In this document: piece after piece, positions 1 to 64,000 of the stretch | Position numbering within the stretch: position 1 is the stretch's first letter | Layout: the number at the start of each line of letters is the position of its first letter | Assembly (NCBI GenBank): GCA_964576795.1 | Contig: CAZNWT010000004.1 | Span: forward strand, 35,707-99,706 | Length of the DNA: 64,000 nt | Reading direction: 5' to 3' | Source of the DNA: an uncultured Victivallales bacterium | GTDB taxonomy: Bacteria; Verrucomicrobiota; Kiritimatiellia; UBA8416 | Position numbers and translations under genes: made by a program | The notes under the pieces: generated by a model | What the model was told of the DNA's origin: nothing | Databases searched by the model: none | Seen by the model: the letters and a program-made list of their open reading frames with translations, nothing else

Positions 1-584
1 AGCCCTGAAAACGTTTTGAGATACCCCTCTAAAAATACGTGGTTCTGCTGTGAACTTCCGACCTGCATCTGGTAGCGCGTTCTTCGCAGGGCGAGATACC
101 GGGTGCCGTCTGTTGGTTGCAGTTCTGGTTCTGAGGGCACAGCGCGTTCGTCGAAGAGGATCCGTATGCCCATCTCGTCACAGCCCTCCAGTTTTTGAAG
201 AAGGGTCTCGTACAGACTTTTTTTCTCCTCCAAAACGAGGTGGAGTGCCGACAGGCTCTCCAGAAAACAGCCGTAGCGCATAGGGATGACCGTCCGCATG
301 TGATGGAGCCCCTCGACGACTTTGCTGTATGCGAGAAGTTCGGAAACAGGTGGCGCGGTTTCCCCGGCGGCCAACTCCGACACGGCGGCGGCCAGTCCGT
401 GAGCGGTGACAAAGGATACGGTTTTCCCCATCATCCCTGTCATCTGCCCGACACTGACTGCCGGGGCTTTCATGAGGCAATAGACCAAGTAGGACATAGA
501 CTTATCCTTGCGTGTCCAAGACCGGGCTGAAATGGTAGGGTGGCCAAGGGCCGGAAGCTTCGAACGACAGGCCACTGGCTTCAT
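1..584 (-). CDS. GvpL/GvpF-family protein, second paralogue; C-terminus cut by window edge. Not in the supplied ORF track because the reading frame has no stop inside the window.
   Basis: I translated the minus strand myself. The frame is open from the TAA at 590..588 down to position 1. It reads ...WSICLMKAPAVSVGQMTGMMGKTVSFVTAHGLAAAVSEL...LLAYSKVVEGLHHMRTVIPMRYGCFLESLSALHLVLEEKKSLYETLLQKLEGCDEMGIRILFDER... This follows the same motif order as the upstream GvpF paralogue and the PF06386 consensus: YVYG-like strand, DLAAVVSEV, HHxVLE...VLPlRFGTVF, EWGVKVY. Start is ambiguous: ATG at 584 overlaps the upstream gene by 83 nt, ATG at 473 would start mid-motif. Confidence 0.6.
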   Translation of the reverse strand, partial: MKPVACRSKLPALGHPTISARSWTRKDKSMSYLVYCLMKAPAVSVGQMTGMMGKTVSFVTAHGLAAAVSELAAGETAPPVSELLAYSKVVEGLHHMRTVIPMRYGCFLESLSALHLVLEEKKSLYETLLQKLEGCDEMGIRILFDERAVPSEPELQPTDGTRYLALRRTRYQMQVGSSQQNHVFLEGYLKTFSG

Positions 585-1302
585 GCTTTACGTTCCACTC
601 GGCCGTCAGGCGTTGTAACCGCTCGACGGAACGGTCGGGAACGAGAAGTGCGGCATGGAAGAACATCTCGTCGCCTCTCCCCGTTAGATCCGGCGCCAGA
701 AGGCGACTGTCACTGAACGACGAGGTTACCTCCATGACCGACCTCGTCAGCTCTTCTGCTAAACCCTTGAGCCAGGTCTTCATCTCACGGTCCGCAGCCA
801 CTTTGAGTTTCTGTTCCTGGAAATAGCGCAGGCCTGGTGAAAGCCCTTCAAGCTGCTCATTTTCTGCCTCTAATCGTGTCGCTAAAATTTGTGCCCTGGC
901 TTTCGGCAGATCCGCATAGGCTTTAAGTGTCCATTCCTTCTGTCCCGCCGTTTCACTAAAAAACCGCGACAGAACCTTACGGTGCCGTTCCAGTGACGCC
1001 GCTAAAACCTCCAAGGAGGAAAAAACAGACCCGAAACGAACGGGCAACACGGGGGCCTGGCGCATGACCGACAGGATGACCTCTTCGTGACGCAGCGCCC
1101 GGGGTGCCACCCATGCGAGATCCGCCAACCGCTCGCGGGCCTCCAGCCCGCAAAAGTCCTCCAGTGAGACCTCAGAATAAAGTGCGACGGCATCGGCGCT
1201 GGTCTGGAGACAAAGGGGATACGCCACATCAATCCCCATTCCTTCTATTTTCAGAAGCGAGTTTTTCGGGGTCAGGCAGAAAAGATAGATCCCCAAGCTC
1301 AT
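502..1302 (-). CDS. GvpL/GvpF-family protein (gas-vesicle accessory protein family)
   Basis: 266 aa. N-terminus LGIYLFCL (YLYGI-like), ADAVALYSEV, WVAPRALRHEEVILSVMRQAPVLPVRFGSVF, EWTLKAYAD, and C-terminal GPWPPYHF, all characteristic of PF06386. Its ATG overlaps the stop of the upstream AAA gene (ATGA at 1299-1302). Confidence 0.8.
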   Translation of the reverse strand: MSLGIYLFCLTPKNSLLKIEGMGIDVAYPLCLQTSADAVALYSEVSLEDFCGLEARERLADLAWVAPRALRHEEVILSVMRQAPVLPVRFGSVFSSLEVLAASLERHRKVLSRFFSETAGQKEWTLKAYADLPKARAQILATRLEAENEQLEGLSPGLRYFQEQKLKVAADREMKTWLKGLAEELTRSVMEVTSSFSDSRLLAPDLTGRGDEMFFHAALLVPDRSVERLQRLTAEWNVKHEASGLSFEASGPWPPYHFSPVLDTQG

Positions 1303-3437
1303 CCCGGTCCTCTGTGTGCTTCGTTCAAGGCCTCTTCAATGTCCTGGCTCTGGATCAGGATTTCCGGTTCGCCTTCCGTATCCGTTCCGATGCTCTTTAC
1401 GGCCCCGCGCACCGCCGTCATGGCGGCTCTTCGCGCGACGCCAGCGATATCGGCCCCGCTGAAGCCCTCTGTTTTAGCGGCCAGCTCTGCAAAACAGATT
1501 CCTTTTGCCAGGGGTTTCTGCCGGAGATGGACGGCGAAGATCGCTTCCCGATCCTGCTCTCCGGGTTGGGTCATCTCGACAATGTCGTCGAACCGGCCCG
1601 GCCTGAGAACGGCGGTATCCAACATGTCTAGGCGGTTGGTGGCCCCCAAAACGAGAACGCCACGGAGCTCGTCGAGTCCGTCAAACTCCGCCAGAAACTG
1701 GCTCAGGAGCCGTTCGGAGACGTGCGAGTCCGAGGTTCCCGAACTGCGGGTCGCCACCAAAGCGTCGATCTCGTCAAAAAAGATAATGCACGGTGCCGCT
1801 TGCCTGGCTTTATGGAAAATCTCTCGGATACCCTTTTCTGATTCACCCACCCATTTTGACATCAGGGCGGGCCCTTTGACGGAGATGAAGTTGACCTGAC
1901 TCTCCGTGGCAATTGCCTTGGCGAGCATCGTTTTGCCGCAGCCCGGCGGGCCGACCAGCAGGATGCCCTTAGGTGGGGTCACGCCTCCCTTTTCGAAGAA
2001 GTGGGGATACTTCAGCGGCCATTCCACGGCCTCGACGAGGCGCTGTTTCAGCGAGGCGAGTCCGCCCACATCGTCCCAGTGGATATTGGGGGATTCTACG
2101 AAGACCTCGCGGATGGCGGACGGTTCGATCTCCCGCAGGGCAGTCAGGAAGTCGTCCATGCGCACGCTGAGTTTCGCTAACGTTTCGTAAGGGATCTCCG
2201 CCTTAGCGAAATCGATTTCCCCCATGATCTGACGGAGGCAGATCATGGCCGCCTCCCGGCAGAGCGCCTCGAGATCCGCGCCCACGAAACCGTGGGTGAT
2301 CGCAGCCAGATGCCCCATCTGGACGTCTTCGGCCAGAGGCATGCCCCGGCTATGAATCTCCAGAATCTCCAGCCGGCCCAGCCGGTCCGGAATTGGAATG
2401 ACGATCTCCCGGTCAAACCGGCCCGGTCGGCGTAGCGCTGGATCCAAGGCGTTGGGGATGTTGGTGGCGGCGATGACGATGACGTTCTGTCGCTTGTTTA
2501 GTCCGTCCATGAGGGCGAGAAGCTGGGCGACGACCCGCTTCTCCACATCGCCGACCACATTATCCCGCCGGGGGGCAATGGCGTCGATTTCGTCGATAAA
2601 GAGGATGCTGGGCCCTTTCTTGGTCGCCTCTTCAAAGATCTTCCTCAGGTGGGCTTCGCTCTCGCCGTAAAACTTGTGGATGATTTCCGGGCCGCTGATG
2701 GAAAAGAAGCTGGACTCGGTTTCATGGGCGATGGCGCGGGCGATCAGGGTCTTCCCGCATCCCGGCGGCCCATAAAGGAGAACCCCTTTGGGCGCTTCGA
2801 TCCCGAGCCGCTGGAAGACCTCGGGATAGCGCAGGGGCAGTTCGATCATCTCCCGGATGCGCTGGAGCTGGGATTTCAATCCGCCGATGTCTTCGTAGGA
2901 AAGGGTTCTGCCGCTGTCCTCCTCCTGACTCTTGCCAATCGCCAGCATGGTGCCTGGATGGATCAGTACCGGCCCCTTGGGGGTCACGGAGTCGACTTTG
3001 AAATAGGCGGACCGACTTCCGAACAGGGAGGCTTGAATCTTGGCACCCTCCAGGACCGGCAGGCCGTCCAGCAGGCTCCCGATGTACTTAAGATCCCGAT
3101 CCGCTGGCACAACGTTGAGCGGCGACAGGGTAACCCGATCCGCCGGACGGCATGCAATCTTGCGGATGCTCACCGGTTCGTCGAGATTTGCACCCGCATT
3201 TTCGCGGGTTGAACCGTCGAGCTGGACACGCGACTGGCCGCGTAGGTCAGCGTAGGCGGGCATGACCTTACAGACCGCCTTCCGCTTGCCCTCGACCTCC
3301 ACTAGGTCACCGACAGCGAGCTGAAGCTGCTTCAAGTCTTCTGGCCCCATCCGGGCAAAAGCCCGACCGACGTCTTTGGTCAAGGCTTCTGTTACTCTCA
3401 ACCTGACGACCGTTTCGCCCTTATCTTTCGCGGCCAT
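1299..3437 (-). CDS. Cdc48/VCP-like two-ring AAA+ ATPase (N-domain + D1 + D2)
   Basis: 712 aa. N-terminal Cdc48-N-like domain (VVRLRVTEA...DVGRAFARMGPEDL). Two AAA modules, each with Walker A GPPGCGKT, Walker B DEID and second region of homology. The stop overlaps the gvpF start. Confidence 0.9.
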   Translation of the reverse strand: MAAKDKGETVVRLRVTEALTKDVGRAFARMGPEDLKQLQLAVGDLVEVEGKRKAVCKVMPAYADLRGQSRVQLDGSTRENAGANLDEPVSIRKIACRPADRVTLSPLNVVPADRDLKYIGSLLDGLPVLEGAKIQASLFGSRSAYFKVDSVTPKGPVLIHPGTMLAIGKSQEEDSGRTLSYEDIGGLKSQLQRIREMIELPLRYPEVFQRLGIEAPKGVLLYGPPGCGKTLIARAIAHETESSFFSISGPEIIHKFYGESEAHLRKIFEEATKKGPSILFIDEIDAIAPRRDNVVGDVEKRVVAQLLALMDGLNKRQNVIVIAATNIPNALDPALRRPGRFDREIVIPIPDRLGRLEILEIHSRGMPLAEDVQMGHLAAITHGFVGADLEALCREAAMICLRQIMGEIDFAKAEIPYETLAKLSVRMDDFLTALREIEPSAIREVFVESPNIHWDDVGGLASLKQRLVEAVEWPLKYPHFFEKGGVTPPKGILLVGPPGCGKTMLAKAIATESQVNFISVKGPALMSKWVGESEKGIREIFHKARQAAPCIIFFDEIDALVATRSSGTSDSHVSERLLSQFLAEFDGLDELRGVLVLGATNRLDMLDTAVLRPGRFDDIVEMTQPGEQDREAIFAVHLRQKPLAKGICFAELAAKTEGFSGADIAGVARRAAMTAVRGAVKSIGTDTEGEPEILIQSQDIEEALNEAHRGPG

Positions 3438-3440
3438 GCG

Positions 3441-4139
3441 TCACCCAGCCTTTCCGCAACGAATCGTCACGATGCCATTGTTACAGGTCACCTGGAGTCG
3501 TTCTTTGGAAAGAAGATGCCCCAGAAGCATTTCCTTCCGGTACTTCTTCTCGCCCTTTTTAGCGGAGATTGTCAGCACGTCATCCTGGACCTCGATCTGG
3601 ATGTCATCGGGGCCAACACCTGGCATTTCCGCCACAAGGGTGGTGGCGTCTGCCTCCTCGAATACGTCGACCAAGGGTTCGCTGATCTCCTGCACCACCA
3701 CCTCGCCGGTGGCCTTGTCCTTGCGGACGTTGCCAAAAGGTTCGACCCGAATATCGTCGCCCTTATCTCCCAGCCCCGTTTTTATGGTGAAGCCATAGAC
3801 CGCTTTGCCTCCGCCGTCTTTCGAGGAGAAGTTGAAATTCCCATTCTCCGACACGGTTCCGCCCTTTTCCGAAACCTCTTCGAGTTTCCTGGCAAGGTCG
3901 GCCAGACCGTTCAGTATCCCCCCGGCGCTCTTTTCACCCGTCGTCTTTTTGTCGGCCGAGCCTGCGGTCTCCTCCGTTCCGCTGGCGGAAGACTCCGTTT
4001 TGCGATGCGACAACCGCTCCGCCGCCTCGGTCAGTTTTCCCAAGGAACCCAGCAACCCCGTCAGGCCGCCGAGTAGCGCGCCGCCGCAGTCCACCTGCGC
4101 TTCATCCTTTTTGTCAGATGTAGTCTTGCTATTCTTCAT
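3441..4139 (-). CDS. Hsp20/alpha-crystallin family small heat-shock protein with long disordered N-terminal region (GvpH-like)
   Basis: 232 aa. C-terminal ACD (PLVDVFEEADATTLVAEMPGVGPDDIQIEVQDDVLTISAKK...IVTIRCGK). Strong RBS AAAGGAGAG 5 nt upstream. 3 nt from the AAA gene start. Confidence 0.85.
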   Translation of the reverse strand: MKNSKTTSDKKDEAQVDCGGALLGGLTGLLGSLGKLTEAAERLSHRKTESSASGTEETAGSADKKTTGEKSAGGILNGLADLARKLEEVSEKGGTVSENGNFNFSSKDGGGKAVYGFTIKTGLGDKGDDIRVEPFGNVRKDKATGEVVVQEISEPLVDVFEEADATTLVAEMPGVGPDDIQIEVQDDVLTISAKKGEKKYRKEMLLGHLLSKERLQVTCNNGIVTIRCGKAG

Positions 4140-5566
4140 CGTTCTCTCCTTTGGGCTTGGATGCCCAGTTTTTTTGTTTTGTTGTGCATGGTCTTGTAAT
4201 CGATTTGCAACAGTCTTGCCGCCTTGGCCTTGTTTCCGCCGGTGTATTGCAGAACGCCGGTAATCACAGTCCGTTCCACCTCGGCCACGCTCCGCGTCAC
4301 AACGTCCCGAAGCGACGCGCTCTTCCAGGGAGCCCCGTCTTCTGGCGGCACCACAGAGGCCGCGAAAGACACTTCAGCAGCGAGGCCAAGCTCCTTTTCG
4401 GTGATGGCACTCGTGCCCTGGACCAGCACCGCAGCCCGCCGGATCACCGACCGGAGTTCACGGACATTCCCCGGCCAACGGTAAGCGATCAGAGCTTCAA
4501 TCGCCGCATCCGAAAGTACAAGTCCGTTCTTGCCCAGTTCGACTGCGGTTACGTCCAGAAACCGTTTCGCCAGAAAAAGGACATCCTCTTTCCGATCCCG
4601 GAGCGCAGGGATCTGAATGGCAAAGTCGCACAAGCGATAATACAGATCCTCGCGGAAAGTGCCCGCGATGACCATTTCGCGCAGAGCCATGTTGGTGGCG
4701 GCGATCAGCCGGAAATCCACTTCGATGGGCTTCGTTCCGCCGACCCGGTTCACCACCTTGTTTTGGATCGCCCGCAGCAGTTTCGCCTGGGAACTGTAGG
4801 GCAGATTGGCGATCTCATCCAAAAACAGGGAACCGCCGTGAGCCACCTCGAACTTACCCGTTTTCTGCCGGTCCGCGCCGGTAAACGAGCCTTTCTCGTG
4901 TCCGAACAGTTCGCTTTCCAGCAGCGCCTCGGGGATGGCTCCGCAATCGACTATAACAAAGGGCGCGCGGCCCCTCGCGCTGTTCCGGTGAATGGCCTCG
5001 GCCACCAGATCCTTGCCCGCGCCCGTTTCGCCCATGATAAGCACGGAAAAGTCAGTTTGCGACACACGCTGGACATCCGCCGTGATCCGGGCAATGGCCT
5101 CCGAGTGCCCCATGCTCTCGAAAAGAGTCAGATACTCCTGTGCAATCTCCGTCGATTTCCTCAAGGGTTTCTTCAGTTTCGTTTCCGACAAGGCCCGCAG
5201 GGTGATCTTGGCGACTTCTTGGTTGTCGAAGGGCTTTGCAATGTAATCGTAGGCTCCGTCCCGCATGGTTTCGACGGCCTGACGAATGTCCGCATAAGCC
5301 GTAATGAGGATGACGGGCAGGCTGGCATCAGTTTCCCTGATCTTCTTAAGGACTTCGACGCCATTCATGCCTGGCATGCGGACATCGAGAAGAACGACCG
5401 ACGGCGCGGCAGCGGGAGAGCGGAGCTTCTCCAACGCCTGACAACCGTCGGCGGCGGTAGTGACCTTTATCCCCACCTTTTCCAGAATATGCCTCAGATT
5501 GTCACGAGAATCCTCCTCGTCATCGACAATCAGTGCGCAGAAGCGGTTTTCGTCAATTGTTTTCAT
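4136..5566 (-). CDS. NtrC-family sigma-54-dependent response regulator (REC + sigma-54 AAA+ + Fis-type HTH)
   Basis: 476 aa. Receiver domain (LLDVRMPGMNG), Walker A GETGAGKD, GSFTGA (GAFTGA variant), C-terminal HTH. The stop overlaps the hsp20 start (ATGA). Confidence 0.9.
   Translation of the reverse strand: MKTIDENRFCALIVDDEEDSRDNLRHILEKVGIKVTTAADGCQALEKLRSPAAAPSVVLLDVRMPGMNGVEVLKKIRETDASLPVILITAYADIRQAVETMRDGAYDYIAKPFDNQEVAKITLRALSETKLKKPLRKSTEIAQEYLTLFESMGHSEAIARITADVQRVSQTDFSVLIMGETGAGKDLVAEAIHRNSARGRAPFVIVDCGAIPEALLESELFGHEKGSFTGADRQKTGKFEVAHGGSLFLDEIANLPYSSQAKLLRAIQNKVVNRVGGTKPIEVDFRLIAATNMALREMVIAGTFREDLYYRLCDFAIQIPALRDRKEDVLFLAKRFLDVTAVELGKNGLVLSDAAIEALIAYRWPGNVRELRSVIRRAAVLVQGTSAITEKELGLAAEVSFAASVVPPEDGAPWKSASLRDVVTRSVAEVERTVITGVLQYTGGNKAKAARLLQIDYKTMHNKTKKLGIQAQRRER
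4195..4225 (-). promoter_or_regulatory. candidate sigma-54 (-24/-12) promoter for hsp20-cdc48-gvpF-gvpF, embedded in the 3' end of the activator gene
   Basis: Minus-strand sequence cGGCAaG-actg-TTGCAaa (plus 4220..4206) versus consensus TGGCACG-N4-TTGCW. Invariant GG and GC are separated by exactly 10 nt. About 65 nt upstream of the hsp20 ATG. rpoN and a sigma-54 activator are both in the window. Confidence 0.5.
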
Positions 5567-6047
5567 AGTGTATTGGTTTGCCAGTTCAGTTCGAGAACCA
5601 ATGCCTTAAGAATATTTAGTACCTCGTAGGCAAATACGCCAAACACAATCGTAGGCGGATGGGTCGAACTGTTTTCGGCCTTGTCTGACTCTCGTTTCAT
5701 ACGCAACTCCTGACATGGTTGTATTACCATGCGAGTTTCCGCGCAAGCAGATTAATTTACAGTCTTATGAGAAGGCATGTCAAATTCAATAATCCGGCAC
5801 GGCGGATACGGGGCGCATTTCATCTCTGCGGGGATTCCGGCCTTCTTTCTGTCGTGAGGAAAGAGCCAATGCCAGCGAGAAGGATCTACCCCTTTATTGC
5901 GAAGCTCCTCGGTTTCTCCCCACCAGTAATTCTGAATCGCAATCGGGGCAGCGCATCTGCTGTTGATCCGAAACCAATTGCGCGCCATACCTGAGAATCG
6001 GGCGCGCCAGCTCTTTAGCGCTCTCCTCGTTATCCGTTCTCGTCGCC

Positions 6048-6077
6048 GTTCTCGTCAATCGTCTTCATGGTGTATTG
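6048..6077 (-). repeat. duplicated copy of the activator's translation-initiation region, forming a 12-codon mini-ORF MKTIDENGDENG
   Basis: 26/30 nt identical to 5546..5575 (caatacacYATGAARACRATTGACGARAAC). All four differences are third-position transitions. The ATG overlaps the stop of ORF 6065..6697 (ATGA). Confidence 0.5.
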
Positions 6078-6697
6078 AGCCCGCTTATCCGGTCATTCAG
6101 AAGATTCCCGAGAGGAAAAAGAACCTGTATGTCCGGCGGCAGGCGGGCAACAGGATTGTGCAGCATCCCCAGGAAAAGGAGGCCTGTTTCCCCGGCCTGT
6201 AGGGTCTGCCCGATTCTTTCCGCGATGAACGCGTCCCGCTTTTCCAAGAGCACGTCGCTGGTTTCTTTCTGCTCGGCCTTGAGCCTCAGGGATTCTTGGG
6301 GATTTTTAGCCCCGAGAAGCTTTTTGGCAAGCTGATATTCCTGGATCAACAGGTCTGCGGATTCCGTGCCCATGATCGTCGCGCCCTTTTCTTTGAGTCG
6401 GAGAAGAAGCTGGTGGTTTGGGCTGCCCTTTTTCGCAATATCCTCAACAATCTCTGCTTCCTTGTCGCAGATCGGCAGTCCATCCTGGTATACTCGGGTC
6501 TTTGCATATGGAAGCGCAAGGTCATGTAAGACGATCTTTTCTACGCTCGACCAAAACTGCCCGACCAAATCAAGTTTGCGCCGCCATCCGCGCCGCCCGA
6601 GTTTTTTCTGCGTGGCCTTCAAGATGGACTGCCCGAGATTGCCCATCTCCGACTGGCTGTGTATGATCGGAAAGTAAAATATCCTTCTTTCACTCAT
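6065..6697 (-). CDS. hypothetical protein (210 aa, soluble, no recognisable motif)
   Basis: Long ORF, co-directional with the fabFG upstream. Confidence 0.5.
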   Translation of the reverse strand: MSERRIFYFPIIHSQSEMGNLGQSILKATQKKLGRRGWRRKLDLVGQFWSSVEKIVLHDLALPYAKTRVYQDGLPICDKEAEIVEDIAKKGSPNHQLLLRLKEKGATIMGTESADLLIQEYQLAKKLLGAKNPQESLRLKAEQKETSDVLLEKRDAFIAERIGQTLQAGETGLLFLGMLHNPVARLPPDIQVLFPLGNLLNDRISGLNTP

Positions 6698-6902
6698 AAC
6701 GCTGAACTACTCCTAAACTAGATGCTGTCCGAAAAGGTCTTTCAGAACACAACGCCCCAATTTTTTTGGATTGTTGTCTTTCTCATTATTGCACTTTTAG
6801 CTCTCCCAGAGCGCATCGCGCCATATTACCGAAGCTAAAAAACTAGAAGGAGGACAGAATGGGTGATTGCGCCATAATTGATGTTACCGAGCAAAAGGAA
6901 TA

Positions 6903-8147
6903 CTAGTCTTCCCAGCGCCGAAGCACAAGAACTCCGTTGTTGCCCCCAAACCCGAAACTGTTCTTGATTGCAACCGGGCGTGTGAGCGGTTGTGCAACGG
7001 AGCCGATCAGGCAGGTGTCACATGCATCATCTGGATTCTCCAGATTAAGATTTGCTGGAAGTTCACCATGTTCAAGCATAAGGATTGTTGCGAGGGTTTC
7101 AATCGCTCCCGAACCGCCCAGCAAATGTCCAAAGTAGGATTTGCTGGATGCCATTGGAATGCTGTCGGCTTCGGCCCCGAGAGCCAGTCGTACTGCGGCG
7201 CACTCTGAGGGATCATTTGCTTTTGTTGCGGTTCCGTGTGCGTTGATATATCCAATTGCTCCCGGTTTGATATCTGCGCTATTGAGCGCCGCAATAATCG
7301 CTTTTGCCTGACCGGAGGCATCTGGGGCTGTGATGTGCTTAGCGTCTGATGATTCTCCATATCCGCAAATTTCAGCCCGGATCGTTGCCCCGCGTTTACG
7401 AGCGCTTTCCAGGGATTCGAGCACCAATGTTGCTGCCCCTTCTCCGATGACACAGCCATCCCGGTCGCGATCAAAGGGGCGACAACACGTATGGGGGTCT
7501 GGATTTTTTGACATGACACCGAGGCGGTCCCACACCGTCATGGTCAGGGGATCAAAGATGGTGTCAGCCCCACCGCATAGCGCGGAATCAATGTAGCCAT
7601 CTTTGATCATGCGGTACCCGGTTCCAATGGCGGTCGTTGAAGAGGTGCATGCCGATGTCATGACATAGTTGGGCCCCGTAAGTCTGTAGCGGATTGCGAT
7701 TTGAGAGGAGACTGCATTGGCCATGCAGCGGGGGACTGTGGTAGGGCGGACGCCTTTGATTCCTTTGTCGAAATAGGTTTTCACGGAGTCGTAGTAGCTT
7801 TCCGCACTGCCGATTCCGGTTCCGATCAGGGTGGCGATTTCCTGGGGCTCGTAGGGGGGGGCGTCGGTGATGATTTTCGCCTGTTTCAATGCCTGGTCGG
7901 CGGCAAAGATGCTGGCGCTTACGGTCATGTCGGTATAGCGCACGCGGAGCTCTCTCAACTCGCTTTGGAGGGCCGTGCGATCTACAATGCCGCCTGTGGT
8001 CGTTCTGAGTTCACTCGTGTCAATATGAGATACGGTGCTGATGCCCGTGCGCCCGGCGATCATATTGTCCCAAATGACCTGTTCGCCAAACCCGTATGCT
8101 GAAACAGCACCCATTCCTGTGACGACTACGCGACGTTTATCCGACAT
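6903..8147 (-). CDS. fabF: beta-ketoacyl-ACP synthase II
   Basis: 414 aa. Active-site Cys context (TACTSS), His-His-Lys motifs (NAHGTAT, SKSYFGHLLGGSGA). Confidence 0.9.
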   Translation of the reverse strand: MSDKRRVVVTGMGAVSAYGFGEQVIWDNMIAGRTGISTVSHIDTSELRTTTGGIVDRTALQSELRELRVRYTDMTVSASIFAADQALKQAKIITDAPPYEPQEIATLIGTGIGSAESYYDSVKTYFDKGIKGVRPTTVPRCMANAVSSQIAIRYRLTGPNYVMTSACTSSTTAIGTGYRMIKDGYIDSALCGGADTIFDPLTMTVWDRLGVMSKNPDPHTCCRPFDRDRDGCVIGEGAATLVLESLESARKRGATIRAEICGYGESSDAKHITAPDASGQAKAIIAALNSADIKPGAIGYINAHGTATKANDPSECAAVRLALGAEADSIPMASSKSYFGHLLGGSGAIETLATILMLEHGELPANLNLENPDDACDTCLIGSVAQPLTRPVAIKNSFGFGGNNGVLVLRRWED

Positions 8148-8159
8148 TGTTATGTCTCC

Positions 8160-8906
8160 TCAAGGGTTTCCCATCCACAAGCCGCCATCAACATGGAGGA
8201 CTTGGCCGGTGATGTAGTTTGACGATTCCGAAAGCAGAAAGGCAGCAACGCTACCAATTTCCGAGGGGGTTGCAAAGCGTCCCATGGGAATGTTGAGTCC
8301 GGCGCGCATGGTTTCTGGAAGTCGAGCTGTCATATCGGTTTCAACCATGCCGGGAGAGATGGCGTTGACGCGGATGCCGAGTCGTGCGGCTTCGAAGGCA
8401 AGGGATTTTGTGAGGCTGATGAGTCCTGCTTTGCTGGCTGCGTAGTCGGCCCCCATCCATTTTCCGGGGCCATGTGCAGCAAGTGAGGCAATATTGACGA
8501 TGCTGCCAGAGCGTTGTTTGCGCATGATGTCATAGGCCGCCCTGCAGATGCCGGCGGCGGCTTCGAGGTTGAGGCGGAACGTGTTACGCCATTTTTCCGG
8601 AGTGATTCCGCGAAAAGCTATGGCTTGTCCTCCTCCGGCATTATTCACTACCCCATCCAGTCTCCCCGCAATTTTCAGAAAATCGGCAACAAGGCGTTCT
8701 GTTACAGTTTCTTCGGTCAGATTCCCCACGAGGGCAATCGTTTGTGCGGAATTTAGTTCGGCACACACGGCTTCAACCTGTTGGCGGGATCGGCCATGAA
8801 TGCCGACAATAGCCCCTTTTGTAAGCAGGTGCTCTGCGATTCCCCGGCCGATGCCGCGAGTGGATCCAGTAACGAGGATAGCGGAGTCTTTAAAAGCATC
8901 ATTCAC
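8160..8906 (-). CDS. fabG: 3-oxoacyl-ACP reductase (SDR family)
   Basis: 248 aa. TGSTRGIGRGIA Rossmann motif, YAASKAG catalytic motif. Adjacent to fabF. Confidence 0.85.
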   Translation of the reverse strand: MNDAFKDSAILVTGSTRGIGRGIAEHLLTKGAIVGIHGRSRQQVEAVCAELNSAQTIALVGNLTEETVTERLVADFLKIAGRLDGVVNNAGGGQAIAFRGITPEKWRNTFRLNLEAAAGICRAAYDIMRKQRSGSIVNIASLAAHGPGKWMGADYAASKAGLISLTKSLAFEAARLGIRVNAISPGMVETDMTARLPETMRAGLNIPMGRFATPSEIGSVAAFLLSESSNYITGQVLHVDGGLWMGNP

Positions 8907-8937
8907 GGCGTTATTTGTTTCTTTCGATTGTGGCGAA

Positions 8938-10029
8938 TCAACCGCCCAGGATACGACTTCCTTCGTCGAGGAAGATGCCCTGTAGGTTCATGCGTAGGGA
9001 TTCAGGATTGGATGCAAAGTGCATGCCGTCGGCTTCCGAAATGGAGCCAGCTTTAATGAGTTCGTATATGGATTGATTGAAGGATTGCATGCCGTCTTCT
9101 CCGCCTGTTTCGATTGCCGCGGACAGGACGTCGAGTTGGTTGCGTTCGAGAAGTTTGCGGACGGTTGAGGTGTTGATGAGAATTTCACAAGCCGGAACAA
9201 CGCCGCCATCTACAGCGGGAATCAGACGTTGGCACACGACGGCCTTAAGGTTGGCCGCGATAGCCATGCGAATTGAAGTGTGTTCTGAGGCTGGAAATAC
9301 GTCTAGAATTCGGGGTACGGAAAGGTCGGCGGTTCCTGCATGAAGTGTTGAGAGTACGAGATGTCCGGTCTCGGCCGCCAGAAATGCGGTGCGAATACTG
9401 GTTGGGTCACGCATTTCGCCAATCAGAATGACATCGGGATCCTGGCGCATCAGGTGTTTGAGAGAGCTATTAAAGCTTAGGGTGTCGAGGCCAACTTCGC
9501 GCTGTGTGATCACGGATTGATCGTCAGCGAATACGTATTCAATGGGGTCTTCCACGGTGATGATACGGCGACGTTGTGTGCGGTTGATTTCGCCAAGGAT
9601 CGCAGCCAGTGTCGTTGATTTTCCGCTGCCGGTTGTTCCGCAGAGTAGGATGATGCCCCGTTTGATATGGGCGAGATCGGCCACTTGTTCAGGCGTGTGA
9701 ATTTCCTCAAATGTTGGAATCTTGTCCTTCACGTGACGAAAGGCGAGTGTGGGTGTTCCCTGACACATGAAGAGATTAACTCGGAATCGACCGACGTCTT
9801 CTTCGGCATGCGAAAAATCTGTTTCGTGTTCACGCTCAAAAACCTCTTTCAGGTAGGTGGGAAGGATATCGTCGATGATGGCTAGCAAGTAATCAGGAGA
9901 AAGCTTCTCGAACCCGCTTTCGGTGAGTTCGCTGTTGATTCGGTAAAAGGGTTCTTGATTGGTCTTGATATGGATGTCAGAGGCACCCAGCTCAATTGCG
10001 CGTGATAAAAGATCATGTAGAATCGACAT
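8938..10029 (-). CDS. pilT: type IV pilus retraction ATPase PilT
   Basis: 363 aa. Walker A GTTGSGKSTT, Asp box and His box of PilT/PilU secretion ATPases. Confidence 0.85.
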   Translation of the reverse strand: MSILHDLLSRAIELGASDIHIKTNQEPFYRINSELTESGFEKLSPDYLLAIIDDILPTYLKEVFEREHETDFSHAEEDVGRFRVNLFMCQGTPTLAFRHVKDKIPTFEEIHTPEQVADLAHIKRGIILLCGTTGSGKSTTLAAILGEINRTQRRRIITVEDPIEYVFADDQSVITQREVGLDTLSFNSSLKHLMRQDPDVILIGEMRDPTSIRTAFLAAETGHLVLSTLHAGTADLSVPRILDVFPASEHTSIRMAIAANLKAVVCQRLIPAVDGGVVPACEILINTSTVRKLLERNQLDVLSAAIETGGEDGMQSFNQSIYELIKAGSISEADGMHFASNPESLRMNLQGIFLDEGSRILGG

Positions 10030-10242
10030 TTTGCTTTTCTCCTAATAGGCCAATATTCGTCGTGAAGAGCACGCTAGCGTTTTCGGAGGTGTGGGTCAAT
10101 ACGCAGGCTTATCTGAGGATTCTTCTTTATTAACGGTAGGTGGCATCTCCGTCATTTGTCCGGGCCCACCCGTGGGGCGGGAATACGCCATGCAATGGTG
10201 CACTACAACGCGCAACACAGTCACGCACTACACCGAAAATAC

Positions 10243-11346
10243 TTACCGTATGCGTGTCACCATCCAGAGCCCAATCAGGCCGAACACCACATTTGATAAC
10301 CAAGCGCCTACCCATGTTGGCACAAGCCCCGATGACCCGAGTATGAGTCCGACTTGCGCGAGGGCATAGAAACCCACCAGCAGTGAAATGGCAGTGAAGA
10401 CGGCGGTTAGCATGCCTTGTCTTCCGGTTCGCGTTCCCGCTGGAATGGCAAAAAGAACTACGATCAAACAAGCCCAGGGCATTGCCAGATGGCTGTGCAG
10501 CGTATACCACTTTTCGGCTAAGGCCTTTTTCGAGAGGCTATCTTTGTGAATCTTGAGATAGAGATACATTTCGCGGACATTGAGGAAGATCCAGGGGCGA
10601 ACCGTACTGACAAAAGAGGAGGGATGCTCGTTATAGTCGCGCATTTCGACGACGCTCTCTTCACTGGTGCCCATGAGTGTCTCTTCGCCAATGGGGTTGT
10701 CATTGGTGCCAAAGCGCTGAATACGGGGGCCGTAGAACCACCACTTTCCGTCCAAGTATTCGGCCTTTTGTGTTGTTGTGATGCTCTGTCGAAGCCCCTC
10801 GGGGTTTTCCTGTCGAACTTCAACATGCTTAAGCTGTCGTGGGTGCTTTGCGTCCAGTTCCTGGATGATCCATCGGCGTGAGGCTGTTGGGTTCAGGTAG
10901 ATGCACTGGTCAACGACTTGGGTTTCAAGAGGGCGAAACTTGTTTGCCTTTACTTCCTCAGCCCATTGCATGGCGTGTGGCGTCACGGTTTCATTTAGTA
11001 CTGCGGTTGCCAGGCTGAATACAAATCCAACAGCAAGAAAGGGAATCATGATTCGGTAGATGCTAATGCCGCTGGCACGCATGGCGACGAGTTCATTGCT
11101 GTTGGTGAGTCCATAGAGCGTGTAGAGCGCTGCCAGCATGAGAGAGGCTGGGACCAAGTACTGCATTGTGGGACCCAGAATGGAGATGTAAAAGCGAACA
11201 ACAAAGTGCCAGGGGGGCTTGGCTTGGATGATGCGGTTCAAGTCACCAAACAGTTCGTTGATGATCAGAATGATGCCAAAGGCAATCAAGCAATACGCTA
11301 CGGGCGTTAGAAATTCCCGCAATAAATGTTTGTCGATCAGTTTCAT
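10243..11346 (-). CDS. LptF/LptG (YjgP/YjgQ) family LPS export permease
   Basis: 367 aa. Transmembrane helices flanking a periplasmic beta-jellyroll domain, typical family layout. Confidence 0.8.
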   Translation of the reverse strand: MKLIDKHLLREFLTPVAYCLIAFGIILIINELFGDLNRIIQAKPPWHFVVRFYISILGPTMQYLVPASLMLAALYTLYGLTNSNELVAMRASGISIYRIMIPFLAVGFVFSLATAVLNETVTPHAMQWAEEVKANKFRPLETQVVDQCIYLNPTASRRWIIQELDAKHPRQLKHVEVRQENPEGLRQSITTTQKAEYLDGKWWFYGPRIQRFGTNDNPIGEETLMGTSEESVVEMRDYNEHPSSFVSTVRPWIFLNVREMYLYLKIHKDSLSKKALAEKWYTLHSHLAMPWACLIVVLFAIPAGTRTGRQGMLTAVFTAISLLVGFYALAQVGLILGSSGLVPTWVGAWLSNVVFGLIGLWMVTRIR

Positions 11347-11360
11347 AGGCCTAGGAGCCT

Positions 11361-11444
11361 GTCGGTTTTAAAGAGCCTACGCGATTAATTGATTTCACGG
11401 TTCGTCCTTATCATATTGTTTCTACCTTGTGCATACAGGCTGCG
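11361..11444. repeat. ~85 nt intergenic repeat, copy A (second copy at 49686..49769)
   Basis: gtcggtYttaaagagMctacRcgattaattgatttcacggttcRtcctYatcatattgYttctRccttgtKcatacaggctgc. About 90 % identical between copies. Each copy sits 7-15 nt upstream of a minus-strand gene start (lptF/G, mfd). Confidence 0.6.
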
Positions 11445-11574
11445 TAGGAGAGTAGCGGGTAACGGGCTACGGATTCAAGGTTCAAAGGAGCCGGGTTTGC
11501 CGATTGACTCACCATGGTGGTTTCGATAAGGTGTGCCAAATTTTTATCAGGTGTAGCTGGAATGAAACACATAA

Positions 11575-12597
<1,023 letters not shown>

Positions 12598-12627
12598 GTC
12601 ACCAGAGACTTAAGCAAAACAAATTGA

Positions 12628-12670
12628 GGGCACTGAGGTCATGCATGGCCTCAGTGTCCTTGTTCACATT
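12628..12670 (+). terminator. stem-loop between gap and pgk (partial terminator or attenuator)
   Basis: gggcactgagg-tcatgcatgg-cctcagtgtcc forms an 11-bp stem, followed by a moderately U-rich tract (ttgttcacatt). Confidence 0.4.
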
Positions 12671-12712
12671 AGGGACAGCGCTTCTGGCGCGATGATATAA
12701 GGAAGTGGCGTT

Positions 12713-13963
12713 ATGAACAAAAAGACAATTAGAGATATCAATTTCGACGGTAAGCGCGTCCTCATGCGTGTGGATTTCAATGTTCCGCTGGATGGTGCAA
12801 CCGTAAGTGATGATACCCGGATTCGCACGGCTATTCCCTCTATTCAGTATATTTTGGATCAGGGAGGCTCTCTGGTGTTGATGAGCCATCTCGGTCGGCC
12901 CAAGGGTAAGGTTAACCCAGAGTTTAGCCTGAAGCCCGCTGCTGACAAACTCGCCGAGTTGATGCAGCGTGAGGTGAAATTTGCCCCTGATTGTGTGGGG
13001 GATGAGGTGAGCACAATGGCAAAAAGTCTTGAGCGTGGCGGCATTCTGGTGCTCGAGAATCTGCGTTTCCATCCCGAAGAAGAGGGGAAACCCGACTTGG
13101 CTGACGATGCCAGCGATGCGGATAAAGCTGCTGCAAAAGCAGAAATGAAAGTGAAGCAGGAAGCCTTTGCGGCACAGCTTGCCGAACTTGGCGATGTCTA
13201 TGTCAGTGATGCCTTTGGTACGGCCCACCGCGCCCATGCCTCTATGGCGGTTGTGACAAAGCATTTTGAGGAGTGTGCGGCTGGATTTTTGCTGGAAAAG
13301 GAAATCACCTATTTAGGGAATGCGGTTGCTAATCCCGAGCGTCCGTTTGTCGCGATTCTTGGCGGGGCCAAGATCAGCGGCAAGATTGACGTGCTTATGA
13401 ATCTTATGGATAAGGTCGATACGATTATTGTCGGGGGCGGCATGGTCTTCACGTTTTACAAGGCGATGGGGCTTCCCATTGGAAATTCTCTGGTTGAAGA
13501 GGATCGAGTTGCATTGGCCAAAGCAACGTTGGATCAGGTTAAGCTCAAGGGCGTTAACTTCCTGCTTCCGGTTGACCATGTGATTGCAGATGCATTCAGT
13601 GCCGATGCCAAGACGCGTATTGTTGACGAAGATGGTATTGCGGATGGGTGGATGGCGCTGGACATTGGTCCAAAAACCATTGCACTATTCTCTGATGCGG
13701 TTTCCCATGCCAAGACCGTGGTTTGGAATGGCCCGATGGGTTGTTTTGAAATGGCGCCGTTTGCTGAGGGCACCATGGCTTTAGCTAAGGCCATTGCTGA
13801 TACGGATTGCACCAGTATTATTGGCGGTGGTGATAGCGTGAGTGCGGTCAACAAGAGTGGCTTAGCTGACAAGATGACGCATATCAGCACGGGGGGGGGT
13901 GCCAGCCTTGAGTTTCTTGAGGGTAAGGCTCTCCCGGGCATTATGGCTCTAAGCGATAAATAA
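12713..13963 (+). CDS. pgk: phosphoglycerate kinase
   Basis: 416 aa. Conserved PGK N- and C-domain motifs (RVDFNVP, GGGASLE). Confidence 0.95.
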
Positions 13964-13974
13964 AGGAATACAGA

Positions 13975-14745
13975 ATGAGTAAGGTAAGAAAACGGATTAT
14001 TGCAGGCAACTGGAAGATGAATAAATCCGTAGCGGAGTCCAAAGATCTCGCAACGGATATTAAGCGTGAGTTGGGGGATTGTCGTGATGTAGATGTGGTC
14101 ATTTGTCCCCCGTTTACATCGCTTCAGGTTGTTGGCGAAGCTATTGATAACACGCAGATTAAGTTTGGTGCACAGAATATGCATTGGGAGAGTGATGGTG
14201 CCTATACAGGTGAAATCTCTGCAAACATGCTGCGCTCGATATACTGTCATTATGTTATTCTCGGACACAGTGAGCGCCGATGCTACTTTGGTGAGACGGA
14301 TGAAATCGTCAACAAGAAGACAAAAGCCGCTTTGGCTGCCAATTTGATCCCTATTGTCTGCATTGGTGAGACCCTTGAAGAACGCCAGTCTGAAAAACAC
14401 AAAATGGTTGTAAAGGCTCAGCTTGAAGGAAGTTTGGCGGGAATTAGTGCTGAAGATATTAAGCGCATTGTTCTTGCCTATGAGCCAGTTTGGGCGATTG
14501 GTACGGGTGAGGTTGCCTCGCCGGAGCAGGCGCAGGACATGCACGCATTCATCCGCTCTGTACTTGTTGAGATTGCGAATGCTGAGATTGCTTCGGGAGT
14601 GCGGATTCAATATGGTGGAAGCATGAAACCCTCGAATGCAGCTGAACTGCTTTCACAACCGGATATTGATGGCGGTCTTATTGGCGGCGCTGCTCTTGAT
14701 GCCCGTTCTTTTGTTGAGCTTATTAAAATAGCGCAGAGCGAATAG
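13975..14745 (+). CDS. tpiA: triosephosphate isomerase
   Basis: 256 aa. AGNWKMN, GHSERR, AYEPVWAIGTG motifs. Confidence 0.95.
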   Translation: MSKVRKRIIAGNWKMNKSVAESKDLATDIKRELGDCRDVDVVICPPFTSLQVVGEAIDNTQIKFGAQNMHWESDGAYTGEISANMLRSIYCHYVILGHSERRCYFGETDEIVNKKTKAALAANLIPIVCIGETLEERQSEKHKMVVKAQLEGSLAGISAEDIKRIVLAYEPVWAIGTGEVASPEQAQDMHAFIRSVLVEIANAEIASGVRIQYGGSMKPSNAAELLSQPDIDGGLIGGAALDARSFVELIKIAQSE

Positions 14746-14762
14746 AGACAGGGATACTCAAT

Positions 14763-15272
14763 ATGACGATTATTTACGGATTTTTAATTGTGTTGGAAGC
14801 TCTGGTCAGTGCACTGCTGATTGGCGTGATTTTTTTGCAGAAATCGAAGGGTGGTATGGGTGGTGCTGCATTTGGAGGTGGCATGGGTGAAGCCATCTTT
14901 GGTTCTCGAATGGGCAACGTGCTGACCAAAGTGACTGTGGTTCTGGCAATTGTCTTCCTTACAAACACGATCCTCCTCACGATTCTTACGGCACGCCGAG
15001 ATATAGGTGGATCTGGATCTGTCGTGGATAAGGGATTGGTTGAGCCCATTGCCGCTCCTGCGCCTATGGGTGGACCTGTTCCGACGACTCCGTTGTCTGT
15101 ACCCGAGCCTATCGCAGTTCCTGATGATGCCGGTGCAATGAACACAACCCCCGTTGCTCCCTCACCGATGGTTGATGTCCCCTCGACGGTTTCAGACGTC
15201 CCGGCTGAGGATGTTGCTGTGGATATGCCTGAAGAAGCTGTGGCTCCTGCTGAGGTTCCTGTAGAGGAGTAA
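14763..15272 (+). CDS. secG: preprotein translocase SecG with long Pro/Ala/Val-rich C-terminal extension
   Basis: N-terminal LIVLEALVSALLIGVIFLQKSKGGMGGAAFGG is the SecG signature. Canonical gap-pgk-tpi-secG order. Confidence 0.8.
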   Translation: MTIIYGFLIVLEALVSALLIGVIFLQKSKGGMGGAAFGGGMGEAIFGSRMGNVLTKVTVVLAIVFLTNTILLTILTARRDIGGSGSVVDKGLVEPIAAPAPMGGPVPTTPLSVPEPIAVPDDAGAMNTTPVAPSPMVDVPSTVSDVPAEDVAVDMPEEAVAPAEVPVEE

Positions 15273-15294
15273 ACAGTTCAAAGTGCGATTATTG

Positions 15295-15333
15295 AGCTCT
15301 TTGCCCGGGTACGGGTAAAGGGCTCTTTTTTGC
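15295..15333 (+). terminator. intrinsic terminator after secG
   Basis: agctctttgcccg-ggta-cgggtaaagggct forms a 13-bp stem with 2 G.U pairs, followed by cttttttgc. Confidence 0.6.
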
Positions 15334-15334
15334 T

Positions 15335-15736
15335 TTAGTTACTGGCGTTGTATACGTGAGTTTCGATTCCGCTTTCGCAGGTTGGCGATCTATCAAGTGC
15401 ATTGTAGAAGCATTCCGCACCCGTTGGACAGATGGGGCGTTTGCCGCCCTTGATGTATGTTGATATGATGTTCATGTAACTTGGGTTTCCAATGGTGCCA
15501 GGGCCATCGGAACTGCCCCATCCATTTGAGAATGCAGCCAATTCTTTTGCTGCGGACATTTGGCGCAGGTTGTTGACGCATGCAGAACGAACAGAATCTG
15601 TGCGTGCCCTCAGGAAAGAGGGGATGGCCAAAGCGGCGAGCATGCCAATGACAGCGACAACGATCATGATCTCAACGAGCGTGAATCCGTGGGAGTGTCG
15701 CGAATGTTGGACTCTGGTATCTGTGACGAAGTTCAT
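15335..15736 (-). CDS. prepilin-type N-terminal cleavage/methylation domain protein (H-X9-DG/DUF1559-like pseudopilin)
   Basis: 133 aa. GFTLVEIMIVVAVIGMLAALAIP class-III signal sequence. This family is hugely expanded in PVC bacteria. Confidence 0.75.
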   Translation of the reverse strand: MNFVTDTRVQHSRHSHGFTLVEIMIVVAVIGMLAALAIPSFLRARTDSVRSACVNNLRQMSAAKELAAFSNGWGSSDGPGTIGNPSYMNIISTYIKGGKRPICPTGAECFYNALDRSPTCESGIETHVYNASN

Positions 15737-15893
15737 AGGCGAAAAAGATGACAGTTTGCAGAAGACGTATTAACCACTTATAATTGTACAGAATATATCT
15801 TTGTATTACCACCGCGATATCTATGGGCTTTTCGGACTCCGACTAACATGCTCAAAACCGTGGGGTCAATTTTCTCGTCTAACCTATAACGCA

Positions 15894-16754
15894 TTACTGT
15901 CGCGTGGAGCGCGGGTCAAGTGCATCACGTAGACCGTCGCCAAGGAAATTCAGGGCGAAGAGGGTGACCGACAACACAATGCCAGGGTAAATGAGAAGCC
16001 ACGGGTACGTTTCCATCATGCGGGCACCATCGCGTATGAGAAGTCCCCACGAACTTTGGGGGGCCTGAATGCCAAGTCCCAGAAAGCTGAGAAAAGATTC
16101 CAGCAGCATAACGCGAGGAATGGTCAGCGTGGTGTAGACAATGACTGGGCCTATGACATTGGGTACGATGTGTCTCGAAACAATGCGTGTGTGTGAGAAG
16201 CCGAGGACGGAAACGGCTTTGATGTAAGGCTGTTGTTTGATGGAGAGAACCTGCCCTCGCACGATTCGGGCCATCGTGAGCCATTCCACGGCACCAATGG
16301 CGACAAAGAGTAGCAGCAGATTGCGGCCAAATACGACCATCAATATGATGACAAATACGGTGAAGGGCAGCGCATAAAGAATGTCAACCATCCGCATCAT
16401 AACGTTGTCAACATTTCCCCCGATGTAACCGGAAATGGCGCCGTAGGTAACCCCGATCAGGAGTGATACAAGTGTGGCGCAGAGTCCCACCGCCAGCGAA
16501 ATACGCCCCCCGTAGAGCATCCGTGTGAGAAGATCACGACCGAGATCGTCTGTGCCAAGAAAGTGAGTAAAGGAGGGTGGAGTACCCCCCAGAATGAGGT
16601 CTTGTTGCTCGTAGCTGTATGGCGTAAGCACGGGTGCCAGTATTGCGGCGCTTATTAGGATAGCCAGTATAATAATGCCCAAAATGGCCATGCGATTGCG
16701 CTTGAGGCGTTTCCACATTTGTTTCCAGGGAGATGCGGGTTGGTGTGCGGTCAT
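15894..16754 (-). CDS. ABC peptide transporter permease (DppC/OppC type)
   Basis: 286 aa. EAA-loop region (GTDDLGRDLLTR). Overlaps the upstream permease by 4 nt. Confidence 0.85.
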   Translation of the reverse strand: MTAHQPASPWKQMWKRLKRNRMAILGIIILAILISAAILAPVLTPYSYEQQDLILGGTPPSFTHFLGTDDLGRDLLTRMLYGGRISLAVGLCATLVSLLIGVTYGAISGYIGGNVDNVMMRMVDILYALPFTVFVIILMVVFGRNLLLLFVAIGAVEWLTMARIVRGQVLSIKQQPYIKAVSVLGFSHTRIVSRHIVPNVIGPVIVYTTLTIPRVMLLESFLSFLGLGIQAPQSSWGLLIRDGARMMETYPWLLIYPGIVLSVTLFALNFLGDGLRDALDPRSTRQ

Positions 16755-17671
16755 GACCCTACTCTCAGTCGGGGGTTCAGGCTTGCCAGAACGACATCAA
16801 CGAGCGTGTTGAATACGATGACCAAAGCGGAGTAGAATACAACAAGCCCAAGTACCAGAGTGTAGTCGCGGTTGAAAGCCCCCATGACAAACATTTTCCC
16901 GAGTCCGGGAATGTGAAAGATGGTCTCAACCACGAATGATCCTGTGATGAGTCCGGCCACGGCGGGACCGAGGAAGGAAACCACAGGAAAGATGCCGGGC
17001 TTCAATGCGTGAAGTCCGATGATACGCGATTCGCGAAGCCCCTTTGCTCGGGCGGTTCTGATGAAGTCTTGTGGTAGAATATCCAGCATGCCTGCCCGTG
17101 AGAGTCGAGCGATGTATGCGGCGTAGGCTGAACCGAGCGTGATGGCAGGCAAGATTCGATCAGATGGCATATCCCAGCCTGAGGCATTGAGCCATCCGAG
17201 CCCAAGTGCAAACGCGAGAACCAGTAGCGGACCCAGAACAAAAGCGGGGACACAAATGCCAATCATCGCCAAAGACATAGGGATATAGTCAAGCGCTGTG
17301 TTTGGTCGTAGGGATGCGGTAATACCGGCCGGCAGTCCCAGGAGTAGCGCAACAAGGAGTGCCCATAATCCTAACTCAAGCGAGACCGGGAATGTTTCGG
17401 CAATAATTTCGTTGACCGACCGATTTTGGTATTTGAGCGAAGGCCCCAGGTCGCCGTGCAGCAGGTTTCGAAGGTAATGCACATACTGCTTTGGCAAGGA
17501 GTCGTTCAGCCCGTAGTGCTGGTTTAATTGGTCGATGGCTTGTTGCGGGTATTGCTTTTCTTCTGTGAAGGGGCCTCCCGGGGCCAAACGCACCAAGACA
17601 AAAGTGAGGGTAACCGTTGCCCATAGGACGGGGATCATGGTTAGCAGTCGACGAGTCAGAAACTTCAGCAT
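16751..17671 (-). CDS. ABC peptide transporter permease (DppB/OppB type)
   Basis: 306 aa. BPD_transp_1 topology. No ATPase or substrate-binding gene adjacent. Confidence 0.85.
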   Translation of the reverse strand: MLKFLTRRLLTMIPVLWATVTLTFVLVRLAPGGPFTEEKQYPQQAIDQLNQHYGLNDSLPKQYVHYLRNLLHGDLGPSLKYQNRSVNEIIAETFPVSLELGLWALLVALLLGLPAGITASLRPNTALDYIPMSLAMIGICVPAFVLGPLLVLAFALGLGWLNASGWDMPSDRILPAITLGSAYAAYIARLSRAGMLDILPQDFIRTARAKGLRESRIIGLHALKPGIFPVVSFLGPAVAGLITGSFVVETIFHIPGLGKMFVMGAFNRDYTLVLGLVVFYSALVIVFNTLVDVVLASLNPRLRVGS

Positions 17672-18054
17672 AGGGGACTATGGGTTGGAGGGGCTTGTAT
17701 TGTCAAGGGCAGCGACGGTTGGTGATCAAAGAGCATGAGGAGTTCGGAGGGGTGGTTAATGATGGCGTTTGCCCCGCTGGCGAACAGTTCATCTCGATCG
17801 CGGAACCCCCATGTGCATCCGACGGCAAAGATTCCCGCAGTCGTGGCCGTTTGCATATCGGTGTTGGTGTCGCCAACGTATAGCCATGCTTCTTTGGGTA
17901 TCCCCGTGGAGGTTATGCTGGCTTGTGCGCCAGCAGGGTTGGGCTTGTTGGATAGAATTGCCAGCTTTGCCTTTCTAGCCTTCAAGGCGTTGAGCATTTC
18001 AAGGATGTCGAGTAGCGTTCCGTCCAGGTCAAACATGACCGCTTTCTTTTTCAT
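17665..18054 (-). CDS. cap-less HAD-superfamily hydrolase
   Basis: MKKKAVMFDLDGTLLD (motif I), LAILSNKP (II/III), YVGDTNTDMQ (IV). Motifs I and II are only ~25 aa apart, so there is no cap domain. Confidence 0.6.
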   Translation of the reverse strand: MKKKAVMFDLDGTLLDILEMLNALKARKAKLAILSNKPNPAGAQASITSTGIPKEAWLYVGDTNTDMQTATTAGIFAVGCTWGFRDRDELFASGANAIINHPSELLMLFDHQPSLPLTIQAPPTHSPLC

Positions 18055-18219
18055 GACTTTGCGCCGGTGTTTCCCCTCTGACGACAATTGTTGTGGTGAG
18101 ATGCCTGTGTGCCGGTGAAAGGCTTTTGAGAAGGTGCTGGCATCGGGGTAGCCGAGTCCGAAGGCAATGGGTTTTACGAGGAGATCGCTGTGGAGAAGCA
18201 AGTTTTCTGTGGCCTCCAT
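18055..18219 (-). pseudogene. remnant of an AraC-family regulator (C-terminal half of HTH domain only) fused in-frame upstream of the HAD gene
   Basis: ...GLGYPDASTFSKAFHRHTGISPQQ is the distal AraC HTH. There is no N-terminal sensor domain and no first helix-turn-helix. Only intergenic DNA lies upstream. Confidence 0.45.
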
Positions 18220-18342
18220 GCGTAGTGTGACATGACAATATCCAAATATGACATCAATTATGGCTTTGAAGTTTGTTTATGACATGTAACGATGATCTAA
18301 GTCGAAACAAATGTGTGATGGTAAAATTTGGGAGAATCTGGA

Positions 18343-19548
18343 ATGAGTGCTTACGAAATGGCGTCAAAAGAACATCGCCGTATGGTGGATGCGTTGCTTG
18401 CAGATACGAAGGAAAATGATGGCCTTGCTCCTGTTGATATTGATCGGTTTTGGGCGGATCAGAAAATTGCTAAGCGCGATCCCTTTGGTGCAAATATTCC
18501 GCAAGTCCCTTTGGGGGCGATCTGCACGTGGGAGTGCGTTTTCGATGAGCTGGAAGAACTACAGGACTGGCGGCGTTATCGTTTTGATGAGGAGTGGACG
18601 CTGGATTTGAAGCGGCGCTACAATGATTTATCAGAAAAGATTGTGGGGCGTCGTCTGCTGAATGAGACTCCCGCTGATCCCCAGCGAGTTTGGCCTGAGG
18701 TGAAAGGGTTGCATGACATATTTGAAGCTGAGAATGTGTGGGAGGGAGGATCAACGGGATCATGGTGGCTGCATCAGGCTGCGAACACTCCGGAGGAATT
18801 GACAGCGCTCTTGGATCGTGTTGAAAAGCGGTTGGAGAATCTTCGTGAGTTTATGCTGCCAGAAACTTGGGATAGTGAAAAACGTCGTCTTGTGGATTTA
18901 GGGTGTAAGGTGCCCCTCTATCGTGGACAGCGTGGCCCCTGTACGTTTGCAACATCAATCTTTGGTGCTGAGAATCTACTGCTTCTTTTCTTTGATGATC
19001 CCGATTTGTTTATGCGTTTTGGAGATGTGATTGGGCGTGCGATTTTGGCACGCGCCAAGGTGCTTGATGAGGAGGGCGGATTTACCGCAGACAAAGCGCC
19101 GCGTGGATGGTCGTGGGCTGATGACAACAGTTGTCTGTTCAATGTTGAGATGTATGAGGCGTTTGCGATGCCCGTCCACCGTGCCGTTTTTGCACGTTAC
19201 GCTCCTGATGCGAAAGATTGGCGCTATCAGCATAGTGACTCAAACATGGCGCATTTGCTTCCACAGTTAGGGTCTCTGAACCTGAGTGGGACCAACTTTG
19301 GCCCCACTTTGACGGTGTCTGAGATTCGTGAGCATTGTCCTAATGCCGTGATTGATGGACAGCTAGCACCTTTTACCTATAGCCGTAATGAGGAAGCCAA
19401 TATGGTGGCAGAGTTCCTGCGCGACTTTGATCAGGCTAAAGAGAAGCGGGGTTTGAACTTTACGACCGCGGGTTCGATCAATAATGGGACACGCTTGATG
19501 GGGATGCGCCTGCTAATGGCGGCCATTCAGCGCTATGGGCGCTATTAA
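18343..19548 (+). CDS. hypothetical protein (~400 aa, soluble)
   Basis: Long ORF with ATG at 18343 (MSAYEMASKEH...). The track start at 18328 is non-ATG. No motif I can name with confidence. Confidence 0.6.
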   Translation: MSAYEMASKEHRRMVDALLADTKENDGLAPVDIDRFWADQKIAKRDPFGANIPQVPLGAICTWECVFDELEELQDWRRYRFDEEWTLDLKRRYNDLSEKIVGRRLLNETPADPQRVWPEVKGLHDIFEAENVWEGGSTGSWWLHQAANTPEELTALLDRVEKRLENLREFMLPETWDSEKRRLVDLGCKVPLYRGQRGPCTFATSIFGAENLLLLFFDDPDLFMRFGDVIGRAILARAKVLDEEGGFTADKAPRGWSWADDNSCLFNVEMYEAFAMPVHRAVFARYAPDAKDWRYQHSDSNMAHLLPQLGSLNLSGTNFGPTLTVSEIREHCPNAVIDGQLAPFTYSRNEEANMVAEFLRDFDQAKEKRGLNFTTAGSINNGTRLMGMRLLMAAIQRYGRY

Positions 19549-19826
19549 GATTTGTGATGAGTGATTTGGCTATAAACACGCCCAAGACCACTGACATGAG
19601 CCCGCGTGTTGATTAAAGAATGATTGCAAACACAGGGCCCACGAGCCTTATGCAGGTGAAGAGCGTTAGCATTGAAGTCAGCCAAAGTGCTGCAAATGGA
19701 AGCGATAGTTTCCAATCGGTGAAGAGCGCTTTCGGTCTCATGCCAAGCGTGATGGTGGCGGATAGCACCCCGAGTATAACGTATGCCATGAGTGCGCCCC
19801 AGACGGCGGCTTATAGCGTTGAAAAC

Positions 19827-22800
19827 TCACTTTCGATTTTCCCAGCGGCGGCGATTGTTGTCCGGTTCCCCATTTTTGAGTGGGGCTTGTCTGGCCTTGA
19901 CGAATACTGTGTTTTCGCCCAGTTCGTGTTCCAGTTCGTGTATGAGGCTGATGTCCGGAAGTACGTTAAAAGCATTATCCGTATTGATCATGACTTTTTC
20001 CCCTGAGGGAAATACCAAGCAGATGACGACGGGGATGGAGCCGGGGTGCAAGCGAAGAATGCATTTTACATTTGCAAGCGTTGCATCGAGTTGCGTGCAT
20101 GAGATGTGGAGGCTGACGCATTCGGAGAAATGCTTTGGTGCATCTTCGAGGAGGACTATTTCGTGCGCAATGAAGCTGGGGACTTCCCCTTTTTTGGAGA
20201 CTTCGCCGCCAATTAAAAGGGGGACGTCATTATTCAGAATGGCAGCATACTTTCGGAAGGTGTCGGGCCATACCAGCACTTCGATTGAGTTCTCCAGATC
20301 TTCGAACTGAACAATCGCCATCATCTCTTTCTTTTTGGTTGCCTTCTTCGTCACGATGGATGCAAGCCCACCGACGCGGGAGAGTGCATGATCTTCAAGG
20401 TCAGGGATCCCCGCAATTGTTGTTAAACAATACTGCTTAAGTATGAACTCATATTGGGTCAGTGGGTGCCCACTCATATAGATACCCAAAAGCTCACGTT
20501 CAGCAGCCAACTGCTCGTTCTCATGCCAGGGTTCACATTCTGGAAGATCTCCTTCAGTGGCTGCGCTGACGTCTTCGTCGCTGGCCATCAGGTCAAATAG
20601 GTTTCCCTGCCCGGACTCATGATCCCGTTGTGCTTCTGCCGCACGGGCCATGGCGAATTCGATACCATTAAAAATTTTTGCGCGGTGTTGTTTGGCGTCA
20701 TCCAAGGCCCCGCATCGCGCGAGGCTTTCCATGGATTTCTTGTTTACGTCCTGGGTGTCTACGCGCGAGCAGAAATCCATCAGAGAGGTAAAGGGACCGT
20801 TTGCTTCTCGTTCTGCGATAATTGCCTTTGCGGCCCCTTCTCCCACGTTTTTGATGCCTGCCAGTCCATAGCGGAGTCCTTCCCCTTCGGGTTTGAATCT
20901 GCATCCGCTGTGATTGACATCGGGTGGCAAGATCTTGAGGCTCATCTCTTCAGCTTCGCGGATAAATACTGGCATTTTATCGAAATTTCCGATTTCAGAT
21001 GAGATCAGCGCTGCCATGAACTCGGCGGGATAGTTGGCCTTTAGATAGGCGGTCTGATAGCAGACAATTGCATAGCCAGCGCTGTGAGCTTTGTTGAATC
21101 CGTAGCCGGCAAATTTGGCAATATTATCAAAGATACGTCCCGCAAGGTCAGCATTGATCGCGTTTGTGTCCTTGCAGCCTTTGATGAACTTTGCCCGCTG
21201 CTGGTCCATCACTTCGGCCTTTTTCTTGCCCATGGCCCGCCGCAGAATGTCTGCTTCTCCGAGTGAGTAGCCTGCCAGCACATTCGCTGCCTTCTGGACC
21301 TGTTCCTGATAGACCATGACGCCGTAGGTGTCTCTGAGAATAGGTTCAAGAAGGGGATGGTCATTCTTGATTTCGGATTCACCACACTTGCGGGCAATAT
21401 AGTCTGGAAGCATATTCATGGGGCCGGGACGATAGAGGGCAATGACCGCGATGATTTCCTCAATGTTATTGATGCCGATCCGACGGATGAGATCTCGCAT
21501 GCCGCCACTTTCTAATTGGAAGACGCCAACGGTGTCTGCCCGACTCAAAAGCGCGTAAGTTTTGACATCGTCAACGGGAAGTGTTGCCAGATCAATTTTG
21601 ATCCCATGCCCTTCGGCCACCAGATCGACTGTTTCCTGAATAACAGTGAGGGTTTTGAGTCCAAGAAAGTCCATTTTCAGGAGTCCAATTTCCTCGACCG
21701 GTTCTTTTGCGAACTGCGTGACGGGCTGTTTGTTTTTATCTCTTCCTAGTGGGATAATGTTAATCAATGGCTCCTCGCCAATCACCACGCCGGCGGCATG
21801 GGTTCCCGGGTTGCGATAGAGACCCTCAAGCACCGTGGCGTGCTTCATGATAGCCATGAGATCTTCATCTTGCTCTGAGGCCTTCTTGAAATCCGGACTC
21901 ATCTCAAGTGCAAGTTTCAGCTTCATCTTTGGATCATCCGGAATCATCTTGGTAAACTCGTTACACTTGCTGAACGGAATCTCGAGTACGCGACCGACGT
22001 CGCGAACGACTGTTTTCGCACCAAGGGAACCAAATGTAATGATCTGGGCAACATGATCTGAGCCATACTTTTCTTTTACGTACTGAATCACCTCTTCGCG
22101 CCGGGCTTGGCAGAAGTCGATGTCGAAGTCCGGGGGAGATACACGCTCCGGGTTCAAGAAACGTTCAAAGATGAGGCTATATTTGAGTGGATCAATGCTA
22201 ATGATACCAAGGGAGTAGGCGATGATACTGCCCCCCCCAGATCCGCGTCCCGGTCCCACCGGGATGTTATGATCCAAGGCGTAGCGGATGAAGTCCCAGA
22301 CGACGAGAAAGTAGTTGATGAATCCCGTTTTCTCGATCACTCCGAGTTCCATGTTGAAGCGATCCATCACCTCTTTTTCGGTTGCATCGCGAGGGTGTTC
22401 AGGATTCTGGATGTTGTATAGCTTTTTGAGTCCTTCGTGTCCGAGTTGGATGAGATAGCTTTTTTGGGTCATGCCTTTTGAAACGGTGTAGGTAGGGAAG
22501 TGCAGCTTTCCAAATTCCATTTCAACGTTACAGCGATCGGCAATGTCGGCAGTGATGTCCACGGCACCTGGAAATTCGCCGAAGAGTTTGTCCATTTCAG
22601 CGCGGGTTCTGAGGTAGAACTGGTCGGTGCTGTAGCGCATCCGTTTGGGGTCACTTATGACGGTGCCGGTTTGCATGCAAAGCATGATTTCGTGTGCCGC
22701 CGCGTGCTCGCGTTTCAAGTAGTGGACGTCATTGGTTGCCACAATGGGGAGGTTGGTCTTACGGCTGAGTTCCAGCATATACTTGTTAGCCCGCCGCTGT

Positions 22801-23357
22801 TCTGGGATGCCGTGGTCCATGACTTCAATGAAGAAATTGTCTTTTCCGAAGATGTCAGAATATTCCCCTGCGGCTTGAATCGCTCCGGGGACATCATCGT
22901 TGGCCAGGTGTGAAGTCACCTCGCCCTTAAGGCAGGCGGAAAGACCGATGAGTCCCTTCGCATGTTCTGCAAGGAGTTCCTTGTCAATCCGGGGTTTGTA
23001 ATAGAACCCTTCCAGATGGGCTTTGGAGATTAGATAACTGAGGTTCTTGTAGCCCTCGTTATCCTTTGCCAACAACACCAAGTGGTGCGTATTCTGGCGT
23101 TGGCCCTCGACATTTCGATCATGGTGGCTCCCCAGTGTGATATAGGACTCGCACCCGATAATGGGTTTTATTCCTTTTGCGAGGGCTGCTTTGTAGAACT
23201 CCACTGTGCCATACATGACGCCATGATCAGTCATGGCGACTGCTGGCATTCCTAATTCGGCGACATTGTCGATGAGCTCGCTAATACGGCAGGCGCCGTC
23301 GAGCAAACTGTATGCCGTGTGAAGATGAAGATGAACGAATGGCCGCATAGTGTCCAA
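19827..23357 (-). CDS. dnaE: DNA polymerase III alpha subunit
   Basis: 1176 aa. N-terminal PHP domain (HLHLHTAYSLLDGA), polymerase core, OB-fold. Confidence 0.95.
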   Translation of the reverse strand: MDTMRPFVHLHLHTAYSLLDGACRISELIDNVAELGMPAVAMTDHGVMYGTVEFYKAALAKGIKPIIGCESYITLGSHHDRNVEGQRQNTHHLVLLAKDNEGYKNLSYLISKAHLEGFYYKPRIDKELLAEHAKGLIGLSACLKGEVTSHLANDDVPGAIQAAGEYSDIFGKDNFFIEVMDHGIPEQRRANKYMLELSRKTNLPIVATNDVHYLKREHAAAHEIMLCMQTGTVISDPKRMRYSTDQFYLRTRAEMDKLFGEFPGAVDITADIADRCNVEMEFGKLHFPTYTVSKGMTQKSYLIQLGHEGLKKLYNIQNPEHPRDATEKEVMDRFNMELGVIEKTGFINYFLVVWDFIRYALDHNIPVGPGRGSGGGSIIAYSLGIISIDPLKYSLIFERFLNPERVSPPDFDIDFCQARREEVIQYVKEKYGSDHVAQIITFGSLGAKTVVRDVGRVLEIPFSKCNEFTKMIPDDPKMKLKLALEMSPDFKKASEQDEDLMAIMKHATVLEGLYRNPGTHAAGVVIGEEPLINIIPLGRDKNKQPVTQFAKEPVEEIGLLKMDFLGLKTLTVIQETVDLVAEGHGIKIDLATLPVDDVKTYALLSRADTVGVFQLESGGMRDLIRRIGINNIEEIIAVIALYRPGPMNMLPDYIARKCGESEIKNDHPLLEPILRDTYGVMVYQEQVQKAANVLAGYSLGEADILRRAMGKKKAEVMDQQRAKFIKGCKDTNAINADLAGRIFDNIAKFAGYGFNKAHSAGYAIVCYQTAYLKANYPAEFMAALISSEIGNFDKMPVFIREAEEMSLKILPPDVNHSGCRFKPEGEGLRYGLAGIKNVGEGAAKAIIAEREANGPFTSLMDFCSRVDTQDVNKKSMESLARCGALDDAKQHRAKIFNGIEFAMARAAEAQRDHESGQGNLFDLMASDEDVSAATEGDLPECEPWHENEQLAAERELLGIYMSGHPLTQYEFILKQYCLTTIAGIPDLEDHALSRVGGLASIVTKKATKKKEMMAIVQFEDLENSIEVLVWPDTFRKYAAILNNDVPLLIGGEVSKKGEVPSFIAHEIVLLEDAPKHFSECVSLHISCTQLDATLANVKCILRLHPGSIPVVICLVFPSGEKVMINTDNAFNVLPDISLIHELEHELGENTVFVKARQAPLKNGEPDNNRRRWENRK

Positions 23358-23910
23358 AATGGTAGGAGTGTGTGGGTGGGGATAAAAGCCTTATCTGCAA
23401 TTTGCTGATAGGGAGGGGGTTAGCGATGCTATTGAATCTCACTATCGGATGAAGTACGGAGTAAGATCAGAATGGGGAGTCCCTCACGTATGTAAGCACC
23501 CACCTGATGGAGCATGTCAACGACTTGTCCGGTGAAGGGCGTTCGGACAGCTGTTGCTTGATGGGCGGACCCCCTGGGGCAGGGGCTGGCGCTGCTGACA
23601 ACTGAGGGCGGCGCGGCACGTTCGACAGCACGTTCGCGGTTGACGAGGCAATCGCCGGACCGTTTAGGGATACGACCACCATCGACGACATCCTTGCCTT
23701 TCGGCAAAGCTTTGATCCGTTGTAGACATAGAATACGTTGGATGGTAAACGTTATCGCAGTGAAGGGGTTGGGCAGACGCCGTTTTGTGGAGATTGTTTT
23801 TTAATTCACCCATGAGGTTAACTCATGGGGGCTCTGCTGGATTACCGATACAGTGAGTTTATGGGGGGGGGTGGCTGGTATTCCAGTTTTCTTAAGCAGG
23901 GGAGGGTCCA

Positions 23911-24504
23911 TTGGCAAAAGATGAGATGACAGTTTCGACAAGGATTTCCACATCTTTGGATGCGAGTATAGAAGCCATTGAGAGTTTACGAGCACGGTCC
24001 GCCGCGATTGAATCTGCTTGTGAAGTGGTGGTCGATGCGTTGCAGGCGGGTAACAAAATTTTGACGGCGGGCAATGGTGGTAGTGCCGCCGAATCTCTAC
24101 ACATGGCAGAGGAATGTGTTGGTCGATTTCGAGGGAATCGCAGATCGCTTCCGGCCGTGTCGCTGGTTGCCGATTGTACAGCTCTCACCTGCATTGGAAA
24201 CGACTTTGGTTTTGATTCTATTTTTAGTCGGCAGATTGAAGGTTTAGGGCAACCGGGCGATGTCCTCATTCTCTTCAGTTCCAGTGGACGTGCCGTTAAC
24301 CTGACTCTGGCACTAGAAGCGGCCAAAGCGAGAGGAATGAAGACCGTAGCATTGCTTGGTCGTGATGGCGGATCTCTTGCTGGATGTGCGGACGTTGAGA
24401 TTGTCGTGCCGGGAGCGGCAACCGAGCGGATTCAGGAGGCACACCAAGTGCTTTTGCATCTCATATTAAATGAAGTTGAACATGCGTTTCCAGTAGGAGA
24501 ATAA
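23911..24504 (+). CDS. gmhA: SIS-domain phosphoheptose isomerase
   Basis: 197 aa. GNGGSAAES motif, SIS fold. Confidence 0.75.
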   Translation: MAKDEMTVSTRISTSLDASIEAIESLRARSAAIESACEVVVDALQAGNKILTAGNGGSAAESLHMAEECVGRFRGNRRSLPAVSLVADCTALTCIGNDFGFDSIFSRQIEGLGQPGDVLILFSSSGRAVNLTLALEAAKARGMKTVALLGRDGGSLAGCADVEIVVPGAATERIQEAHQVLLHLILNEVEHAFPVGE

Positions 24505-24506
24505 CG

Positions 24507-25331
24507 GTGGCATTTCTGAAATACAGCGTGACGCGTGTTGGTTCATTTTTTGGAGATGTGATGAGGGTGGGGGTTGCATTCTTTCTTTTTTCGCTGCCTG
24601 CAATAGGGCAGGTTCGAGTTGGCCTTCAGGTTGAGCATCGTGTGGTGATGGAGGGCGAACCCATGGTCGCAACGATTATGCTTCAAAATGACTCTGAGAC
24701 ACCTTTGGTATTCAACAAAATCTATCACAATGCAACGCTTGAGGTGAATATTCGCCGTGGACGCGTTTCCGGTGAGCCCATCTTTAAAACTTTAGATCGA
24801 AATTTTGTAGTCATGCCAGATGATAGTTCTAAAGAATTGGTGGAGTTGACGTCGCTGAGCAATATGCAACAGCCGGGATCCTATCAGGTCTGGGCTCAGG
24901 TGCGGTACGATGGGAATGTATATGCGTCTCGTCCACAAGCGTTTGATGTGGTTCATGGTATCGAGCTCGCCTCGCGACAACGTCATTTGCCGGGATATTC
25001 CGACATTCGCCTAACGTACAGTTTGCGCTACTGTGTTCGTTCTGGCTCGGAGTATGCCTTTCTTGTTGTGACGGACATGCAGCATAAGGTGTCTTATGGT
25101 ACATTTCGATTAGGAACCCTTGTTAGAGTTGGTGCTCCCGCAATGGACTTTGACGAATCGGGGCGGATGGTTGTTGCGCATCAATCGGGACGTCATAGAT
25201 TCACACGATCGGTGATTTCGGTTCATCGAGATGGGGCCGTGTTTGAAGATCAGACCCACCATTTTCCAGATGGAACTCCTACCACATCTGGTACAGGACA
25301 GTCCCCAGAGCAAGCCTCGAAAACGCCCTAA
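24507..25331 (+). CDS. secreted hypothetical protein
   Basis: 274 aa. N-terminal hydrophobic signal (VGVAFFLFSLPAIGQ). Possibly starts at internal Met 24564. No known domain. Confidence 0.55.
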   Translation: MAFLKYSVTRVGSFFGDVMRVGVAFFLFSLPAIGQVRVGLQVEHRVVMEGEPMVATIMLQNDSETPLVFNKIYHNATLEVNIRRGRVSGEPIFKTLDRNFVVMPDDSSKELVELTSLSNMQQPGSYQVWAQVRYDGNVYASRPQAFDVVHGIELASRQRHLPGYSDIRLTYSLRYCVRSGSEYAFLVVTDMQHKVSYGTFRLGTLVRVGAPAMDFDESGRMVVAHQSGRHRFTRSVISVHRDGAVFEDQTHHFPDGTPTTSGTGQSPEQASKTP

Positions 25332-25446
25332 GTGTTGAGAAAACGTTGTTGCACTTTATGCGTAAATTCCCTCTGGATTTACCAATGTTGACACATGCCT
25401 TCTCCCGTGGTAATTTTCCCGCCTTTCTAAATCAGAGGTAATCAAT

Positions 25447-26331
25447 ATGGCAGCAAAGAAAAAAGCCACACCAAAGGCTTCGAAGACGGCAAAGAAGACG
25501 GCAAAGAAGGCGACTGCCAAGAAGATGGCGGCTAAGACGGTAAAGCGTGTAGCCAAGAAGTCTGCCGCTAAAAAAGCACCTGTTGCTAGTAAAAAGGCTG
25601 CAACGATGACGGTCAAAAAATTGGCTGCGAAGACGCTTGTTTCCAAAAAAAAACGGGTAGTCAAAAAAGCTCCTAAAAAAGCATCTTCTGTGAAGCAAAA
25701 GGTTGTGGCGGATAAGGTTATACCAAAAAAGGCAACGAAGAAACCCGCTGTAACAAAGACGCCGGTTTCCAAGAAGGTTGCACCTAATAAAAAATCGACT
25801 TCTAAGAAGTCTGCTGCAACTCGAAAATCAATTTCAAAGTCTGCTCCTTCAATGGTTGATCTTGCTAAAGGGAATGCTGCACGTAAGGCCGCTTCAAGAG
25901 CCAAGATCGAGACGCGCAAAGCTCCGACATTGATCAAGAAGTCGACTGCGAAGCGGAAGAAAATTTCTAAAGCTCAGGCGAAAACCTACGAAGCAACGTT
26001 GCTGCGAATTCGGGATGAACTTAGCCGTCAAATCGCATATTTACGGGGCGCGTCTCTGACACGGTCTGATGAGGTGAATGCTGCAGAGGATGGCTCGGAT
26101 GCGTTTGAGCGCCAGTTGGCCTTGAAACTTGCTGCAAATGAGAATGATGCAGTTTTTGAAATTGATGAAGCCCTTGAGCGGATCAAAAATGGCAACTATG
26201 CCATTTGTGAAGATTGTGGTTGCATCATTAGTAAGGCTCGGCTCCAGGCACTTCCGTTTGCACGTCGCTGTGTTTCTTGCAAGCAGCTTTCGGAGAAGAA
26301 TGGTGGGTATCAGCAACGTCGATTTCTCTAA
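25447..26331 (+). CDS. histone-H1-like Lys/Ala-rich N-terminal region fused to DksA/TraR-family C4 zinc-finger domain
   Basis: First ~170 aa are AKK/KKA repeats. C-terminal ~110 aa has a DksA-like coiled coil and CEDCGC...17...CVSC zinc finger. Good RBS (AGAGGTAA). Confidence 0.7.
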   Translation: MAAKKKATPKASKTAKKTAKKATAKKMAAKTVKRVAKKSAAKKAPVASKKAATMTVKKLAAKTLVSKKKRVVKKAPKKASSVKQKVVADKVIPKKATKKPAVTKTPVSKKVAPNKKSTSKKSAATRKSISKSAPSMVDLAKGNAARKAASRAKIETRKAPTLIKKSTAKRKKISKAQAKTYEATLLRIRDELSRQIAYLRGASLTRSDEVNAAEDGSDAFERQLALKLAANENDAVFEIDEALERIKNGNYAICEDCGCIISKARLQALPFARRCVSCKQLSEKNGGYQQRRFL

Positions 26332-26334
26332 ATC

Positions 26335-26811
26335 ATGTTGTCGCTGTGCATAGCTGTAGCTATTACGTTTTTAGATCAGTTTACGAAGAGCTTGGTCATA
26401 CAGTATTTCTTTCTGCATGAGTCATTGCCGATTGTGCCGGGGTTTTTTGATCTGCGACATATTCACAATACAGGTGCGGCGTGGGGCATGTTTGCCGGGG
26501 GGTATCTTTGGCTTGCACTTCTATCGGTAATCATGCTGGGAGTGATCGTTGTCTTTCGAAAATCCTTCTTGTCCAAATCCATCCTTGATCGCATCTGTCT
26601 TGGGTTTATTGTGGGTGGTATTGTTGGCAATCTGATTGACCGTGTGCGTCTTCAGTATGTGGTCGATTTTCTTGATTTCTATTGTGGGTCACACCACTTT
26701 CCCGCCTTTAATGTCGCGGATTCGGCGATTTGTGTTGGCGTTGGACTCTATATCATCTCACAGATTCTCACTGCGCGAAAGAGTGCCACATCCGTGGAGG
26801 ATCAAGGGTGA
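26335..26811 (+). CDS. lspA: lipoprotein signal peptidase II
   Basis: 158 aa, four TM helices, NTGAAWG motif. Confidence 0.85.
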   Translation: MLSLCIAVAITFLDQFTKSLVIQYFFLHESLPIVPGFFDLRHIHNTGAAWGMFAGGYLWLALLSVIMLGVIVVFRKSFLSKSILDRICLGFIVGGIVGNLIDRVRLQYVVDFLDFYCGSHHFPAFNVADSAICVGVGLYIISQILTARKSATSVEDQG

Positions 26812-27740
26812 GTCATGCTGCCCATTTTCTCGTGGGGCCAACTGCTGTCGGCAAAACTGCAGTGGCGCAGTGTTTGGCCGAGCAGTGTGGGGTTCCTATT
26901 CTCTCAGCCGACTCCATGCTTGTCTATCGCGGTATGGATATTGGTACAGCAAAACCTACTGCAGAGGAACGCGGGAGTGTCACCTATTTTGGTGTGGACA
27001 TGGTGAGTCCCGATGTTAGCTTTAGCGTATGGGACTTCCGTTGTCACGCGCTAGATGTACTCCATTCTGCACCTCCGGAAGGGTGTGTGATCATTACCGG
27101 CGGCACGGGATTATACATCAAAAGCCTGACGCATGGGTTGATTTATCGCTCAGGAGAGAATGCGTCATTGCGGGAAAAATGGGAGATTCGGTTACGAGAA
27201 GAGCGCATCGAAGCGCTTCAGCGTGCACTGCGTGAAGCCGCTCCTGATGCGTATGAATCCCTGGTGGATAAGCAGAATCCACGGCGGTTGATTCGCGTTC
27301 TTGAGACGCTGAATTCCCCTCGGGGTTCCACCACGTGGAAGGATCAGCAAGGGGATTCTCCCCTTGTGGGGCTTTGGATGGAACCGGATCTGTTGAATGT
27401 ACGGATTGAACAACGCGTCAGTGATATGTATGCTCAAGGCCTGATCGCTGAGGTAGAGCAGCTACTGGTGAACCCTAAGCCGCCGTCGAAAACAGCGCTT
27501 CAGGCGATAGGATATGCTGAGGCCATAGAGCTTATTGCGGGAAATGTGACGCAAGCTCAGGCCATAGAGCGAACGGTTGTGCGCACCCGTCAACTGGCAA
27601 AGCGGCAGCGAACTTGGTTTCGCAATCAAGCCCATGTAGAGTGGGTGAACGTTACGCAGGAGTCGACGGTTACGTCGCTTGCGGAGCAAGTGGATGCATT
27701 GTGGAGAAAGTATGGACCAACATCCATCAATGAAGGCTAA
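26808..27740 (+). CDS. miaA: tRNA dimethylallyltransferase
   Basis: P-loop GPTAVGKT near the N-terminus. Start chosen as GTG overlapping the lspA stop (GTGA). The track's upstream extension (MCWRW...) lies inside lspA. Confidence 0.85.
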   Translation: MSHAAHFLVGPTAVGKTAVAQCLAEQCGVPILSADSMLVYRGMDIGTAKPTAEERGSVTYFGVDMVSPDVSFSVWDFRCHALDVLHSAPPEGCVIITGGTGLYIKSLTHGLIYRSGENASLREKWEIRLREERIEALQRALREAAPDAYESLVDKQNPRRLIRVLETLNSPRGSTTWKDQQGDSPLVGLWMEPDLLNVRIEQRVSDMYAQGLIAEVEQLLVNPKPPSKTALQAIGYAEAIELIAGNVTQAQAIERTVVRTRQLAKRQRTWFRNQAHVEWVNVTQESTVTSLAEQVDALWRKYGPTSINEG

Positions 27741-27807
27741 GCGAGTTGAGGGGGCTCTTGCCGACACGACTTATGTGATTCCGGCAAGCGGCTGGACCGT
27801 ACATGAT

Positions 27808-28494
27808 ATGCCTGAGCGTATCCGTCCCCGGGAAGAAGTTCAACGGGTTGGCATTGAAAATGTTGCAGATGATGTGCTTTTGGCAATTCTGCTTCGGATG
27901 GGTGTAAAAGGGTTGAATGTGGTCGACTTGGCACGTGGCCTGATGAAGCGGTACGGAACGTTGAGCAATCTGGCGTCGACCTCTGTTGAGGAGCTTTCCC
28001 AGATTCATGGAATTGGCCCCACAAAGGCGCAGATTCTGAAAGCGGCTTTGGAAATTGGCAGCCGGCTGAATGCAGAACGGGCGCCAAAGTCACAAAAGAT
28101 TCGAACGCCTTCGGATGTATTGCAAGTTTTGGCTGATCGTGTGCGCTCATTAGATCGCGAGATTTTCTGGGCCTTGCTGCTGAACGTGAAAAATGAGTTG
28201 AAGTGCCAGCCCGTGGATGTGAGCGCGGGACTGTTGGATGCAAGTTTGGTGCATCCGCGAGAGGTATTCTGCGAAGCGATTCGTTCCGCGTCGGCTGCGG
28301 TTGTGTTAGCGCATAATCATCCTTCAGGAGATCCAACGCCATCTGCTGAGGATATTCGGATTACAAAACAGCTTGTGGCGGCCGGAAGCATTGTTGATAT
28401 TAAGGTTTTGGATCATGTGATTATTGGGAAGCGTGACGACAGTGGGCATGGGGGATATGTCAGCATGCGCGAAGACGGGTTAGTTGTTTTTTAG
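27808..28494 (+). CDS. radC: RadC-family JAB/MPN domain protein
   Basis: HNHPSGDPTPS JAMM motif, N-terminal LLAILL HhH region. In-frame upstream starts exist at 27679 and 27713. Confidence 0.8.
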   Translation: MPERIRPREEVQRVGIENVADDVLLAILLRMGVKGLNVVDLARGLMKRYGTLSNLASTSVEELSQIHGIGPTKAQILKAALEIGSRLNAERAPKSQKIRTPSDVLQVLADRVRSLDREIFWALLLNVKNELKCQPVDVSAGLLDASLVHPREVFCEAIRSASAAVVLAHNHPSGDPTPSAEDIRITKQLVAAGSIVDIKVLDHVIIGKRDDSGHGGYVSMREDGLVVF

Positions 28495-28496
28495 GA

Positions 28497-29771
28497 GTGA
28501 TAGACACCATGACGAGCAAGACGTTGCCATTTACCAAAGCAGAAATTGAATCCATCATCCAAACGCATCCCACGCCGTTTCATATCTATGATGAGAAGGC
28601 TATTATAGACAATGCTCGCAAATTGAAAGCTGCTTTTGCATGGAATCCAGGGTTTCACGAGTATTTTGCCGTTAAGGCAACCCCCAACCCCTACATCATG
28701 AAGCTGTTAGCTGCAGAAGGGTTTGGTGCTGATTGTAGCTCCGGGCCTGAATTATCGCTCGCAAAGCTCGTGGGTGTGGTTGGAGAGAGTATCATGTTCA
28801 CCTCCAACGACACCCCACGGCATGAATATGAGCAGGCGAAGGCGCTTGGGGCCATCCTGAATCTCGATGATATCACGCATATTGATTATGTAGATCGCTG
28901 TGTCGGATTGCCCGAGTTGATTTGTTTTCGTTACAATCCCGGTGCTCTGAAGGAAGGTAATGCCATTATCGGGCACCCTGAAGATGCAAAATACGGGTTT
29001 ACGCGAGAGCAACTTATTGAGGGATATCGCATGGCCCGTGATCGTGGTGTGAAGCGGTTTGGTCTTCACACGATGGTGGCTTCGAACGAATTAAATGGTG
29101 AGTATTTCCTGGAGACAGCGCAAATTCTATTCGATCTGATTGTAGAGATTTCGCGTGAGTTAGGGATTCGCTTTGAGTTCGCAAATATTGGTGGCGGTAT
29201 TGGAATTCCGTATCGGCCTGAAGAGACGGCCGTGGATTTAAAGCGAGTGGGTGATGGCATCAAGGAGCGTTATGAGAGTATCATCACGGCAAATGGTCTC
29301 GATCCGCTGAAGCTCTACTTGGAGTGTGGCAGAATGATTACGGGCCCCTATGGGTATCTCGTTTCGACGGTGCGACACATGAAGCATACCTATAAGGACT
29401 ATGTTGGATTGGATGCCTGTATGACGAATCTGATGCGCCCCGGCATGTATGGGGCCTATCACCACATCACGGTACTGGGCAAGGAAGATGCCCCTTGTGA
29501 CCACGTTTATGATGTGACGGGCTCACTTTGTGAGAATAATGATAAATTCGCGATTGCACGTGAACTTCCGGAAATCGCTGCGGATGATATTGTTGTGATT
29601 CATGATGCGGGGGCGCATGGGCACGCAATGGGGTTTAACTACAACGGGAAACTGCGCTCATCCGAGTTGTTGTTGCGACCGAATGGTGAGGTCGTTGAAA
29701 TCCGGCGCGCAGAAACTGAAGCTGATCTGTTTGCAACTCTTGACCTTGATGGGGTTGCCAGCTTTGCGTAG
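28497..29771 (+). CDS. PLP-dependent fold-III decarboxylase (diaminopimelate decarboxylase-like)
   Basis: 424 aa. AVKATPNP (PLP lysine), GGGIGIPY, C-terminal beta-sandwich. Confidence 0.75.
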   Translation: MIDTMTSKTLPFTKAEIESIIQTHPTPFHIYDEKAIIDNARKLKAAFAWNPGFHEYFAVKATPNPYIMKLLAAEGFGADCSSGPELSLAKLVGVVGESIMFTSNDTPRHEYEQAKALGAILNLDDITHIDYVDRCVGLPELICFRYNPGALKEGNAIIGHPEDAKYGFTREQLIEGYRMARDRGVKRFGLHTMVASNELNGEYFLETAQILFDLIVEISRELGIRFEFANIGGGIGIPYRPEETAVDLKRVGDGIKERYESIITANGLDPLKLYLECGRMITGPYGYLVSTVRHMKHTYKDYVGLDACMTNLMRPGMYGAYHHITVLGKEDAPCDHVYDVTGSLCENNDKFAIARELPEIAADDIVVIHDAGAHGHAMGFNYNGKLRSSELLLRPNGEVVEIRRAETEADLFATLDLDGVASFA

Positions 29772-29980
29772 TTTCAGGTCAGCCCCGCTCCCGGCGTCGT
29801 GCCTCCATCGGATTATTCAAGGTGGAACCGTCTTTGTAGCCTCCGGCGCCAGCCGGTGGATGACCCTTTCCTCACAGAGCGGAGAATCTACGCGCTGGCG
29901 CGCGAGACTACGGAGAGCGTGAACGTGTAGAAAACGGCCAAGTTTCACCTGCCCAGTCCCCCGCTTTCATAGCCTTTCAT

Positions 29981-30580
29981 TCAATGCAGGAAACGATTTG
30001 AATCAAGGCCCTCTCGTTGAAGCAAGATAGACTTGAGTGGGGGGCCGCCATTTGCTGAGAATCCTCCGAGTTTTCCGTTTGCACCGGTGACGCGATGACA
30101 GGGGACGATGGGAGGGATTGGGTTATTCTTCATCAACGCCCCCACGGCACGCGCTGCGCCGGGGCTTCCTACGGCGGATGCAATTTCACCATAGGTGATG
30201 GTTTTTCCGTATGGGATCTTCATTAAGGTGCCGTAGACCCGTTTGGCAAATGGAGTCCAATCTGTATCATCAATGGGAACCTTTGTACGGGGGGGGGCGT
30301 CGCCGGAGATCCTGTTGACGAAGTGTTGCTTCCAAGTGTTGAGTATGGCTTCACATTGTCGCGTTTGTTTGCAGCTCTCCTGAGGGGAGCATGCAAGTTG
30401 ATTTTGCAGTTGGATCAACGCTTCTGCTTCGGAGTCATACATGTAAGTTGAACGCCTCAGCCCGAGGTGGGTGAGTGCAAAACTCAGCCATCCCAGCTTG
30501 GTTTGAACGGCGTCGACCAGAATGGTGTGGCCGTTCATCTTGGGAATGTGAAGTGTCATTCTGCGGGTTCTTCCAGCCAA
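29981..30580 (-). CDS. ogt: methylated-DNA-protein-cysteine methyltransferase
   Basis: PCHRV active-site motif in the C-terminal domain. Confidence 0.8.
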   Translation of the reverse strand: MAGRTRRMTLHIPKMNGHTILVDAVQTKLGWLSFALTHLGLRRSTYMYDSEAEALIQLQNQLACSPQESCKQTRQCEAILNTWKQHFVNRISGDAPPRTKVPIDDTDWTPFAKRVYGTLMKIPYGKTITYGEIASAVGSPGAARAVGALMKNNPIPPIVPCHRVTGANGKLGGFSANGGPPLKSILLQREGLDSNRFLH

Positions 30581-32268
30581 AGGTGTTTGTAGGGGTGATG
30601 ATCCAGCAGGGTGGAGTGCCAGCCTCTGACTGAGGGCTGGATCAGCGATTTGCTGCGGTAGAAGTAGATGGGCATGATGGGCGATTCATCCATAAGGATT
30701 TTCTCGGCTTCCTGAAAGAGGGAAAACCGCGCTTTGGAATCTAGGGTTTCGGATGCCTTGCGGATGAGTGCGTCATAGTCCAGATTTGACCAGCCGGTGC
30801 GGTTGTTGCCGCCATCAGTTACCCACAGATCCAGAAAGCTGTTAGGGTCCATGTAGTCTCCAATCCAGCCCGCTCGCGCAATATCGTAGTTGCCGGATTG
30901 GGTTTGGGCCAGGTAGACCTTCCACTCCATGTTGACCAGTTCAATATCAATGCCAAGCCCCGTTGCCCACATTTGCTGCAGAACTTCGGCAATTTTAGCA
31001 TGAGAGTCGGCCGTGTTGTAAAGCACGGAAAGCTTTGGGAAGCCTTTGCCATTTGGAAACCCGGCTTCAGTAAGGAGTGCGCGGGCGTCATCAAGCGTGC
31101 CCCCAATTTTTGCAGTGGCCGTGTATCCGCCGGTGTTGGGCGGAGTGAAGTTGTAGGCCGGTTCTTCATCAGCGCGGGTGACAAATTTGGTGATCTGGTC
31201 GCGGTTAATAGCTAAGGAAAGCGCCCGGCGCACTTTTGGGTTATCCAGCGGTGGTCGGTTGACGTTGAAGAGGTAATAGTAGCACCCTAAGTAGGGATCC
31301 AAACGGAGCCGTTCGGGATGGCGCGTCTTGTAGTAGCTAATTCTGTCAATGGGTACCGTTCCTGTTACATGGAGTTGACCGGAGCGAAATGCATGCTCTT
31401 CAATGGTGTGGTCACCGATGGGGTAGAAGTGAATGGCGTTGAGCTTCACGGTGCGGCGATCCCAGTAGGTCGTGCTTTTGCTTACCGATATCTGTTTGTT
31501 GGGTTGCCAATCGGTAAGGACGAAGGGCCCGTTGCCTACAAAGTTTTCCGGTTTTGTCCACTGGCTTCCAATTGAGGCGATATCACCATGAGCTAGAACG
31601 GTTGGCGGATGAACGGGGAACCAGGAAAAATGGTTAAGCAACGACAGAAAATAGGGCGTTGGGGCTCTCAGGGTGAGCTGCAGCGTTTTGGGATCAAGCG
31701 CCTTGGCGCCGACCTTCGTAAAGTCGGATAGTGTTTCGCGGTTATAGGCTTCGGCATTTTCAAGGCAGAAGAGCATGTATGCATAGGGACTGCCAAGTGC
31801 CGGTGTCAGTATCCGCTTATAGGAGAAGATGAAGTCATCGGCCGTTACCGAGTCGCCGTTTGACCAGTTGGCCTCAGGGCGTATATGAAAGGTGTATACA
31901 CAGCCATCCGGTGAGATCTCCCAGTGGTTTGCGGTGCCGGCAACGGGTTCCAGTGTTTCGGGATCTTCAGAGACAAGCCCTTCCAGAAGTGCCGATATGA
32001 TGTTGTTCTCCGTGACGCCTGTTACGAGATGTGGATCCAGATCTTTGGGTTCCGAACTATTACCCAGATGGAGGACCTGTGTGCGATTGCCGAGCTGAAC
32101 GCGCGTTTCGCGTTTGCTACAACCAGAGCTGAGGAGGAGTAAAGCAGAAATTAATAAAAGGAAGGAGCCGTGAAGTATTAAATGTCGAAGAATGTCGAGA
32201 TGTTTAGGTCGGTGATGCTTGATTTCGAATTTCGAATATTGAATTTCCAATTTACTTACATTACTCAT
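30556..32268 (-). CDS. ABC peptide transporter substrate-binding lipoprotein (family 5)
   Basis: 570 aa, SBP_bac_5 fold, lipobox LLLSSGC after an unusually long N-region. Confidence 0.8.
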   Translation of the reverse strand: MSNVSKLEIQYSKFEIKHHRPKHLDILRHLILHGSFLLLISALLLLSSGCSKRETRVQLGNRTQVLHLGNSSEPKDLDPHLVTGVTENNIISALLEGLVSEDPETLEPVAGTANHWEISPDGCVYTFHIRPEANWSNGDSVTADDFIFSYKRILTPALGSPYAYMLFCLENAEAYNRETLSDFTKVGAKALDPKTLQLTLRAPTPYFLSLLNHFSWFPVHPPTVLAHGDIASIGSQWTKPENFVGNGPFVLTDWQPNKQISVSKSTTYWDRRTVKLNAIHFYPIGDHTIEEHAFRSGQLHVTGTVPIDRISYYKTRHPERLRLDPYLGCYYYLFNVNRPPLDNPKVRRALSLAINRDQITKFVTRADEEPAYNFTPPNTGGYTATAKIGGTLDDARALLTEAGFPNGKGFPKLSVLYNTADSHAKIAEVLQQMWATGLGIDIELVNMEWKVYLAQTQSGNYDIARAGWIGDYMDPNSFLDLWVTDGGNNRTGWSNLDYDALIRKASETLDSKARFSLFQEAEKILMDESPIMPIYFYRSKSLIQPSVRGWHSTLLDHHPYKHLWLEEPAE

Positions 32269-33254
32269 ATTTCATCCTTTCGGATGCAGGCGACAAGTTG
32301 CCTGCTGTTGTTTTCGATATTGAGGGGGGTAAGATAGGGCCGTTCTTGAGAGCATTGTTCTATGGCATACGGACAGCGGGGATGAAAGGGACAGCCAGAA
32401 GGCGGGGAGGCAGGGGATGGCACATCCCCTCTGAGCACGATTCGATCCTGGTGAGGTTGCCCGGCTTTGGGAATTGCCGATATTAGGGCTCGGGTGTAGG
32501 GGTGTTGCGGATGTTCCATGATATCTTGTGTGCTGCCAGATTCGACAATGCGGCCCAAGTACATGACGGCAATCCGATCTGAGATGTGTCGAACCACATT
32601 AAGGTCGTGTGAGATAAAGAGATAGGCGAGTCCATACTTTTTTCTCAGGTCCATGAGGAGGTTCATGACTTGGGCCTGAATGGAGACGTCAAGAGCGCTG
32701 ACGGCTTCATCACAGATGATGAGTTCGGGGTGTAGGGAGATGGCTCGGGCGATGCTAATACGCTGGCGTTGCCCTCCAGAAAATTCGTGGGGATATCGGT
32801 GTAGAGCATCTTGTCCGAGTCCGACATCTTCCAGAAGGCCACTGACGGCCTCTTGTCTTTCTCGCCTGCGAATGATGCCGTGCTCAATCATCCCTTCGGA
32901 TACGATGTCGAGTACCGTCATGCGGGGGTTGAGTGAGGAAAAGGGGTCTTGAAAGATGACCTGCAATTGCCGTCGAAGCGGTTGGATTTTCGAGCGCGGA
33001 CTTGAGAGCATTTCGATATCTTTGAATTGAATGTGTCCGGAGTGTGCTTTGTCGAGCAGCAGAATGGTGCGGGCCAGGGTTGTTTTGCCACAACCGGATT
33101 CTCCAACAAGTCCTAGCGTTTCGCCGGGATTCATGGTGAGGCTGACGCCATCGACAGCACGGATCTGTCCCACCGTTCTTGAAAAGACCCCCCGCCGAAT
33201 GGGAAACCAGGTCTTGAGATTCTTAATCTCAAGCAGTGGATCCTCTCCCACGGT
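32265..33254 (-). CDS. oppF: oligopeptide ABC transporter ATPase (OppF-type)
   Basis: Walker A GESGCGKTT, signature LSGGQRQR, C-terminal oligo_HPY. Start set at GTG (VGEDPLLEIKNLK). The track's 33356 start overlaps oppD. Confidence 0.85.
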   Translation of the reverse strand, partial: TVGEDPLLEIKNLKTWFPIRRGVFSRTVGQIRAVDGVSLTMNPGETLGLVGESGCGKTTLARTILLLDKAHSGHIQFKDIEMLSSPRSKIQPLRRQLQVIFQDPFSSLNPRMTVLDIVSEGMIEHGIIRRRERQEAVSGLLEDVGLGQDALHRYPHEFSGGQRQRISIARAISLHPELIICDEAVSALDVSIQAQVMNLLMDLRKKYGLAYLFISHDLNVVRHISDRIAVMYLGRIVESGSTQDIMEHPQHPYTRALISAIPKAGQPHQDRIVLRGDVPSPASPPSGCPFHPRCPYAIEQCSQERPYLTPLNIENNSRQLVACIRKDEI

Positions 33255-33304
33255 TTCTGATTCTCTATTTCTGATTTCTGATTTGCCATTTCTAAGTTTC
33301 TCTC

Positions 33305-34321
33305 TCATGGGTTTTCCTCTGCGAGAAAGCAACGGATACTGCGGTCGCCGTGACAATAGAGAGGGGGGTGATCTTGTCGGCAGCGGTCAAAGGCGTAGTG
33401 GCAACGATCTTGAAAATGGCACCCTTTTGGATAGTCACCTGGCGAGGGGACTTGGCCGGGAATGGCGGGGAGATGTTCGCCGGGCAGGACTTTTCCAGGG
33501 ATGACAGCGATGAGGGCTTTGGTGTAGGGGTGGATGGGATCCTTGAACACTTTATCCACGGTGCCGGTTTCCACGATCTCGGATGCGTACATGACGGCGA
33601 TATGGCTACACATCTCCCAGATGACGCCCATGTCATGTGTGATGAGTAGCATGGAGGTGTCCTTCTTGCGCATACCGCGAATGAGATCAAAGATTTGGGC
33701 TTGAATAGTGACGTCCAGTGCCGTTGTGGGTTCATCGGCAATGAGAAGTGCCGGATAGAGCATGAGTGCCATGGCGATCATAACGCGCTGCCGCATTCCT
33801 CCAGAGAGTTGGTGAGGATAGGCATACATGCGTTCAGACGCATCGGGTATTCCAACCTTTGTTAACCATCCCTCAGCAGTCTTCCATGCCTCGCGGCGAC
33901 TCAGATTGCCTCTTTTGTTTGGGGGCAGGTTGTTGACGGTTCTGCTTGTGGTTGGATGCATTCGAAGGGCTTCTACGAGCTGAGCTCCAATGCGCTGAAG
34001 CGGGGATAGTGCCGTCATGGGTTCTTGAAAAATCATGCTGATTGCGTTGCCGCGAATTCTTTGCATCTTTTCAATCGGAAGCTGTAGCAGGTCCTCCCCC
34101 TCGTAGAAAATTGAGCCACCGTCAATTTGCCCGGGAGGGGTCGGGAGCAGGCGCAGAATGCTCATGGCGGTGACTGACTTGCCACAGCCAGATTCACCCA
34201 CGAGTCCGAGCACATCACCCTTCTGTATCGAAAGTGAGACGTTGCTTACGGCAGGAGTGACATCCCCATCGCTGCTGCGAAATGAGACGGACACATTTTG
34301 AATTTCCAGAAGCGGTTTCAT
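33305..34321 (-). CDS. oppD: oligopeptide ABC transporter ATPase (OppD-type)
   Basis: Walker A GESGCGKSVT, LSGGMRQR. Start at MKPLLEIQNVSVSF. Confidence 0.85.
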   Translation of the reverse strand: MKPLLEIQNVSVSFRSSDGDVTPAVSNVSLSIQKGDVLGLVGESGCGKSVTAMSILRLLPTPPGQIDGGSIFYEGEDLLQLPIEKMQRIRGNAISMIFQEPMTALSPLQRIGAQLVEALRMHPTTSRTVNNLPPNKRGNLSRREAWKTAEGWLTKVGIPDASERMYAYPHQLSGGMRQRVMIAMALMLYPALLIADEPTTALDVTIQAQIFDLIRGMRKKDTSMLLITHDMGVIWEMCSHIAVMYASEIVETGTVDKVFKDPIHPYTKALIAVIPGKVLPGEHLPAIPGQVPSPGDYPKGCHFQDRCHYAFDRCRQDHPPLYCHGDRSIRCFLAEENP

Positions 34322-34322
34322 G

Positions 34323-35924
34323 CTATTCCATTTTGGTTCGGGGGCGTGGGTCGTAGGCTTCACGGACGCCCTCTCCAACAAAGACCCCAAGAAGCATTAC
34401 AATGAAAAGTGCGAGAGTGGGATAGAGAATCAACCACCAGGCTGAGCGATTTGCCTGAGCCTGATGCAGGAGCTGTCCAAGGCTGGGGGTGAGTGCCGGG
34501 AGTCCAAACCCAAGGTAATCCAAAGCGGCCAGGGAGGCAATGGCTCCCACGAGGTAGAAGGGGAGAAAGGTGATAATGGGCGTTATGGCATTGGGAAGAA
34601 TATGCCGAAAGATGATTTTTCTCGTGCTGACTCCCAGTACGTGTGCGGCGTCAACAAAAGGTTGCTTTCGCAAGCGAAGAAACTCGGCTCGCATATAGTA
34701 GGAGATGCCAATCCAATTAAAGAAGGCGTAGCAGACAAGCAGTAGCCAGAATCGGGCACCGTAGATGGATCCAAGCAGGATCATTACGTACAGGAATGGA
34801 ATGGCACTCCAAATTTCGATGACACGTTGTCCTGTAATGTCAACAATGCCACCGTAGAAGCCTTGTATGGCGCCGACGACAATGCCGATCGACATGGAGC
34901 TGATGACGAGAAGCACACTGAAGATCAGGGATACGCGGAGACCGTGCACGATACGAGAAAGCACGTCGCGCCCTGCACTGTCGATTCCCAGCCAGTGGCC
35001 ATGGACGGGGGGATGTGGCCAGGCAACGCTGTTGTCAAACAGGGCTCGGTAGGCGCGCCCTGCAATGGTGACCCTGATGGGGTCGATGGCCCCTTGTCGG
35101 CAGGTTTCCGCCCCTTCTTGTATGCGTTCTTGATCTGTTGGAGAAAGGGTGTCCCATGCTTTGGGCATGGAGTGGGGTGAGAGGGGGGCTTTGTTCAGTG
35201 TGAAGGTGTGCCGTTTTTGGGTTTCGGTTTTAGGGGATCGAAAGATCATGCGCACGGTTGTGGGTGGTTTGGAGCGTGGCGAGAATGCGGAGAGAGAGAG
35301 TTCTGCGGAGAGAGATGAATTCCCCGTGGCGGTTAATGTTTGACGCAAGGCAGCCGCCTTTTCATTGCGAAAGCGCGTCACAATGGCCTCTCGTAATTCA
35401 TCGTTGATTGGCCAGTATTTGGAAAGCGATAGACCATGCAAATCGGGTTCTTCCGCGTCTTCGAAAAATGGAGAAGCCGCCTGGGATCGCACGATGGAGA
35501 ACGTTGTGTCGAAGTTAATACTTCCTGCCAGTGGGATGGGAAGACAGGTGACGACGACTCGTCCTTGGGCTTGGAGGCTTGCCTCACTGATGGTTTCACG
35601 TGCGCCAAAGGGGATGGGAGCGAACACCATGAAGTTGTCTTCTTGCTCTTGAAAGAGGGGGGTGGCATTGAGGGCTTTGTAGTCCAGTCGTGTTGCGTCC
35701 CCCTGCGGCAGAAACTCACTTTCGGCGTAATAGCGGATAAAAGGAAAATAGGAGTGTCCCTCAAAACGGACGAAGAGGGGTTTGTCGTTGCAGATTAAGT
35801 CAGCGCAGAGCGTAAACACAAAGATAATGGCCAGCAGCCAGGCCGAGACGTAAGCACGACGATAGCGCCGAAAGCGATGCAAGCGTTTACGGGTTGCCGG
35901 GTTGAGTTGAAATAGGTTCATCAT
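34323..35924 (-). CDS. oppC: ABC peptide permease (OppC/YejE-type) with ~250 aa N-terminal periplasmic extension
   Basis: 533 aa. C-terminal BPD_transp_1 with EAA loop. Confidence 0.8.
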   Translation of the reverse strand: MMNLFQLNPATRKRLHRFRRYRRAYVSAWLLAIIFVFTLCADLICNDKPLFVRFEGHSYFPFIRYYAESEFLPQGDATRLDYKALNATPLFQEQEDNFMVFAPIPFGARETISEASLQAQGRVVVTCLPIPLAGSINFDTTFSIVRSQAASPFFEDAEEPDLHGLSLSKYWPINDELREAIVTRFRNEKAAALRQTLTATGNSSLSAELSLSAFSPRSKPPTTVRMIFRSPKTETQKRHTFTLNKAPLSPHSMPKAWDTLSPTDQERIQEGAETCRQGAIDPIRVTIAGRAYRALFDNSVAWPHPPVHGHWLGIDSAGRDVLSRIVHGLRVSLIFSVLLVISSMSIGIVVGAIQGFYGGIVDITGQRVIEIWSAIPFLYVMILLGSIYGARFWLLLVCYAFFNWIGISYYMRAEFLRLRKQPFVDAAHVLGVSTRKIIFRHILPNAITPIITFLPFYLVGAIASLAALDYLGFGLPALTPSLGQLLHQAQANRSAWWLILYPTLALFIVMLLGVFVGEGVREAYDPRPRTKME

Positions 35925-36961
35925 CGCTCAAAGGTTATGCGGGGGTCGATTAGGATATAGCAGAAGTCAGATAAAATATTACCCAGGAGACCGAGAATTG
36001 AGGTAAGCGCAAGAATACCCATAAAGACGGCATAGTCGCGCCCCACAATGGCGTCTAGGCTGAGTCGTCCCATGCCGGGGATTTCAAAAACGCGTTCAAT
36101 GATAACGGATCCGGCAAACATGACCGTCATGATGCTGCCGAATCCCGTTGCAATCGGAATGAGCGCATTGCGTAGCGCATGTCCCCATATTGCACGACGG
36201 GCACTCCCGCCTTTGGCCAGCACGGTTCGGACATAGTCCTGACCCACCTGTTCGAGAAGCGAGTTCTTCATCAGCATCGTTAGCACGGCGAAGTTGCCAA
36301 TGACATAGCATAGGACGGGCAGAGCCATATGCATGACGCGGTCGGTCAGTTTGTCGAGTGTTGAAAGTGCCGCAAACCCTTCGGATTCGAATCCCCCAAT
36401 TGGAAAGAGGTCGAGAGAGCCCTCAAGGGTTCCGCACAAGAGCATTTTGAGAACCATGCCGAAGGCAAACGCAGGGATGGCGTATCCGATAAAGACAATT
36501 CCACTTGATACGAAATCAAAAGCGGTTCCATTGCGAAGTGCCTTGCCGATGCCCAGTGGGATGCAGATGAGATAGCTGAGAATAAATCCGGTAATGCCGA
36601 ACGTGAGCGAGACAGGGAAGCGTTCTTTGATGAGTTGCCATGTGGTTTTGTTGGTGAACTTATAAGAGGGCATCTGCATACCGAGACGATCGTGGAAAAG
36701 CCATTTAATGTAGCGTTCGTGAAACGGGCGATCAAAGCCGAAACGGATTTCAAGTTGTTTGCGGTAGGAATCGGTAAGGCGGTTTGATGCGTCTGTCCCG
36801 GCAGCGGCTTCGCCGGATTGCATACCTCGCATCTGGAGAATGGCTTGATCGACAGGGCCGCCGGGTACGAGCTGGATCAAGCCGAAGCAGACGATCGTGA
36901 TGCCAAGAAAAGTCGGGATGATCAACAGCAGTCGTCGTAAAAAGTAGCTCAGGCGTTGCAT
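35921..36961 (-). CDS. oppB: ABC peptide permease (OppB/YejB-type)
   Basis: 346 aa. Overlaps the downstream permease by 4 nt. Confidence 0.85.
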   Translation of the reverse strand: MQRLSYFLRRLLLIIPTFLGITIVCFGLIQLVPGGPVDQAILQMRGMQSGEAAAGTDASNRLTDSYRKQLEIRFGFDRPFHERYIKWLFHDRLGMQMPSYKFTNKTTWQLIKERFPVSLTFGITGFILSYLICIPLGIGKALRNGTAFDFVSSGIVFIGYAIPAFAFGMVLKMLLCGTLEGSLDLFPIGGFESEGFAALSTLDKLTDRVMHMALPVLCYVIGNFAVLTMLMKNSLLEQVGQDYVRTVLAKGGSARRAIWGHALRNALIPIATGFGSIMTVMFAGSVIIERVFEIPGMGRLSLDAIVGRDYAVFMGILALTSILGLLGNILSDFCYILIDPRITFER

Positions 36962-36975
36962 AGCGAACTGTAAGG

Positions 36976-38832
36976 TTATGGGTTTTGGGGCAGAGGGTTG
37001 AATGCCTCGTCAAAGGAGACGACAGGTTTAACAGGGGGGAGCGGACTGTTGGTCTGGATAGCATCTTCAAGATCGGCTGCGGAGTCTTCATCATACCACC
37101 AGTACCAGAGTGCAGAGCTTGCATCGCCGTATTTTGAGAGGACTGTTGGTGGGGTTCCAAATTTACTCCAGTAGAGTAGTCGTGAGTAGTTCAGGTTCCA
37201 AAGTAGGGCATAGGGGCAGTATTGGGTGATAATGGCGTCTATCTTTCGGCAGTCGGCATGTCGAATGGCCACGTCAAATATGGATTTTTGTTTCTCAATG
37301 AGCGCGTCGACTTGCTCGTTTTTAAAACCAGTGATGTTGTTTCCACTAGTTCGGGTTGCTTCATCAGAATGCCACATGGATTCGGGGTTTTTGAATAGGC
37401 CTGCACCCCATGCAGCCCAGGTCATGTCGAAATTGAATTCATCCATATCCTTCGCCCATGCGGCCCAGTCTTTGCGTTCGATCTTGAGTTGAATGCCCGC
37501 ATTTTGGAGATCCTCGTTGTAGATCTGAAGGAATTTGTCGGAACTGGGATCACGGGAAAGAAAGGTAAATGTAAAGGGTGTGCCATTCTTTTCAAGGATA
37601 CCAGTCTCGGGGTTTGCAATCCATCCTGCTTCCTTCAGTAGCGCTTCCGCCCGTTTGGGGTCGTAGTCATAGCGCGGGTTTTTGCAGGGGTTTTCAGGCG
37701 TATAGAGATCCTCATAATAGGAGCGATGCAGGAAGTACTGGTTATACATTAGCGTTCGGTTCATGCGCTCGCGATCCAAGAGGTGTGCCATGGCTTTGCG
37801 GACGCGGATGTCATCGAATGGCGGTCGCCGCATGTTCATCGCGAAGCCTTGGAATCCAACGGGTTGGTAGTTTTCAATACGTTGTTTTGAAATCCAGTTA
37901 TTGATGAACTTCTCGCCCCGTGTTTCTTTGACCCACAGGCGAGAGGTGTACATCGGGTAAATGTCGATCAACCCTTTATTGAAGGCATCAAATGCATTTT
38001 CACGCTCGGCATAGAATCGAAAGATCAGGGTTTCAAAGTTGCCTTTGTTCTGATTGCGTTTTTCTGTGCGTTGCCACCACTGTTGACGTCGCGCCAGATG
38101 GAGCGCGACACCTTCTTTGACTTCGGCGATCTTGTAGGGACCTGAGACGACCGGAAACTCAAAGTTGATAGTGTTGAAGTCCGAGCCCGTAAAGATGTGT
38201 TTTGGGAGAATGTGGAATCCACCCGCAGCTCCAAGATTCTGCCAATGGACTTCATTGGCGACGAACTGAATCGTGTGGTCGTCGATGATCTTGGGAGGGG
38301 CAAACCTGCCCAGTGACACTTTGTGAGGGCCGGTTGTATTGGCCGGATCCATGATGGCATCATATGTCCAACGAACATCTTCTGTTGTGATGGGCTTGCC
38401 ATCGCTCCATTTGGCGCGAGGGTCAATGTGAAATGTAAAGGTCTTCTTATCATCGGAAATGCTCCACGACTTGGCTATTGACGGAGTGTACTCCATGGTC
38501 ATTGGGTCCATGTCGAGGAGCGTTTCGTACATGAGGGAGAAGAGCTCAGCGCAGAAGGAGTTGTTGGCAAGATAGTAGTTGAAACTTTGGGGGTATTGAC
38601 CGGCAAAGGTTGATATCGAGCCGCCGATACGGGCGTTGACACTGGCGATTGGGTCGGAGGCATCCTGCCAGAGGGATTTTGGGAAATGCTCATCGGCCTG
38701 CAGCGATGCTGTGATAAGAAAAGCTACGATTGTGGACAGTGCCAAGCGCATGAAGAGCGGTCTCCTTTTCGAGATGTTTGCGTAAATGGAAACGATACAC
38801 GGGAACGCTTTAGGCGTCAACGGAGCAGTCAT
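36976..38832 (-). CDS. ABC peptide transporter substrate-binding protein (family 5, YejA-like length)
   Basis: ~600 aa. Signal peptide probably begins at internal Met (MRLALSTIVAFLITASLQA). Confidence 0.8.
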   Translation of the reverse strand: MTAPLTPKAFPCIVSIYANISKRRPLFMRLALSTIVAFLITASLQADEHFPKSLWQDASDPIASVNARIGGSISTFAGQYPQSFNYYLANNSFCAELFSLMYETLLDMDPMTMEYTPSIAKSWSISDDKKTFTFHIDPRAKWSDGKPITTEDVRWTYDAIMDPANTTGPHKVSLGRFAPPKIIDDHTIQFVANEVHWQNLGAAGGFHILPKHIFTGSDFNTINFEFPVVSGPYKIAEVKEGVALHLARRQQWWQRTEKRNQNKGNFETLIFRFYAERENAFDAFNKGLIDIYPMYTSRLWVKETRGEKFINNWISKQRIENYQPVGFQGFAMNMRRPPFDDIRVRKAMAHLLDRERMNRTLMYNQYFLHRSYYEDLYTPENPCKNPRYDYDPKRAEALLKEAGWIANPETGILEKNGTPFTFTFLSRDPSSDKFLQIYNEDLQNAGIQLKIERKDWAAWAKDMDEFNFDMTWAAWGAGLFKNPESMWHSDEATRTSGNNITGFKNEQVDALIEKQKSIFDVAIRHADCRKIDAIITQYCPYALLWNLNYSRLLYWSKFGTPPTVLSKYGDASSALWYWWYDEDSAADLEDAIQTNSPLPPVKPVVSFDEAFNPLPQNP

Positions 38833-38924
38833 TTTGAGACTGGGGATGCAGATGTGGGTAAAGATTAGGGTAAAAGATTTGTGTGTGGCTACCGTTTAGC
38901 TTAGACCGAGCTAAAAGGCGCAGA

Positions 38925-38975
38925 TGCCTTTCTCTGCAATCTGCGGCCCCGAATCGAGTCCGGGGTTCAAGCACC
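38925..38975 (-). terminator. tandem stem-loops, intrinsic-terminator-like on the minus strand
   Basis: Minus strand reads ACCCCGgactcgattCGGGG then CGCAGATtgcagagaaaggcATCUGCG, followed by CCUUUUAGC. Lies just downstream of sORF 39003..39185 and ~90 nt upstream of the opp SBP start. Confidence 0.4.
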
Positions 38976-39002
38976 CGAGGGCGGGCCACCTCCAGTACTG
39001 TA

Positions 39003-39185
39003 TTAAGCGAAGCCCTGCAAAAATGGAGTTGTGGCGTCCTTGCCCCGAATAGCGTTGCCTACATCGTGAACGGCCTCGATAACTCCATCGGCACTAACTG
39101 TTTTGTCACCTTTGCCGTAAACGCCAACGATCTCCGCGATTGTCCCACAGCCATGAGTGATACAGTCTCTACAGCTACCATCCAT
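39003..39185 (-). CDS. candidate 60-aa Cys/His-containing small protein
   Basis: MDGSCRDCITHGCGTIAEIVGVYGKGDKTVSADGVIEAVHDV... GGGAGG abuts the ATG. Followed by the terminator-like hairpins. No family assignment. Confidence 0.35.
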   Translation of the reverse strand: MDGSCRDCITHGCGTIAEIVGVYGKGDKTVSADGVIEAVHDVGNAIRGKDATTPFLQGFA

Positions 39186-39291
39186 CCTCCCAATCCGTGC
39201 TCATCCGCGTTATCCGCGGTTTACATTTTAAACCTCGCTGCGCGAATGCGCGGGGGCTTGACGCGGCGGGGTGGTGCGGTACGATACAGGG

Positions 39292-40149
39292 ATGCAACGT
39301 ATCTGTTTGTTATTAATTTTGGGGCTCCTTTTTCAGGGCTGTCGTCGCTCAGATGAGGGCGTTGTGTCGGCTTCTTCTGAGATTCGAATTGTATCCCTGG
39401 CTCCAAGCATAACAGAGGCCGTTTGTGCTGTGGGGGCCGGACATCTGTTGGTGGGGCGTACGTCTGCCTGCAATTATCCGCCAGAGGAATTGGCTGATGT
39501 TCCGGTGATTGGTGGTTTTGGTGTTCCTTCGCTTGAGCTGCTTGCTAAGGCGCGGCCGACGCTTGTTCTGGAAACGGCGCTGGCGGATGAGTCTATTGGT
39601 GCTCAGTTGGACGCGATGGGCGTGCCGCGAAAGCGGATTCGGTGCCGGTCGTTAAACGATATTCCCGCGATGCTGAGAGAGATCGGGGCTTTGACGGGGC
39701 ATGCTGACGATGCTGAGGTGCTGGCGTCGACTTTGGCTCAGAAACTTTGTGAGCTTAAGAGCGCTCCCCGTAATTCGGACGCTCCCAAGGTGTATGCCGA
39801 AATCTGGCATGATCCGATGACGACGATGGGGAAGAAAACATTTCTTTCAGACCTCATTAAACTCGCTGGTGGCCGTAGTATTGGGGATGGTGTCGAAAAA
39901 GACTATTACCAGATCTCTCCAGAGCATGTTATCAGCACCAATCCGGACGTGATCCTCTGCTTGTATATGGGAGCGAGAGAGGGGGCGGCAGATGCATTGA
40001 AGAGCCGTCCCGGCTGGCAGCATATCAAAGCGGTTCATAATGCTGCTGTCTATGATGGCCTAGCAAATGATATCCTTCTACGTCCGGGACCTCGTGTTCT
40101 TGAGGGCGTGGCCCAGTTGAAGCAGTGCTTTTCAGGGAAACCCAAATGA
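39292..40149 (+). CDS. btuF: corrinoid/siderophore-type periplasmic binding lipoprotein (BtuF-like)
   Basis: Lipobox LLFQGC, PBP class-8 fold. Context: FecCD permease, ABC ATPase, CbiR-like and cobU genes follow. Confidence 0.75.
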   Translation: MQRICLLLILGLLFQGCRRSDEGVVSASSEIRIVSLAPSITEAVCAVGAGHLLVGRTSACNYPPEELADVPVIGGFGVPSLELLAKARPTLVLETALADESIGAQLDAMGVPRKRIRCRSLNDIPAMLREIGALTGHADDAEVLASTLAQKLCELKSAPRNSDAPKVYAEIWHDPMTTMGKKTFLSDLIKLAGGRSIGDGVEKDYYQISPEHVISTNPDVILCLYMGAREGAADALKSRPGWQHIKAVHNAAVYDGLANDILLRPGPRVLEGVAQLKQCFSGKPK

Positions 40150-41168
40150 AGATGCCGTGTCGTGAGAGCAATAAATCGGGCCGTCAGCAGGTTTTGCTGT
40201 GGGTATTGGTCGGTGCCGTTCCGGTGGTCGCGCTGATATGCCTTTTGTTTGGTGCATCTGGCTTTGGGGTGCCCGAATTATCAACACCAATGGGACGTGC
40301 CATTTTTGGTCTACGATTGAATCGTGTGTTCACGGCCCTTGTTGTGGGCGCTGCGCTTTCAAGTGCGGGTTGCCTGTTTCAGGCGCTTTTGCGCAATCCC
40401 CTTGCGGAACCGTATGTCCTCGGTGTCAGTAGTGGTGCGGCACTGGGTGCGGCCGGGGCCATTCTGTTGGGCGCAGGTGGCGGTTTCATGCTGGTCACAT
40501 TGCCGGCGGCTGCTTTTCTGGGTGCGGCACTCACGATGGGGCTTGTTTTGCTCGTGGCTGGGGGTGTTCGGGCTTCGATATACAGCCTGATCCTTAGCGG
40601 TGTGATTGTGAGCGCAGTGGGTTCTAGTATCTTGATGTTCATGGTGTCAACCGCATCTCATGAGAGTCTGCACAGTGTGGTTTGGTGGATGTTGGGAAAT
40701 CTCCAGCCGACTTCGCCGGGACTGCTGGCGACATGTGCTGTTGTGGTTGTGGGCGGAATTGTTGGTATTTGGTGGATGGCTCCTGATTTGAATACACTAA
40801 CGCTGGGACGGGATACGGCGCATCATGTTGGGGTAAAAACGGAGTTTGTGACGTTTATGGGGTTGGTGCTTGCCACGTTGATTACATCTTCTGCAGTTGC
40901 CGTTGCTGGACTTATTAGTTTTGTGGGACTCATTGTTCCTCATACGGTGCGGAGTTTGATCGGCCCGGATCATCGCCGTTTGATTCCAGTTGCGGCTTTG
41001 TCTGGCGGTGCTTTTCTGGCGGTGTGTGATGCTGTTGCCCGCTCTCTGTTGCCATTGCTTGTGGATCTTCCGATTGAAATTCCTGTTGGTGTTTTGACCG
41101 CCCTTTGTGGTGGGCCTTTTTTCCTCTTTATTCTGAAATGGCGGGGTCGGCGAGGGTGGATTGGGTAG
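40146..41168 (+). CDS. btuC: FecCD-family ABC permease (BtuC-like)
   Basis: ~340 aa, 9-10 TM helices. ATG overlaps the btuF stop (ATGA). Confidence 0.85.
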   Translation: MKMPCRESNKSGRQQVLLWVLVGAVPVVALICLLFGASGFGVPELSTPMGRAIFGLRLNRVFTALVVGAALSSAGCLFQALLRNPLAEPYVLGVSSGAALGAAGAILLGAGGGFMLVTLPAAAFLGAALTMGLVLLVAGGVRASIYSLILSGVIVSAVGSSILMFMVSTASHESLHSVVWWMLGNLQPTSPGLLATCAVVVVGGIVGIWWMAPDLNTLTLGRDTAHHVGVKTEFVTFMGLVLATLITSSAVAVAGLISFVGLIVPHTVRSLIGPDHRRLIPVAALSGGAFLAVCDAVARSLLPLLVDLPIEIPVGVLTALCGGPFFLFILKWRGRRGWIG

Positions 41169-41175
41169 AGAGAAA

Positions 41176-41260
41176 AGCTGAAATTTGGAAAGCTGAAAGC
41201 TGAAATTAAGCCGTGAATGGCTGAAAGTTAAAATGCTGTTTCGATGCGGGCGTAACTTTA
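41176..41260 (+). repeat. A-rich (GCTGAAA)n spacer between btuC and btuD
   Basis: gctgaaatttggaaagctgaaagctgaaattaagccgtgaatggctgaaagttaaaatgctg. Related spacers occur at 52168..52199, 33255..33300 and 32215..32262. Confidence 0.4.
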
Positions 41261-41270
41261 GAATTTGGAA

Positions 41271-42596
41271 ATGATGGATACAGAAGTAACAGTTCAGGAA
41301 CCTGAAGATCTGCGTGCGGGGGCGATTGCCTTTGCAGATGTGTCGGGTGGCTATGGCCGTGTTCCTGTGTTTCAGGATATGTCCTTTACGATTCGTGAGG
41401 GAACCATGGCCGCCATTATTGGTCCGAATGGATCGGGAAAGACAACACTGCTTCGCGCTGCCACAGGCTTGCTTGATCGTGTGTCAGGACAGGTTCGCTT
41501 GTTTGGGAAGCCCGTCCGTAGCCTGCCTGCCCGTGAGCGAGCTTCCACCATTGGCGTCGTGCCGCAGGAGGTGCATACCCCCATGTCCTATTCGGTTGAA
41601 GAGATCGTAACCATGGGGCTGACACATGCGTTGTCCCGCTGGGGAGCGGTTAGTGATGCCGATCGTAAGATTGTCGAGCAGTCCATGATCTATACGGATG
41701 TTGCGGATATGCGGGACCGGCCCTTTCCTGAGCTTAGTGGTGGTGAACGTCAACGTGTGGTTATTGCAATGGTGCTTGCGCAACAGCCTCGTATCATTTT
41801 AATGGATGAAGCCACCTCGCATTTGGATATCAATCACCGTCTGGAGGTGATGCAACTGATTGAACGCCTCAACCGTGAGCGCGGGGTTACGGTGTTGATG
41901 GTGAGTCATGATCTGAATATGGCATCCGAATTTTGCGATCGACTGCTTCTTGTTGATAAAGGACGACTTGTTTCGGATGGGAGTCCGTCTGACGTGTTGA
42001 CGGAATCCGCCCTTCGCCAGGTTTATCACTGCGATGTAAAGATTGAATCAAACCCACAAAGCGGGTCGGTGATGGTGGTTCCCAGCCCCCGGCTTGTTGC
42101 AGGGCAGTCGGCACGGGGGATGCGCTTGCATGTGGTTGCTGGTGGTGGCTGTGGTGAAGAGGTGTTGAGGCGACTGTGTTTGTGCGATTATGCTGTGAGT
42201 TGTGGCGTGTTGAATTCGGGTGATCGTGATGCCGATACGGCTATGGCCCTTGAATTGAAAGTGGCGCTTGAAAAGCCGTTTTCGCCGGTTGGGGGTGATG
42301 CTTTTCTTGAGGCAGAGCGACTGGCATCAGAAAGTGCGGCTTTGGTTGTGTGTGGTGTGCCGTTTGGTCCCGGTAATGTTGTGAATCTTGAGCTTGCTGA
42401 CCGTATGTTTGCGAAGGGCATCCCCGTGTTTCTCATGGCTGGAATTTCGGATCGTGATTATACGCTGGATGGGAAAGCCAGTGCTATTGCGGCGCGTCTG
42501 CTTGAGGCGGGGGCCAAGGAGTGGGAGTCAATTGCAGATCTCCTACGGCTTTTACCTGGGGGAAATGTCGACCGTGATCAAGGAGAGTTGGTATGA
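41271..42596 (+). CDS. btuD: ABC ATPase (BtuD/FepC-type) fused to a ~180 aa C-terminal alpha/beta domain of unknown function
   Basis: Walker A GPNGSGKTT, signature LSGGERQRV, Walker B ILMDEATSHLD. The C-terminal extension (LHVVAGGGCGEEV...VVCGVPFGPGNVV...) is not part of a normal BtuD. Confidence 0.85.
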   Translation: MMDTEVTVQEPEDLRAGAIAFADVSGGYGRVPVFQDMSFTIREGTMAAIIGPNGSGKTTLLRAATGLLDRVSGQVRLFGKPVRSLPARERASTIGVVPQEVHTPMSYSVEEIVTMGLTHALSRWGAVSDADRKIVEQSMIYTDVADMRDRPFPELSGGERQRVVIAMVLAQQPRIILMDEATSHLDINHRLEVMQLIERLNRERGVTVLMVSHDLNMASEFCDRLLLVDKGRLVSDGSPSDVLTESALRQVYHCDVKIESNPQSGSVMVVPSPRLVAGQSARGMRLHVVAGGGCGEEVLRRLCLCDYAVSCGVLNSGDRDADTAMALELKVALEKPFSPVGGDAFLEAERLASESAALVVCGVPFGPGNVVNLELADRMFAKGIPVFLMAGISDRDYTLDGKASAIAARLLEAGAKEWESIADLLRLLPGGNVDRDQGELV

Positions 42597-43399
42597 TAGA
42601 ACACGCTTCATTGAAGGGCGTCTTTCCTTTTCGCCTTGGAACCACATCTTATATTATTCCAGATGATATTTTGCCGAATATTCGCTATCTGGCAGATCGC
42701 GTTGATGATGTGCAGTTGATTCTGTTTGAATCGGATACTGTGTCAAACTTTCCCACACCAGAGGTGATTCGGGAGTTGGCGGCACTTGGTGAGGATCATG
42801 ACCTTACCTACACGGTGCACTTTCCATTGGATGTTTTTCTGGGGGCTCGCGACGACTCCGTTCGCGCGGCATCCGTTGACATGTGCCGCCGTGTTATGGA
42901 TCTCTGTCGCCCCTTGTCGCCGCAGACATTTGCGCTGCATTTTGCGGGAGATGATCCCGATGATCGTGGTATGCAGCCTAGTCAGGATATGCCGGGCTGG
43001 CTTGGGGCATTGCATGACTCCCTGGGATGTTTGATTGCTGAGGTAGATTCGCCACGCAACATTTGCGTTGAGACACTGTCGTATCCTTTTGCATTGATTG
43101 AGAATGTGGTGCTTTCGCATGATGCTGGTGTCTGTCTTGATATTGGCCATCTTATACGATGGGGGCATAATGTTGATTCGCATTTAGAACGTTATGCGGA
43201 TCGTATGCATCTGATGCATATTCATGGCATTCTGGAAGGAGATGACCACAAATCGTTACAGCATCTTTCTCCAAAGGTTCTTGATGCCGCACTGGCATCT
43301 ATGTCTGTTCAAGATGGGGTGTATCGCGTGATGATCGTTGAGGTGTTTGGCAAAGCTGATTTTGATGCGTCAATGACATGCTTACAAAATTGGAAATGA
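42593..43399 (+). CDS. xylose-isomerase-like TIM-barrel (AP endonuclease 2 superfamily) protein, CbiR-like candidate cobamide-remodelling enzyme
   Basis: 268 aa. Metal-ligand pattern of the sugar-phosphate isomerase/epimerase fold (HFAG, ETLSYP, DIGHL, HIHG). Embedded by 4-nt overlaps between btuD and cobU. Confidence 0.6.
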   Translation: MIEHASLKGVFPFRLGTTSYIIPDDILPNIRYLADRVDDVQLILFESDTVSNFPTPEVIRELAALGEDHDLTYTVHFPLDVFLGARDDSVRAASVDMCRRVMDLCRPLSPQTFALHFAGDDPDDRGMQPSQDMPGWLGALHDSLGCLIAEVDSPRNICVETLSYPFALIENVVLSHDAGVCLDIGHLIRWGHNVDSHLERYADRMHLMHIHGILEGDDHKSLQHLSPKVLDAALASMSVQDGVYRVMIVEVFGKADFDASMTCLQNWK

Positions 43400-43401
43400 A
43401 T

Positions 43402-43932
43402 ATGAAACATCGTGTAATGTTGGTTACGGGGGGAGGGCGTAGCGGAAAGAGTCGATATGCCCTCAATCAGGCTGAGCGATATGGTCGTAAGGGGTTTGTG
43501 GCAACGGCGGTGCCGTTTGACGATGAGATGAAAGTGCGCATTGCCAAACACCGTGAAGATCGTGATCCTACTTACATCACCGTGGAGGCTCCCGTTGATC
43601 TGGTGGCGGGGATTTTGGAGTTGGAAGGGAATTCTGATGTTTCGGTTGTGGATTGTCTAACGGTTTGGTTGGGCAACTTGCTGCATCGACATGGTGAGTC
43701 TGACACTGCGTATCCTGAGGTGGTCGCGTTGCTTTCTTTTCTAGAGGATCCTCCCATGGATTTGATTCTGGTTACGAATGAGGTGGGATCGGGAATCATT
43801 CCTGCGAATCGAGCCTCACGTCTGTTTCGAGATCTCGCGGGTTTTCTGAATCAATCGGTGGCGCAGCTCGCTGATGATGTGGTGCTTGTGGCCTGTGGGC
43901 TTCCGGTTTTTCTGAAAACGGGGGCGCGCTAG
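43402..43932 (+). CDS. cobU: adenosylcobinamide kinase / adenosylcobinamide-phosphate guanylyltransferase
   Basis: P-loop VTGGGRSGKS, conserved C-terminal nucleotidyl-transfer region. Confidence 0.85.
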   Translation: MKHRVMLVTGGGRSGKSRYALNQAERYGRKGFVATAVPFDDEMKVRIAKHREDRDPTYITVEAPVDLVAGILELEGNSDVSVVDCLTVWLGNLLHRHGESDTAYPEVVALLSFLEDPPMDLILVTNEVGSGIIPANRASRLFRDLAGFLNQSVAQLADDVVLVACGLPVFLKTGAR

Positions 43933-44192
43933 CCTGAATGATCCAGCAGAGGCACGATGCCGGGGGCGGTAGTGCAGTTTTGTTTCTCAACGCATTCATT
44001 GTCAACCTGTTACGTGATGCGTCAGCACTGGTGGCTTGACATAAAGACTTTTAAATGACAAAAGGTTGCCTCTACGACGAGCTAGCACGCTAGCTGAAAA
44101 TAAATCCGTATATCGCTGGAAACATAAATTTGCCCATTTAATATGGATGATGGGGTCGCACGAAGTCTAATCAATAACTAAGAGAAATCATT

Positions 44193-46091
44193 ATGAGTAA
44201 TAGTTTTGAGAACATACTGAAAAGTAAAATGAGCGAAGCGAGCTATCAGAAGCTAACAGCGCTTAATAATCCTAAAGTAATTGAATTTATTGGTGTTTTC
44301 GCTGATCACTGTGATCCAGCATCTATTTATATCTGCGATGACAGTGCTGAAGATACCAAGTATGTGCGCGAACACGCACTTAGCATGGGCGAAGAACAGC
44401 CCATGGGGTTGTCGGAGCAGACTATTCACTGGGATGGTTACGGCGATCAGGCGCGTGATAAGAAAAATACGAAATTCATGGTCTACAAGGAAAATCTTGA
44501 GCGCATGAAGTCCCTGAATTCAGTGGAATATGAAGAGGGATATGCTGAAATCATGGAAATTTCCAAGGGCATCATGAAGGGCAAGGACGTGGTCGTACTT
44601 TTCTTCTCTGAAGGACCAACCGAAAGTCCGTTCACAATTCCATGCATTCAATTCACAGACAGTTGGTATGTTGCTCACTCAGAGCTTATTCTTTACCGTA
44701 CTGCCTACACGCACTTTCTGAAAATGGCTGAAGCCGAGAAAGATCATTTATTCCGTTTTATCCACTCTGCTGGCGAAGTAGATGAACGTAATTGCACGGT
44801 TAATCTGGACAAACGTCGTATCTACATGGACACCCAGAACAATATGGTTTATTCCATGAACGACCAGTATGCAGGCAACTCCATCGGGCTCAAGAAGCAC
44901 GCCATGCGCCTGGCCATTAACGAAGGCGGCAAAAACGGATGGCTTTGCGAACATATGTTTGTAATGGCTGCACTTAATGAAGAGAAGAACCGCAAAACCT
45001 ATTTCTGCGGAGCTTATCCTTCAGCTTGCGGTAAAACATCAACCGCTATGATTCCCGGTGAGCAGATTGTTGGTGACGACATTGCCTATTTCCGCAATAT
45101 CAACGGTGAATTCAGGGCTGTGAACGTGGAATTTGGAATGTTTGGCATTATCAAGGATGTCAATGCCAATGATGATCCTCTGATTTTCGAGAACCTGCTT
45201 AAAAATCAAGAGGTTATCTTTTCCAACATACTCAAGGGACCGGACCAGAAACCTTACTGGCTTGGCATGGGCATGGAACCACCGGAAGAGGGTAACAACC
45301 ATTTCGGTGAGTGGAAGAAAGGTGTCAAGGATGCCGCCGGTAATGAAGTCGCAATCGCCCATGGTAACGCCCGCTACACAATGCGTCTGGATTACTTGGC
45401 CAATATCGACAAAGAGGGGTTTGAAGCCAAGGAGGGTGTCAAGGTACAGGGAGTTCTCTATGGCGGACGTGACAGTGACACCACGGTTCCTGTGGAAGAG
45501 TCACCAAGCTGGAAAGACGGGATTCTTCTGAAAGCCGCCACTCTGGAGTCGGAAACAACCAGTGCCACTCTGGGAGCAGAGGGTGTCCGTACCCCGAGCC
45601 CCATGGCCAACCTTGATTTCGTTTCCTATCCTCTCGGCGAATATACGATGAACAACATCAAGTTCGGTGAAGGCGTTGACAGCACACCTAAGGTTTTCAG
45701 TAATAACTACTTCATGCGTGATGATAGCGGTAATTTTATTACCAGCAAGCTGGCTAAACGCGTGTGGCTGCACTGGGCTGATGGACGCGTCCATGGTGAA
45801 TACGAAGCCTACGAGACACCGACAGGCAAGATTCCTCGCTACCAGGATCTGAAGGTTCTCTTCACTAAGTACCTGGACGAGGACTTTACTGAAGAAACTT
45901 ACACCTACCTCTTCACATTCCGTTGCACAAAATGGATTGAGAAGATCGAACGGACTAAAGCTTTTTACGCAAAGATGGACGCAAACACACCTGCAGAAAT
46001 CATTGAGTACTGGGATACTGCTATCGCCAAAATTCAGGCGGCCAAAGAGCAGTATGGCGATCTGATCGAGCCCGGTAAGTTCAACGCTTAA
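44193..46091 (+). CDS. pckG: phosphoenolpyruvate carboxykinase (GTP)
   Basis: 632 aa. GAYPSACGKTSTAM kinase-1a, PEPCK-GTP specific motifs. Confidence 0.95.
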   Translation: MSNSFENILKSKMSEASYQKLTALNNPKVIEFIGVFADHCDPASIYICDDSAEDTKYVREHALSMGEEQPMGLSEQTIHWDGYGDQARDKKNTKFMVYKENLERMKSLNSVEYEEGYAEIMEISKGIMKGKDVVVLFFSEGPTESPFTIPCIQFTDSWYVAHSELILYRTAYTHFLKMAEAEKDHLFRFIHSAGEVDERNCTVNLDKRRIYMDTQNNMVYSMNDQYAGNSIGLKKHAMRLAINEGGKNGWLCEHMFVMAALNEEKNRKTYFCGAYPSACGKTSTAMIPGEQIVGDDIAYFRNINGEFRAVNVEFGMFGIIKDVNANDDPLIFENLLKNQEVIFSNILKGPDQKPYWLGMGMEPPEEGNNHFGEWKKGVKDAAGNEVAIAHGNARYTMRLDYLANIDKEGFEAKEGVKVQGVLYGGRDSDTTVPVEESPSWKDGILLKAATLESETTSATLGAEGVRTPSPMANLDFVSYPLGEYTMNNIKFGEGVDSTPKVFSNNYFMRDDSGNFITSKLAKRVWLHWADGRVHGEYEAYETPTGKIPRYQDLKVLFTKYLDEDFTEETYTYLFTFRCTKWIEKIERTKAFYAKMDANTPAEIIEYWDTAIAKIQAAKEQYGDLIEPGKFNA

Positions 46092-46376
46092 GCGTTGTAC
46101 AACGCCGAGAATGGCACGGATAGCCGACGTGGATAGTCGACTTAATAACACAGCAGCATCTATACAGTCCGGGGGAGACTGAAGGAATGGCAGGCGCTTA
46201 CCAGCTATAATCTGCGGCCGGTACTACGCCCTATCGGATGTGCCCACGTTTGATGCAAACGGTCTGTGGCAGTGGCACTGTGTGTACGTACTGTTTGCTT
46301 CACGTAGCCTCGCGCGCCAGCGCGTGGATTCTTCCCTCTGTTAGGCAACTCAAGACCCGTCCTACAAAGAATAACA

Positions 46377-49300
46377 TTAAGCGATAGTGTTGAGGATGGC
46401 GTCGCGGAGTTCCTCCAACTGTTCGTCAGGGGCGGTTGAGGTAAGCGTGGGGAAGTGGACGGCATCCTTAATGTAGTCACCATCTCGCTTAATGATTATC
46501 TTTCGTTTGCGCACCTCAATGAGTTGTATGCCGCGCTGGGCAGCAAGGATTCGCATGGTTGCAACTGCGAGCAACCGACTCACGGCTAGGGGCATCCTTC
46601 CAAAGCGATCTTCGAGTTCCTGCTGCAAAGCCTCAATATCCGTTGTGGCGTTGGCTTCAGCAATTCGGCGGTAGATGGCGATGCGCAGGCGTTCGCTGGA
46701 AATGTAGTGCATGGGTAGGTATGCCGCCGTTCCCCGGTTTTCATCTGAAGGGTTTAGCTGTATAAAATCCAATCTCATTTCGGTGTCGACCAGCAAGGGT
46801 TGTTTTTCTCCTTTAAGACGTGCAATAGAGCATTTGAGGAGTTGGCAGTATAGGCCGAACCCAACCGCCGAGATATGGCCGCTCTGAGCAGCCCCGAGGA
46901 TGTTGCCGGCACCCCGGATCTCCATGTCACGAATGGCGAGATTGAATCCGGTTCCTAGACCGGAGTGCTTGCGAAGCGCATGGATGCGTTCGCGTGCATC
47001 GCTATCTACAAAGCCGTGAGGTGGCAGAAGGAGATAAGCGTAGGCTTTGTGTCGAGAGCGACCTACACGCCCGCGCAATTGATACAGATCTGCAATGCCA
47101 AAGCGATCTGCCCTGTCAATCAGGATGGTGTTGGCTCGGGGAATATCGAGTCCGCTTTCAATGATCGTTGTGCAGAGCAGGACGTCAAATTTACCAGCGG
47201 CGAATCGACTCATAACCTGCGAGAGTTCAGATGATTTCATCTGCCCATGGGCAAACTCAATACGCGCTTCCGGAATGAGTTTTGCAAGTTTGTCACGAAG
47301 CCGTTGGATGGTCATGACGCGGTTGTGCAAGTAGTAGACTTGCCCATCGCGATTTAGCTCGCGTAGCACGGCATTACGAATGATGTCATTCTCGCCATTG
47401 GCGACGATGGTTTCGATAGCCATACGCTCACGGGGGGGTGTTTGAATCAGGCTCATATCACGCGCCCCAGTCATGCTCATGTAAAGCGTTCGCGGAATGG
47501 GGGTTGCGCTCAGAGTCAGGACGTCGACCAAGCGTTTCATCTTCTTTAGATGTTCTTTGTGATGCACCCCGAAGCGCTGTTCTTCGTCGATGATGACAAG
47601 TCCAAGATTGGCGAAGGATATACCGCGTTGCAGAATTGCGTGGGTGCCAATTACGATATCAATGGAACCCGATGCCAGATTGTCTTTCAGTTGTGCACGC
47701 ATTCCAGCAGTGCTAAAGCGGCTAAGCACACCGATGCGGACAGGAAATCCTGCCATGCGTTCAGTGAAGGTTCGGAAGTGTTGTTGCGCAAGAATTGTTG
47801 TGGGAACAAGCATTGCCACCTGGCGTCCGTCTTGAACGGTTTTGAATGCAGCGCGCATGGCGACTTCGGTTTTACCGTATCCAGCATCACCACAAATGAG
47901 GCGATCCATAGGCCGCGTTGATTCCATGTCTTCCTTCACGTTACGAATAACCTGAATTTGATCTTCTGTTTCCTGGAATGGAAATGCAGTTTCGAACTCA
48001 TGTTGCCACTTTGTGTCGGGAGGAAACGAGTGCCCCTGAAGAAGGTTGCGCGTGGCCTGTACCTCGAGCAAACCCGCGGCAAGATCCAACACGGACTGTT
48101 GCGCGGCGATTTTTTCATTTTTCCAGCGCGTGCCACCGAGACGATGTAAGGAGGTTTGTCGGGAGGCGAGTCCCACGTATCGACTTAGCAGATGCGCGTG
48201 CGACATGGGAACGTAGAGTTTTGCATCATCGGCGTAGGCTATGGCGAGCACTTCCTGTTGCTGATCATTGAAAGTGATTTCCTGTACGCCAAGATAGCGT
48301 CCGATGCCGTGGTCGATGTGCACAACGAGATCGCCGGGTTCCATGTCCGTAAAATCGGTGATTCGGCCCCCCGTGTACTTTCGGGAGCGTGATCGGTACG
48401 CATCCGGGTCGTAGCGTAGTCTGAGGGACTTTCGCCTGCCGTAGAGATCGGACTCCGCTACGATGATAAGGCGTAGATCCGGGCAGTCGCAGCCTTCGCT
48501 TAGAACGCCCAGATTTGGTTTGATGTGTTTTTCGGTTGGTCGAGCAAGCGTCTCTTCGAAATGTGTCATGGAGCCAGTGCTGTCAAGATACAGGGCTACA
48601 TGGTGTCGCTTTCGTGCACGTGCATAGAGGTCGGATATAAGGGCCCCCCGTGTTTGTTCTGTGTGTGTGGCATCGAAACGGTTTCCGGTTTCTTCAACCG
48701 AATTCGCAATGGGAAAGAAGCGAGGAAAGCCGGAGGGCAGGGATACGGGGTTGTCTGGATCAATGCGAATTTCCTGAAAGCGGGTGGCGGAGGTGATTGT
48801 GCTTTGGATGGCGTCAAAAGAGAGCACAACTTGTGAGGAAGGGGTGTCAAGGTGCAGTAGTGCTTCGTGTGCAGATGCACGGGTTTTGATGCTTCCAGGT
48901 TCGCTCCAGACGACTGTGGCGCTATGCGTCATATAGTCGAGCAGTGTTGTGGGTACCTGTGAGGTAGGTTGCTTGTGAATCCATTCACGTGCGGGAGAAA
49001 TACGAACGCTGGCACATTTTTCTAGAGAGCGTTGAGTTTTGGGATCAAAGCGTCGGATGGATTCTATGGTTGAGCCAAAAAGTTCAATTCGAATGGGCCA
49101 GGTGTCTGTGGGTGACCAGATGTCCAGCAGTCCTCCTTTCACGGCAGACTGCCCTTTTGCGAGCACTTCTGCTTCAAATGCATAGCCCAAATGCAAAAGC
49201 TGCGAGGGTACGGTTTCAAGCTCGCAGGTACCATCGACTTCGAATGTCAGAGTTTGCGAACTTATGATTTCTGGTGAGGGCACTGCTTGACAGAGGGCTT

Positions 49301-49679
49301 GAATGCAAGTGACGATGATGAACGGTTTTTTCGAGTCGTGCTCGAGTAGTTGTTGAAGCACGCGGATGCGGTATCCCGCTATTTCAGGGTCATCGTTGGC
49401 TGTGGTGTCGGGGATGACGTCCCGCGGGGGGAAGTAGCCGATTTTGGGACTCTGTGCATGACGCAACGTGAGCAGGTTGCGATGGGCTTGATCAAGATTT
49501 TCTACTGAGTCGTGAACCCAGAGCAAGACACCGGGCTTGGTTGTTGTCAACGCAAGAATGGAGAGCGCTTCTGCCGATGGCGGCATGTCGGGGAGGTCAA
49601 CCACGTCACGATCTTTACACAACGCGTCTAGCGCCGTGGCAACTTTTTTGATGGCACTACGAATGTTCACTGCTAGCAA
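46377..49679 (-). CDS. mfd: transcription-repair coupling factor
   Basis: 1100 aa. UvrB-homology N-terminus, RNAP-interaction domain, DEAD/helicase motifs (GDAGYGKTEVA, DEEQRFG), TRG motif. Confidence 0.95.
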   Translation of the reverse strand: MLAVNIRSAIKKVATALDALCKDRDVVDLPDMPPSAEALSILALTTTKPGVLLWVHDSVENLDQAHRNLLTLRHAQSPKIGYFPPRDVIPDTTANDDPEIAGYRIRVLQQLLEHDSKKPFIIVTCIQALCQAVPSPEIISSQTLTFEVDGTCELETVPSQLLHLGYAFEAEVLAKGQSAVKGGLLDIWSPTDTWPIRIELFGSTIESIRRFDPKTQRSLEKCASVRISPAREWIHKQPTSQVPTTLLDYMTHSATVVWSEPGSIKTRASAHEALLHLDTPSSQVVLSFDAIQSTITSATRFQEIRIDPDNPVSLPSGFPRFFPIANSVEETGNRFDATHTEQTRGALISDLYARARKRHHVALYLDSTGSMTHFEETLARPTEKHIKPNLGVLSEGCDCPDLRLIIVAESDLYGRRKSLRLRYDPDAYRSRSRKYTGGRITDFTDMEPGDLVVHIDHGIGRYLGVQEITFNDQQQEVLAIAYADDAKLYVPMSHAHLLSRYVGLASRQTSLHRLGGTRWKNEKIAAQQSVLDLAAGLLEVQATRNLLQGHSFPPDTKWQHEFETAFPFQETEDQIQVIRNVKEDMESTRPMDRLICGDAGYGKTEVAMRAAFKTVQDGRQVAMLVPTTILAQQHFRTFTERMAGFPVRIGVLSRFSTAGMRAQLKDNLASGSIDIVIGTHAILQRGISFANLGLVIIDEEQRFGVHHKEHLKKMKRLVDVLTLSATPIPRTLYMSMTGARDMSLIQTPPRERMAIETIVANGENDIIRNAVLRELNRDGQVYYLHNRVMTIQRLRDKLAKLIPEARIEFAHGQMKSSELSQVMSRFAAGKFDVLLCTTIIESGLDIPRANTILIDRADRFGIADLYQLRGRVGRSRHKAYAYLLLPPHGFVDSDARERIHALRKHSGLGTGFNLAIRDMEIRGAGNILGAAQSGHISAVGFGLYCQLLKCSIARLKGEKQPLLVDTEMRLDFIQLNPSDENRGTAAYLPMHYISSERLRIAIYRRIAEANATTDIEALQQELEDRFGRMPLAVSRLLAVATMRILAAQRGIQLIEVRKRKIIIKRDGDYIKDAVHFPTLTSTAPDEQLEELRDAILNTIA

Positions 49680-49685
49680 CCTGTC

Positions 49686-49769
49686 GTCGGTCTTAAAGAG
49701 ACTACACGATTAATTGATTTCACGGTTCATCCTCATCATATTGCTTCTGCCTTGTTCATACAGGCTGCT
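49686..49769. repeat. ~85 nt intergenic repeat, copy B
   Basis: See copy A at 11361..11444. Located between the rpoN stop and the mfd start. Confidence 0.6.
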
Positions 49770-49780
49770 AATAAAGGATG

Positions 49781-51214
49781 TTAGTGGTATTTCCGGAGGT
49801 GGGAGGGCGGAATTTTCAGGACGATGCGATATTTTGCTACAGTTCTTCGAGCGACATCGACACCCGTCTGTTTGAGTTTTTCCATTATCGCTTGATCGGA
49901 TAATGGTTTATCGAGATCTTCTTCGGCGACAAGCTGTGCAATCATATCCTTGACGGACTTGTTAGAGATGGATGTACCATCTTGTGTCGTAATTCCAGGG
50001 GTAAAAAAGTATTTCAGCTCATAGGTGCCAATGGGGGTGCGCATATATTTCTGATTCACGGCACGACTCACGGTTGTTTCATGAACCCCTACAGCGTCTG
50101 CTACAGTGGACATGGTGAGTGGTTTGAGGTGCGATACGCCGTGTTCTAGAAAGTCATACTGAATTCGCACAATTTCGTCTGCGATCTTGTAAATGGTTTT
50201 TTGTCGCTGATCTATGCTCTTGATGAGGAACGTGCTCGCACGCAAGCGATCACGAATATATGACTTCACTTCTGCAGTGGTTTCTCGATTTTCCATAAGC
50301 CGACGGTAATGCCGACTGATTCTCAGGTGAGGGAGCTGGCTGTCGTTGAGAATAATAACATATTCCCCGTTAACCTTGCGGACGACGACTTCAGGTAGAA
50401 CATAGGACGCTACCTCTTCTGAGAATGCGCGTCCTGGTTTTGGGTCAAGCGAGTGAATTAGATTTTCAGCTTCCTTTATTTCCTCGACGGATACTTTTAA
50501 TGCCTTGGCAATGGCCTGAAGTTTGTGTGATCCGAGGCTCGTGAGGTAATCGCGAACGATATCCCCTGCAACGGTATCGGCCTTGCCGATGCGTTCCAGT
50601 TGAAGGAGGAGGCAATCCTGTAAGTCAGTGGCGCCGATACCGATAGGATTAAAATCCTGTATCACGAGCAGGATGTCCTGAAGATGTTCTTCGGTAAAAG
50701 GCAGGGAATCTGCCAGTTCGGTCATAGAAGAGGTAAGATATCCGTCGTCATTGATGCTGCCTATGATCATCTCTGCAATTTGTTGATCCTGCTCGCCGAG
50801 CGCGGTCATGTGCAGTTGCGTCATAAGGTGTTCTTGGAGGGACTCATGTTGCGGTAACGAATCCATAAGAAATTGGTGTTTCTTGTCGTCATCCGGTGAG
50901 TAGGGACGGTTGTCCAAATCCTGAAAGAAGTAGTCTCGCCACTCATCGTCAAGCTTCGCCATGACCTCGAACTCTTTGTCGAAATCCATTTCCGATTTAT
51001 CGTCAGGGGTATCACCGGGGTCGGCTTCAATCTCAAGCGTAGGTCCCTCAGGGGCTAGCTCTTCAAGGGTGGGGTTTTGCTCAATCTCTTTCTGAATCAT
51101 GGCACGCAGTTCCAGAATGGGAACCTGTAACATTTCCAGAGATTGGCGCAATTGGGGCGCCATAATCATTTGGAGACGTTGACTCTGAACCAAAGATAGG
51201 GTTTGACTTGGCAT
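49781..51214 (-). CDS. rpoN: RNA polymerase sigma-54 factor
   Basis: 477 aa. Gln/Leu-rich region I, core-binding region, C-terminal HTH and RpoN box (ARRTVAKYR). Confidence 0.95.
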   Translation of the reverse strand: MPSQTLSLVQSQRLQMIMAPQLRQSLEMLQVPILELRAMIQKEIEQNPTLEELAPEGPTLEIEADPGDTPDDKSEMDFDKEFEVMAKLDDEWRDYFFQDLDNRPYSPDDDKKHQFLMDSLPQHESLQEHLMTQLHMTALGEQDQQIAEMIIGSINDDGYLTSSMTELADSLPFTEEHLQDILLVIQDFNPIGIGATDLQDCLLLQLERIGKADTVAGDIVRDYLTSLGSHKLQAIAKALKVSVEEIKEAENLIHSLDPKPGRAFSEEVASYVLPEVVVRKVNGEYVIILNDSQLPHLRISRHYRRLMENRETTAEVKSYIRDRLRASTFLIKSIDQRQKTIYKIADEIVRIQYDFLEHGVSHLKPLTMSTVADAVGVHETTVSRAVNQKYMRTPIGTYELKYFFTPGITTQDGTSISNKSVKDMIAQLVAEEDLDKPLSDQAIMEKLKQTGVDVARRTVAKYRIVLKIPPSHLRKYH

Positions 51215-51366
51215 TGTGTTTACTTTCGATCTAATATGACCCCCAATTTACTTGGCCTCTGTTCGTGGGTCGAGCTTAATGCACGTTCGAATTGTTCGTT
51301 TGGGCCTTGTCCTGACTGCAATTGCGAATTCTATACGGTTTTTTGATGGGAGAGGGTGTTCTAAAC

Positions 51367-52152
51367 ATGGCTTTACGACTGTGTGTGCTTGCAAGCGGGA
51401 GTTCGGGAAACTGCATTTATGTGGGTTCTGAGAACACAAATATTCTGATTGATGCAGGAGTCAGTGGTAAGGCGACGGTAGAGCGTCTTACGGAGATTGG
51501 TGTGTCTCCCGAATCGCTTGCTGCAATTTGTCTTACGCATGAGCATGACGATCACAAAGCGTCCCTACATGTTTTGCACCGTCGTTTCGGCATGGGGGTC
51601 TACGCAAACTCGGGAACGATTGAAGCCCTTGCACACAATCCGAAGCTCTCTGGGCTCCCGTGGAATGTGTTTACAACGGGCCAGCCTTTCGAAATTGGTG
51701 ATTTGGTCTTGGAACCGTTTCGGGTGCCCCATGACTCCTACGATCCCGTGGGTTTTGTTGTGCGGTGTGGTACGGCACGTATTGGTGTGGCTACAGACAT
51801 GGGGATGGCAACTGAACTTGTGCGTCAACGGCTGCGTAACTGTGGGGCGTTGGTGCTGGAGTCAAATCATGATGAGACGATGCTTCAAGATTCGGAGCGT
51901 CCCTGGGCTTTGAAACAACGTATTGCGGGTAGGCAAGGGCACCTTTCAAATGCGAAAGCAGGGAGCCTTCTTCTTGACGTTGCCGGGGATTCACTACAGA
52001 CGGTTTTTCTTGCGCATCTGAGTCGAGATTGCAATACACCATCGTTGGCGTTGCGCACGGTTAAGCAGGTGCTTCATCAGGGGGGGCTGTCCCATGTGGA
52101 TATCAAAATGACCCATGCCAGCAGGATCAGTGATTTGGCCACTGTGGTGTGA
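51367..52152 (+). CDS. MBL-fold metallo-hydrolase
   Basis: THEHDDH motif, beta-lactamase fold. ATG at 51367 chosen over the track start. Confidence 0.75.
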   Translation: MALRLCVLASGSSGNCIYVGSENTNILIDAGVSGKATVERLTEIGVSPESLAAICLTHEHDDHKASLHVLHRRFGMGVYANSGTIEALAHNPKLSGLPWNVFTTGQPFEIGDLVLEPFRVPHDSYDPVGFVVRCGTARIGVATDMGMATELVRQRLRNCGALVLESNHDETMLQDSERPWALKQRIAGRQGHLSNAKAGSLLLDVAGDSLQTVFLAHLSRDCNTPSLALRTVKQVLHQGGLSHVDIKMTHASRISDLATVV

Positions 52153-52220
52153 GGTATGGGTAAATGGGGAAATCTGAAATCTGAAATTGGTGAATGGGAG
52201 CGTGTTGGGCTGCAGTCTGC

Positions 52221-53900
52221 TTAGGCATTCAAGGGTTGCCGTGTGCGTGCTAGGCTGCGGGCATCAATCATTGCGCGAATGAGACGCGTTGGGGAGTCTG
52301 ATTCTGCAACGAATACAACATCATCCGAGAGCGGGGGATTGCTTTCGGTGTGATCTACCTCAACAACGATTCCTGCTTGTGGGCAGAGTTTTGTAATTGC
52401 TCTCAGGAGGCCAATGTACTCGTCACCGAGTGATTTGTGGCTCAGGATGATCACGGATAGATTTGATCCCCGTTCGATTCGAGACAGAATGTTGATGATA
52501 CCTTGTGTGCATTCTACGGTAACGTCGCAACGTTCGAGGTAGCGCTGTAGGCTGTCGACTGACTTAAGATCCCGTGACATGAGAACATTCCAATTCGTAA
52601 TGTATGCTTCCAGCCCCAGAGAGATCTCATCTGAGGACATGTCCATTTCATCGCTTGCAGCGAAAGGAAGGCAGACCCGATAGACCGGGATTCCCGAGTG
52701 GCTTCTGAAGCAGTCGAGTCGTCCGCCTGTTTGCAACAGCATTGAGGCCACAACAGATTCAATGAGTCCAATTACACCTGTATCCTGTGGTCGAAGGGCC
52801 GGTATATCAATGGAGGACATGGGCGCTGCTGCCACCGTAATGATTCCCGCGAATGTTTCTTCTGTATGGCGCAGCCCCGTTTCTTGTGGGATGCCGAGAT
52901 CAATGGATAACACGCTTTCCTTATCGTATATGTCGGCAGCCAGTAGGCCGAGACCGTGTACGATGTGCTCAATTTGTATGCCCGTGAGGTTGATCGGTGG
53001 GATGTTTTGATCAATGTCACGTACAATATTCCATGTTGATGCAAGATCTGTGGCGAGGGAATCAATGGCGGTATCCACGTAGGCGGCAGGGTGAGCTGCA
53101 GACGGTTGTTGTCCCTCAGTTGAGACGGAAAGTTCCAGAAGGCGCCCAGCTAAATGAATGCCACGGTTAGCACATTCAGTGATGGCATCTGCCGAGTGTC
53201 GCACCATGGTTGTGTCGAAGGTTGAACGCGTGATGAGTGATGCATGCCCTGAAATCCCGCAGAGTAAGTTGTTGAAATCATTGGCGACTCCCTGGGCAAT
53301 ATGCCCCACGAGTTGCAGGTAGGCGGCGCGACGGTGGCGTGTACGGGTGCCCGAAAGTTTTGTGACATCACTTACGATAACCAACGTTGCGCCTTTTGAG
53401 GGTTGTGAGCGAAATCGGAGTGTGTTTGGGTGTCCTGCGTTGTCGAATGTGCACTCGACCTCTTCAGGCTGCGTTCCCTGGAGTAGAAGTTCGATGTTCT
53501 GGTCGGTTAGATCAACATGGATGTCGTGAAGGGAATAACCTGAATTGGCAGGCACATTTAGCATTTCACGAGCGGTGGGATTCATTCCGGTGATGTTGCC
53601 TTGCCGATCAACAGATAGGACACCATCACGGATATAGGTCATTGCGTCAACGACACTTCCCAATCGGCGCAGGCTTTCTGCTTCTGCCGAGAAACGAATG
53701 GCCCACACCGCGAAAGCGGCTGAGATCAGCATAAGCCCAAATGTGAGGGTGCAGAGGACCGCGATGATAACAGGGCGCTCGACTTCGTCCACGAGCGGTT
53801 CAATATGGTTGATTGTGGCCTGTGTTGCGAGAGCCGCTATTGCAAAGAGTACAATGAGTAGGAACGCGTAACGCCAGCTATCTTTCGGCAAAGCCTGCAT
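52221..53900 (-). CDS. membrane PAS sensor histidine-kinase-like protein with degenerate H-box (His replaced by Asn) and degenerate ATPase motifs
   Basis: Two TM helices, PAS-like segment, DHp-like AQGVANDFNNLL where the canonical form is AHDFNNLL. Weak G1/G2 boxes, no N-box Asn. Confidence 0.6.
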   Translation of the reverse strand: MQALPKDSWRYAFLLIVLFAIAALATQATINHIEPLVDEVERPVIIAVLCTLTFGLMLISAAFAVWAIRFSAEAESLRRLGSVVDAMTYIRDGVLSVDRQGNITGMNPTAREMLNVPANSGYSLHDIHVDLTDQNIELLLQGTQPEEVECTFDNAGHPNTLRFRSQPSKGATLVIVSDVTKLSGTRTRHRRAAYLQLVGHIAQGVANDFNNLLCGISGHASLITRSTFDTTMVRHSADAITECANRGIHLAGRLLELSVSTEGQQPSAAHPAAYVDTAIDSLATDLASTWNIVRDIDQNIPPINLTGIQIEHIVHGLGLLAADIYDKESVLSIDLGIPQETGLRHTEETFAGIITVAAAPMSSIDIPALRPQDTGVIGLIESVVASMLLQTGGRLDCFRSHSGIPVYRVCLPFAASDEMDMSSDEISLGLEAYITNWNVLMSRDLKSVDSLQRYLERCDVTVECTQGIINILSRIERGSNLSVIILSHKSLGDEYIGLLRAITKLCPQAGIVVEVDHTESNPPLSDDVVFVAESDSPTRLIRAMIDARSLARTRQPLNA

Positions 53901-53905
53901 GTATG

Positions 53906-55726
53906 CTATTCACCGAACTGGTTGTCTTTGTCTTTGTCTTCGCGTTCGCGATCTTTGGCTGCTTCTTCGTCCTCGTGTTCCCGCTCGGCCTTGGCGGCCT
54001 GGCGCAACAGTTCGATTTCCTTGTCGTGGGTACGCTTTCGGGATTCCAACTGAATGAGACGCTTGTGAATCAATTCGCCACGCTCTGGGATTCCTTGTTC
54101 GTTGTCAAGATTGTGGGGATTAGCCAGCGTGAGCGTAACAAAGATAATGGTCTCAATCTGACTTTTAACTTCCTTTGTATGAGAAAAAAGATACTTTCCG
54201 ATCAGCGGGATATCACCTAATAGTGGGACTTTGGTGGTTTCTTTACTGTCCGTCGTGTCTGTCAGGCCACCAATGGCTACGGTCTGTCCGCTTTTCAGAG
54301 TGAAGCGCGTTTTAATTTCTTTAACGGATATGATGGGCCATGAGTTACCCTCCACCTCTTTGGTTCCGGTTTGGCGTCGCAGCGAGGGTTCAATCTGAGC
54401 TTCGATGAGGCCATCTGTCTTTACAGTGGGAATGACCTTGAGCTCGATGCCTGTTTGGAGATATCCGTCTTTGATGTAGTCTGTACTAATGGAGGTGTCT
54501 AGGTTTGCCGTGATCTCATCCCCAGGACTGTCTGTGGTTCCTTGCTTGATGGTCTTTTTGATAATGGGGTTTCGTGATCCCACGCGGAAGAAAGCGTTGG
54601 TGGCCCCGTTGGCGATAATAATCTTGGGGTTTGAGATGGTGCTGACACCTTCCGTTTCGTTCAGTGCGCTGATCACAATATCCATGGCATCAATGTTGAG
54701 AATAGCCGCGCCACTCTCGCTGATGGTTCGTGTGAATGTGTCACTGATGTCGGAGGTAGCATCGCTGCCGATTGTCAGCGCATTGTTGATCGTGCGAGTA
54801 GGATCGGTAGATGTGGTTTGAGCAAATGTGCCATCTGGACGTTCAACGTACGCAACTGTTTGAACTTGATATTGGCCGCCATACTGGTCGTATAGACCGT
54901 TCTGCCCGCTGATCGAGCTCTGATTTCGATTTTGAGCGAGTCCGTCTGATCGGGATTGTACGCGTTCGGAAGTTGAGCCATAGGTAAAGGGCCCCGCTTC
55001 AGCACTCACGCCAAATTCTCCGAGTGAGCTCCATTTGATTCCGAGTTGGTGGATTGCAGAGTCGTTTAGCTCCATAAACTGCGCCTCGACACAGACCTGT
55101 TTGCTTTCAATATCAATTGCCTTTAGGACTTGCTCAATTTCGGCAAGATTGTTTTCAGTAGTTTGTATGACCAGAGCGTTTCTAGAAGCGAATGTCGATA
55201 TTGAGCCGGGTGCCGGGATCATTTTCTGAATGACAGGAGAGACTTGGCCAACGGTTGTGTATTCAAGGAAGATGGTTTCAACGACAAGCGGCTCGGGGGC
55301 ATTGGGCTGTTTTGGCATAATGCTGTAGACGCCAGATCCTGCCGGTTTCTCAATAAGGGCTAGGTTGTGCATGGCGAGAATAGAGGAGAGCGCCGGTTTC
55401 CACTCGACACCATCCAAGTTGGCCGTGACCCGGGCATTAAGATTAGAGGGTGTTGCAATGATATTGGCATGAGAGATGCGACTGAACATTCGTACAACGT
55501 CGATCATTTCGACATTATCGAGCGAAATGGTGATGAGGTTTTCACCCCAATCGCTCGGTCCGGCTTCTGCTCCTTCAACGGGGGCCGTGTCGGTGGGTAA
55601 TGCAATGAAAGCCGTATCTTTGGCTGCATTGGTGGTTACTTCCGTTACGTCAACAGTTTCCTGTATTTGTGCAAATACGGAACTTGATACGATAAACAAG
55701 GTGAGAACAGGTACAAGTAACTTCAT
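53906..55726 (-). CDS. pilQ: type IV pilus secretin PilQ
   Basis: 606 aa. Signal peptide, N-domains, C-terminal secretin domain (VPLLGDIPLIGKYLF), charged Glu/Asp/Lys tail. Confidence 0.85.
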   Translation of the reverse strand: MKLLVPVLTLFIVSSSVFAQIQETVDVTEVTTNAAKDTAFIALPTDTAPVEGAEAGPSDWGENLITISLDNVEMIDVVRMFSRISHANIIATPSNLNARVTANLDGVEWKPALSSILAMHNLALIEKPAGSGVYSIMPKQPNAPEPLVVETIFLEYTTVGQVSPVIQKMIPAPGSISTFASRNALVIQTTENNLAEIEQVLKAIDIESKQVCVEAQFMELNDSAIHQLGIKWSSLGEFGVSAEAGPFTYGSTSERVQSRSDGLAQNRNQSSISGQNGLYDQYGGQYQVQTVAYVERPDGTFAQTTSTDPTRTINNALTIGSDATSDISDTFTRTISESGAAILNIDAMDIVISALNETEGVSTISNPKIIIANGATNAFFRVGSRNPIIKKTIKQGTTDSPGDEITANLDTSISTDYIKDGYLQTGIELKVIPTVKTDGLIEAQIEPSLRRQTGTKEVEGNSWPIISVKEIKTRFTLKSGQTVAIGGLTDTTDSKETTKVPLLGDIPLIGKYLFSHTKEVKSQIETIIFVTLTLANPHNLDNEQGIPERGELIHKRLIQLESRKRTHDKEIELLRQAAKAEREHEDEEAAKDREREDKDKDNQFGE

Positions 55727-55770
55727 CTATAACACTCCATTTATTGTCACGCTTATCTGTTTCTACGTCA

Positions 55771-56214
55771 TTATTTCGATTTGTGCAAGGTCGACATGCG
55801 TTCGTGCACATTCAATCGTGTTCGCGAAATCCCACTATTACTAATGGTGTTGATTTTCCAACGATAGATGAGGCCGTTGTGCTCCATGGAGATAACATCC
55901 CCGGGTTCGACAATGCCAATGCCCTCAATGATGCAGATAAAGTTGCCTTGGGATGTCTGCGAGACACCGCGCAGTTCAAGTTTTGGCCAACTTAGACGTT
56001 CGTGTATGCGAGATTCCTTTTCCTTTTCCTTGTCCTGCTTTTCGGATTTGGGCGTGGGATGGAATCCAACGGGCCAGAAGGGATCCCGCATGGTGATGAG
56101 GGCGTTGTTTGTTGTGGTATTGGCGGGGGATGCCTCCGGCGTTGGAGCCGCAAACAGCATCCAAACCGGAAGGAGCAGCGCAGTGAGGGTTAGGTGTTGG
56201 ACGCACAGCTTCAC
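55771..56214 (-). CDS. pilP: PilP-like pilus assembly lipoprotein
   Basis: 147 aa. Signal peptide, RDPFWP motif, C-terminal beta-domain. ATGA overlap with pilO. Confidence 0.55.
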   Translation of the reverse strand: MKLCVQHLTLTALLLPVWMLFAAPTPEASPANTTTNNALITMRDPFWPVGFHPTPKSEKQDKEKEKESRIHERLSWPKLELRGVSQTSQGNFICIIEGIGIVEPGDVISMEHNGLIYRWKINTISNSGISRTRLNVHERMSTLHKSK

Positions 56215-56870
56215 AGCTTCTCCTTATCTGAAAGATGTTCAGCAGCTAATTGTATGGAGTGTGTCGGAGCATTCCATATGGGCCATTGAATATCAAAACT
56301 GACAGCATGGCTTTCGGGTGTTTGTGTATTTTCAATCACCCCAAGACGGGTGATGCATAGATAAGGATTGTCTTCCTCAAGAGCGCGAACAAGCTGTACG
56401 AGATCAGCAAGTCCACATGCAAGACTTACATTTACGGCGTATGGCATGAATCGAGGGGCATTTGGATTTGTTGTGACGCCTGTGCGGGGCATGTTTTTTC
56501 TGGCAATCGTCTCGTTGATTTTATCAATTTTCAAGTTGAGTGCATCGGCACGAGACTCCACGATATCTGAAGCCACAAGGAGATAGTTGCCTAGGCTTGG
56601 CCGGAGGATCTGTCGTTTAACCTCTGAGATATCAAGAATTTGCTCCAACGTCTCGCAGTTCTGCTTGAGGTTGATTGGGATCATGTTGATATCATTTTTC
56701 CCGCGCCATAGTAAGTCCTCTAATTCGGTGATACGGGCGCTGGTTGCCCGTTGCTTTGCAAGAAGCGGGCTCAGGCCAAAGCTGTAGGCAACGTATCCGA
56801 CTCCAATAACGGCAATCCCAATAATCATAAGGATCTTGGTGCGCTCGGCTTTGTCGGTAGGCAACTTCAT
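56211..56870 (-). CDS. pilO: PilO-like inner-membrane pilus assembly protein
   Basis: Single TM helix plus coiled coil. Start set at the ATG overlapping the pilN stop. Confidence 0.6.
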   Translation of the reverse strand: MKLPTDKAERTKILMIIGIAVIGVGYVAYSFGLSPLLAKQRATSARITELEDLLWRGKNDINMIPINLKQNCETLEQILDISEVKRQILRPSLGNYLLVASDIVESRADALNLKIDKINETIARKNMPRTGVTTNPNAPRFMPYAVNVSLACGLADLVQLVRALEEDNPYLCITRLGVIENTQTPESHAVSFDIQWPIWNAPTHSIQLAAEHLSDKEKL

Positions 56871-57496
56871 TGGGTTGTCTCCTCGGGACGTTTGCGATAT
56901 TGGCACTCAATCCGAAATACCCGATCAAACTCCCCCGCAGATGTGCTTATGTCGGCTCCGTAATTGGCCACGGCAACCGCCTCTACTATTCCTGTTGTAG
57001 CAGGGTGTGTTTCAAGGCGATGTTTGAAGCTCTCGACGAACAGCATGGCCCGTTCTCCACTTGTTTTGCCTTCTAAATTCAGTGTGAATTTCCGGGTGGG
57101 GGGGCTGGCTGGGGCAGCGGCATTACGATTCGCGGCGATGACGAGCATTGTTGCTTGAATGGAGGTAGGTGCTGTCTCCATGACCGCCCTTAGCTGTTGA
57201 TGCCACTCAATGCGGCTGGTTTTCCATGCATCCAATTCTGTAGCCGTCTGCATGTTGTAATGCAACCGTTTGGAAAGTTTGAGAGATTGCTTCTGTTTGG
57301 GCTCGGCCGATTCCCAGCGACTTTCCAAAACGCGGAGTCGACTTGAGGTGAGCATGCCCTTAAGGGCGAGGTGACCCATGGCAAAGATAATTAGAGTAGG
57401 CAAGATGATAGCGCCAATACGTGAGAGTGATTTGACGTTTATGGCGCTAGCGCTGCGACGTTCTTCAGGCGTAATGAGATCAACGCTTAGGCTCAT
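56867..57496 (-). CDS. pilN: PilN-like inner-membrane pilus assembly protein
   Basis: Single TM helix (IGAIILPTLIIFAMG) plus periplasmic domain. ATG overlaps the pilM stop (ATGA). Confidence 0.6.
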   Translation of the reverse strand: MSLSVDLITPEERRSASAINVKSLSRIGAIILPTLIIFAMGHLALKGMLTSSRLRVLESRWESAEPKQKQSLKLSKRLHYNMQTATELDAWKTSRIEWHQQLRAVMETAPTSIQATMLVIAANRNAAAPASPPTRKFTLNLEGKTSGERAMLFVESFKHRLETHPATTGIVEAVAVANYGADISTSAGEFDRVFRIECQYRKRPEETTQ

Positions 57497-58491
57497 GAGG
57501 CCTCCAGTACAGCAAGGGCAGCTCCAATGGCAGCTCCCAATCGCCAATGTTGATCTTCGATCTCGGGGGCGAGAGCCTGTGGTGCTATGGTCAATCCTTC
57601 AAGAGGATTCCAAACTGCAATGTCGACACTCAGGGCCTGTTCGATTTCTTGCATGGCCGCTTTGGACAAGGCAACACCGCCAGTTGCTAATAGCTTGATG
57701 TCGCTGCAATTTTCTCGCCGCTCGATGAAGTCCCTTGAAACCACAAACTGGTTTATGACCGGGTTCATAATATCGCCCAGTAATTCTGAAACGTCGAACG
57801 CACTATCGGCGAGAATGCCTTGCGCGGTCTGGGTGTCAACATGAAGGGCTGTCTCCACACGCTCAAATAGACTTCGAGTACCAAAGTCGAACTGCCGCAT
57901 TAGGACGAGGCTTCCGCGGTAAAAGAAAGAGAGGGTGGTTTTGGTGGTTCCAAAATCAATCAGGCCGATCGCTTGTCCGTGTGCATTGGCAACAGGGCCA
58001 TATTCGAAGGCGGTTAGAGCGGAGAGGGAGGCAATTTCAAGACTTTGGGGCACGGGTATGCCTGAAGAAAAGTGCTGTAAGAGTGGATCTGCTGTAGCAT
58101 GGTCAAGAGAGACGGCAAGTGCCCGGGATTCAACCCGCCCCTGGCCTTCCGTAATGAGGCGGTAAGAAATGCGGGAATCATCCTCATCATTCAGCCCGAG
58201 ACTTTTTCGCAAACGTGCTTGGAAGGCGCTGTCGATTGCGCCTGGAAATGTTAGAAGCTTGGTGATGGCATGACCACGACTGGTCGTGATCCCCGCGTAG
58301 TGTGCTCGTACACGGGGTGGAATCACAAGATCACCAGCACTGGGAGGGAGTATCTCGGCTGCTACAAGTTGGACATCAGTGCCCGCGTTGCGTAACCGTA
58401 CGAGTTTCGTTGTCGCAGTGCCAAAGTCGATTCCTACGCAATCTACAGGGCCACGTTTCAAGCCATCAATAATTGTTTTAAATGATTTCAT
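57493..58491 (-). CDS. pilM: type IV pilus assembly ATPase-fold protein PilM
   Basis: 332 aa, actin/FtsA-like fold (GIDFGTATTKLV). Confidence 0.85.
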   Translation of the reverse strand: MKSFKTIIDGLKRGPVDCVGIDFGTATTKLVRLRNAGTDVQLVAAEILPPSAGDLVIPPRVRAHYAGITTSRGHAITKLLTFPGAIDSAFQARLRKSLGLNDEDDSRISYRLITEGQGRVESRALAVSLDHATADPLLQHFSSGIPVPQSLEIASLSALTAFEYGPVANAHGQAIGLIDFGTTKTTLSFFYRGSLVLMRQFDFGTRSLFERVETALHVDTQTAQGILADSAFDVSELLGDIMNPVINQFVVSRDFIERRENCSDIKLLATGGVALSKAAMQEIEQALSVDIAVWNPLEGLTIAPQALAPEIEDQHWRLGAAIGAALAVLEAS

Positions 58492-58945
58492 TCGTACTTT
58501 ATTTCTTAATGGCCGTCATTAGACGTGATTTTTGATCGAATCACAAGAAAATAGACCCTTGTCTGGTGATCCGTTGTGTAAGAGGACTCGATTGTCGCTA
58601 GCATTGGGTTTACAAAATTCCATTTTGACTCTTCACTAGGCTCATTTCTTGTCGCTTAAAAAAACACGATGCATGCCAAGGTGTCGGAAGTCATTGATTG
58701 AATAGGGGCAGTTTGGTTGGGTGCGAGGGGGGCTAATGTGGTTCTAATAAAAAGGTTTGAGGGTACGTTCTGATTTCGTGACCTATGATGAACGCAATTG
58801 AATGGTATCGAGATCATTTGGATTCCTCATTTTTTATAGACACGAGTTCTCTGTTATGACAAAATCGTCATCAGATGAAGATGAGGATAGTTGCAAAGTT
58901 GTCCCTCTGTAGGTGGAGATTAAGCGTTTGACAAATCAGAATGAT

Positions 58946-60115
58946 ATGTCTCGAACTATGCGGATCGATTTGATCCCCGATGTTCCTAAGGAGCCTGCCA
59001 AAGGGGGGGGGCAACGTCCCGTAGTTGTTTCTTCTACTTCAAGCGCTTCTTCCAAGCGAAATCAACTCCGTCTTCCTCTCACCTCATCTGGAGACCTTGG
59101 CGATTCTCGGTATCACGAGCTCCTTCACAGTATTTATGACGCGGCGCTCATTACGGATATGGATGGCGTGATTGAGGAAGTTAATACGCGTGCTGTCGAT
59201 TTTTTGCTGTGGACGCGTGATGATTTGGTTGGTGTTTCTGTGACGGATATTATCGCGGGTGCTGATTATTCTCTGATTTCGACACTTGCTGAAAATCTAA
59301 AGAAGGATCGCTTTACTCTGATTCAGGCGTACTGCACGCGTGAAGATGGATCTCTTTTTCCTGCCGAAATTGCGGTGAACCAATTTCGTAAAGGCGATGG
59401 TAATCTCTGTTTTTTCCTTCGTGATATCACGATTCGGCGCCAGGCTGAAGAGATGCTACGTACCGAGCACAATGCAATTCAGCATGCGGCTAATGGTATT
59501 GCGATTGCGAATTTGGCTGCAAATCTTGAGTATGTGAATCCTGCATTTGCCGATATGCTGGGGCACGAATCTCCCGAATCCCTTTCGGGCGTTGACATAC
59601 GGCGAGTTCTGGGGGCAGGGGATACAACGGATATAATGCTGGAGGAAGTTCTGGTTAATGGGCACGCGTGGAATGGCGAGATATCTGTTCAGAAGCCATC
59701 TGGTGAGCACGTTGAGCTTGGCGTTTTGGCGACCTGCAACCGTAATTCTGATGGGGATACGGTTGGTGTTGTTTTCTCGTTTATGGATTTGTCGGATCGA
59801 AACCGGGCGGAGACTGCGATGCGGGAGTCAGAGCGCCAGCGGGTCATGCTTGAGAGTCTGGGGGCAGCCTGCCACCATTTAGGGCAGCCTGCTACGGTTC
59901 TTATGGCCAATCTGGGGATTATTAAGGCGCGATTGGAGTCGTCTGACAGTCTTGTTTGTGATCTTGTAGACAATAGTCTGGATGCTGTGACGCGCTTGGG
60001 TGAGGTGCTCCACAAGCTCAATGATGTTAATGAATATCGAACGACGCGATATCTGGGAACGGATTCAGATGAAACGGATGATAATAACCCCAGAAGCATG
60101 ATTCTCGATATCTGA
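58946..60115 (+). CDS. tandem PAS-domain protein without recognisable output domain
   Basis: Two PAS cores (YDAALITDMDGVIEEVN..., AIQHAANGIAIANLAANLEYVNPAF...). ATG at 58946. Confidence 0.65.
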   Translation: MSRTMRIDLIPDVPKEPAKGGGQRPVVVSSTSSASSKRNQLRLPLTSSGDLGDSRYHELLHSIYDAALITDMDGVIEEVNTRAVDFLLWTRDDLVGVSVTDIIAGADYSLISTLAENLKKDRFTLIQAYCTREDGSLFPAEIAVNQFRKGDGNLCFFLRDITIRRQAEEMLRTEHNAIQHAANGIAIANLAANLEYVNPAFADMLGHESPESLSGVDIRRVLGAGDTTDIMLEEVLVNGHAWNGEISVQKPSGEHVELGVLATCNRNSDGDTVGVVFSFMDLSDRNRAETAMRESERQRVMLESLGAACHHLGQPATVLMANLGIIKARLESSDSLVCDLVDNSLDAVTRLGEVLHKLNDVNEYRTTRYLGTDSDETDDNNPRSMILDI

Positions 60116-62305
60116 TTGGCAATGATAATGTGGGCGTACTACGCGGCGGTTTTCCTTGGGGCCTTTCTCCTGTTTCTGATTCAGCCCATGCTGACAAAGG
60201 CACTTTTGCCTAGCTTCGGAGGAAGCTATCTGGTCTGGGGTGCTTCGATGGTTTTCTATCAGGGGATGCTCCTGATGGGATATCTTTCCAGTCACTTTCT
60301 TCAACGACGCTTTGGAACCATTCGCTATGCGCGGTGGCATTGGGTGCTACTGCTAGCGCCTTTTGTTTTGTGCCCTTTTGATTTCGACCGACTCGTCATG
60401 GGGGTTCCGTCTTTGCCTCTCGCATTGGGCGTGTTTGCAATGCTTTTTGCCGCTGTCAGTATTCCGTTTCTTACGTTGGCGATGACAAGTTTGATTCTTC
60501 AGCGGTGGCTGGCGGTAACGTCGCGGGATGCCAATCCCTACGTGCTTTATAGTATTTCCAACTTAGGGTCTTTGTTGGCACTTGTGCTTTACCCTTCCGT
60601 GATCGAACCCCTGAGCAGTCTCGAGCAACAAGGCGCGTGCTGGTGGTGGGGATATGGTCTTCTGGTGATACTGCATGCGTTCTGTATGCCACGATCGCGT
60701 CATCTGGCTGCTGTCGGACGTGATGAGACTCAGGCTTCTGTGGTTATTGCGGCGACAGGGCAGGAAAAGATCCGCTGGTTGCTGTTGAGTCTGGCTGCCT
60801 GTGCAATGCTTCTGGCAGTCACCAATGTGATGACTCTCGATGTTGCCTCGTTTCCCTTTTTATGGGTATTGCCATTGGTGGTCTATCTGCTGGCATTTGT
60901 GGTGACCTTCAAGCGTGTTGCATGGTGCCCCCCTTGGATGCAGCGTGCGTTATACTGGGCTGTCATTGCAGGAGTCGCAATTCACATGCTATCGCAAGTG
61001 CGCTTAGCTCCACCCGTGGCGGTTTCCATTGGAATCCATCTGCTGGTGTTGTTTGTGGTGTCTGTGAATTGTTGCGGGCTTTTGGTTCGGTCAAAGCCGA
61101 AGGATCCTGGGGAATTGACAACCTTTTATGTGGCGATTGCGATTGGCGGGCTCTTGGGCAGCGTAGTGGTGAGTTGGATTGTGCCACTTGTTAGCAGCTC
61201 TCTTACCGAATACCTGCTGGCGCTTGCATTAACATTTGTGGCAGTTGGCGTGGCAACCCCGTCCCGCGATAATGCTCCCCTATTGTTAGAGGTGGATTGG
61301 AAAGGGGCTCTCGTTGGATGTGTTTTGATGGTGTTGGCCGTTACGGTGCTTCCCGGTGTGCTGAGTCGATGGTTGCCACCAAATGTACTTCTGATTGTGA
61401 TGGCATTGCCGGTTGCTTTCTTGCTGCGCTACCGTGCGGGTGATGCCTGGCTTACATCCGGATTGTTGGTGGCTCTGATGGTGGCATCCCCATGGACAGA
61501 GTCTCTCTCTGTACACGTAAAGGGGATGACCCGCCTGCGAAACTATTATGGTATCTATAAAATCTACGATCAGGAGGGGCTGCGCTATTTGCAGCATGGC
61601 ACCACGCAGCATGGACGCCAGTATCTGGCAGGACCAAAACGTAATGTACCGCTGGCTTATTATCATCCGACAACACCGGTGGGCGGCGTGCTGCAGCATG
61701 CCGCATTCGAATTTAAGGATATTGGGATGATTGGGTTGGGAACAGGGGCATTGGCGGCGTATGTGGGGACGGGTCAGGTCTTCACGATATATGAGCTGGA
61801 TCCGGACAATGGCAGAATTGCAGAGGACGCATTCAGCTATATTGATCAAGCACGTCACCAAGGGGCTACCGTTGAGATCGTTTACGGTGATGGTCGCGTA
61901 TCGTTGAGATCACGCCAACCTGCCTCATTCGATTTGCTCATCATTGATGCATTCAGTAGTGGCGCGATTCCGGTGCATCTTCTGACAACACAGGCCTTTG
62001 AGGCGTATATGCGGGTTTTGCGAGATGATGGAATTCTGCTGATGCATGTTTCAAATAAGATGCTCGATTTGCTGCCGGTAATCTATAGCAATGCCAGGGC
62101 GTTGAACATTAGGGGTTGCGAACAGTCCAATGCATCCCATTGTCATCCAGACGCTGAGGTGACGTATTGGGCTGCTCTTACTCGAGATCCTGCGCAGTTC
62201 CAAATCCTGGTTGGAACTCTGGGATGGTGGAGCCGTGGAGAGGCTGATTTGCCGGCTCCCTGGACCGACCAGTACAGTAATGTGCTGGGTGCGATGCTGT
62301 GGTAG
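60116..62305 (+). CDS. polytopic membrane protein fused to spermidine-synthase-like domain
   Basis: 729 aa. ~12 TM helices, then a class-I methyltransferase-like spermidine synthase fold (IGLGTGALAAY...LLIIDAFSS). Confidence 0.75.
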   Translation: MAMIMWAYYAAVFLGAFLLFLIQPMLTKALLPSFGGSYLVWGASMVFYQGMLLMGYLSSHFLQRRFGTIRYARWHWVLLLAPFVLCPFDFDRLVMGVPSLPLALGVFAMLFAAVSIPFLTLAMTSLILQRWLAVTSRDANPYVLYSISNLGSLLALVLYPSVIEPLSSLEQQGACWWWGYGLLVILHAFCMPRSRHLAAVGRDETQASVVIAATGQEKIRWLLLSLAACAMLLAVTNVMTLDVASFPFLWVLPLVVYLLAFVVTFKRVAWCPPWMQRALYWAVIAGVAIHMLSQVRLAPPVAVSIGIHLLVLFVVSVNCCGLLVRSKPKDPGELTTFYVAIAIGGLLGSVVVSWIVPLVSSSLTEYLLALALTFVAVGVATPSRDNAPLLLEVDWKGALVGCVLMVLAVTVLPGVLSRWLPPNVLLIVMALPVAFLLRYRAGDAWLTSGLLVALMVASPWTESLSVHVKGMTRLRNYYGIYKIYDQEGLRYLQHGTTQHGRQYLAGPKRNVPLAYYHPTTPVGGVLQHAAFEFKDIGMIGLGTGALAAYVGTGQVFTIYELDPDNGRIAEDAFSYIDQARHQGATVEIVYGDGRVSLRSRQPASFDLLIIDAFSSGAIPVHLLTTQAFEAYMRVLRDDGILLMHVSNKMLDLLPVIYSNARALNIRGCEQSNASHCHPDAEVTYWAALTRDPAQFQILVGTLGWWSRGEADLPAPWTDQYSNVLGAMLW

Positions 62306-62909
62306 CATAATGTGCAGCCCGATGTGGGCCTGGCTCAGGCGAAAGCCATTTGGTGGACTTTCTTCCGGATGTGCGCTGCTGACGCAACTGTTGCCACATC
62401 AAGATCGTAATTAATCCAGTTACCCGAAGGAACACGAAGGACCTCAGCTGTTGAATTCTGGTGCAACATGTACAGTTTTCGGAATGCAACCTTCTGGCTG
62501 GTCGAGGGGAAGTCTACGTGAGCATTTGCGGCTGAAGCTCTTTTTTGTCTTGTCTTGATTGGCTCTGTTTCGGAACAACCCTCAGATACTTTACCGTGAG
62601 CGATCAGGGTCAGACCGTGATAAATATCAATGACACTGTCGGTCATTCAAACTTCAACTCTTCAAGCAGCGTTGATTCTCCATTTGAAGATCCTATCCTC
62701 CCGCCAATGCTCTGTCAGTCATTTATCACGGCTGACCCTAGCGGGACTAGGAACCTGATGTGCCCCCGGCTGAAGGTCGTGGGGGGGCTACATCTCGGAG
62801 ATGTGTGCCTACTTACTCTTAACCGATGTGCTTAACCGATTCTGGACCATAGCGTGAGCTGTTCTTCCTGGCGAAAAATGAAATTGCCGAAGAGTTGGGC
62901 ATGTTGCTC

Positions 62910-63914
62910 TCAAAGTCCCCGCTGGCGGGTCATAGGCAACATCTTAACCGAGAGGGATGCGGTTGTCGAAAGCTGTGACGTCGCGATGCGATGTTCATCG
63001 CGAATGATCGCGTTTGATGGCCAACTTTGTGGCGGCCAAAAGCGGCTCCCCGGGGAAAGAATGGTTTCATAGACGGTTGCTTTTGCCTCCTGTATGGAGA
63101 GGAGCATGTCTGCATCCGGCGGCCCCGTTGCTGAGGTCTCCCAGTAGAGATGAATCACACTGAAGGACGTGTTGCTTTCAGCATAGCCTTCAAAGGCACG
63201 CAGCACGAAGCCGGTGTTTGCTTCCTGGAAAATGTTGGTTGAGGCGGTTTTGGGAATGGCTGCAACTTGCTGAGCCAGGGGGAGGCGCGGGTCCTGAGCC
63301 TCTACACGTTGAAGGGCTAGCATGGATTCCGCATGCGCCAGAAGCTTCCAGTGACCGGTTTTTAGCAGGCCTTGAAGGCGGAGGTATGTTGTGGGTTGGT
63401 AAAATCCATTTGGCGAAAAAGTGAGTCGATCGTTTGTGTCCAGAAGGATTGTATCAAGGGTTTTTGGCGTGGGGTAGGGTTTGGTAGATAGGGTGTAGGT
63501 GCCCGAACTGATGTGATGTAGGGAGTACAAGGCATCGTGCCCGGAGAGTGGTGCGAGAAATTCGAAAGTTGCCGCGATCCTTGCGGTTTCGGGGATGCTT
63601 TTTACGATGGTCTGTTTTGCTTTAATAAGGGGAAGGCCTGCCGCGGGCGGTGCCCAGTAGTGGCATGTCAAAGGAATGACGCCTCCAGCAATTGCAGCAA
63701 GAATAGGGAATCCAATTGCAAGAATTTTTGGCATCACATTCAAAATTCTGATGGGGAGTGCCTGAAGGCGGCGGATGGCGTAGATTGTCGATACAAATAC
63801 AAACGGAATGAATTCCGCCTGATAGTGGAAAATGGTTACAGTTTCGGTGGGGCGATTGGAAAGGAGGCGCTGTGCTAGAATGAGCCCTGCTGGGATCCAT
63901 GTGAGAGGACTCAA
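62910..63914 (-). CDS. hypothetical membrane-anchored protein
   Basis: 334 aa. Three N-terminal TM helices, then a soluble domain. No motif recognised. Confidence 0.5.
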   Translation of the reverse strand: MSPLTWIPAGLILAQRLLSNRPTETVTIFHYQAEFIPFVFVSTIYAIRRLQALPIRILNVMPKILAIGFPILAAIAGGVIPLTCHYWAPPAAGLPLIKAKQTIVKSIPETARIAATFEFLAPLSGHDALYSLHHISSGTYTLSTKPYPTPKTLDTILLDTNDRLTFSPNGFYQPTTYLRLQGLLKTGHWKLLAHAESMLALQRVEAQDPRLPLAQQVAAIPKTASTNIFQEANTGFVLRAFEGYAESNTSFSVIHLYWETSATGPPDADMLLSIQEAKATVYETILSPGSRFWPPQSWPSNAIIRDEHRIATSQLSTTASLSVKMLPMTRQRGL

Positions 63915-64000
63915 AAGGGGAAGAAATCCTAAAGGCGCGAAGAGCTCTTTTAGAAAACTAAGTTTTGCAGGCTCGGTGATGAGTTGCAGGGTTTTCAGGG

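Follow-up and report, generated by a model that had tools for sequence, protein, structure and literature searches.

A CDC48-encoding operon in a PVC-superphylum bacterium as the probable accessory and regulatory part of a gas-vesicle cluster of the Serratia type

The minus-strand genes at positions 1–5566 of the window (the whole 64,000-nt stretch of DNA that was analysed), together with the gene at 6065–6697, most likely make up the operon for accessory and regulatory functions in a gas-vesicle cluster of the Serratia type, carried by a bacterium of the PVC superphylum. For this explanation as a whole, including the mechanism proposed below, the probability is put at roughly 0.85. The same joint explanation makes the gene order correspond, in all likelihood, to (gvpY)-gvrA-gvpH-gvpZ-gvpF2-gvpF3, followed beyond the window by gvrB, a PAS histidine kinase, and gvrC, a receiver-only protein. 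This is a known type of gas-vesicle gene cluster in a new, uncultured host, represented by a metagenome contig, and not a new kind of organelle. The window's DnaE is closest to Verrucomicrobia, Kiritimatiellia and Lentisphaerae genomes, in agreement with the PVC-like host proposed in a first-pass annotation of the window, and the nearest relatives of the cluster are Victivallales genomes.

The operon looked odd only because the window edge cuts the cluster. The main value of the analysis is corrective: a supposed possible new organelle system is best read as the known accessory operon of a gas-vesicle cluster. The novelty suggested for it does not stand, as operons laid out in this way had been published between 2011 and 2016 for Serratia and for other proteobacteria.

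The operon and its link to the shell genes

The five minus-strand genes encode an NtrC-type activator, an Hsp20 protein, an N-D1-D2 CDC48 ATPase and two GvpL/GvpF paralogues (Table 1). Pfam bears out all five domain assignments of the first-pass annotation, and TIGR01243 does so again for CDC48. ATGA overlaps join NtrC/Hsp20 and CDC48/GvpF and a 3-nt gap separates Hsp20 from CDC48, as previously noted, but the GvpF/GvpF gap is 4 nt and not 3. A 498-nt gap upstream of the NtrC gene holds a candidate sigma-70-type promoter, located by a consensus scan. Upstream, the gvrA-like gene is adjoined by the conserved 210-aa gene, for whose product a ChaN/TraB-like fold (EreA/ChaN/TraB, TIKI-like superfamily) is predicted. 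The five-gene arrangement is not a product of chance, as dozens of genomes show these genes in an identical order.

Table 1. Features of the accessory operon and its upstream region, in window positions
Feature	Position	Strand	Remarks
gvpF3-like GvpL/GvpF paralogue	1..497	-	window edge cuts gene; first 165 of 238 codons inside, ATG at 497
gvpF2-like GvpL/GvpF protein, 266 aa	502..1302	-	PF06386, 155 bits
gvpZ-like CDC48/VAT-type double-ring AAA+ protein, predicted unfoldase, 712 aa (N, D1, D2)	1299..3437	-	TIGR01243
gvpH-like small heat-shock protein, 232 aa	3441..4139	-	PF00011 above cut-off
gvrA-like NtrC-type sigma-54 enhancer-binding response regulator, 476 aa (REC, AAA+, HTH_8)	4136..5566	-	
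candidate sigma-70-type promoter (TTGACA, 18-nt spacer, TAAATT)	5754..5783	-	10 of 12 consensus matches; consensus match only
conserved gvp-cluster gene, 210 aa, no family assignment, predicted ChaN/EreA/TraB-like fold	6065..6697	-	

The activator matches Response_reg (106 bits), Sigma54_activat (225.7 bits), AAA_lid_14 and HTH_8 (40.6 bits) in Pfam, and a GSFTGA loop of the GAFTGA type is readable in its translation. The GvpF protein at 502–1302 scores 155.1 bits with PF06386 over profile positions 1–244 of 245 (cut-off 23.6) and matches the solved GvpF 6l5d weakly; the motifs LPVRFG, GPWPPY and EWTLKAY are readable in the GvpF translation. The second paralogue, which had been recovered by hand translation, belongs to the same family, as its window-cut copy reaches 87.1 bits and the complete 238-aa copy on the parent contig 137.4 bits against that cut-off.

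The parent contig, a 106-kb metagenome assembly found via an exact protein match, continues past position 1 with the remaining codons of the second GvpF, followed by genes for a PAS histidine kinase and a receiver protein, a predicted sigma-54 promoter and then gvpA. The structural operon lies on the same strand, in the order gvpA, a 150-aa gene, gvpN, three small genes, gvpF1, gvpG, an ArsA-like ATPase, gvpJ/S-like, gvpK and gvpJ-like. Here, gvpA starts about 2.4 kb beyond position 1, and gvpA, gvpN, gvpG, gvpK and the gvpJ-type genes all lie within about 2.4–9.5 kb of that position. In NCBIfam, GvpA scores 135.6 bits with NF006874 (cut-off 100) and GvpN is genuine, with 329.7 bits for TIGR02640 (cut-off 266.8), while GvpG and GvpK have Pfam matches. 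The accessory operon is linked to gvpA and to the core genes gvpN, gvpF, gvpG, gvpK and gvpJ/S by sharing both contig and strand. The shell genes are where the first-pass annotation had guessed, beyond position 1, and its gas-vesicle link and its parallel to Serratia GvrA are upheld. A chimeric parent contig is unlikely because two independent assemblies (L001 and L002), as well as dozens of other genomes, agree on the join between the operon and gvpA.

The sigma-54 promoter appears to sit at gvpA and not at the accessory operon. A sigma-54 element, TGGCAT-N5-TTGCT, is found 119 nt before gvpA on the parent contig, and similar -24/-12 elements occur in most related loci at 62–119 nt from gvpA, the majority at 83–104 nt, so that the conserved element falls some 60–120 nt before the first gvpA. 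Scores of at least 18 for this element were obtained for 34 of 68 gvpA upstream regions, compared with 3 or 4 of 70–74 regions in front of the NtrC and Hsp20 genes and 11 of 64 in front of the gene for the 210-aa protein. The five genes had been described as a sigma-54-driven operon, but no -24/-12 element was found in front of the NtrC gene or in front of the gene that precedes it, where only the sigma-70-like site is seen. In Serratia, transcription of gvpA1 requires GvrA, GvrB and GvrC.

Conservation and comparison with known clusters

Synteny was followed in 80 species genomes or loci with a CDC48 at least 70% identical to that of the window (70–87%), which span more than 10 phyla. Genes for gas vesicles are present at 75 of the 80 loci. 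Of 72 informative loci, 71 have Hsp20 upstream of CDC48, and an NtrC-type gene lies upstream of Hsp20 in 69 of 80. The adjacency of GvpF and CDC48, which the first-pass annotation had marked for profiling in other genomes, is seen in 68 of the 70 loci whose downstream flank is long enough. Dozens of genomes carry this cluster in full, and the housekeeping genes that flank it are not conserved, whereas the cluster itself is. Within it, only GvpA is more conserved than the CDC48 clade. On a Methylocella plasmid, a CDC48 with 52% identity is also accompanied by Hsp20 in a gvp cluster.

The likeness to Serratia extends to the same seven gene types in the same order (activator, Hsp20, GvpZ, GvpF2, GvpF3, kinase, receiver), to translationally coupled junctions, including the ATGA overlap at gvpZ/gvpF2, and to a GvpY-like gene directly upstream of gvrA. 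In Serratia, an NtrC-type activator, a kinase and a receiver control a separate gvpA operon, and the like is predicted for the cluster described here. The two differ in that the operon order is inverted here, with the accessory operon upstream of the gvpA operon, an order also reported for Psychromonas and Desulfomonile. In addition, the structural operon contains an ArsA-like ATPase and three small genes; no counterpart of GvpW or GvpX was identified. The host, too, is a PVC bacterium and not an enterobacterium.

Other clusters are less similar. The ArsA/Hsp20 gvp clusters of Chlorobi, Bacteroidetes, Geobacter and Acidobacteria likewise combine a two-domain ArsA homologue and Hsp20 with gvpN, L/F, G, J and K, but the passages retrieved on those clusters name neither a CDC48 gene nor regulators (Castillo and Saier 2010, PMC2963123). 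The haloarchaeal cluster (gvpACNO / gvpDEFGHIJKLM) shares GvpF and GvpL paralogues, GvpH, GvpN and GvpA/J/M-type proteins; it differs in being regulated by GvpD/GvpE and not by sigma-54 with an NtrC-type activator, and in having no CDC48 gene.

The CDC48 and Hsp20 proteins

The 712-aa CDC48 protein scores 877.9 bits with TIGR01243 in NCBIfam (cut-off 802.65), and in Pfam it matches CDC48_N (77.1 bits), CDC48_2 (32.2 bits), two AAA and two AAA_lid_3 domains. Its best solved relative is Thermoplasma VAT (5g4f, E 1e-208). Walker A (GPPGCGKT) and the arginine finger (RPGRFD) each occur twice, Walker B reads ILFIDE and IIFFDE, and each ring has one aromatic pore loop (KFYGESE and KWVGESE). The protein resembles VAT and archaeal CDC48 (PDB 5g4f, 5vc7) in its N-D1-D2 architecture, in all catalytic motifs and in the aromatic pore-loop residues of both rings. 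It differs in being bacterial and encoded in a gas-vesicle cluster, and a C-terminal HbYX motif, the type of tail used for docking to the 20S proteasome, was looked for and is absent.

This CDC48 is very probably the counterpart of GvpZ, present in addition to GvpN and not in its place, as judged by gene order, short primer-derived peptides and cluster size. The first-pass annotation had it that the ATPase of the cluster is instead a Cdc48, a reading that the genuine GvpN of the same cluster overturns, CDC48 being an extra gene at the place of Serratia gvpZ. Peptides derived from published Serratia primers map to the proteins, and to the places in them, that were predicted: the start of D2 in 12 gvp-linked CDC48s contains VRWEDV without mismatch, and PPYNFA, from the gvpF3 primer, is exact near the C-terminus of gvpF3-type orthologues, although six-residue matches can arise by chance, as GvpF orthologues also gave a score of 32 with the peptide of an unrelated gvpC primer. 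The Serratia primers gvpZ_3R and gvpF2F overlap, which places the 3' homology arm within gvpZ. In the open-access literature searched, GvpZ and GvpY are labelled 'unknown function' and CDC48 is never named together with these clusters.

The Hsp20 protein has an N-terminal half rich in Gly, Lys, Ser, Thr and Glu (composition of residues 1–150), followed by a C-terminal alpha-crystallin domain. Residues 160–204 match PF00011 with 27.6 bits (cut-off 20.8), an alignment covering only profile positions 3–47 of 102, and the NCBIfam archaeal Hsp20 model gives 114.9 bits, below its cut-off of 140. A Pfam scan at E up to 0.01 returned no GvpH family match. The name gvpH is used here in the Serratia sense only, for an Hsp20 in that position, and not for haloarchaeal GvpH.

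Possible roles of the accessory proteins

In the proposed mechanism, the PAS kinase and receiver protein would pass a signal to the NtrC-type activator, which would open the sigma-54 promoter of the gvpA operon. The two GvpF paralogues would serve as assembly factors for the GvpA shell; in Serratia both gvpF2 and gvpF3 are essential. The Hsp20 (GvpH) and the CDC48/VAT-type unfoldase (GvpZ) would act as a holdase-unfoldase pair that maintains GvpA/GvpJ-type proteins, which are very hydrophobic and prone to aggregate, in an assembly-competent state. Alternatively, the pair might dismantle shell material that has misassembled or collapsed, passing it through the two active rings. In either case it would work without a partner protease. 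This chaperone role is inferred, and the dispensability of gvpH and gvpZ in Serratia counts against it.

It is conceivable, and put forward tentatively, that GvpH and GvpZ form a machine dedicated to amyloid-like shell proteins, whose clade spread with the cluster over more than 10 phyla, and that GvpY-like is a so far unrecognised hydrolase partner with a ChaN/TraB fold. The 210-aa protein itself is the probable counterpart of Serratia gvpY. If the GvpH-GvpZ machine is real, it would provide a bacterial Cdc48 outside Actinobacteria with a defined physiological client. A GvpZ that is very probably a VAT-like CDC48 paired with Hsp20 offers a testable idea of how cells handle an extremely aggregation-prone shell protein. 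Deletion of gvpH or gvpZ leaves vesicles in Serratia, and in E. coli it reduces or abolishes the vesicle signal, which makes the pair relevant to acoustic reporter gene engineering.

Hsp20 and CDC48 could instead be a general stress and protein-quality-control pair that serves the whole proteome and merely sits beside gvp genes. A haloarchaeal (Natrinema) plasmid has an overlapping Hsp20-AAA(CDC48) gene pair without gvp genes, which means that the pair is not by nature confined to gas-vesicle clusters. Locus L044 similarly retains NtrC, Hsp20, CDC48 and the 210-aa gene although the 10 kb downstream contain no gvp gene, and the dispensability of both genes in Serratia points the same way. This explanation is nevertheless unlikely, given the place of the CDC48 clade between Hsp20 and GvpF within gvp clusters of so many phyla, its start and stop codons that overlap or nearly abut those of its neighbours, the variable housekeeping flanks and the lowered vesicle output in E. 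coli when gvpH or gvpZ is deleted.

Rather than handling shell proteins, CDC48 might act as a regulatory unfoldase that removes or remodels GvrA, GvrC or a GvpF and thereby adjusts how many vesicles form. Its gene belongs to the regulatory operon, with the activator gene on one side and the genes of the kinase-receiver pair on the other, and in haloarchaea the NTPase GvpD lowers the amount of the activator GvpE, a loose parallel. This too is improbable, as the regulators are essential in Serratia, where no effect on vesicles is reported for gvpZ deletion, and the close association with an Hsp20 holdase suggests clients that tend to aggregate.

The first-pass suggestion of a new proteinaceous shell, or of a GvpF module unrelated to buoyancy, with a CDC48 segregase replacing GvpN, drew on a window that holds no gvpA or gvpN and on a CDC48 unusual in textbook gvp clusters, and it is now highly implausible, as gvpA and then a standard gvp set follow past position 1, an outcome that the first-pass annotation had itself named as refuting, the full cluster is repeated elsewhere and its layout equals the published Serratia operon. 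Victivallales-like PVC bacteria of stratified lakes carry complete clusters of this type, so that buoyancy control in anoxic waters is likely to be more widespread.

The gas-vesicle cluster beyond the window edge

The minus-strand operon at the start of the window belongs to a gas-vesicle cluster that continues beyond position 1. The five genes and their assignments, as made in the first-pass annotation, proved accurate by ORF listing, translation, Pfam and TIGR01243. Four complete minus-strand ORFs are present in the ORF list, while the frame of the second GvpF was obtained by translation from 503 downwards, with an ATG at 497 on the minus strand and 165 codons up to the window edge. The 712-aa protein exceeds the TIGR01243 (CDC48) threshold (877.9 bits versus a cut-off of 802.65). 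The ATGA overlaps at the NtrC/Hsp20 and CDC48/GvpF junctions and the 3-nt Hsp20/CDC48 gap were also described correctly; the gap between the two GvpF genes is 4 nt, not 3. A 45-codon ORF (5563-5700, minus strand), whose stop overlaps the NtrC start (ATGA), is a gene in the annotation of the public contig and has no counterpart among the related loci; probably it is either no gene at all or a lineage-specific leader. No Rfam families were found in the window.

Features of the gas-vesicle cluster (window coordinates unless marked L001, the parent contig)
Feature	Length	Location	Strand	Family match or position
Conserved gene before the NtrC gene	210 aa	6065-6697	-	no Pfam or NCBIfam match
NtrC-type activator	476 aa	4136-5566	-	Pfam Response_reg, Sigma54_activat, HTH_8
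Hsp20	232 aa	3441-4139	-	Pfam HSP20
CDC48	712 aa	1299-3437	-	Pfam CDC48_N, CDC48_2, two AAA, two AAA_lid_3
GvpF	266 aa	502-1302	-	Pfam GvpL_GvpF, 155 bits
Second GvpF, cut by window edge		1..497	-	Pfam GvpL_GvpF, 87 bits
Second GvpF, complete	238 aa	L001
PAS-PAS-HisKA-HATPase kinase	505 aa	L001
Receiver-only protein	141 aa	L001
gvpA	72 aa	L001, ~2.4 kb past position 1		NF006874, 135.6 bits (cut-off 100)
gvpN		L001		TIGR02640, 329.7 bits (cut-off 266.8)
Two-domain ArsA-type ATPase	674 aa	L001:17829-19853		between gvpG and a gvpJ/S-like gene

An exact-sequence look-up found the 266-aa GvpF to be identical on the metagenome contig ena:ERZ27316330:k141_341661 (L001; 106,852 bp), and the protein is also present in an independent Logan assembly (L002). 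Window positions equal 11303 minus the L001 position. Past position 1, L001 carries on the same strand, in order, the remainder of the second GvpF, the kinase, the receiver, gvpA, a 150-aa gene whose product is without any family match and gvpN. These are followed by three small proteins, a third GvpL/GvpF, GvpG, the ArsA-type ATPase, a 63-aa GvpA/J-type protein, GvpK and a 104-aa GvpA/J-type protein. As GvpN, CDC48 and the ArsA-like protein lie in one cluster, three different ATPases are encoded.

The first-pass annotation had raised a possibly novel gas-vesicle or shell system built on Cdc48, and had itself named a standard gvpA-containing cluster past position 1 as an outcome that would refute novelty. 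Such a cluster is what the extended contig contains, and the more exciting reading arose because the window edge cut it. The cluster adds a new example, from a PVC bacterium, to a type of gas-vesicle cluster that is known and widespread.

Distribution of the CDC48 locus and the probable Serratia counterpart

The CDC48 scan covered GTDB r232 with one genome per species, and the best 80 loci (CDC48 identity 70-87%) were compared for synteny by tblastn. The queries were the 21 genes called on L001 4606-20751, comprising 20 cluster proteins and the unconserved 45-codon ORF. Gvp-family genes are present in 75 of the 80 loci, and four of the remaining five are contigs ending near the CDC48 gene. Of the 70 loci with 1.5 kb or more of sequence downstream of CDC48, 68 have GvpF after it, and Hsp20 stands before it in 71 of the 72 with 1.2 kb or more upstream. 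This adjacency rules out that CDC48 is a housekeeping gene lying nearby by chance, a possibility that the first-pass annotation had set as a check on its own reading. The window genes on either side of the cluster (ketoacyl synthase, SDR, PilT-like and LptF/G) have no synteny with the related loci and thus lie outside the system. One delta-proteobacterial locus on a 22-kb contig (L044) keeps the 210-aa gene, NtrC, Hsp20 and CDC48 and has no GvpF or GvpA within 10 kb downstream; it is the sole long locus of that kind among the related loci, possibly a cluster that has split or decayed.

Among the best 80, the closest CDC48 hosts are Victivallales and Lentisphaerae (86-87%). The others include Syntrophales and other Desulfobacterota, Geobacter, Acidobacteriota, Spirochaetota, Nitrospinia, Omnitrophota, Rokubacteria, Methylomirabilia, Sumerlaeota, Verrucomicrobiota and a Clostridia bin; among the named carriers are Desulfomonile and Desulforhopalus vacuolatus DSM 9700, a gas-vacuolate isolate. 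Median identity to the proteins of the window cluster is 96% for GvpA, 73% for CDC48, about 50% for the regulators, and falls to 36-38% for the pair of GvpF paralogues. The ArsA-type ATPase is found in 28 of the 80 loci, and its association with gvp clusters was recorded in 2010 (PMC2963123). L001 has a single gvpA, versus two or three tandem near-identical copies after the receiver gene in many Desulfobacterota (tandem loci L008, L012, L015-L017, L019, L020, L024-L026, L045 and L075, one of which is a Victivallales locus).

Two plasmid loci bear on the origin of the Hsp20-CDC48 pair. On plasmid p1 of the alphaproteobacterium Methylocella tundrae (L083, 143327-157435), a 52%-identical CDC48 and an Hsp20 stand at one end of a gvp cluster whose genes are arranged differently. 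A plasmid of the haloarchaeon Natrinema thermotolerans (L084) has Hsp20 and CDC48 as an overlapping pair but lacks gvp genes. The two loci suggest that the pair is an older two-gene module, which was recruited to gvp clusters.

The gas-vesicle cluster of Serratia sp. ATCC 39006 consists of two operons (Tashiro et al. 2016, PMC4982088). The series NtrC, Hsp20, CDC48, GvpF, GvpF, kinase, receiver is identical on L001 to that of the Serratia accessory operon (gvrA, gvpH and gvpZ, then gvpF2 and gvpF3, then gvrB and gvrC), whereas the two operons stand in inverted order. GvpZ is labelled "unknown function" in the Serratia papers and has no annotation in the supplements of the acoustic-reporter paper. 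Serratia is not among the best 80 CDC48 loci, and the comparison rests on peptides encoded by the primer table (PMC4982088) in place of full protein sequences. In that table, the gvpZ_3R and gvpF2F primers overlap, which places the 3' homology arm used to delete gvpZ wholly within that gene and makes the gvpZ-gvpF2 junction an ATGA overlap. The arm starts at GTGCGTTGGGAAGATGTCGG, coding for VRWEDVG, and 12 of the best 80 gvp-linked CDC48s have a D2 module that begins exactly with VRWEDVGG. The terminal peptide of the gvpH 3' arm, QFFTIS, has its best match in the D1 segment KFFTVS (about residue 243). Elsewhere, PPYNFA (gvpF3) maps to the second GvpF, RRKLEL (gvpF3 3' arm, extending into gvrB) to the kinase and ATKPI (gvpH 5' arm, within gvrA) to the NtrC-type protein. 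Six-residue matches are individually weak, an unrelated gvpC primer peptide having scored 32 against GvpF as the false-positive level; the exact matches fall in both the protein and the position expected from gene order. Gene order and the encoded peptides together identify Serratia GvpZ, with good though incomplete confidence, as the CDC48-type ATPase of the window cluster. In the open-access literature searched, no paper linked gas vesicles with Cdc48, the VCP/p97/AAA+ papers returned were on eukaryotic p97 only, and nothing useful appeared on a Psychromonas gas-vesicle ATPase.

Candidate promoters and the 210-aa GvpY-like gene

The operon had been described as sigma-54-driven. Neither the NtrC gene nor the conserved 210-aa gene before it is preceded by a -24/-12 element, and the only promoter candidate in the 498-nt gap before the NtrC gene is a sigma-70-like TTGACA-18-TAAATT site (5783-5754). 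The predicted element instead precedes gvpA: TGGCATACATATTGCT lies at L001:13588-13603, 119 nt before the gvpA start and about 2.3 kb past position 1. In most related loci a comparable element lies before the first gvpA, at 62-119 nt and mostly 83-104 nt. A sigma-54 score of at least 18 (maximum 20) was reached in 34 of 68 gvpA upstream regions, compared with 3 or 4 of 70-74 upstream of NtrC/Hsp20 and 11 of 64 upstream of the 210-aa gene. The predicted element agrees with Serratia, where GvrA, GvrB and GvrC are all needed for gvpA1 transcription. Some lineages, unlike that of the window, have a second sigma-54 element 200-300 nt before the first gene of the accessory operon. A loose sigma-54-like string, CGGCAAGACTGTTGCA, lies inside the end of the NtrC gene, 82 nt ahead of the Hsp20 start; it is not counted as a promoter because it is protein-conserved coding sequence and lacks the T of TGGCA.

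The 210-aa gene lies immediately before the NtrC gene in 63 of the best 80 loci. Its product has 1786 database homologues, and among the 120 listed all source-given names are "hypothetical protein". The AlphaFold model, made with 39 sequences, is confident (mean pLDDT 86.5, pTM 0.81), and Foldseek of the model against the PDB gave no significant match. Comparison of the protein returned ChaN (2g5g; 9.8), HopBA1 (8.8), the EreA-like protein 2rad (8.2), a TraB-family protein (7.9), a Pasteurella toxin chain (2ebf; 7.8), RRSP (7.1) and EreC (6.7), all of which we take to be of the EreA/ChaN/TraB (TIKI-like) superfamily. H13 is present in at least 90% of the 39 sequences, while E112 (GTES) and H180 (FLGMLH) are invariant, a pattern that appears consistent with the motifs of this superfamily. 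The Serratia gvpY 5' primer encodes LIHFPI, whose best matches are the N-termini of 210-aa orthologues (LIHIPI, LIYFPI), and gvpY is immediately upstream of gvrA. On the strength of this match and position, the 210-aa protein is probably the counterpart of GvpY, whose deletion lowered vesicle output in E. coli.

Proposed working, host and remainder of the window

Composition, gene order, linkage and promoter consensus are direct observations, from which a mechanism may be inferred. Signals from the soluble PAS kinase and from the receiver would reach the NtrC-type activator (REC, AAA+ with a GSFTGA loop, HTH), which would then open the gvpA sigma-54 promoter. The two GvpF paralogues, both essential in Serratia, may act in shell nucleation or assembly.

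Hsp20 and CDC48 would form a holdase-unfoldase pair. The N-terminal half of Hsp20 is long and rich in Gly/Lys/Ser/Thr/Glu. The nearest relative of CDC48 is Thermoplasma VAT (E 1e-208), and both rings have complete Walker A/B motifs, arginine fingers and aromatic pore loops (KFYGESE and KWVGESE). Since the C-terminus (...NEAHRGPG) is without an HbYX-type end, CDC48 probably acts without the proteasome. The most plausible clients would be GvpA/GvpJ-type proteins, which are highly hydrophobic, in misassembled form or derived from collapsed vesicles. In published work, deletions of gvpH and gvpZ leave Serratia with vesicles and in E. coli reduce or eliminate the signal, which fits an auxiliary chaperone. 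Less well supported are the readings of Hsp20/CDC48 as a general stress module and of CDC48 as a regulatory unfoldase. The remaining interest of the cluster lies in what the Hsp20/CDC48 (GvpH/GvpZ) pair does and in the role of the predicted ChaN/TraB-fold GvpY-like protein.

The host, described at first pass as PVC-like, is placed there by DnaE (19827-23357), whose best matches come from genomes under the labels Verrucomicrobia (87%), Kiritimatiellia (69%) and Lentisphaerae (61-66%), and by the nearest gvp clusters among the best 80, which are in Victivallales/Lentisphaerae genomes from stratified lakes. The open-access literature yielded no relevant paper on gas vesicles in Lentisphaerae or Victivallales; several Lentisphaerae genomes in public databases already carry this gvp cluster. 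Elsewhere in the window, two large ORFs of 729 and 559 aa (60116-62305, plus strand, and 52221-53900, minus strand) have no Pfam match, a secretin gene lies at 53906-55726 (minus strand), and two family-5 solute-binding proteins stand on either side of an ORF run within 30556-38832 (minus strand), probably a peptide ABC transporter.

What the first reader, a model, noticed from the sequence alone, without database searches (positions are those of the whole stretch)
1..584. Unannotated second GvpF/L paralogue overlapping the first by up to 83 nt
The six-frame track reports only spurious R/C/W-rich ORFs at 29..480. The real coding frame (third minus frame) is open from 590 to the window edge and encodes a clean GvpF/L-like sequence. 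Motif spacing (WSICLM...11 aa...TGMMGKTV) indicates the protein starts upstream of Met-473. The likely start is ATG-584, which lies inside the conserved GPWPPYHF-encoding C-terminal codons of the upstream gvpF in another frame.
Basis: seen in the sequence. Interest (0 to 1): 0.55.

Follow-up and report, generated by a model that had tools for sequence, protein, structure and literature searches.

The report
Ordinary gvpF3-like gene, start misplaced

Summary
The minus-strand frame is open from the stop at 590..588 to base 1 and encodes a GvpL/GvpF-family protein (Pfam 86 bits). The ORF lister skipped it only because it runs off the window edge.

The proposed start (ATG-584, 83-nt overlap) is wrong.

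- That Met is invariant in 37 homologues, which all begin M-x-Y-L-x-Y.
- The Pfam profile begins there.
- An AlphaFold model puts strand beta-1 at residues 2-9.
- The public gene call on the parent contig (238 aa) starts there.
- In 72 related loci, 38 have no in-frame start codon upstream. The closest relatives put both genes in one frame, so the upstream stop closes the extension.

Codon usage over the 29 disputed codons is uninformative.

[quoted passage not shown] This is ordinary and already known; interest is low.

The parts
1..497 (-). First 165 codons of the second GvpF/L gene (gvpF3 position). It is cut by the window edge. The full gene is 238 aa (P0001) at L001 10806..11522, where L001 position = 11303 minus window position.
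   Evidence: Translation. Pfam PF06386 86.3 bits. Identical public gene call. GvpF fold, TM 0.74-0.75 to 6L5D/4QSG.
495..497 (-). True start codon ATG of the second paralogue.
   Evidence: Met invariant in 37 homologues. Pfam profile position 1 falls here. Beta-1 is residues 2-9 in the model. The start is conserved in 72 related loci.
505..509 (-). Shine-Dalgarno AAGGA, 7 nt upstream of ATG-497. It lies inside the last codons (Gln-Gly) of the upstream gene.
   Evidence: Anti-SD duplex -5.2 kcal/mol, against -3.3 for ATG-584 and -2.2 for ATG-473. The equivalent AGGGA/AAGGA is conserved in the closest relatives.
498..501 (-). 4-nt spacer (GTCT) between the stop of gvpF2-like and the start of gvpF3-like.
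   Evidence: Sequence. Relatives have a 4-nt overlap (47 of 60) or 2-25-nt gaps (12 of 60) at this junction.
502..1302 (-). Upstream GvpF/L paralogue (gvpF2 position), 266 aa, stop TAA 504..502. Its ATG overlaps the stop of the AAA gene (ATGA).
   Evidence: ORF. Pfam PF06386 155 bits, full-length.
582..584 (-). It is an out-of-frame by-product of the His-Glu codons CAT GAA of the upstream gene.
   Evidence: L003 has the synonymous CAC there, so no ATG. No homologue covers the 29-aa extension.
1299..3437 (-). CDC48-family double AAA+ ATPase, 712 aa, at the gvpZ position of the operon.
   Evidence: TIGR01243 CDC48 877.9 bits against a cut-off of 802.65. Pfam CDC48_N plus two AAA domains.
3441..4139 (-). 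Hsp20 / alpha-crystallin protein, 232 aa, at the gvpH position.
   Evidence: Pfam HSP20 27.6 bits. NCBIfam Hsp20 114.9 bits, below its cut-off of 140.
4136..5566 (-). NtrC-type sigma-54-dependent response regulator, 476 aa, at the gvrA position. It is the first gene of the operon.
   Evidence: Response_reg + Sigma54_activat + HTH_8. NtrC/AtoC models at E about 1e-122 to 1e-126, below their equivalog cut-offs.

Best explanation
Window 1..497 (minus strand) is the 5' two-thirds of an ordinary GvpF/L-family gas-vesicle accessory gene. It is the second of a tandem pair and occupies the gvpF3 position of a Serratia-type regulatory/accessory operon: sigma-54 regulator, Hsp20, CDC48-type ATPase, gvpF, gvpF, PAS histidine kinase, response regulator.

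Translation starts at ATG 497..495, 4 nt after the upstream gene's TAA. It uses an AAGGA Shine-Dalgarno embedded in the last codons of that gene, so the two are probably translationally coupled (inferred).

The protein has the two-domain GvpF fold, and its first strand follows Met-1 directly (shown by model and profile). By analogy with characterised GvpF/GvpL proteins, it most likely acts as a low-abundance assembly factor that binds small GvpA-family shell proteins while the vesicle wall is nucleated and grown. This function is inferred and was not tested.

The open frame from 587 to 498 is a chance stop-free stretch in the +1 frame of the conserved C-terminal coding sequence of the upstream gene.
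For: - Start position in homologues: Met at ATG-497 is invariant in 37 homologues, nearly all of which begin M-x-Y-L-x-Y. All of them cover exactly the 165 residues from that Met (85% of the 194-aa query) and none covers the 29-aa extension.
- Profile: Pfam positions 4-167 align to residues 34-176 of the 584-start translation, so profile position 1 falls right after Met-30, which is ATG-497. In the upstream paralogue, profile position 1 is residue 4.
- Solved structures: a profile-to-PDB alignment puts Y6 on the first strand of GvpF 6L5D and 4QSG.
- Model: AlphaFold on full-length P0001 gives pLDDT 83 and pTM 0.77, with beta-1 at residues 2-9 and pLDDT 90 for the first ten residues. Foldseek top hits are GvpF 6L5D and 4QSG at E about 1e-11 to 1e-12, TM 0.74-0.75.
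- Public gene call: on the 106.8-kb parent contig the gene is called as 238 aa starting at the ATG-497 equivalent.
- Related loci: of 72, 60 have a gvpF ending in GP[WLF]PP[YF] directly upstream. The gap is -4 in 47, +2 to +25 in 12, and 79 in 1. In 38 of 72 there is no in-frame ATG/GTG/TTG upstream of the conserved start, and in 59 of 72 no in-frame ATG.
- Closest relatives: L083 (61% identity) and L003 (56%) have a 6-nt gap, so both genes share a frame and the upstream stop closes the extension.
- Ribosome binding: the SD duplex is strongest for ATG-497.
Against: - In this one sequence the frame really is open for 90 nt upstream of ATG-497 and holds an ATG (584) and a GTG (575).
- Codon usage cannot exclude use of that frame: +0.04 bits/codon for the extension frame against +0.03 for the upstream gene's own last 30 codons.
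- Start positions in homologues are themselves gene-caller output, not experimental N-termini.
- The function of GvpF3-type proteins is not established even in Serratia (PMC4982088).
- Orthology to Serratia GvpF3 rests on gene order only.
Confidence: 0.93

Rival explanations
1. One reading: translation starts at ATG-584. This gives a 267-aa protein with a 29-aa N-terminal extension (MKPVACRSKLPALGHPTISARSWTRKDKS) encoded in the +1 frame of the last 83 nt of the upstream gvpF (dual coding).
For: The frame is open from 587 and ATG-584 is in frame. The codon-usage score of the extension frame (+0.04 bits/codon) is no worse than the upstream gene's own frame there (+0.03). Only about 8% of stop-free +1-frame windows in this genome's genes score that high.
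Against: - No homologue carries the extension.
- 38 of 72 related loci have no upstream in-frame start, and only 12 of 72 could have an extension of 20 or more codons at all.
- The relative frame of the two genes varies between relatives (-4, +2, +3, +6, +10, +11 ...), so no overlapping ORF is conserved.
- In the closest relatives the upstream stop is in frame.
- The ATG is a by-product of the conserved His-Glu codons, and L003 has CAC there.
- The SD is weaker, -3.3 against -5.2 kcal/mol.
- About one third of 30-codon +1-frame windows in this genome are stop-free by chance.
- The extension is rich in Arg, Ser, Lys and Pro and would sit in front of a beta-1 strand that begins at residue 2 in the family.
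Confidence: 0.03
2. Translation starts further downstream, at ATG-473 or TTG-488, giving a protein that lacks most of the first strand.
For: Both are in-frame start codons. The 'M' of the conserved C-[IL]-M is present in several close homologues.
Against: Residues 2-9 (SYLVYCLM) are conserved across the family (L33, Y35 and K39 of the 584-start numbering are invariant or nearly so) and form beta-1 at pLDDT about 90. The Pfam profile and the PDB GvpF alignments include them. The SD for ATG-473 is the weakest, -2.2 kcal/mol. Most homologues have I, V or K rather than M at the 473-equivalent position, so it is not a conserved start.
Confidence: 0.03
3. The stretch is a pseudogene or decaying duplicate of the upstream gvpF and is not expressed.
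For: One related MAG (L005) has reduced the neighbouring gvpF2 to a 25-codon remnant, so the pair can decay.
Against: The ORF is intact for the full 238 aa on the parent contig. Family residues are well conserved and the model is confident. In-frame codon usage is positive, +0.17 bits/codon over 165 codons against -0.49 and -0.21 off frame. The two paralogues are only 22% identical, so the duplication is ancient and maintained.
Confidence: 0.01

Closest known systems
GvpF3 (with GvpF2) of the Serratia sp. [quoted passage not shown] 2016, PMC4982088)
   Same: The order of domain types is the same: NtrC-type sigma-54 regulator, Hsp20, one large gene, two tandem GvpF/L genes, sensor kinase, response regulator. 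A gvpA-led structural operon containing a third gvpF follows. [quoted passage not shown]
   Different: Sequence orthology to the Serratia proteins was not tested, because no Serratia sequence was available here. I could not verify that Serratia GvpZ is a CDC48-type ATPase. On the parent contig the regulatory operon lies upstream of the gvpA operon. The paper notes that inverted order for Psychromonas and Desulfomonile, not for Serratia. The closest genome relatives are MAGs labelled Treponemataceae, Rectinemataceae, Syntrophaceae and similar.
Cyanobacterial GvpF with solved structures (Microcystis 4QSG, Anabaena 6L5D)
   Same: Same two-domain alpha+beta fold (TM 0.74-0.75). The first strand follows the initiator Met closely. 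The Pro-Met-Arg-Tyr-Gly core (PLRFG in the crystal sequences) is shared.
   Different: Only 16-18% identity. It scores far below the NCBIfam cyanobacterial GvpF equivalog cut-off, 28.5 against 350 bits. The third GvpF on the parent contig (L001 16678..17436) is the closer counterpart at 89.6 bits.
Haloarchaeal GvpL / GvpF accessory proteins
   Same: Same Pfam family. They are paired paralogues within one gvp cluster. They are reported to bind small GvpA-family accessory proteins such as GvpM (PMC6107691), which is the basis for the inferred mechanism here.
   Different: It falls below the GvpL equivalog cut-off, 37.7 against 200 bits. The operon context is bacterial, with a two-component / sigma-54 control system instead of GvpD/GvpE.

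Membership tests
GvpL/GvpF family (Pfam PF06386) | Sequence match to the family profile above the curated cut-off | tested here: met
   86.3 bits against 23.6 for the window fragment. Profile positions 4-167 of 245 are covered, and the rest lies beyond the window edge. Full-length P0001 carries PF06386.
GvpL/GvpF family (Pfam PF06386) | Two-domain alpha+beta GvpF fold as in 4QSG / 6L5D | tested here: met
   AlphaFold model with pLDDT 83.2 and pTM 0.77. Foldseek to 6L5D_A gives E = 4e-12, TM 0.74, and to 4QSG E = 8e-12, TM 0.75. The next hits are 9 orders of magnitude weaker.
GvpL/GvpF family (Pfam PF06386) | Conserved C-terminal G-P-W-P-P-Y motif | tested here: met
   SGPWPPYNF in full-length P0001, nearly invariant in the alignment. 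It lies outside the window, on the parent contig.
GvpL/GvpF family (Pfam PF06386) | Encoded within a gas vesicle gene cluster (gvpA, gvpN, gvpG, gvpK, gvpJ) | tested here: met
   Parent contig L001 has Gas_vesicle (three genes), GvpN (TIGR02640 329.7 bits against 266.8), GvpG, GvpK and a third GvpF within 10 kb downstream.
GvpL/GvpF family (Pfam PF06386) | Required for, or physically associated with, gas vesicles | not testable with these tools
   Needs genetics or proteomics. Known only for homologues (PMC4982088, PMC6107691).
Serratia-type GvpF3 (second of the gvpF2-gvpF3 tandem) | [quoted passage not shown] | tested here: met
   Domain order on window plus L001: Response_reg/Sigma54_activat/HTH_8, HSP20, CDC48-type AAA, GvpL_GvpF, GvpL_GvpF, PAS/HisKA/HATPase_c, Response_reg. 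This matches the operon as listed in PMC4982088. The equivalence of the AAA gene to gvpZ is by position only.
Serratia-type GvpF3 (second of the gvpF2-gvpF3 tandem) | Closer in sequence to Serratia GvpF3 than to GvpF1 or GvpF2 | not tested
Within this contig the three paralogues are 22-23% identical to each other.
NCBIfam equivalogs GvpL (NF045778) and cyanobacterial GvpF (NF052351) | Score above the equivalog cut-off | tested here: not met
   37.7 against 200 bits and 28.5 against 350 bits. It is a member of the broad family but of neither curated equivalog.
   38 of 72 loci have no upstream in-frame start and 59 of 72 have no upstream ATG. The closest relatives have the upstream stop in frame.
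   None of the 62 hits covers query residues 1-29. Coverage is 85%, which is residues 30-194.
   +0.04 against +0.03 bits/codon over about 30 codons. That is within the noise of 30-codon windows.

The most novel reading that the evidence does not exclude
In this lineage only, a minority of ribosomes also initiate at ATG-584. This would make an N-terminally extended GvpF3 isoform whose first 29 residues are read from the +1 frame of the upstream gvpF's conserved C-terminal codons. It would be a young, lineage-specific dual-coding stretch.
Probability: 0.03. Interest if true: 0.3.

Novelty: already known. Interest (0 to 1): 0.07.

Why it matters
It matters little. The case shows that a gene cut by the window edge is missed by an ORF lister, and that a misread motif led to a wrong start codon. 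The corrected picture is a standard, tightly packed gas-vesicle accessory operon with tandem gvpF paralogues, as described for Serratia and related clusters.

The useful by-products are a clean start-codon assignment for this GvpF3-type subfamily and junction statistics: a 4-nt ATGA overlap in 47 of 60 loci. Those numbers argue for translational coupling of the two paralogues.

Tried and rejected
I trained on 31 long ORFs of the window. The 29-30 disputed codons score the same in both frames, so the test is uninformative. My first version gave -0.22 bits/codon for the upstream gene's frame, but that segment included its stop codon. I withdrew it.
- The per-position GC plot shows the expected low-GC2 pattern switching frames near 500, but it is too coarse to separate 584 from 497.
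- Single-sequence search against PDB sequences aligned only the middle of the protein. A profile of homologues was needed to reach the N-terminus.
- Cluster look-up for a source name or organism returned no names, so the source organism of the window remains undetermined.
- Literature check on whether Serratia GvpZ is a CDC48-type ATPase found no statement either way ([failed on a term], 19, 34, 36, 37).
- Rfam (gathering thresholds) and tRNA scans of the whole window found nothing.
- A pseudogene reading was considered and rejected; see the rival explanations.

Full report
**What is in the sequence**

On the minus strand, a 266-aa ORF at 502..1302 ends ...SGPWPPYHFSPVLDTQG-TAA, with the stop at 504..502. 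It is a full-length GvpL_GvpF protein (Pfam PF06386, 155 bits).

A different minus-strand frame, with codon first bases at pos mod 3 = 2, has a stop at 590..588 and then stays open to base 1. Its in-frame ATGs are at 584, 497, 473, 443 and further down. Translated from 584 it reads MKPVACRSKLPALGHPTISARSWTRKDKS-MSYLVYCLMKAPAVSVGQMTGMMGKTVSF... This matches PF06386 at 86.3 bits, E = 4e-24.

The list omits it only because the ORF runs off the window edge. The listed ORFs at 29..412, 178..480, 50..283 and 195..530 are off-frame shadows.

- The quoted 'WSICLM' is not in the sequence. The peptide is MSYLVYCLM.
- ATG-497 lies 4 nt (GTCT) after the upstream TAA.
- ATG-584 is not inside the GPWPPYHF codons (552..529). 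It is formed out of frame by the Lys-His-Glu codons AAG CAT GAA at 588..580.

**Evidence for ATG-497 as the start**

1. Profile. Pfam positions 4-167 align to residues 34-176 of the 584-start translation. Profile position 1 therefore falls directly after Met-30, which is ATG-497. In the upstream paralogue, profile position 1 is residue 4.
2. Homologues. A search found 62 relatives. The best 46 cover 73-88% of the 194-aa query, most of them exactly 85%, which is the 165 residues from Met-30 onward. In an alignment of 37 of them that Met is invariant, and almost all begin M-[ASTP]-Y-L-[VLI]-Y-[CG]. Three carry a few extra residues, and none resembles the 29-aa extension.
3. Public gene call. The upstream protein led to a 106,852-bp ENA metagenome contig that contains this window's sequence. 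There the next gene is called at L001 10806..11522 (238 aa, P0001), which is exactly ATG-497. L001 position = 11303 minus window position, so the window lacks the last 73 codons. The protein is held by the NCBI, JGI, ENA and Logan collections, so it is not unannotated.
4. Structure. A profile-to-PDB search aligns Y6 of the family to the first strand of GvpF 6L5D and 4QSG. An AlphaFold model of P0001 built with 27 homologues has pLDDT 83.2 and pTM 0.77. Its beta-1 spans residues 2-9 (SYLVYCLM), with pLDDT 90 over the first ten residues. Foldseek returns GvpF 6L5D and 4QSG as the only strong hits, at TM 0.74-0.75. A start at Met-473 would delete beta-1. A start at 584 would put 29 unconserved residues in front of it.
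5. Ribosome binding site. AAGGA at 509..505 sits 7 nt upstream of ATG-497. The anti-SD duplex is -5.2 kcal/mol, against -3.3 for ATG-584 and -2.2 for ATG-473. The closest relatives keep AGGGA/AAGGA at the same place, inside the last codons of the upstream gene.
6. Junctions in related genomes.
   - A scan of one genome per species returned 80 loci. 72 have a start codon at the conserved position.
   - 60 of those have a gvpF ending in GP[WLF]PP[YF] directly upstream.
   - The distance from its stop to the start is -4 (ATGA-type overlap) in 47, +2 to +25 in 12, and 79 in 1.
   - In 38 of 72 there is no in-frame ATG/GTG/TTG between the nearest upstream in-frame stop and the conserved start. In 59 of 72 there is no in-frame ATG. 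Only 12 of 72 could have an extension of 20 or more codons at all.
   - The closest relatives (L083 = P0002 at 61% identity, and L003 at 56%; L019 likewise) have a 6-nt gap. Both genes are then in the same frame and the upstream stop closes the extension.
   - L003 has CAC instead of CAT at the His codon, which removes the '584' ATG with no change to the upstream protein.
   - Because the relative frame of the two genes varies, no overlapping reading frame is conserved.

**The frame-plot test**

I trained a codon log-odds table on 31 long ORFs of the window. Over whole genes it separates the frames cleanly. The second paralogue scores +0.17 bits/codon in frame against -0.49 and -0.21 off frame.

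Over the disputed stretch it does not. The extension frame (584..498) scores +0.04 and the upstream gene's own last 30 codons score +0.03. An earlier figure of -0.22 for the upstream frame was my error, because that segment included the stop codon.

About a third of 30-codon +1-frame windows in this genome's genes are stop-free, and 8% of those score as high as this one. The open 90 nt is therefore unremarkable and the test is uninformative. The +1-frame peptides of relatives look alike (…PAPGRPTISPR…) because the GPWPPYHF codons force them to, and several contain stops.

**Context and likely function**

The window genes run, on the minus strand:

| Window coordinates | Product | Evidence |
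|---|---|---|
| 4136..5566 | NtrC-type sigma-54 response regulator | |
| 3441..4139 | Hsp20 | |
| 1299..3437 | CDC48-family double AAA+ ATPase (TIGR01243 878 bits, above cut-off) | |
| 502..1302 | gvpF | |
| 1..497 | gvpF, cut by the window edge | |

The junctions are ATGA overlaps or 3-4-nt gaps.

On the parent contig the following genes come next: a PAS histidine kinase, a single-domain response regulator, gvpA, gvpN (TIGR02640 above cut-off), a third gvpF, gvpG, an ArsA/GET3-type ATPase, gvpJ/S-like genes and gvpK.

[quoted passage not shown] They report three GvpF paralogues as conserved in gamma- and delta-proteobacterial clusters and describe the GvpF variants as essential. They also state that the precise role of these proteins is unknown (PMC4982088).

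Haloarchaeal GvpF and GvpL bind the small GvpA-family protein GvpM (PMC6107691). Microcystis GvpF was reported on the gas-facing surface of vesicles (cited in PMC4982088).

My mechanistic reading is an inference from those homologues. The window gene would encode a low-abundance assembly factor that engages GvpA-family subunits during nucleation and growth of the vesicle wall. It would be made in fixed ratio with its tandem paralogue through translational coupling.

The three paralogues on the contig are only 22-23% identical to each other, so the duplication is ancient. Both window paralogues fall below the NCBIfam GvpL and cyanobacterial GvpF equivalog cut-offs. They therefore belong to the broad family but to neither curated subgroup.

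**Verdict**

- The gene is an ordinary, already catalogued member of a known family in a known operon layout.
- Residual probability that ATG-584 is used at all: about 3%.

Noticed in passing
L005 5917..5994 (Rectinemataceae MAG DATMZF010000035.1): Between the CDC48-type ATPase gene and the gvpF3-like gene, this relative has only a 25-codon ORF (MSAESSMEDSHGREARFAPVLDMQG*) where the roughly 266-aa gvpF2-like gene should be. The ORF keeps the gvpF2 C-terminal tail and the SD. This looks like an internal deletion of gvpF2, or an assembly artefact. It is of interest because gvpF2 is reported as essential in Serratia.
   Followed up: partly
L001 13588..13603 (parent contig, outside the window; about 119 nt upstream of gvpA at 13707): A sigma-54-type promoter match, TGGCATACATATTGCT (TGGCAY-N5-TTGCW), lies upstream of gvpA. 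It fits control by the NtrC-type regulator encoded at window 4136..5566, as shown for GvrA and gvpA1 in Serratia (PMC4982088). Two copies of a repeat of about 30 nt (…TCTTRTGGTAAGGTTGRGGCA…) lie between it and gvpA.
   Followed up: partly
L001 17829..19853 (parent contig, outside the window): A 674-aa tandem ArsA/GET3/TRC40-family ATPase (TIGR00345 408 bits, above cut-off) is embedded in the structural gvp operon between gvpG and a gvpA/J-like gene, and its end overlaps that gene. Its role is unexplored here. A tail-anchor or hydrophobic-protein-handling ATPase next to very hydrophobic shell proteins is suggestive.
   Followed up: no
window 1299..3437 (-): A full CDC48/p97-type double AAA+ ATPase with an N-domain (712 aa) sits in the gvp accessory operon, in addition to GvpN on the parent contig. 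It is conserved in the closest relative locus L083. I could not verify from the literature whether it corresponds to Serratia 'GvpZ'.
   Followed up: partly
window 1299..1302, 3437..3441, 4136..4139: The operon is tightly packed. There are ATGA start/stop overlaps between the regulator and Hsp20 genes and between the AAA and gvpF2-like genes, and a 3-nt gap between the Hsp20 and AAA genes. This is consistent with translational coupling along the whole operon.
   Followed up: partly
window 3441..4139 (-): The Hsp20-type protein has a roughly 150-aa N-terminal region rich in Gly, Ser, Lys and Glu, with no family match, ahead of the alpha-crystallin domain. The Pfam match covers residues 160-204 only.
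   Followed up: no
window 5563..5700 (-): A 45-aa ORF called in public data lies immediately upstream of the sigma-54 regulator gene and overlaps its start. It has no family hit and may be spurious or a leader peptide.
   Followed up: no
locus list: The best genome matches to this GvpF3-type protein come from MAGs labelled Treponemataceae and Rectinemataceae (Spirochaetota) and Victivallales. Syntrophaceae, Desulfobacterota, Acidobacteriota and Binatia also appear. Serratia-type gvp clusters therefore seem to be spread widely among uncultured anaerobes. The taxonomy of the window itself was not determined.
   Followed up: no
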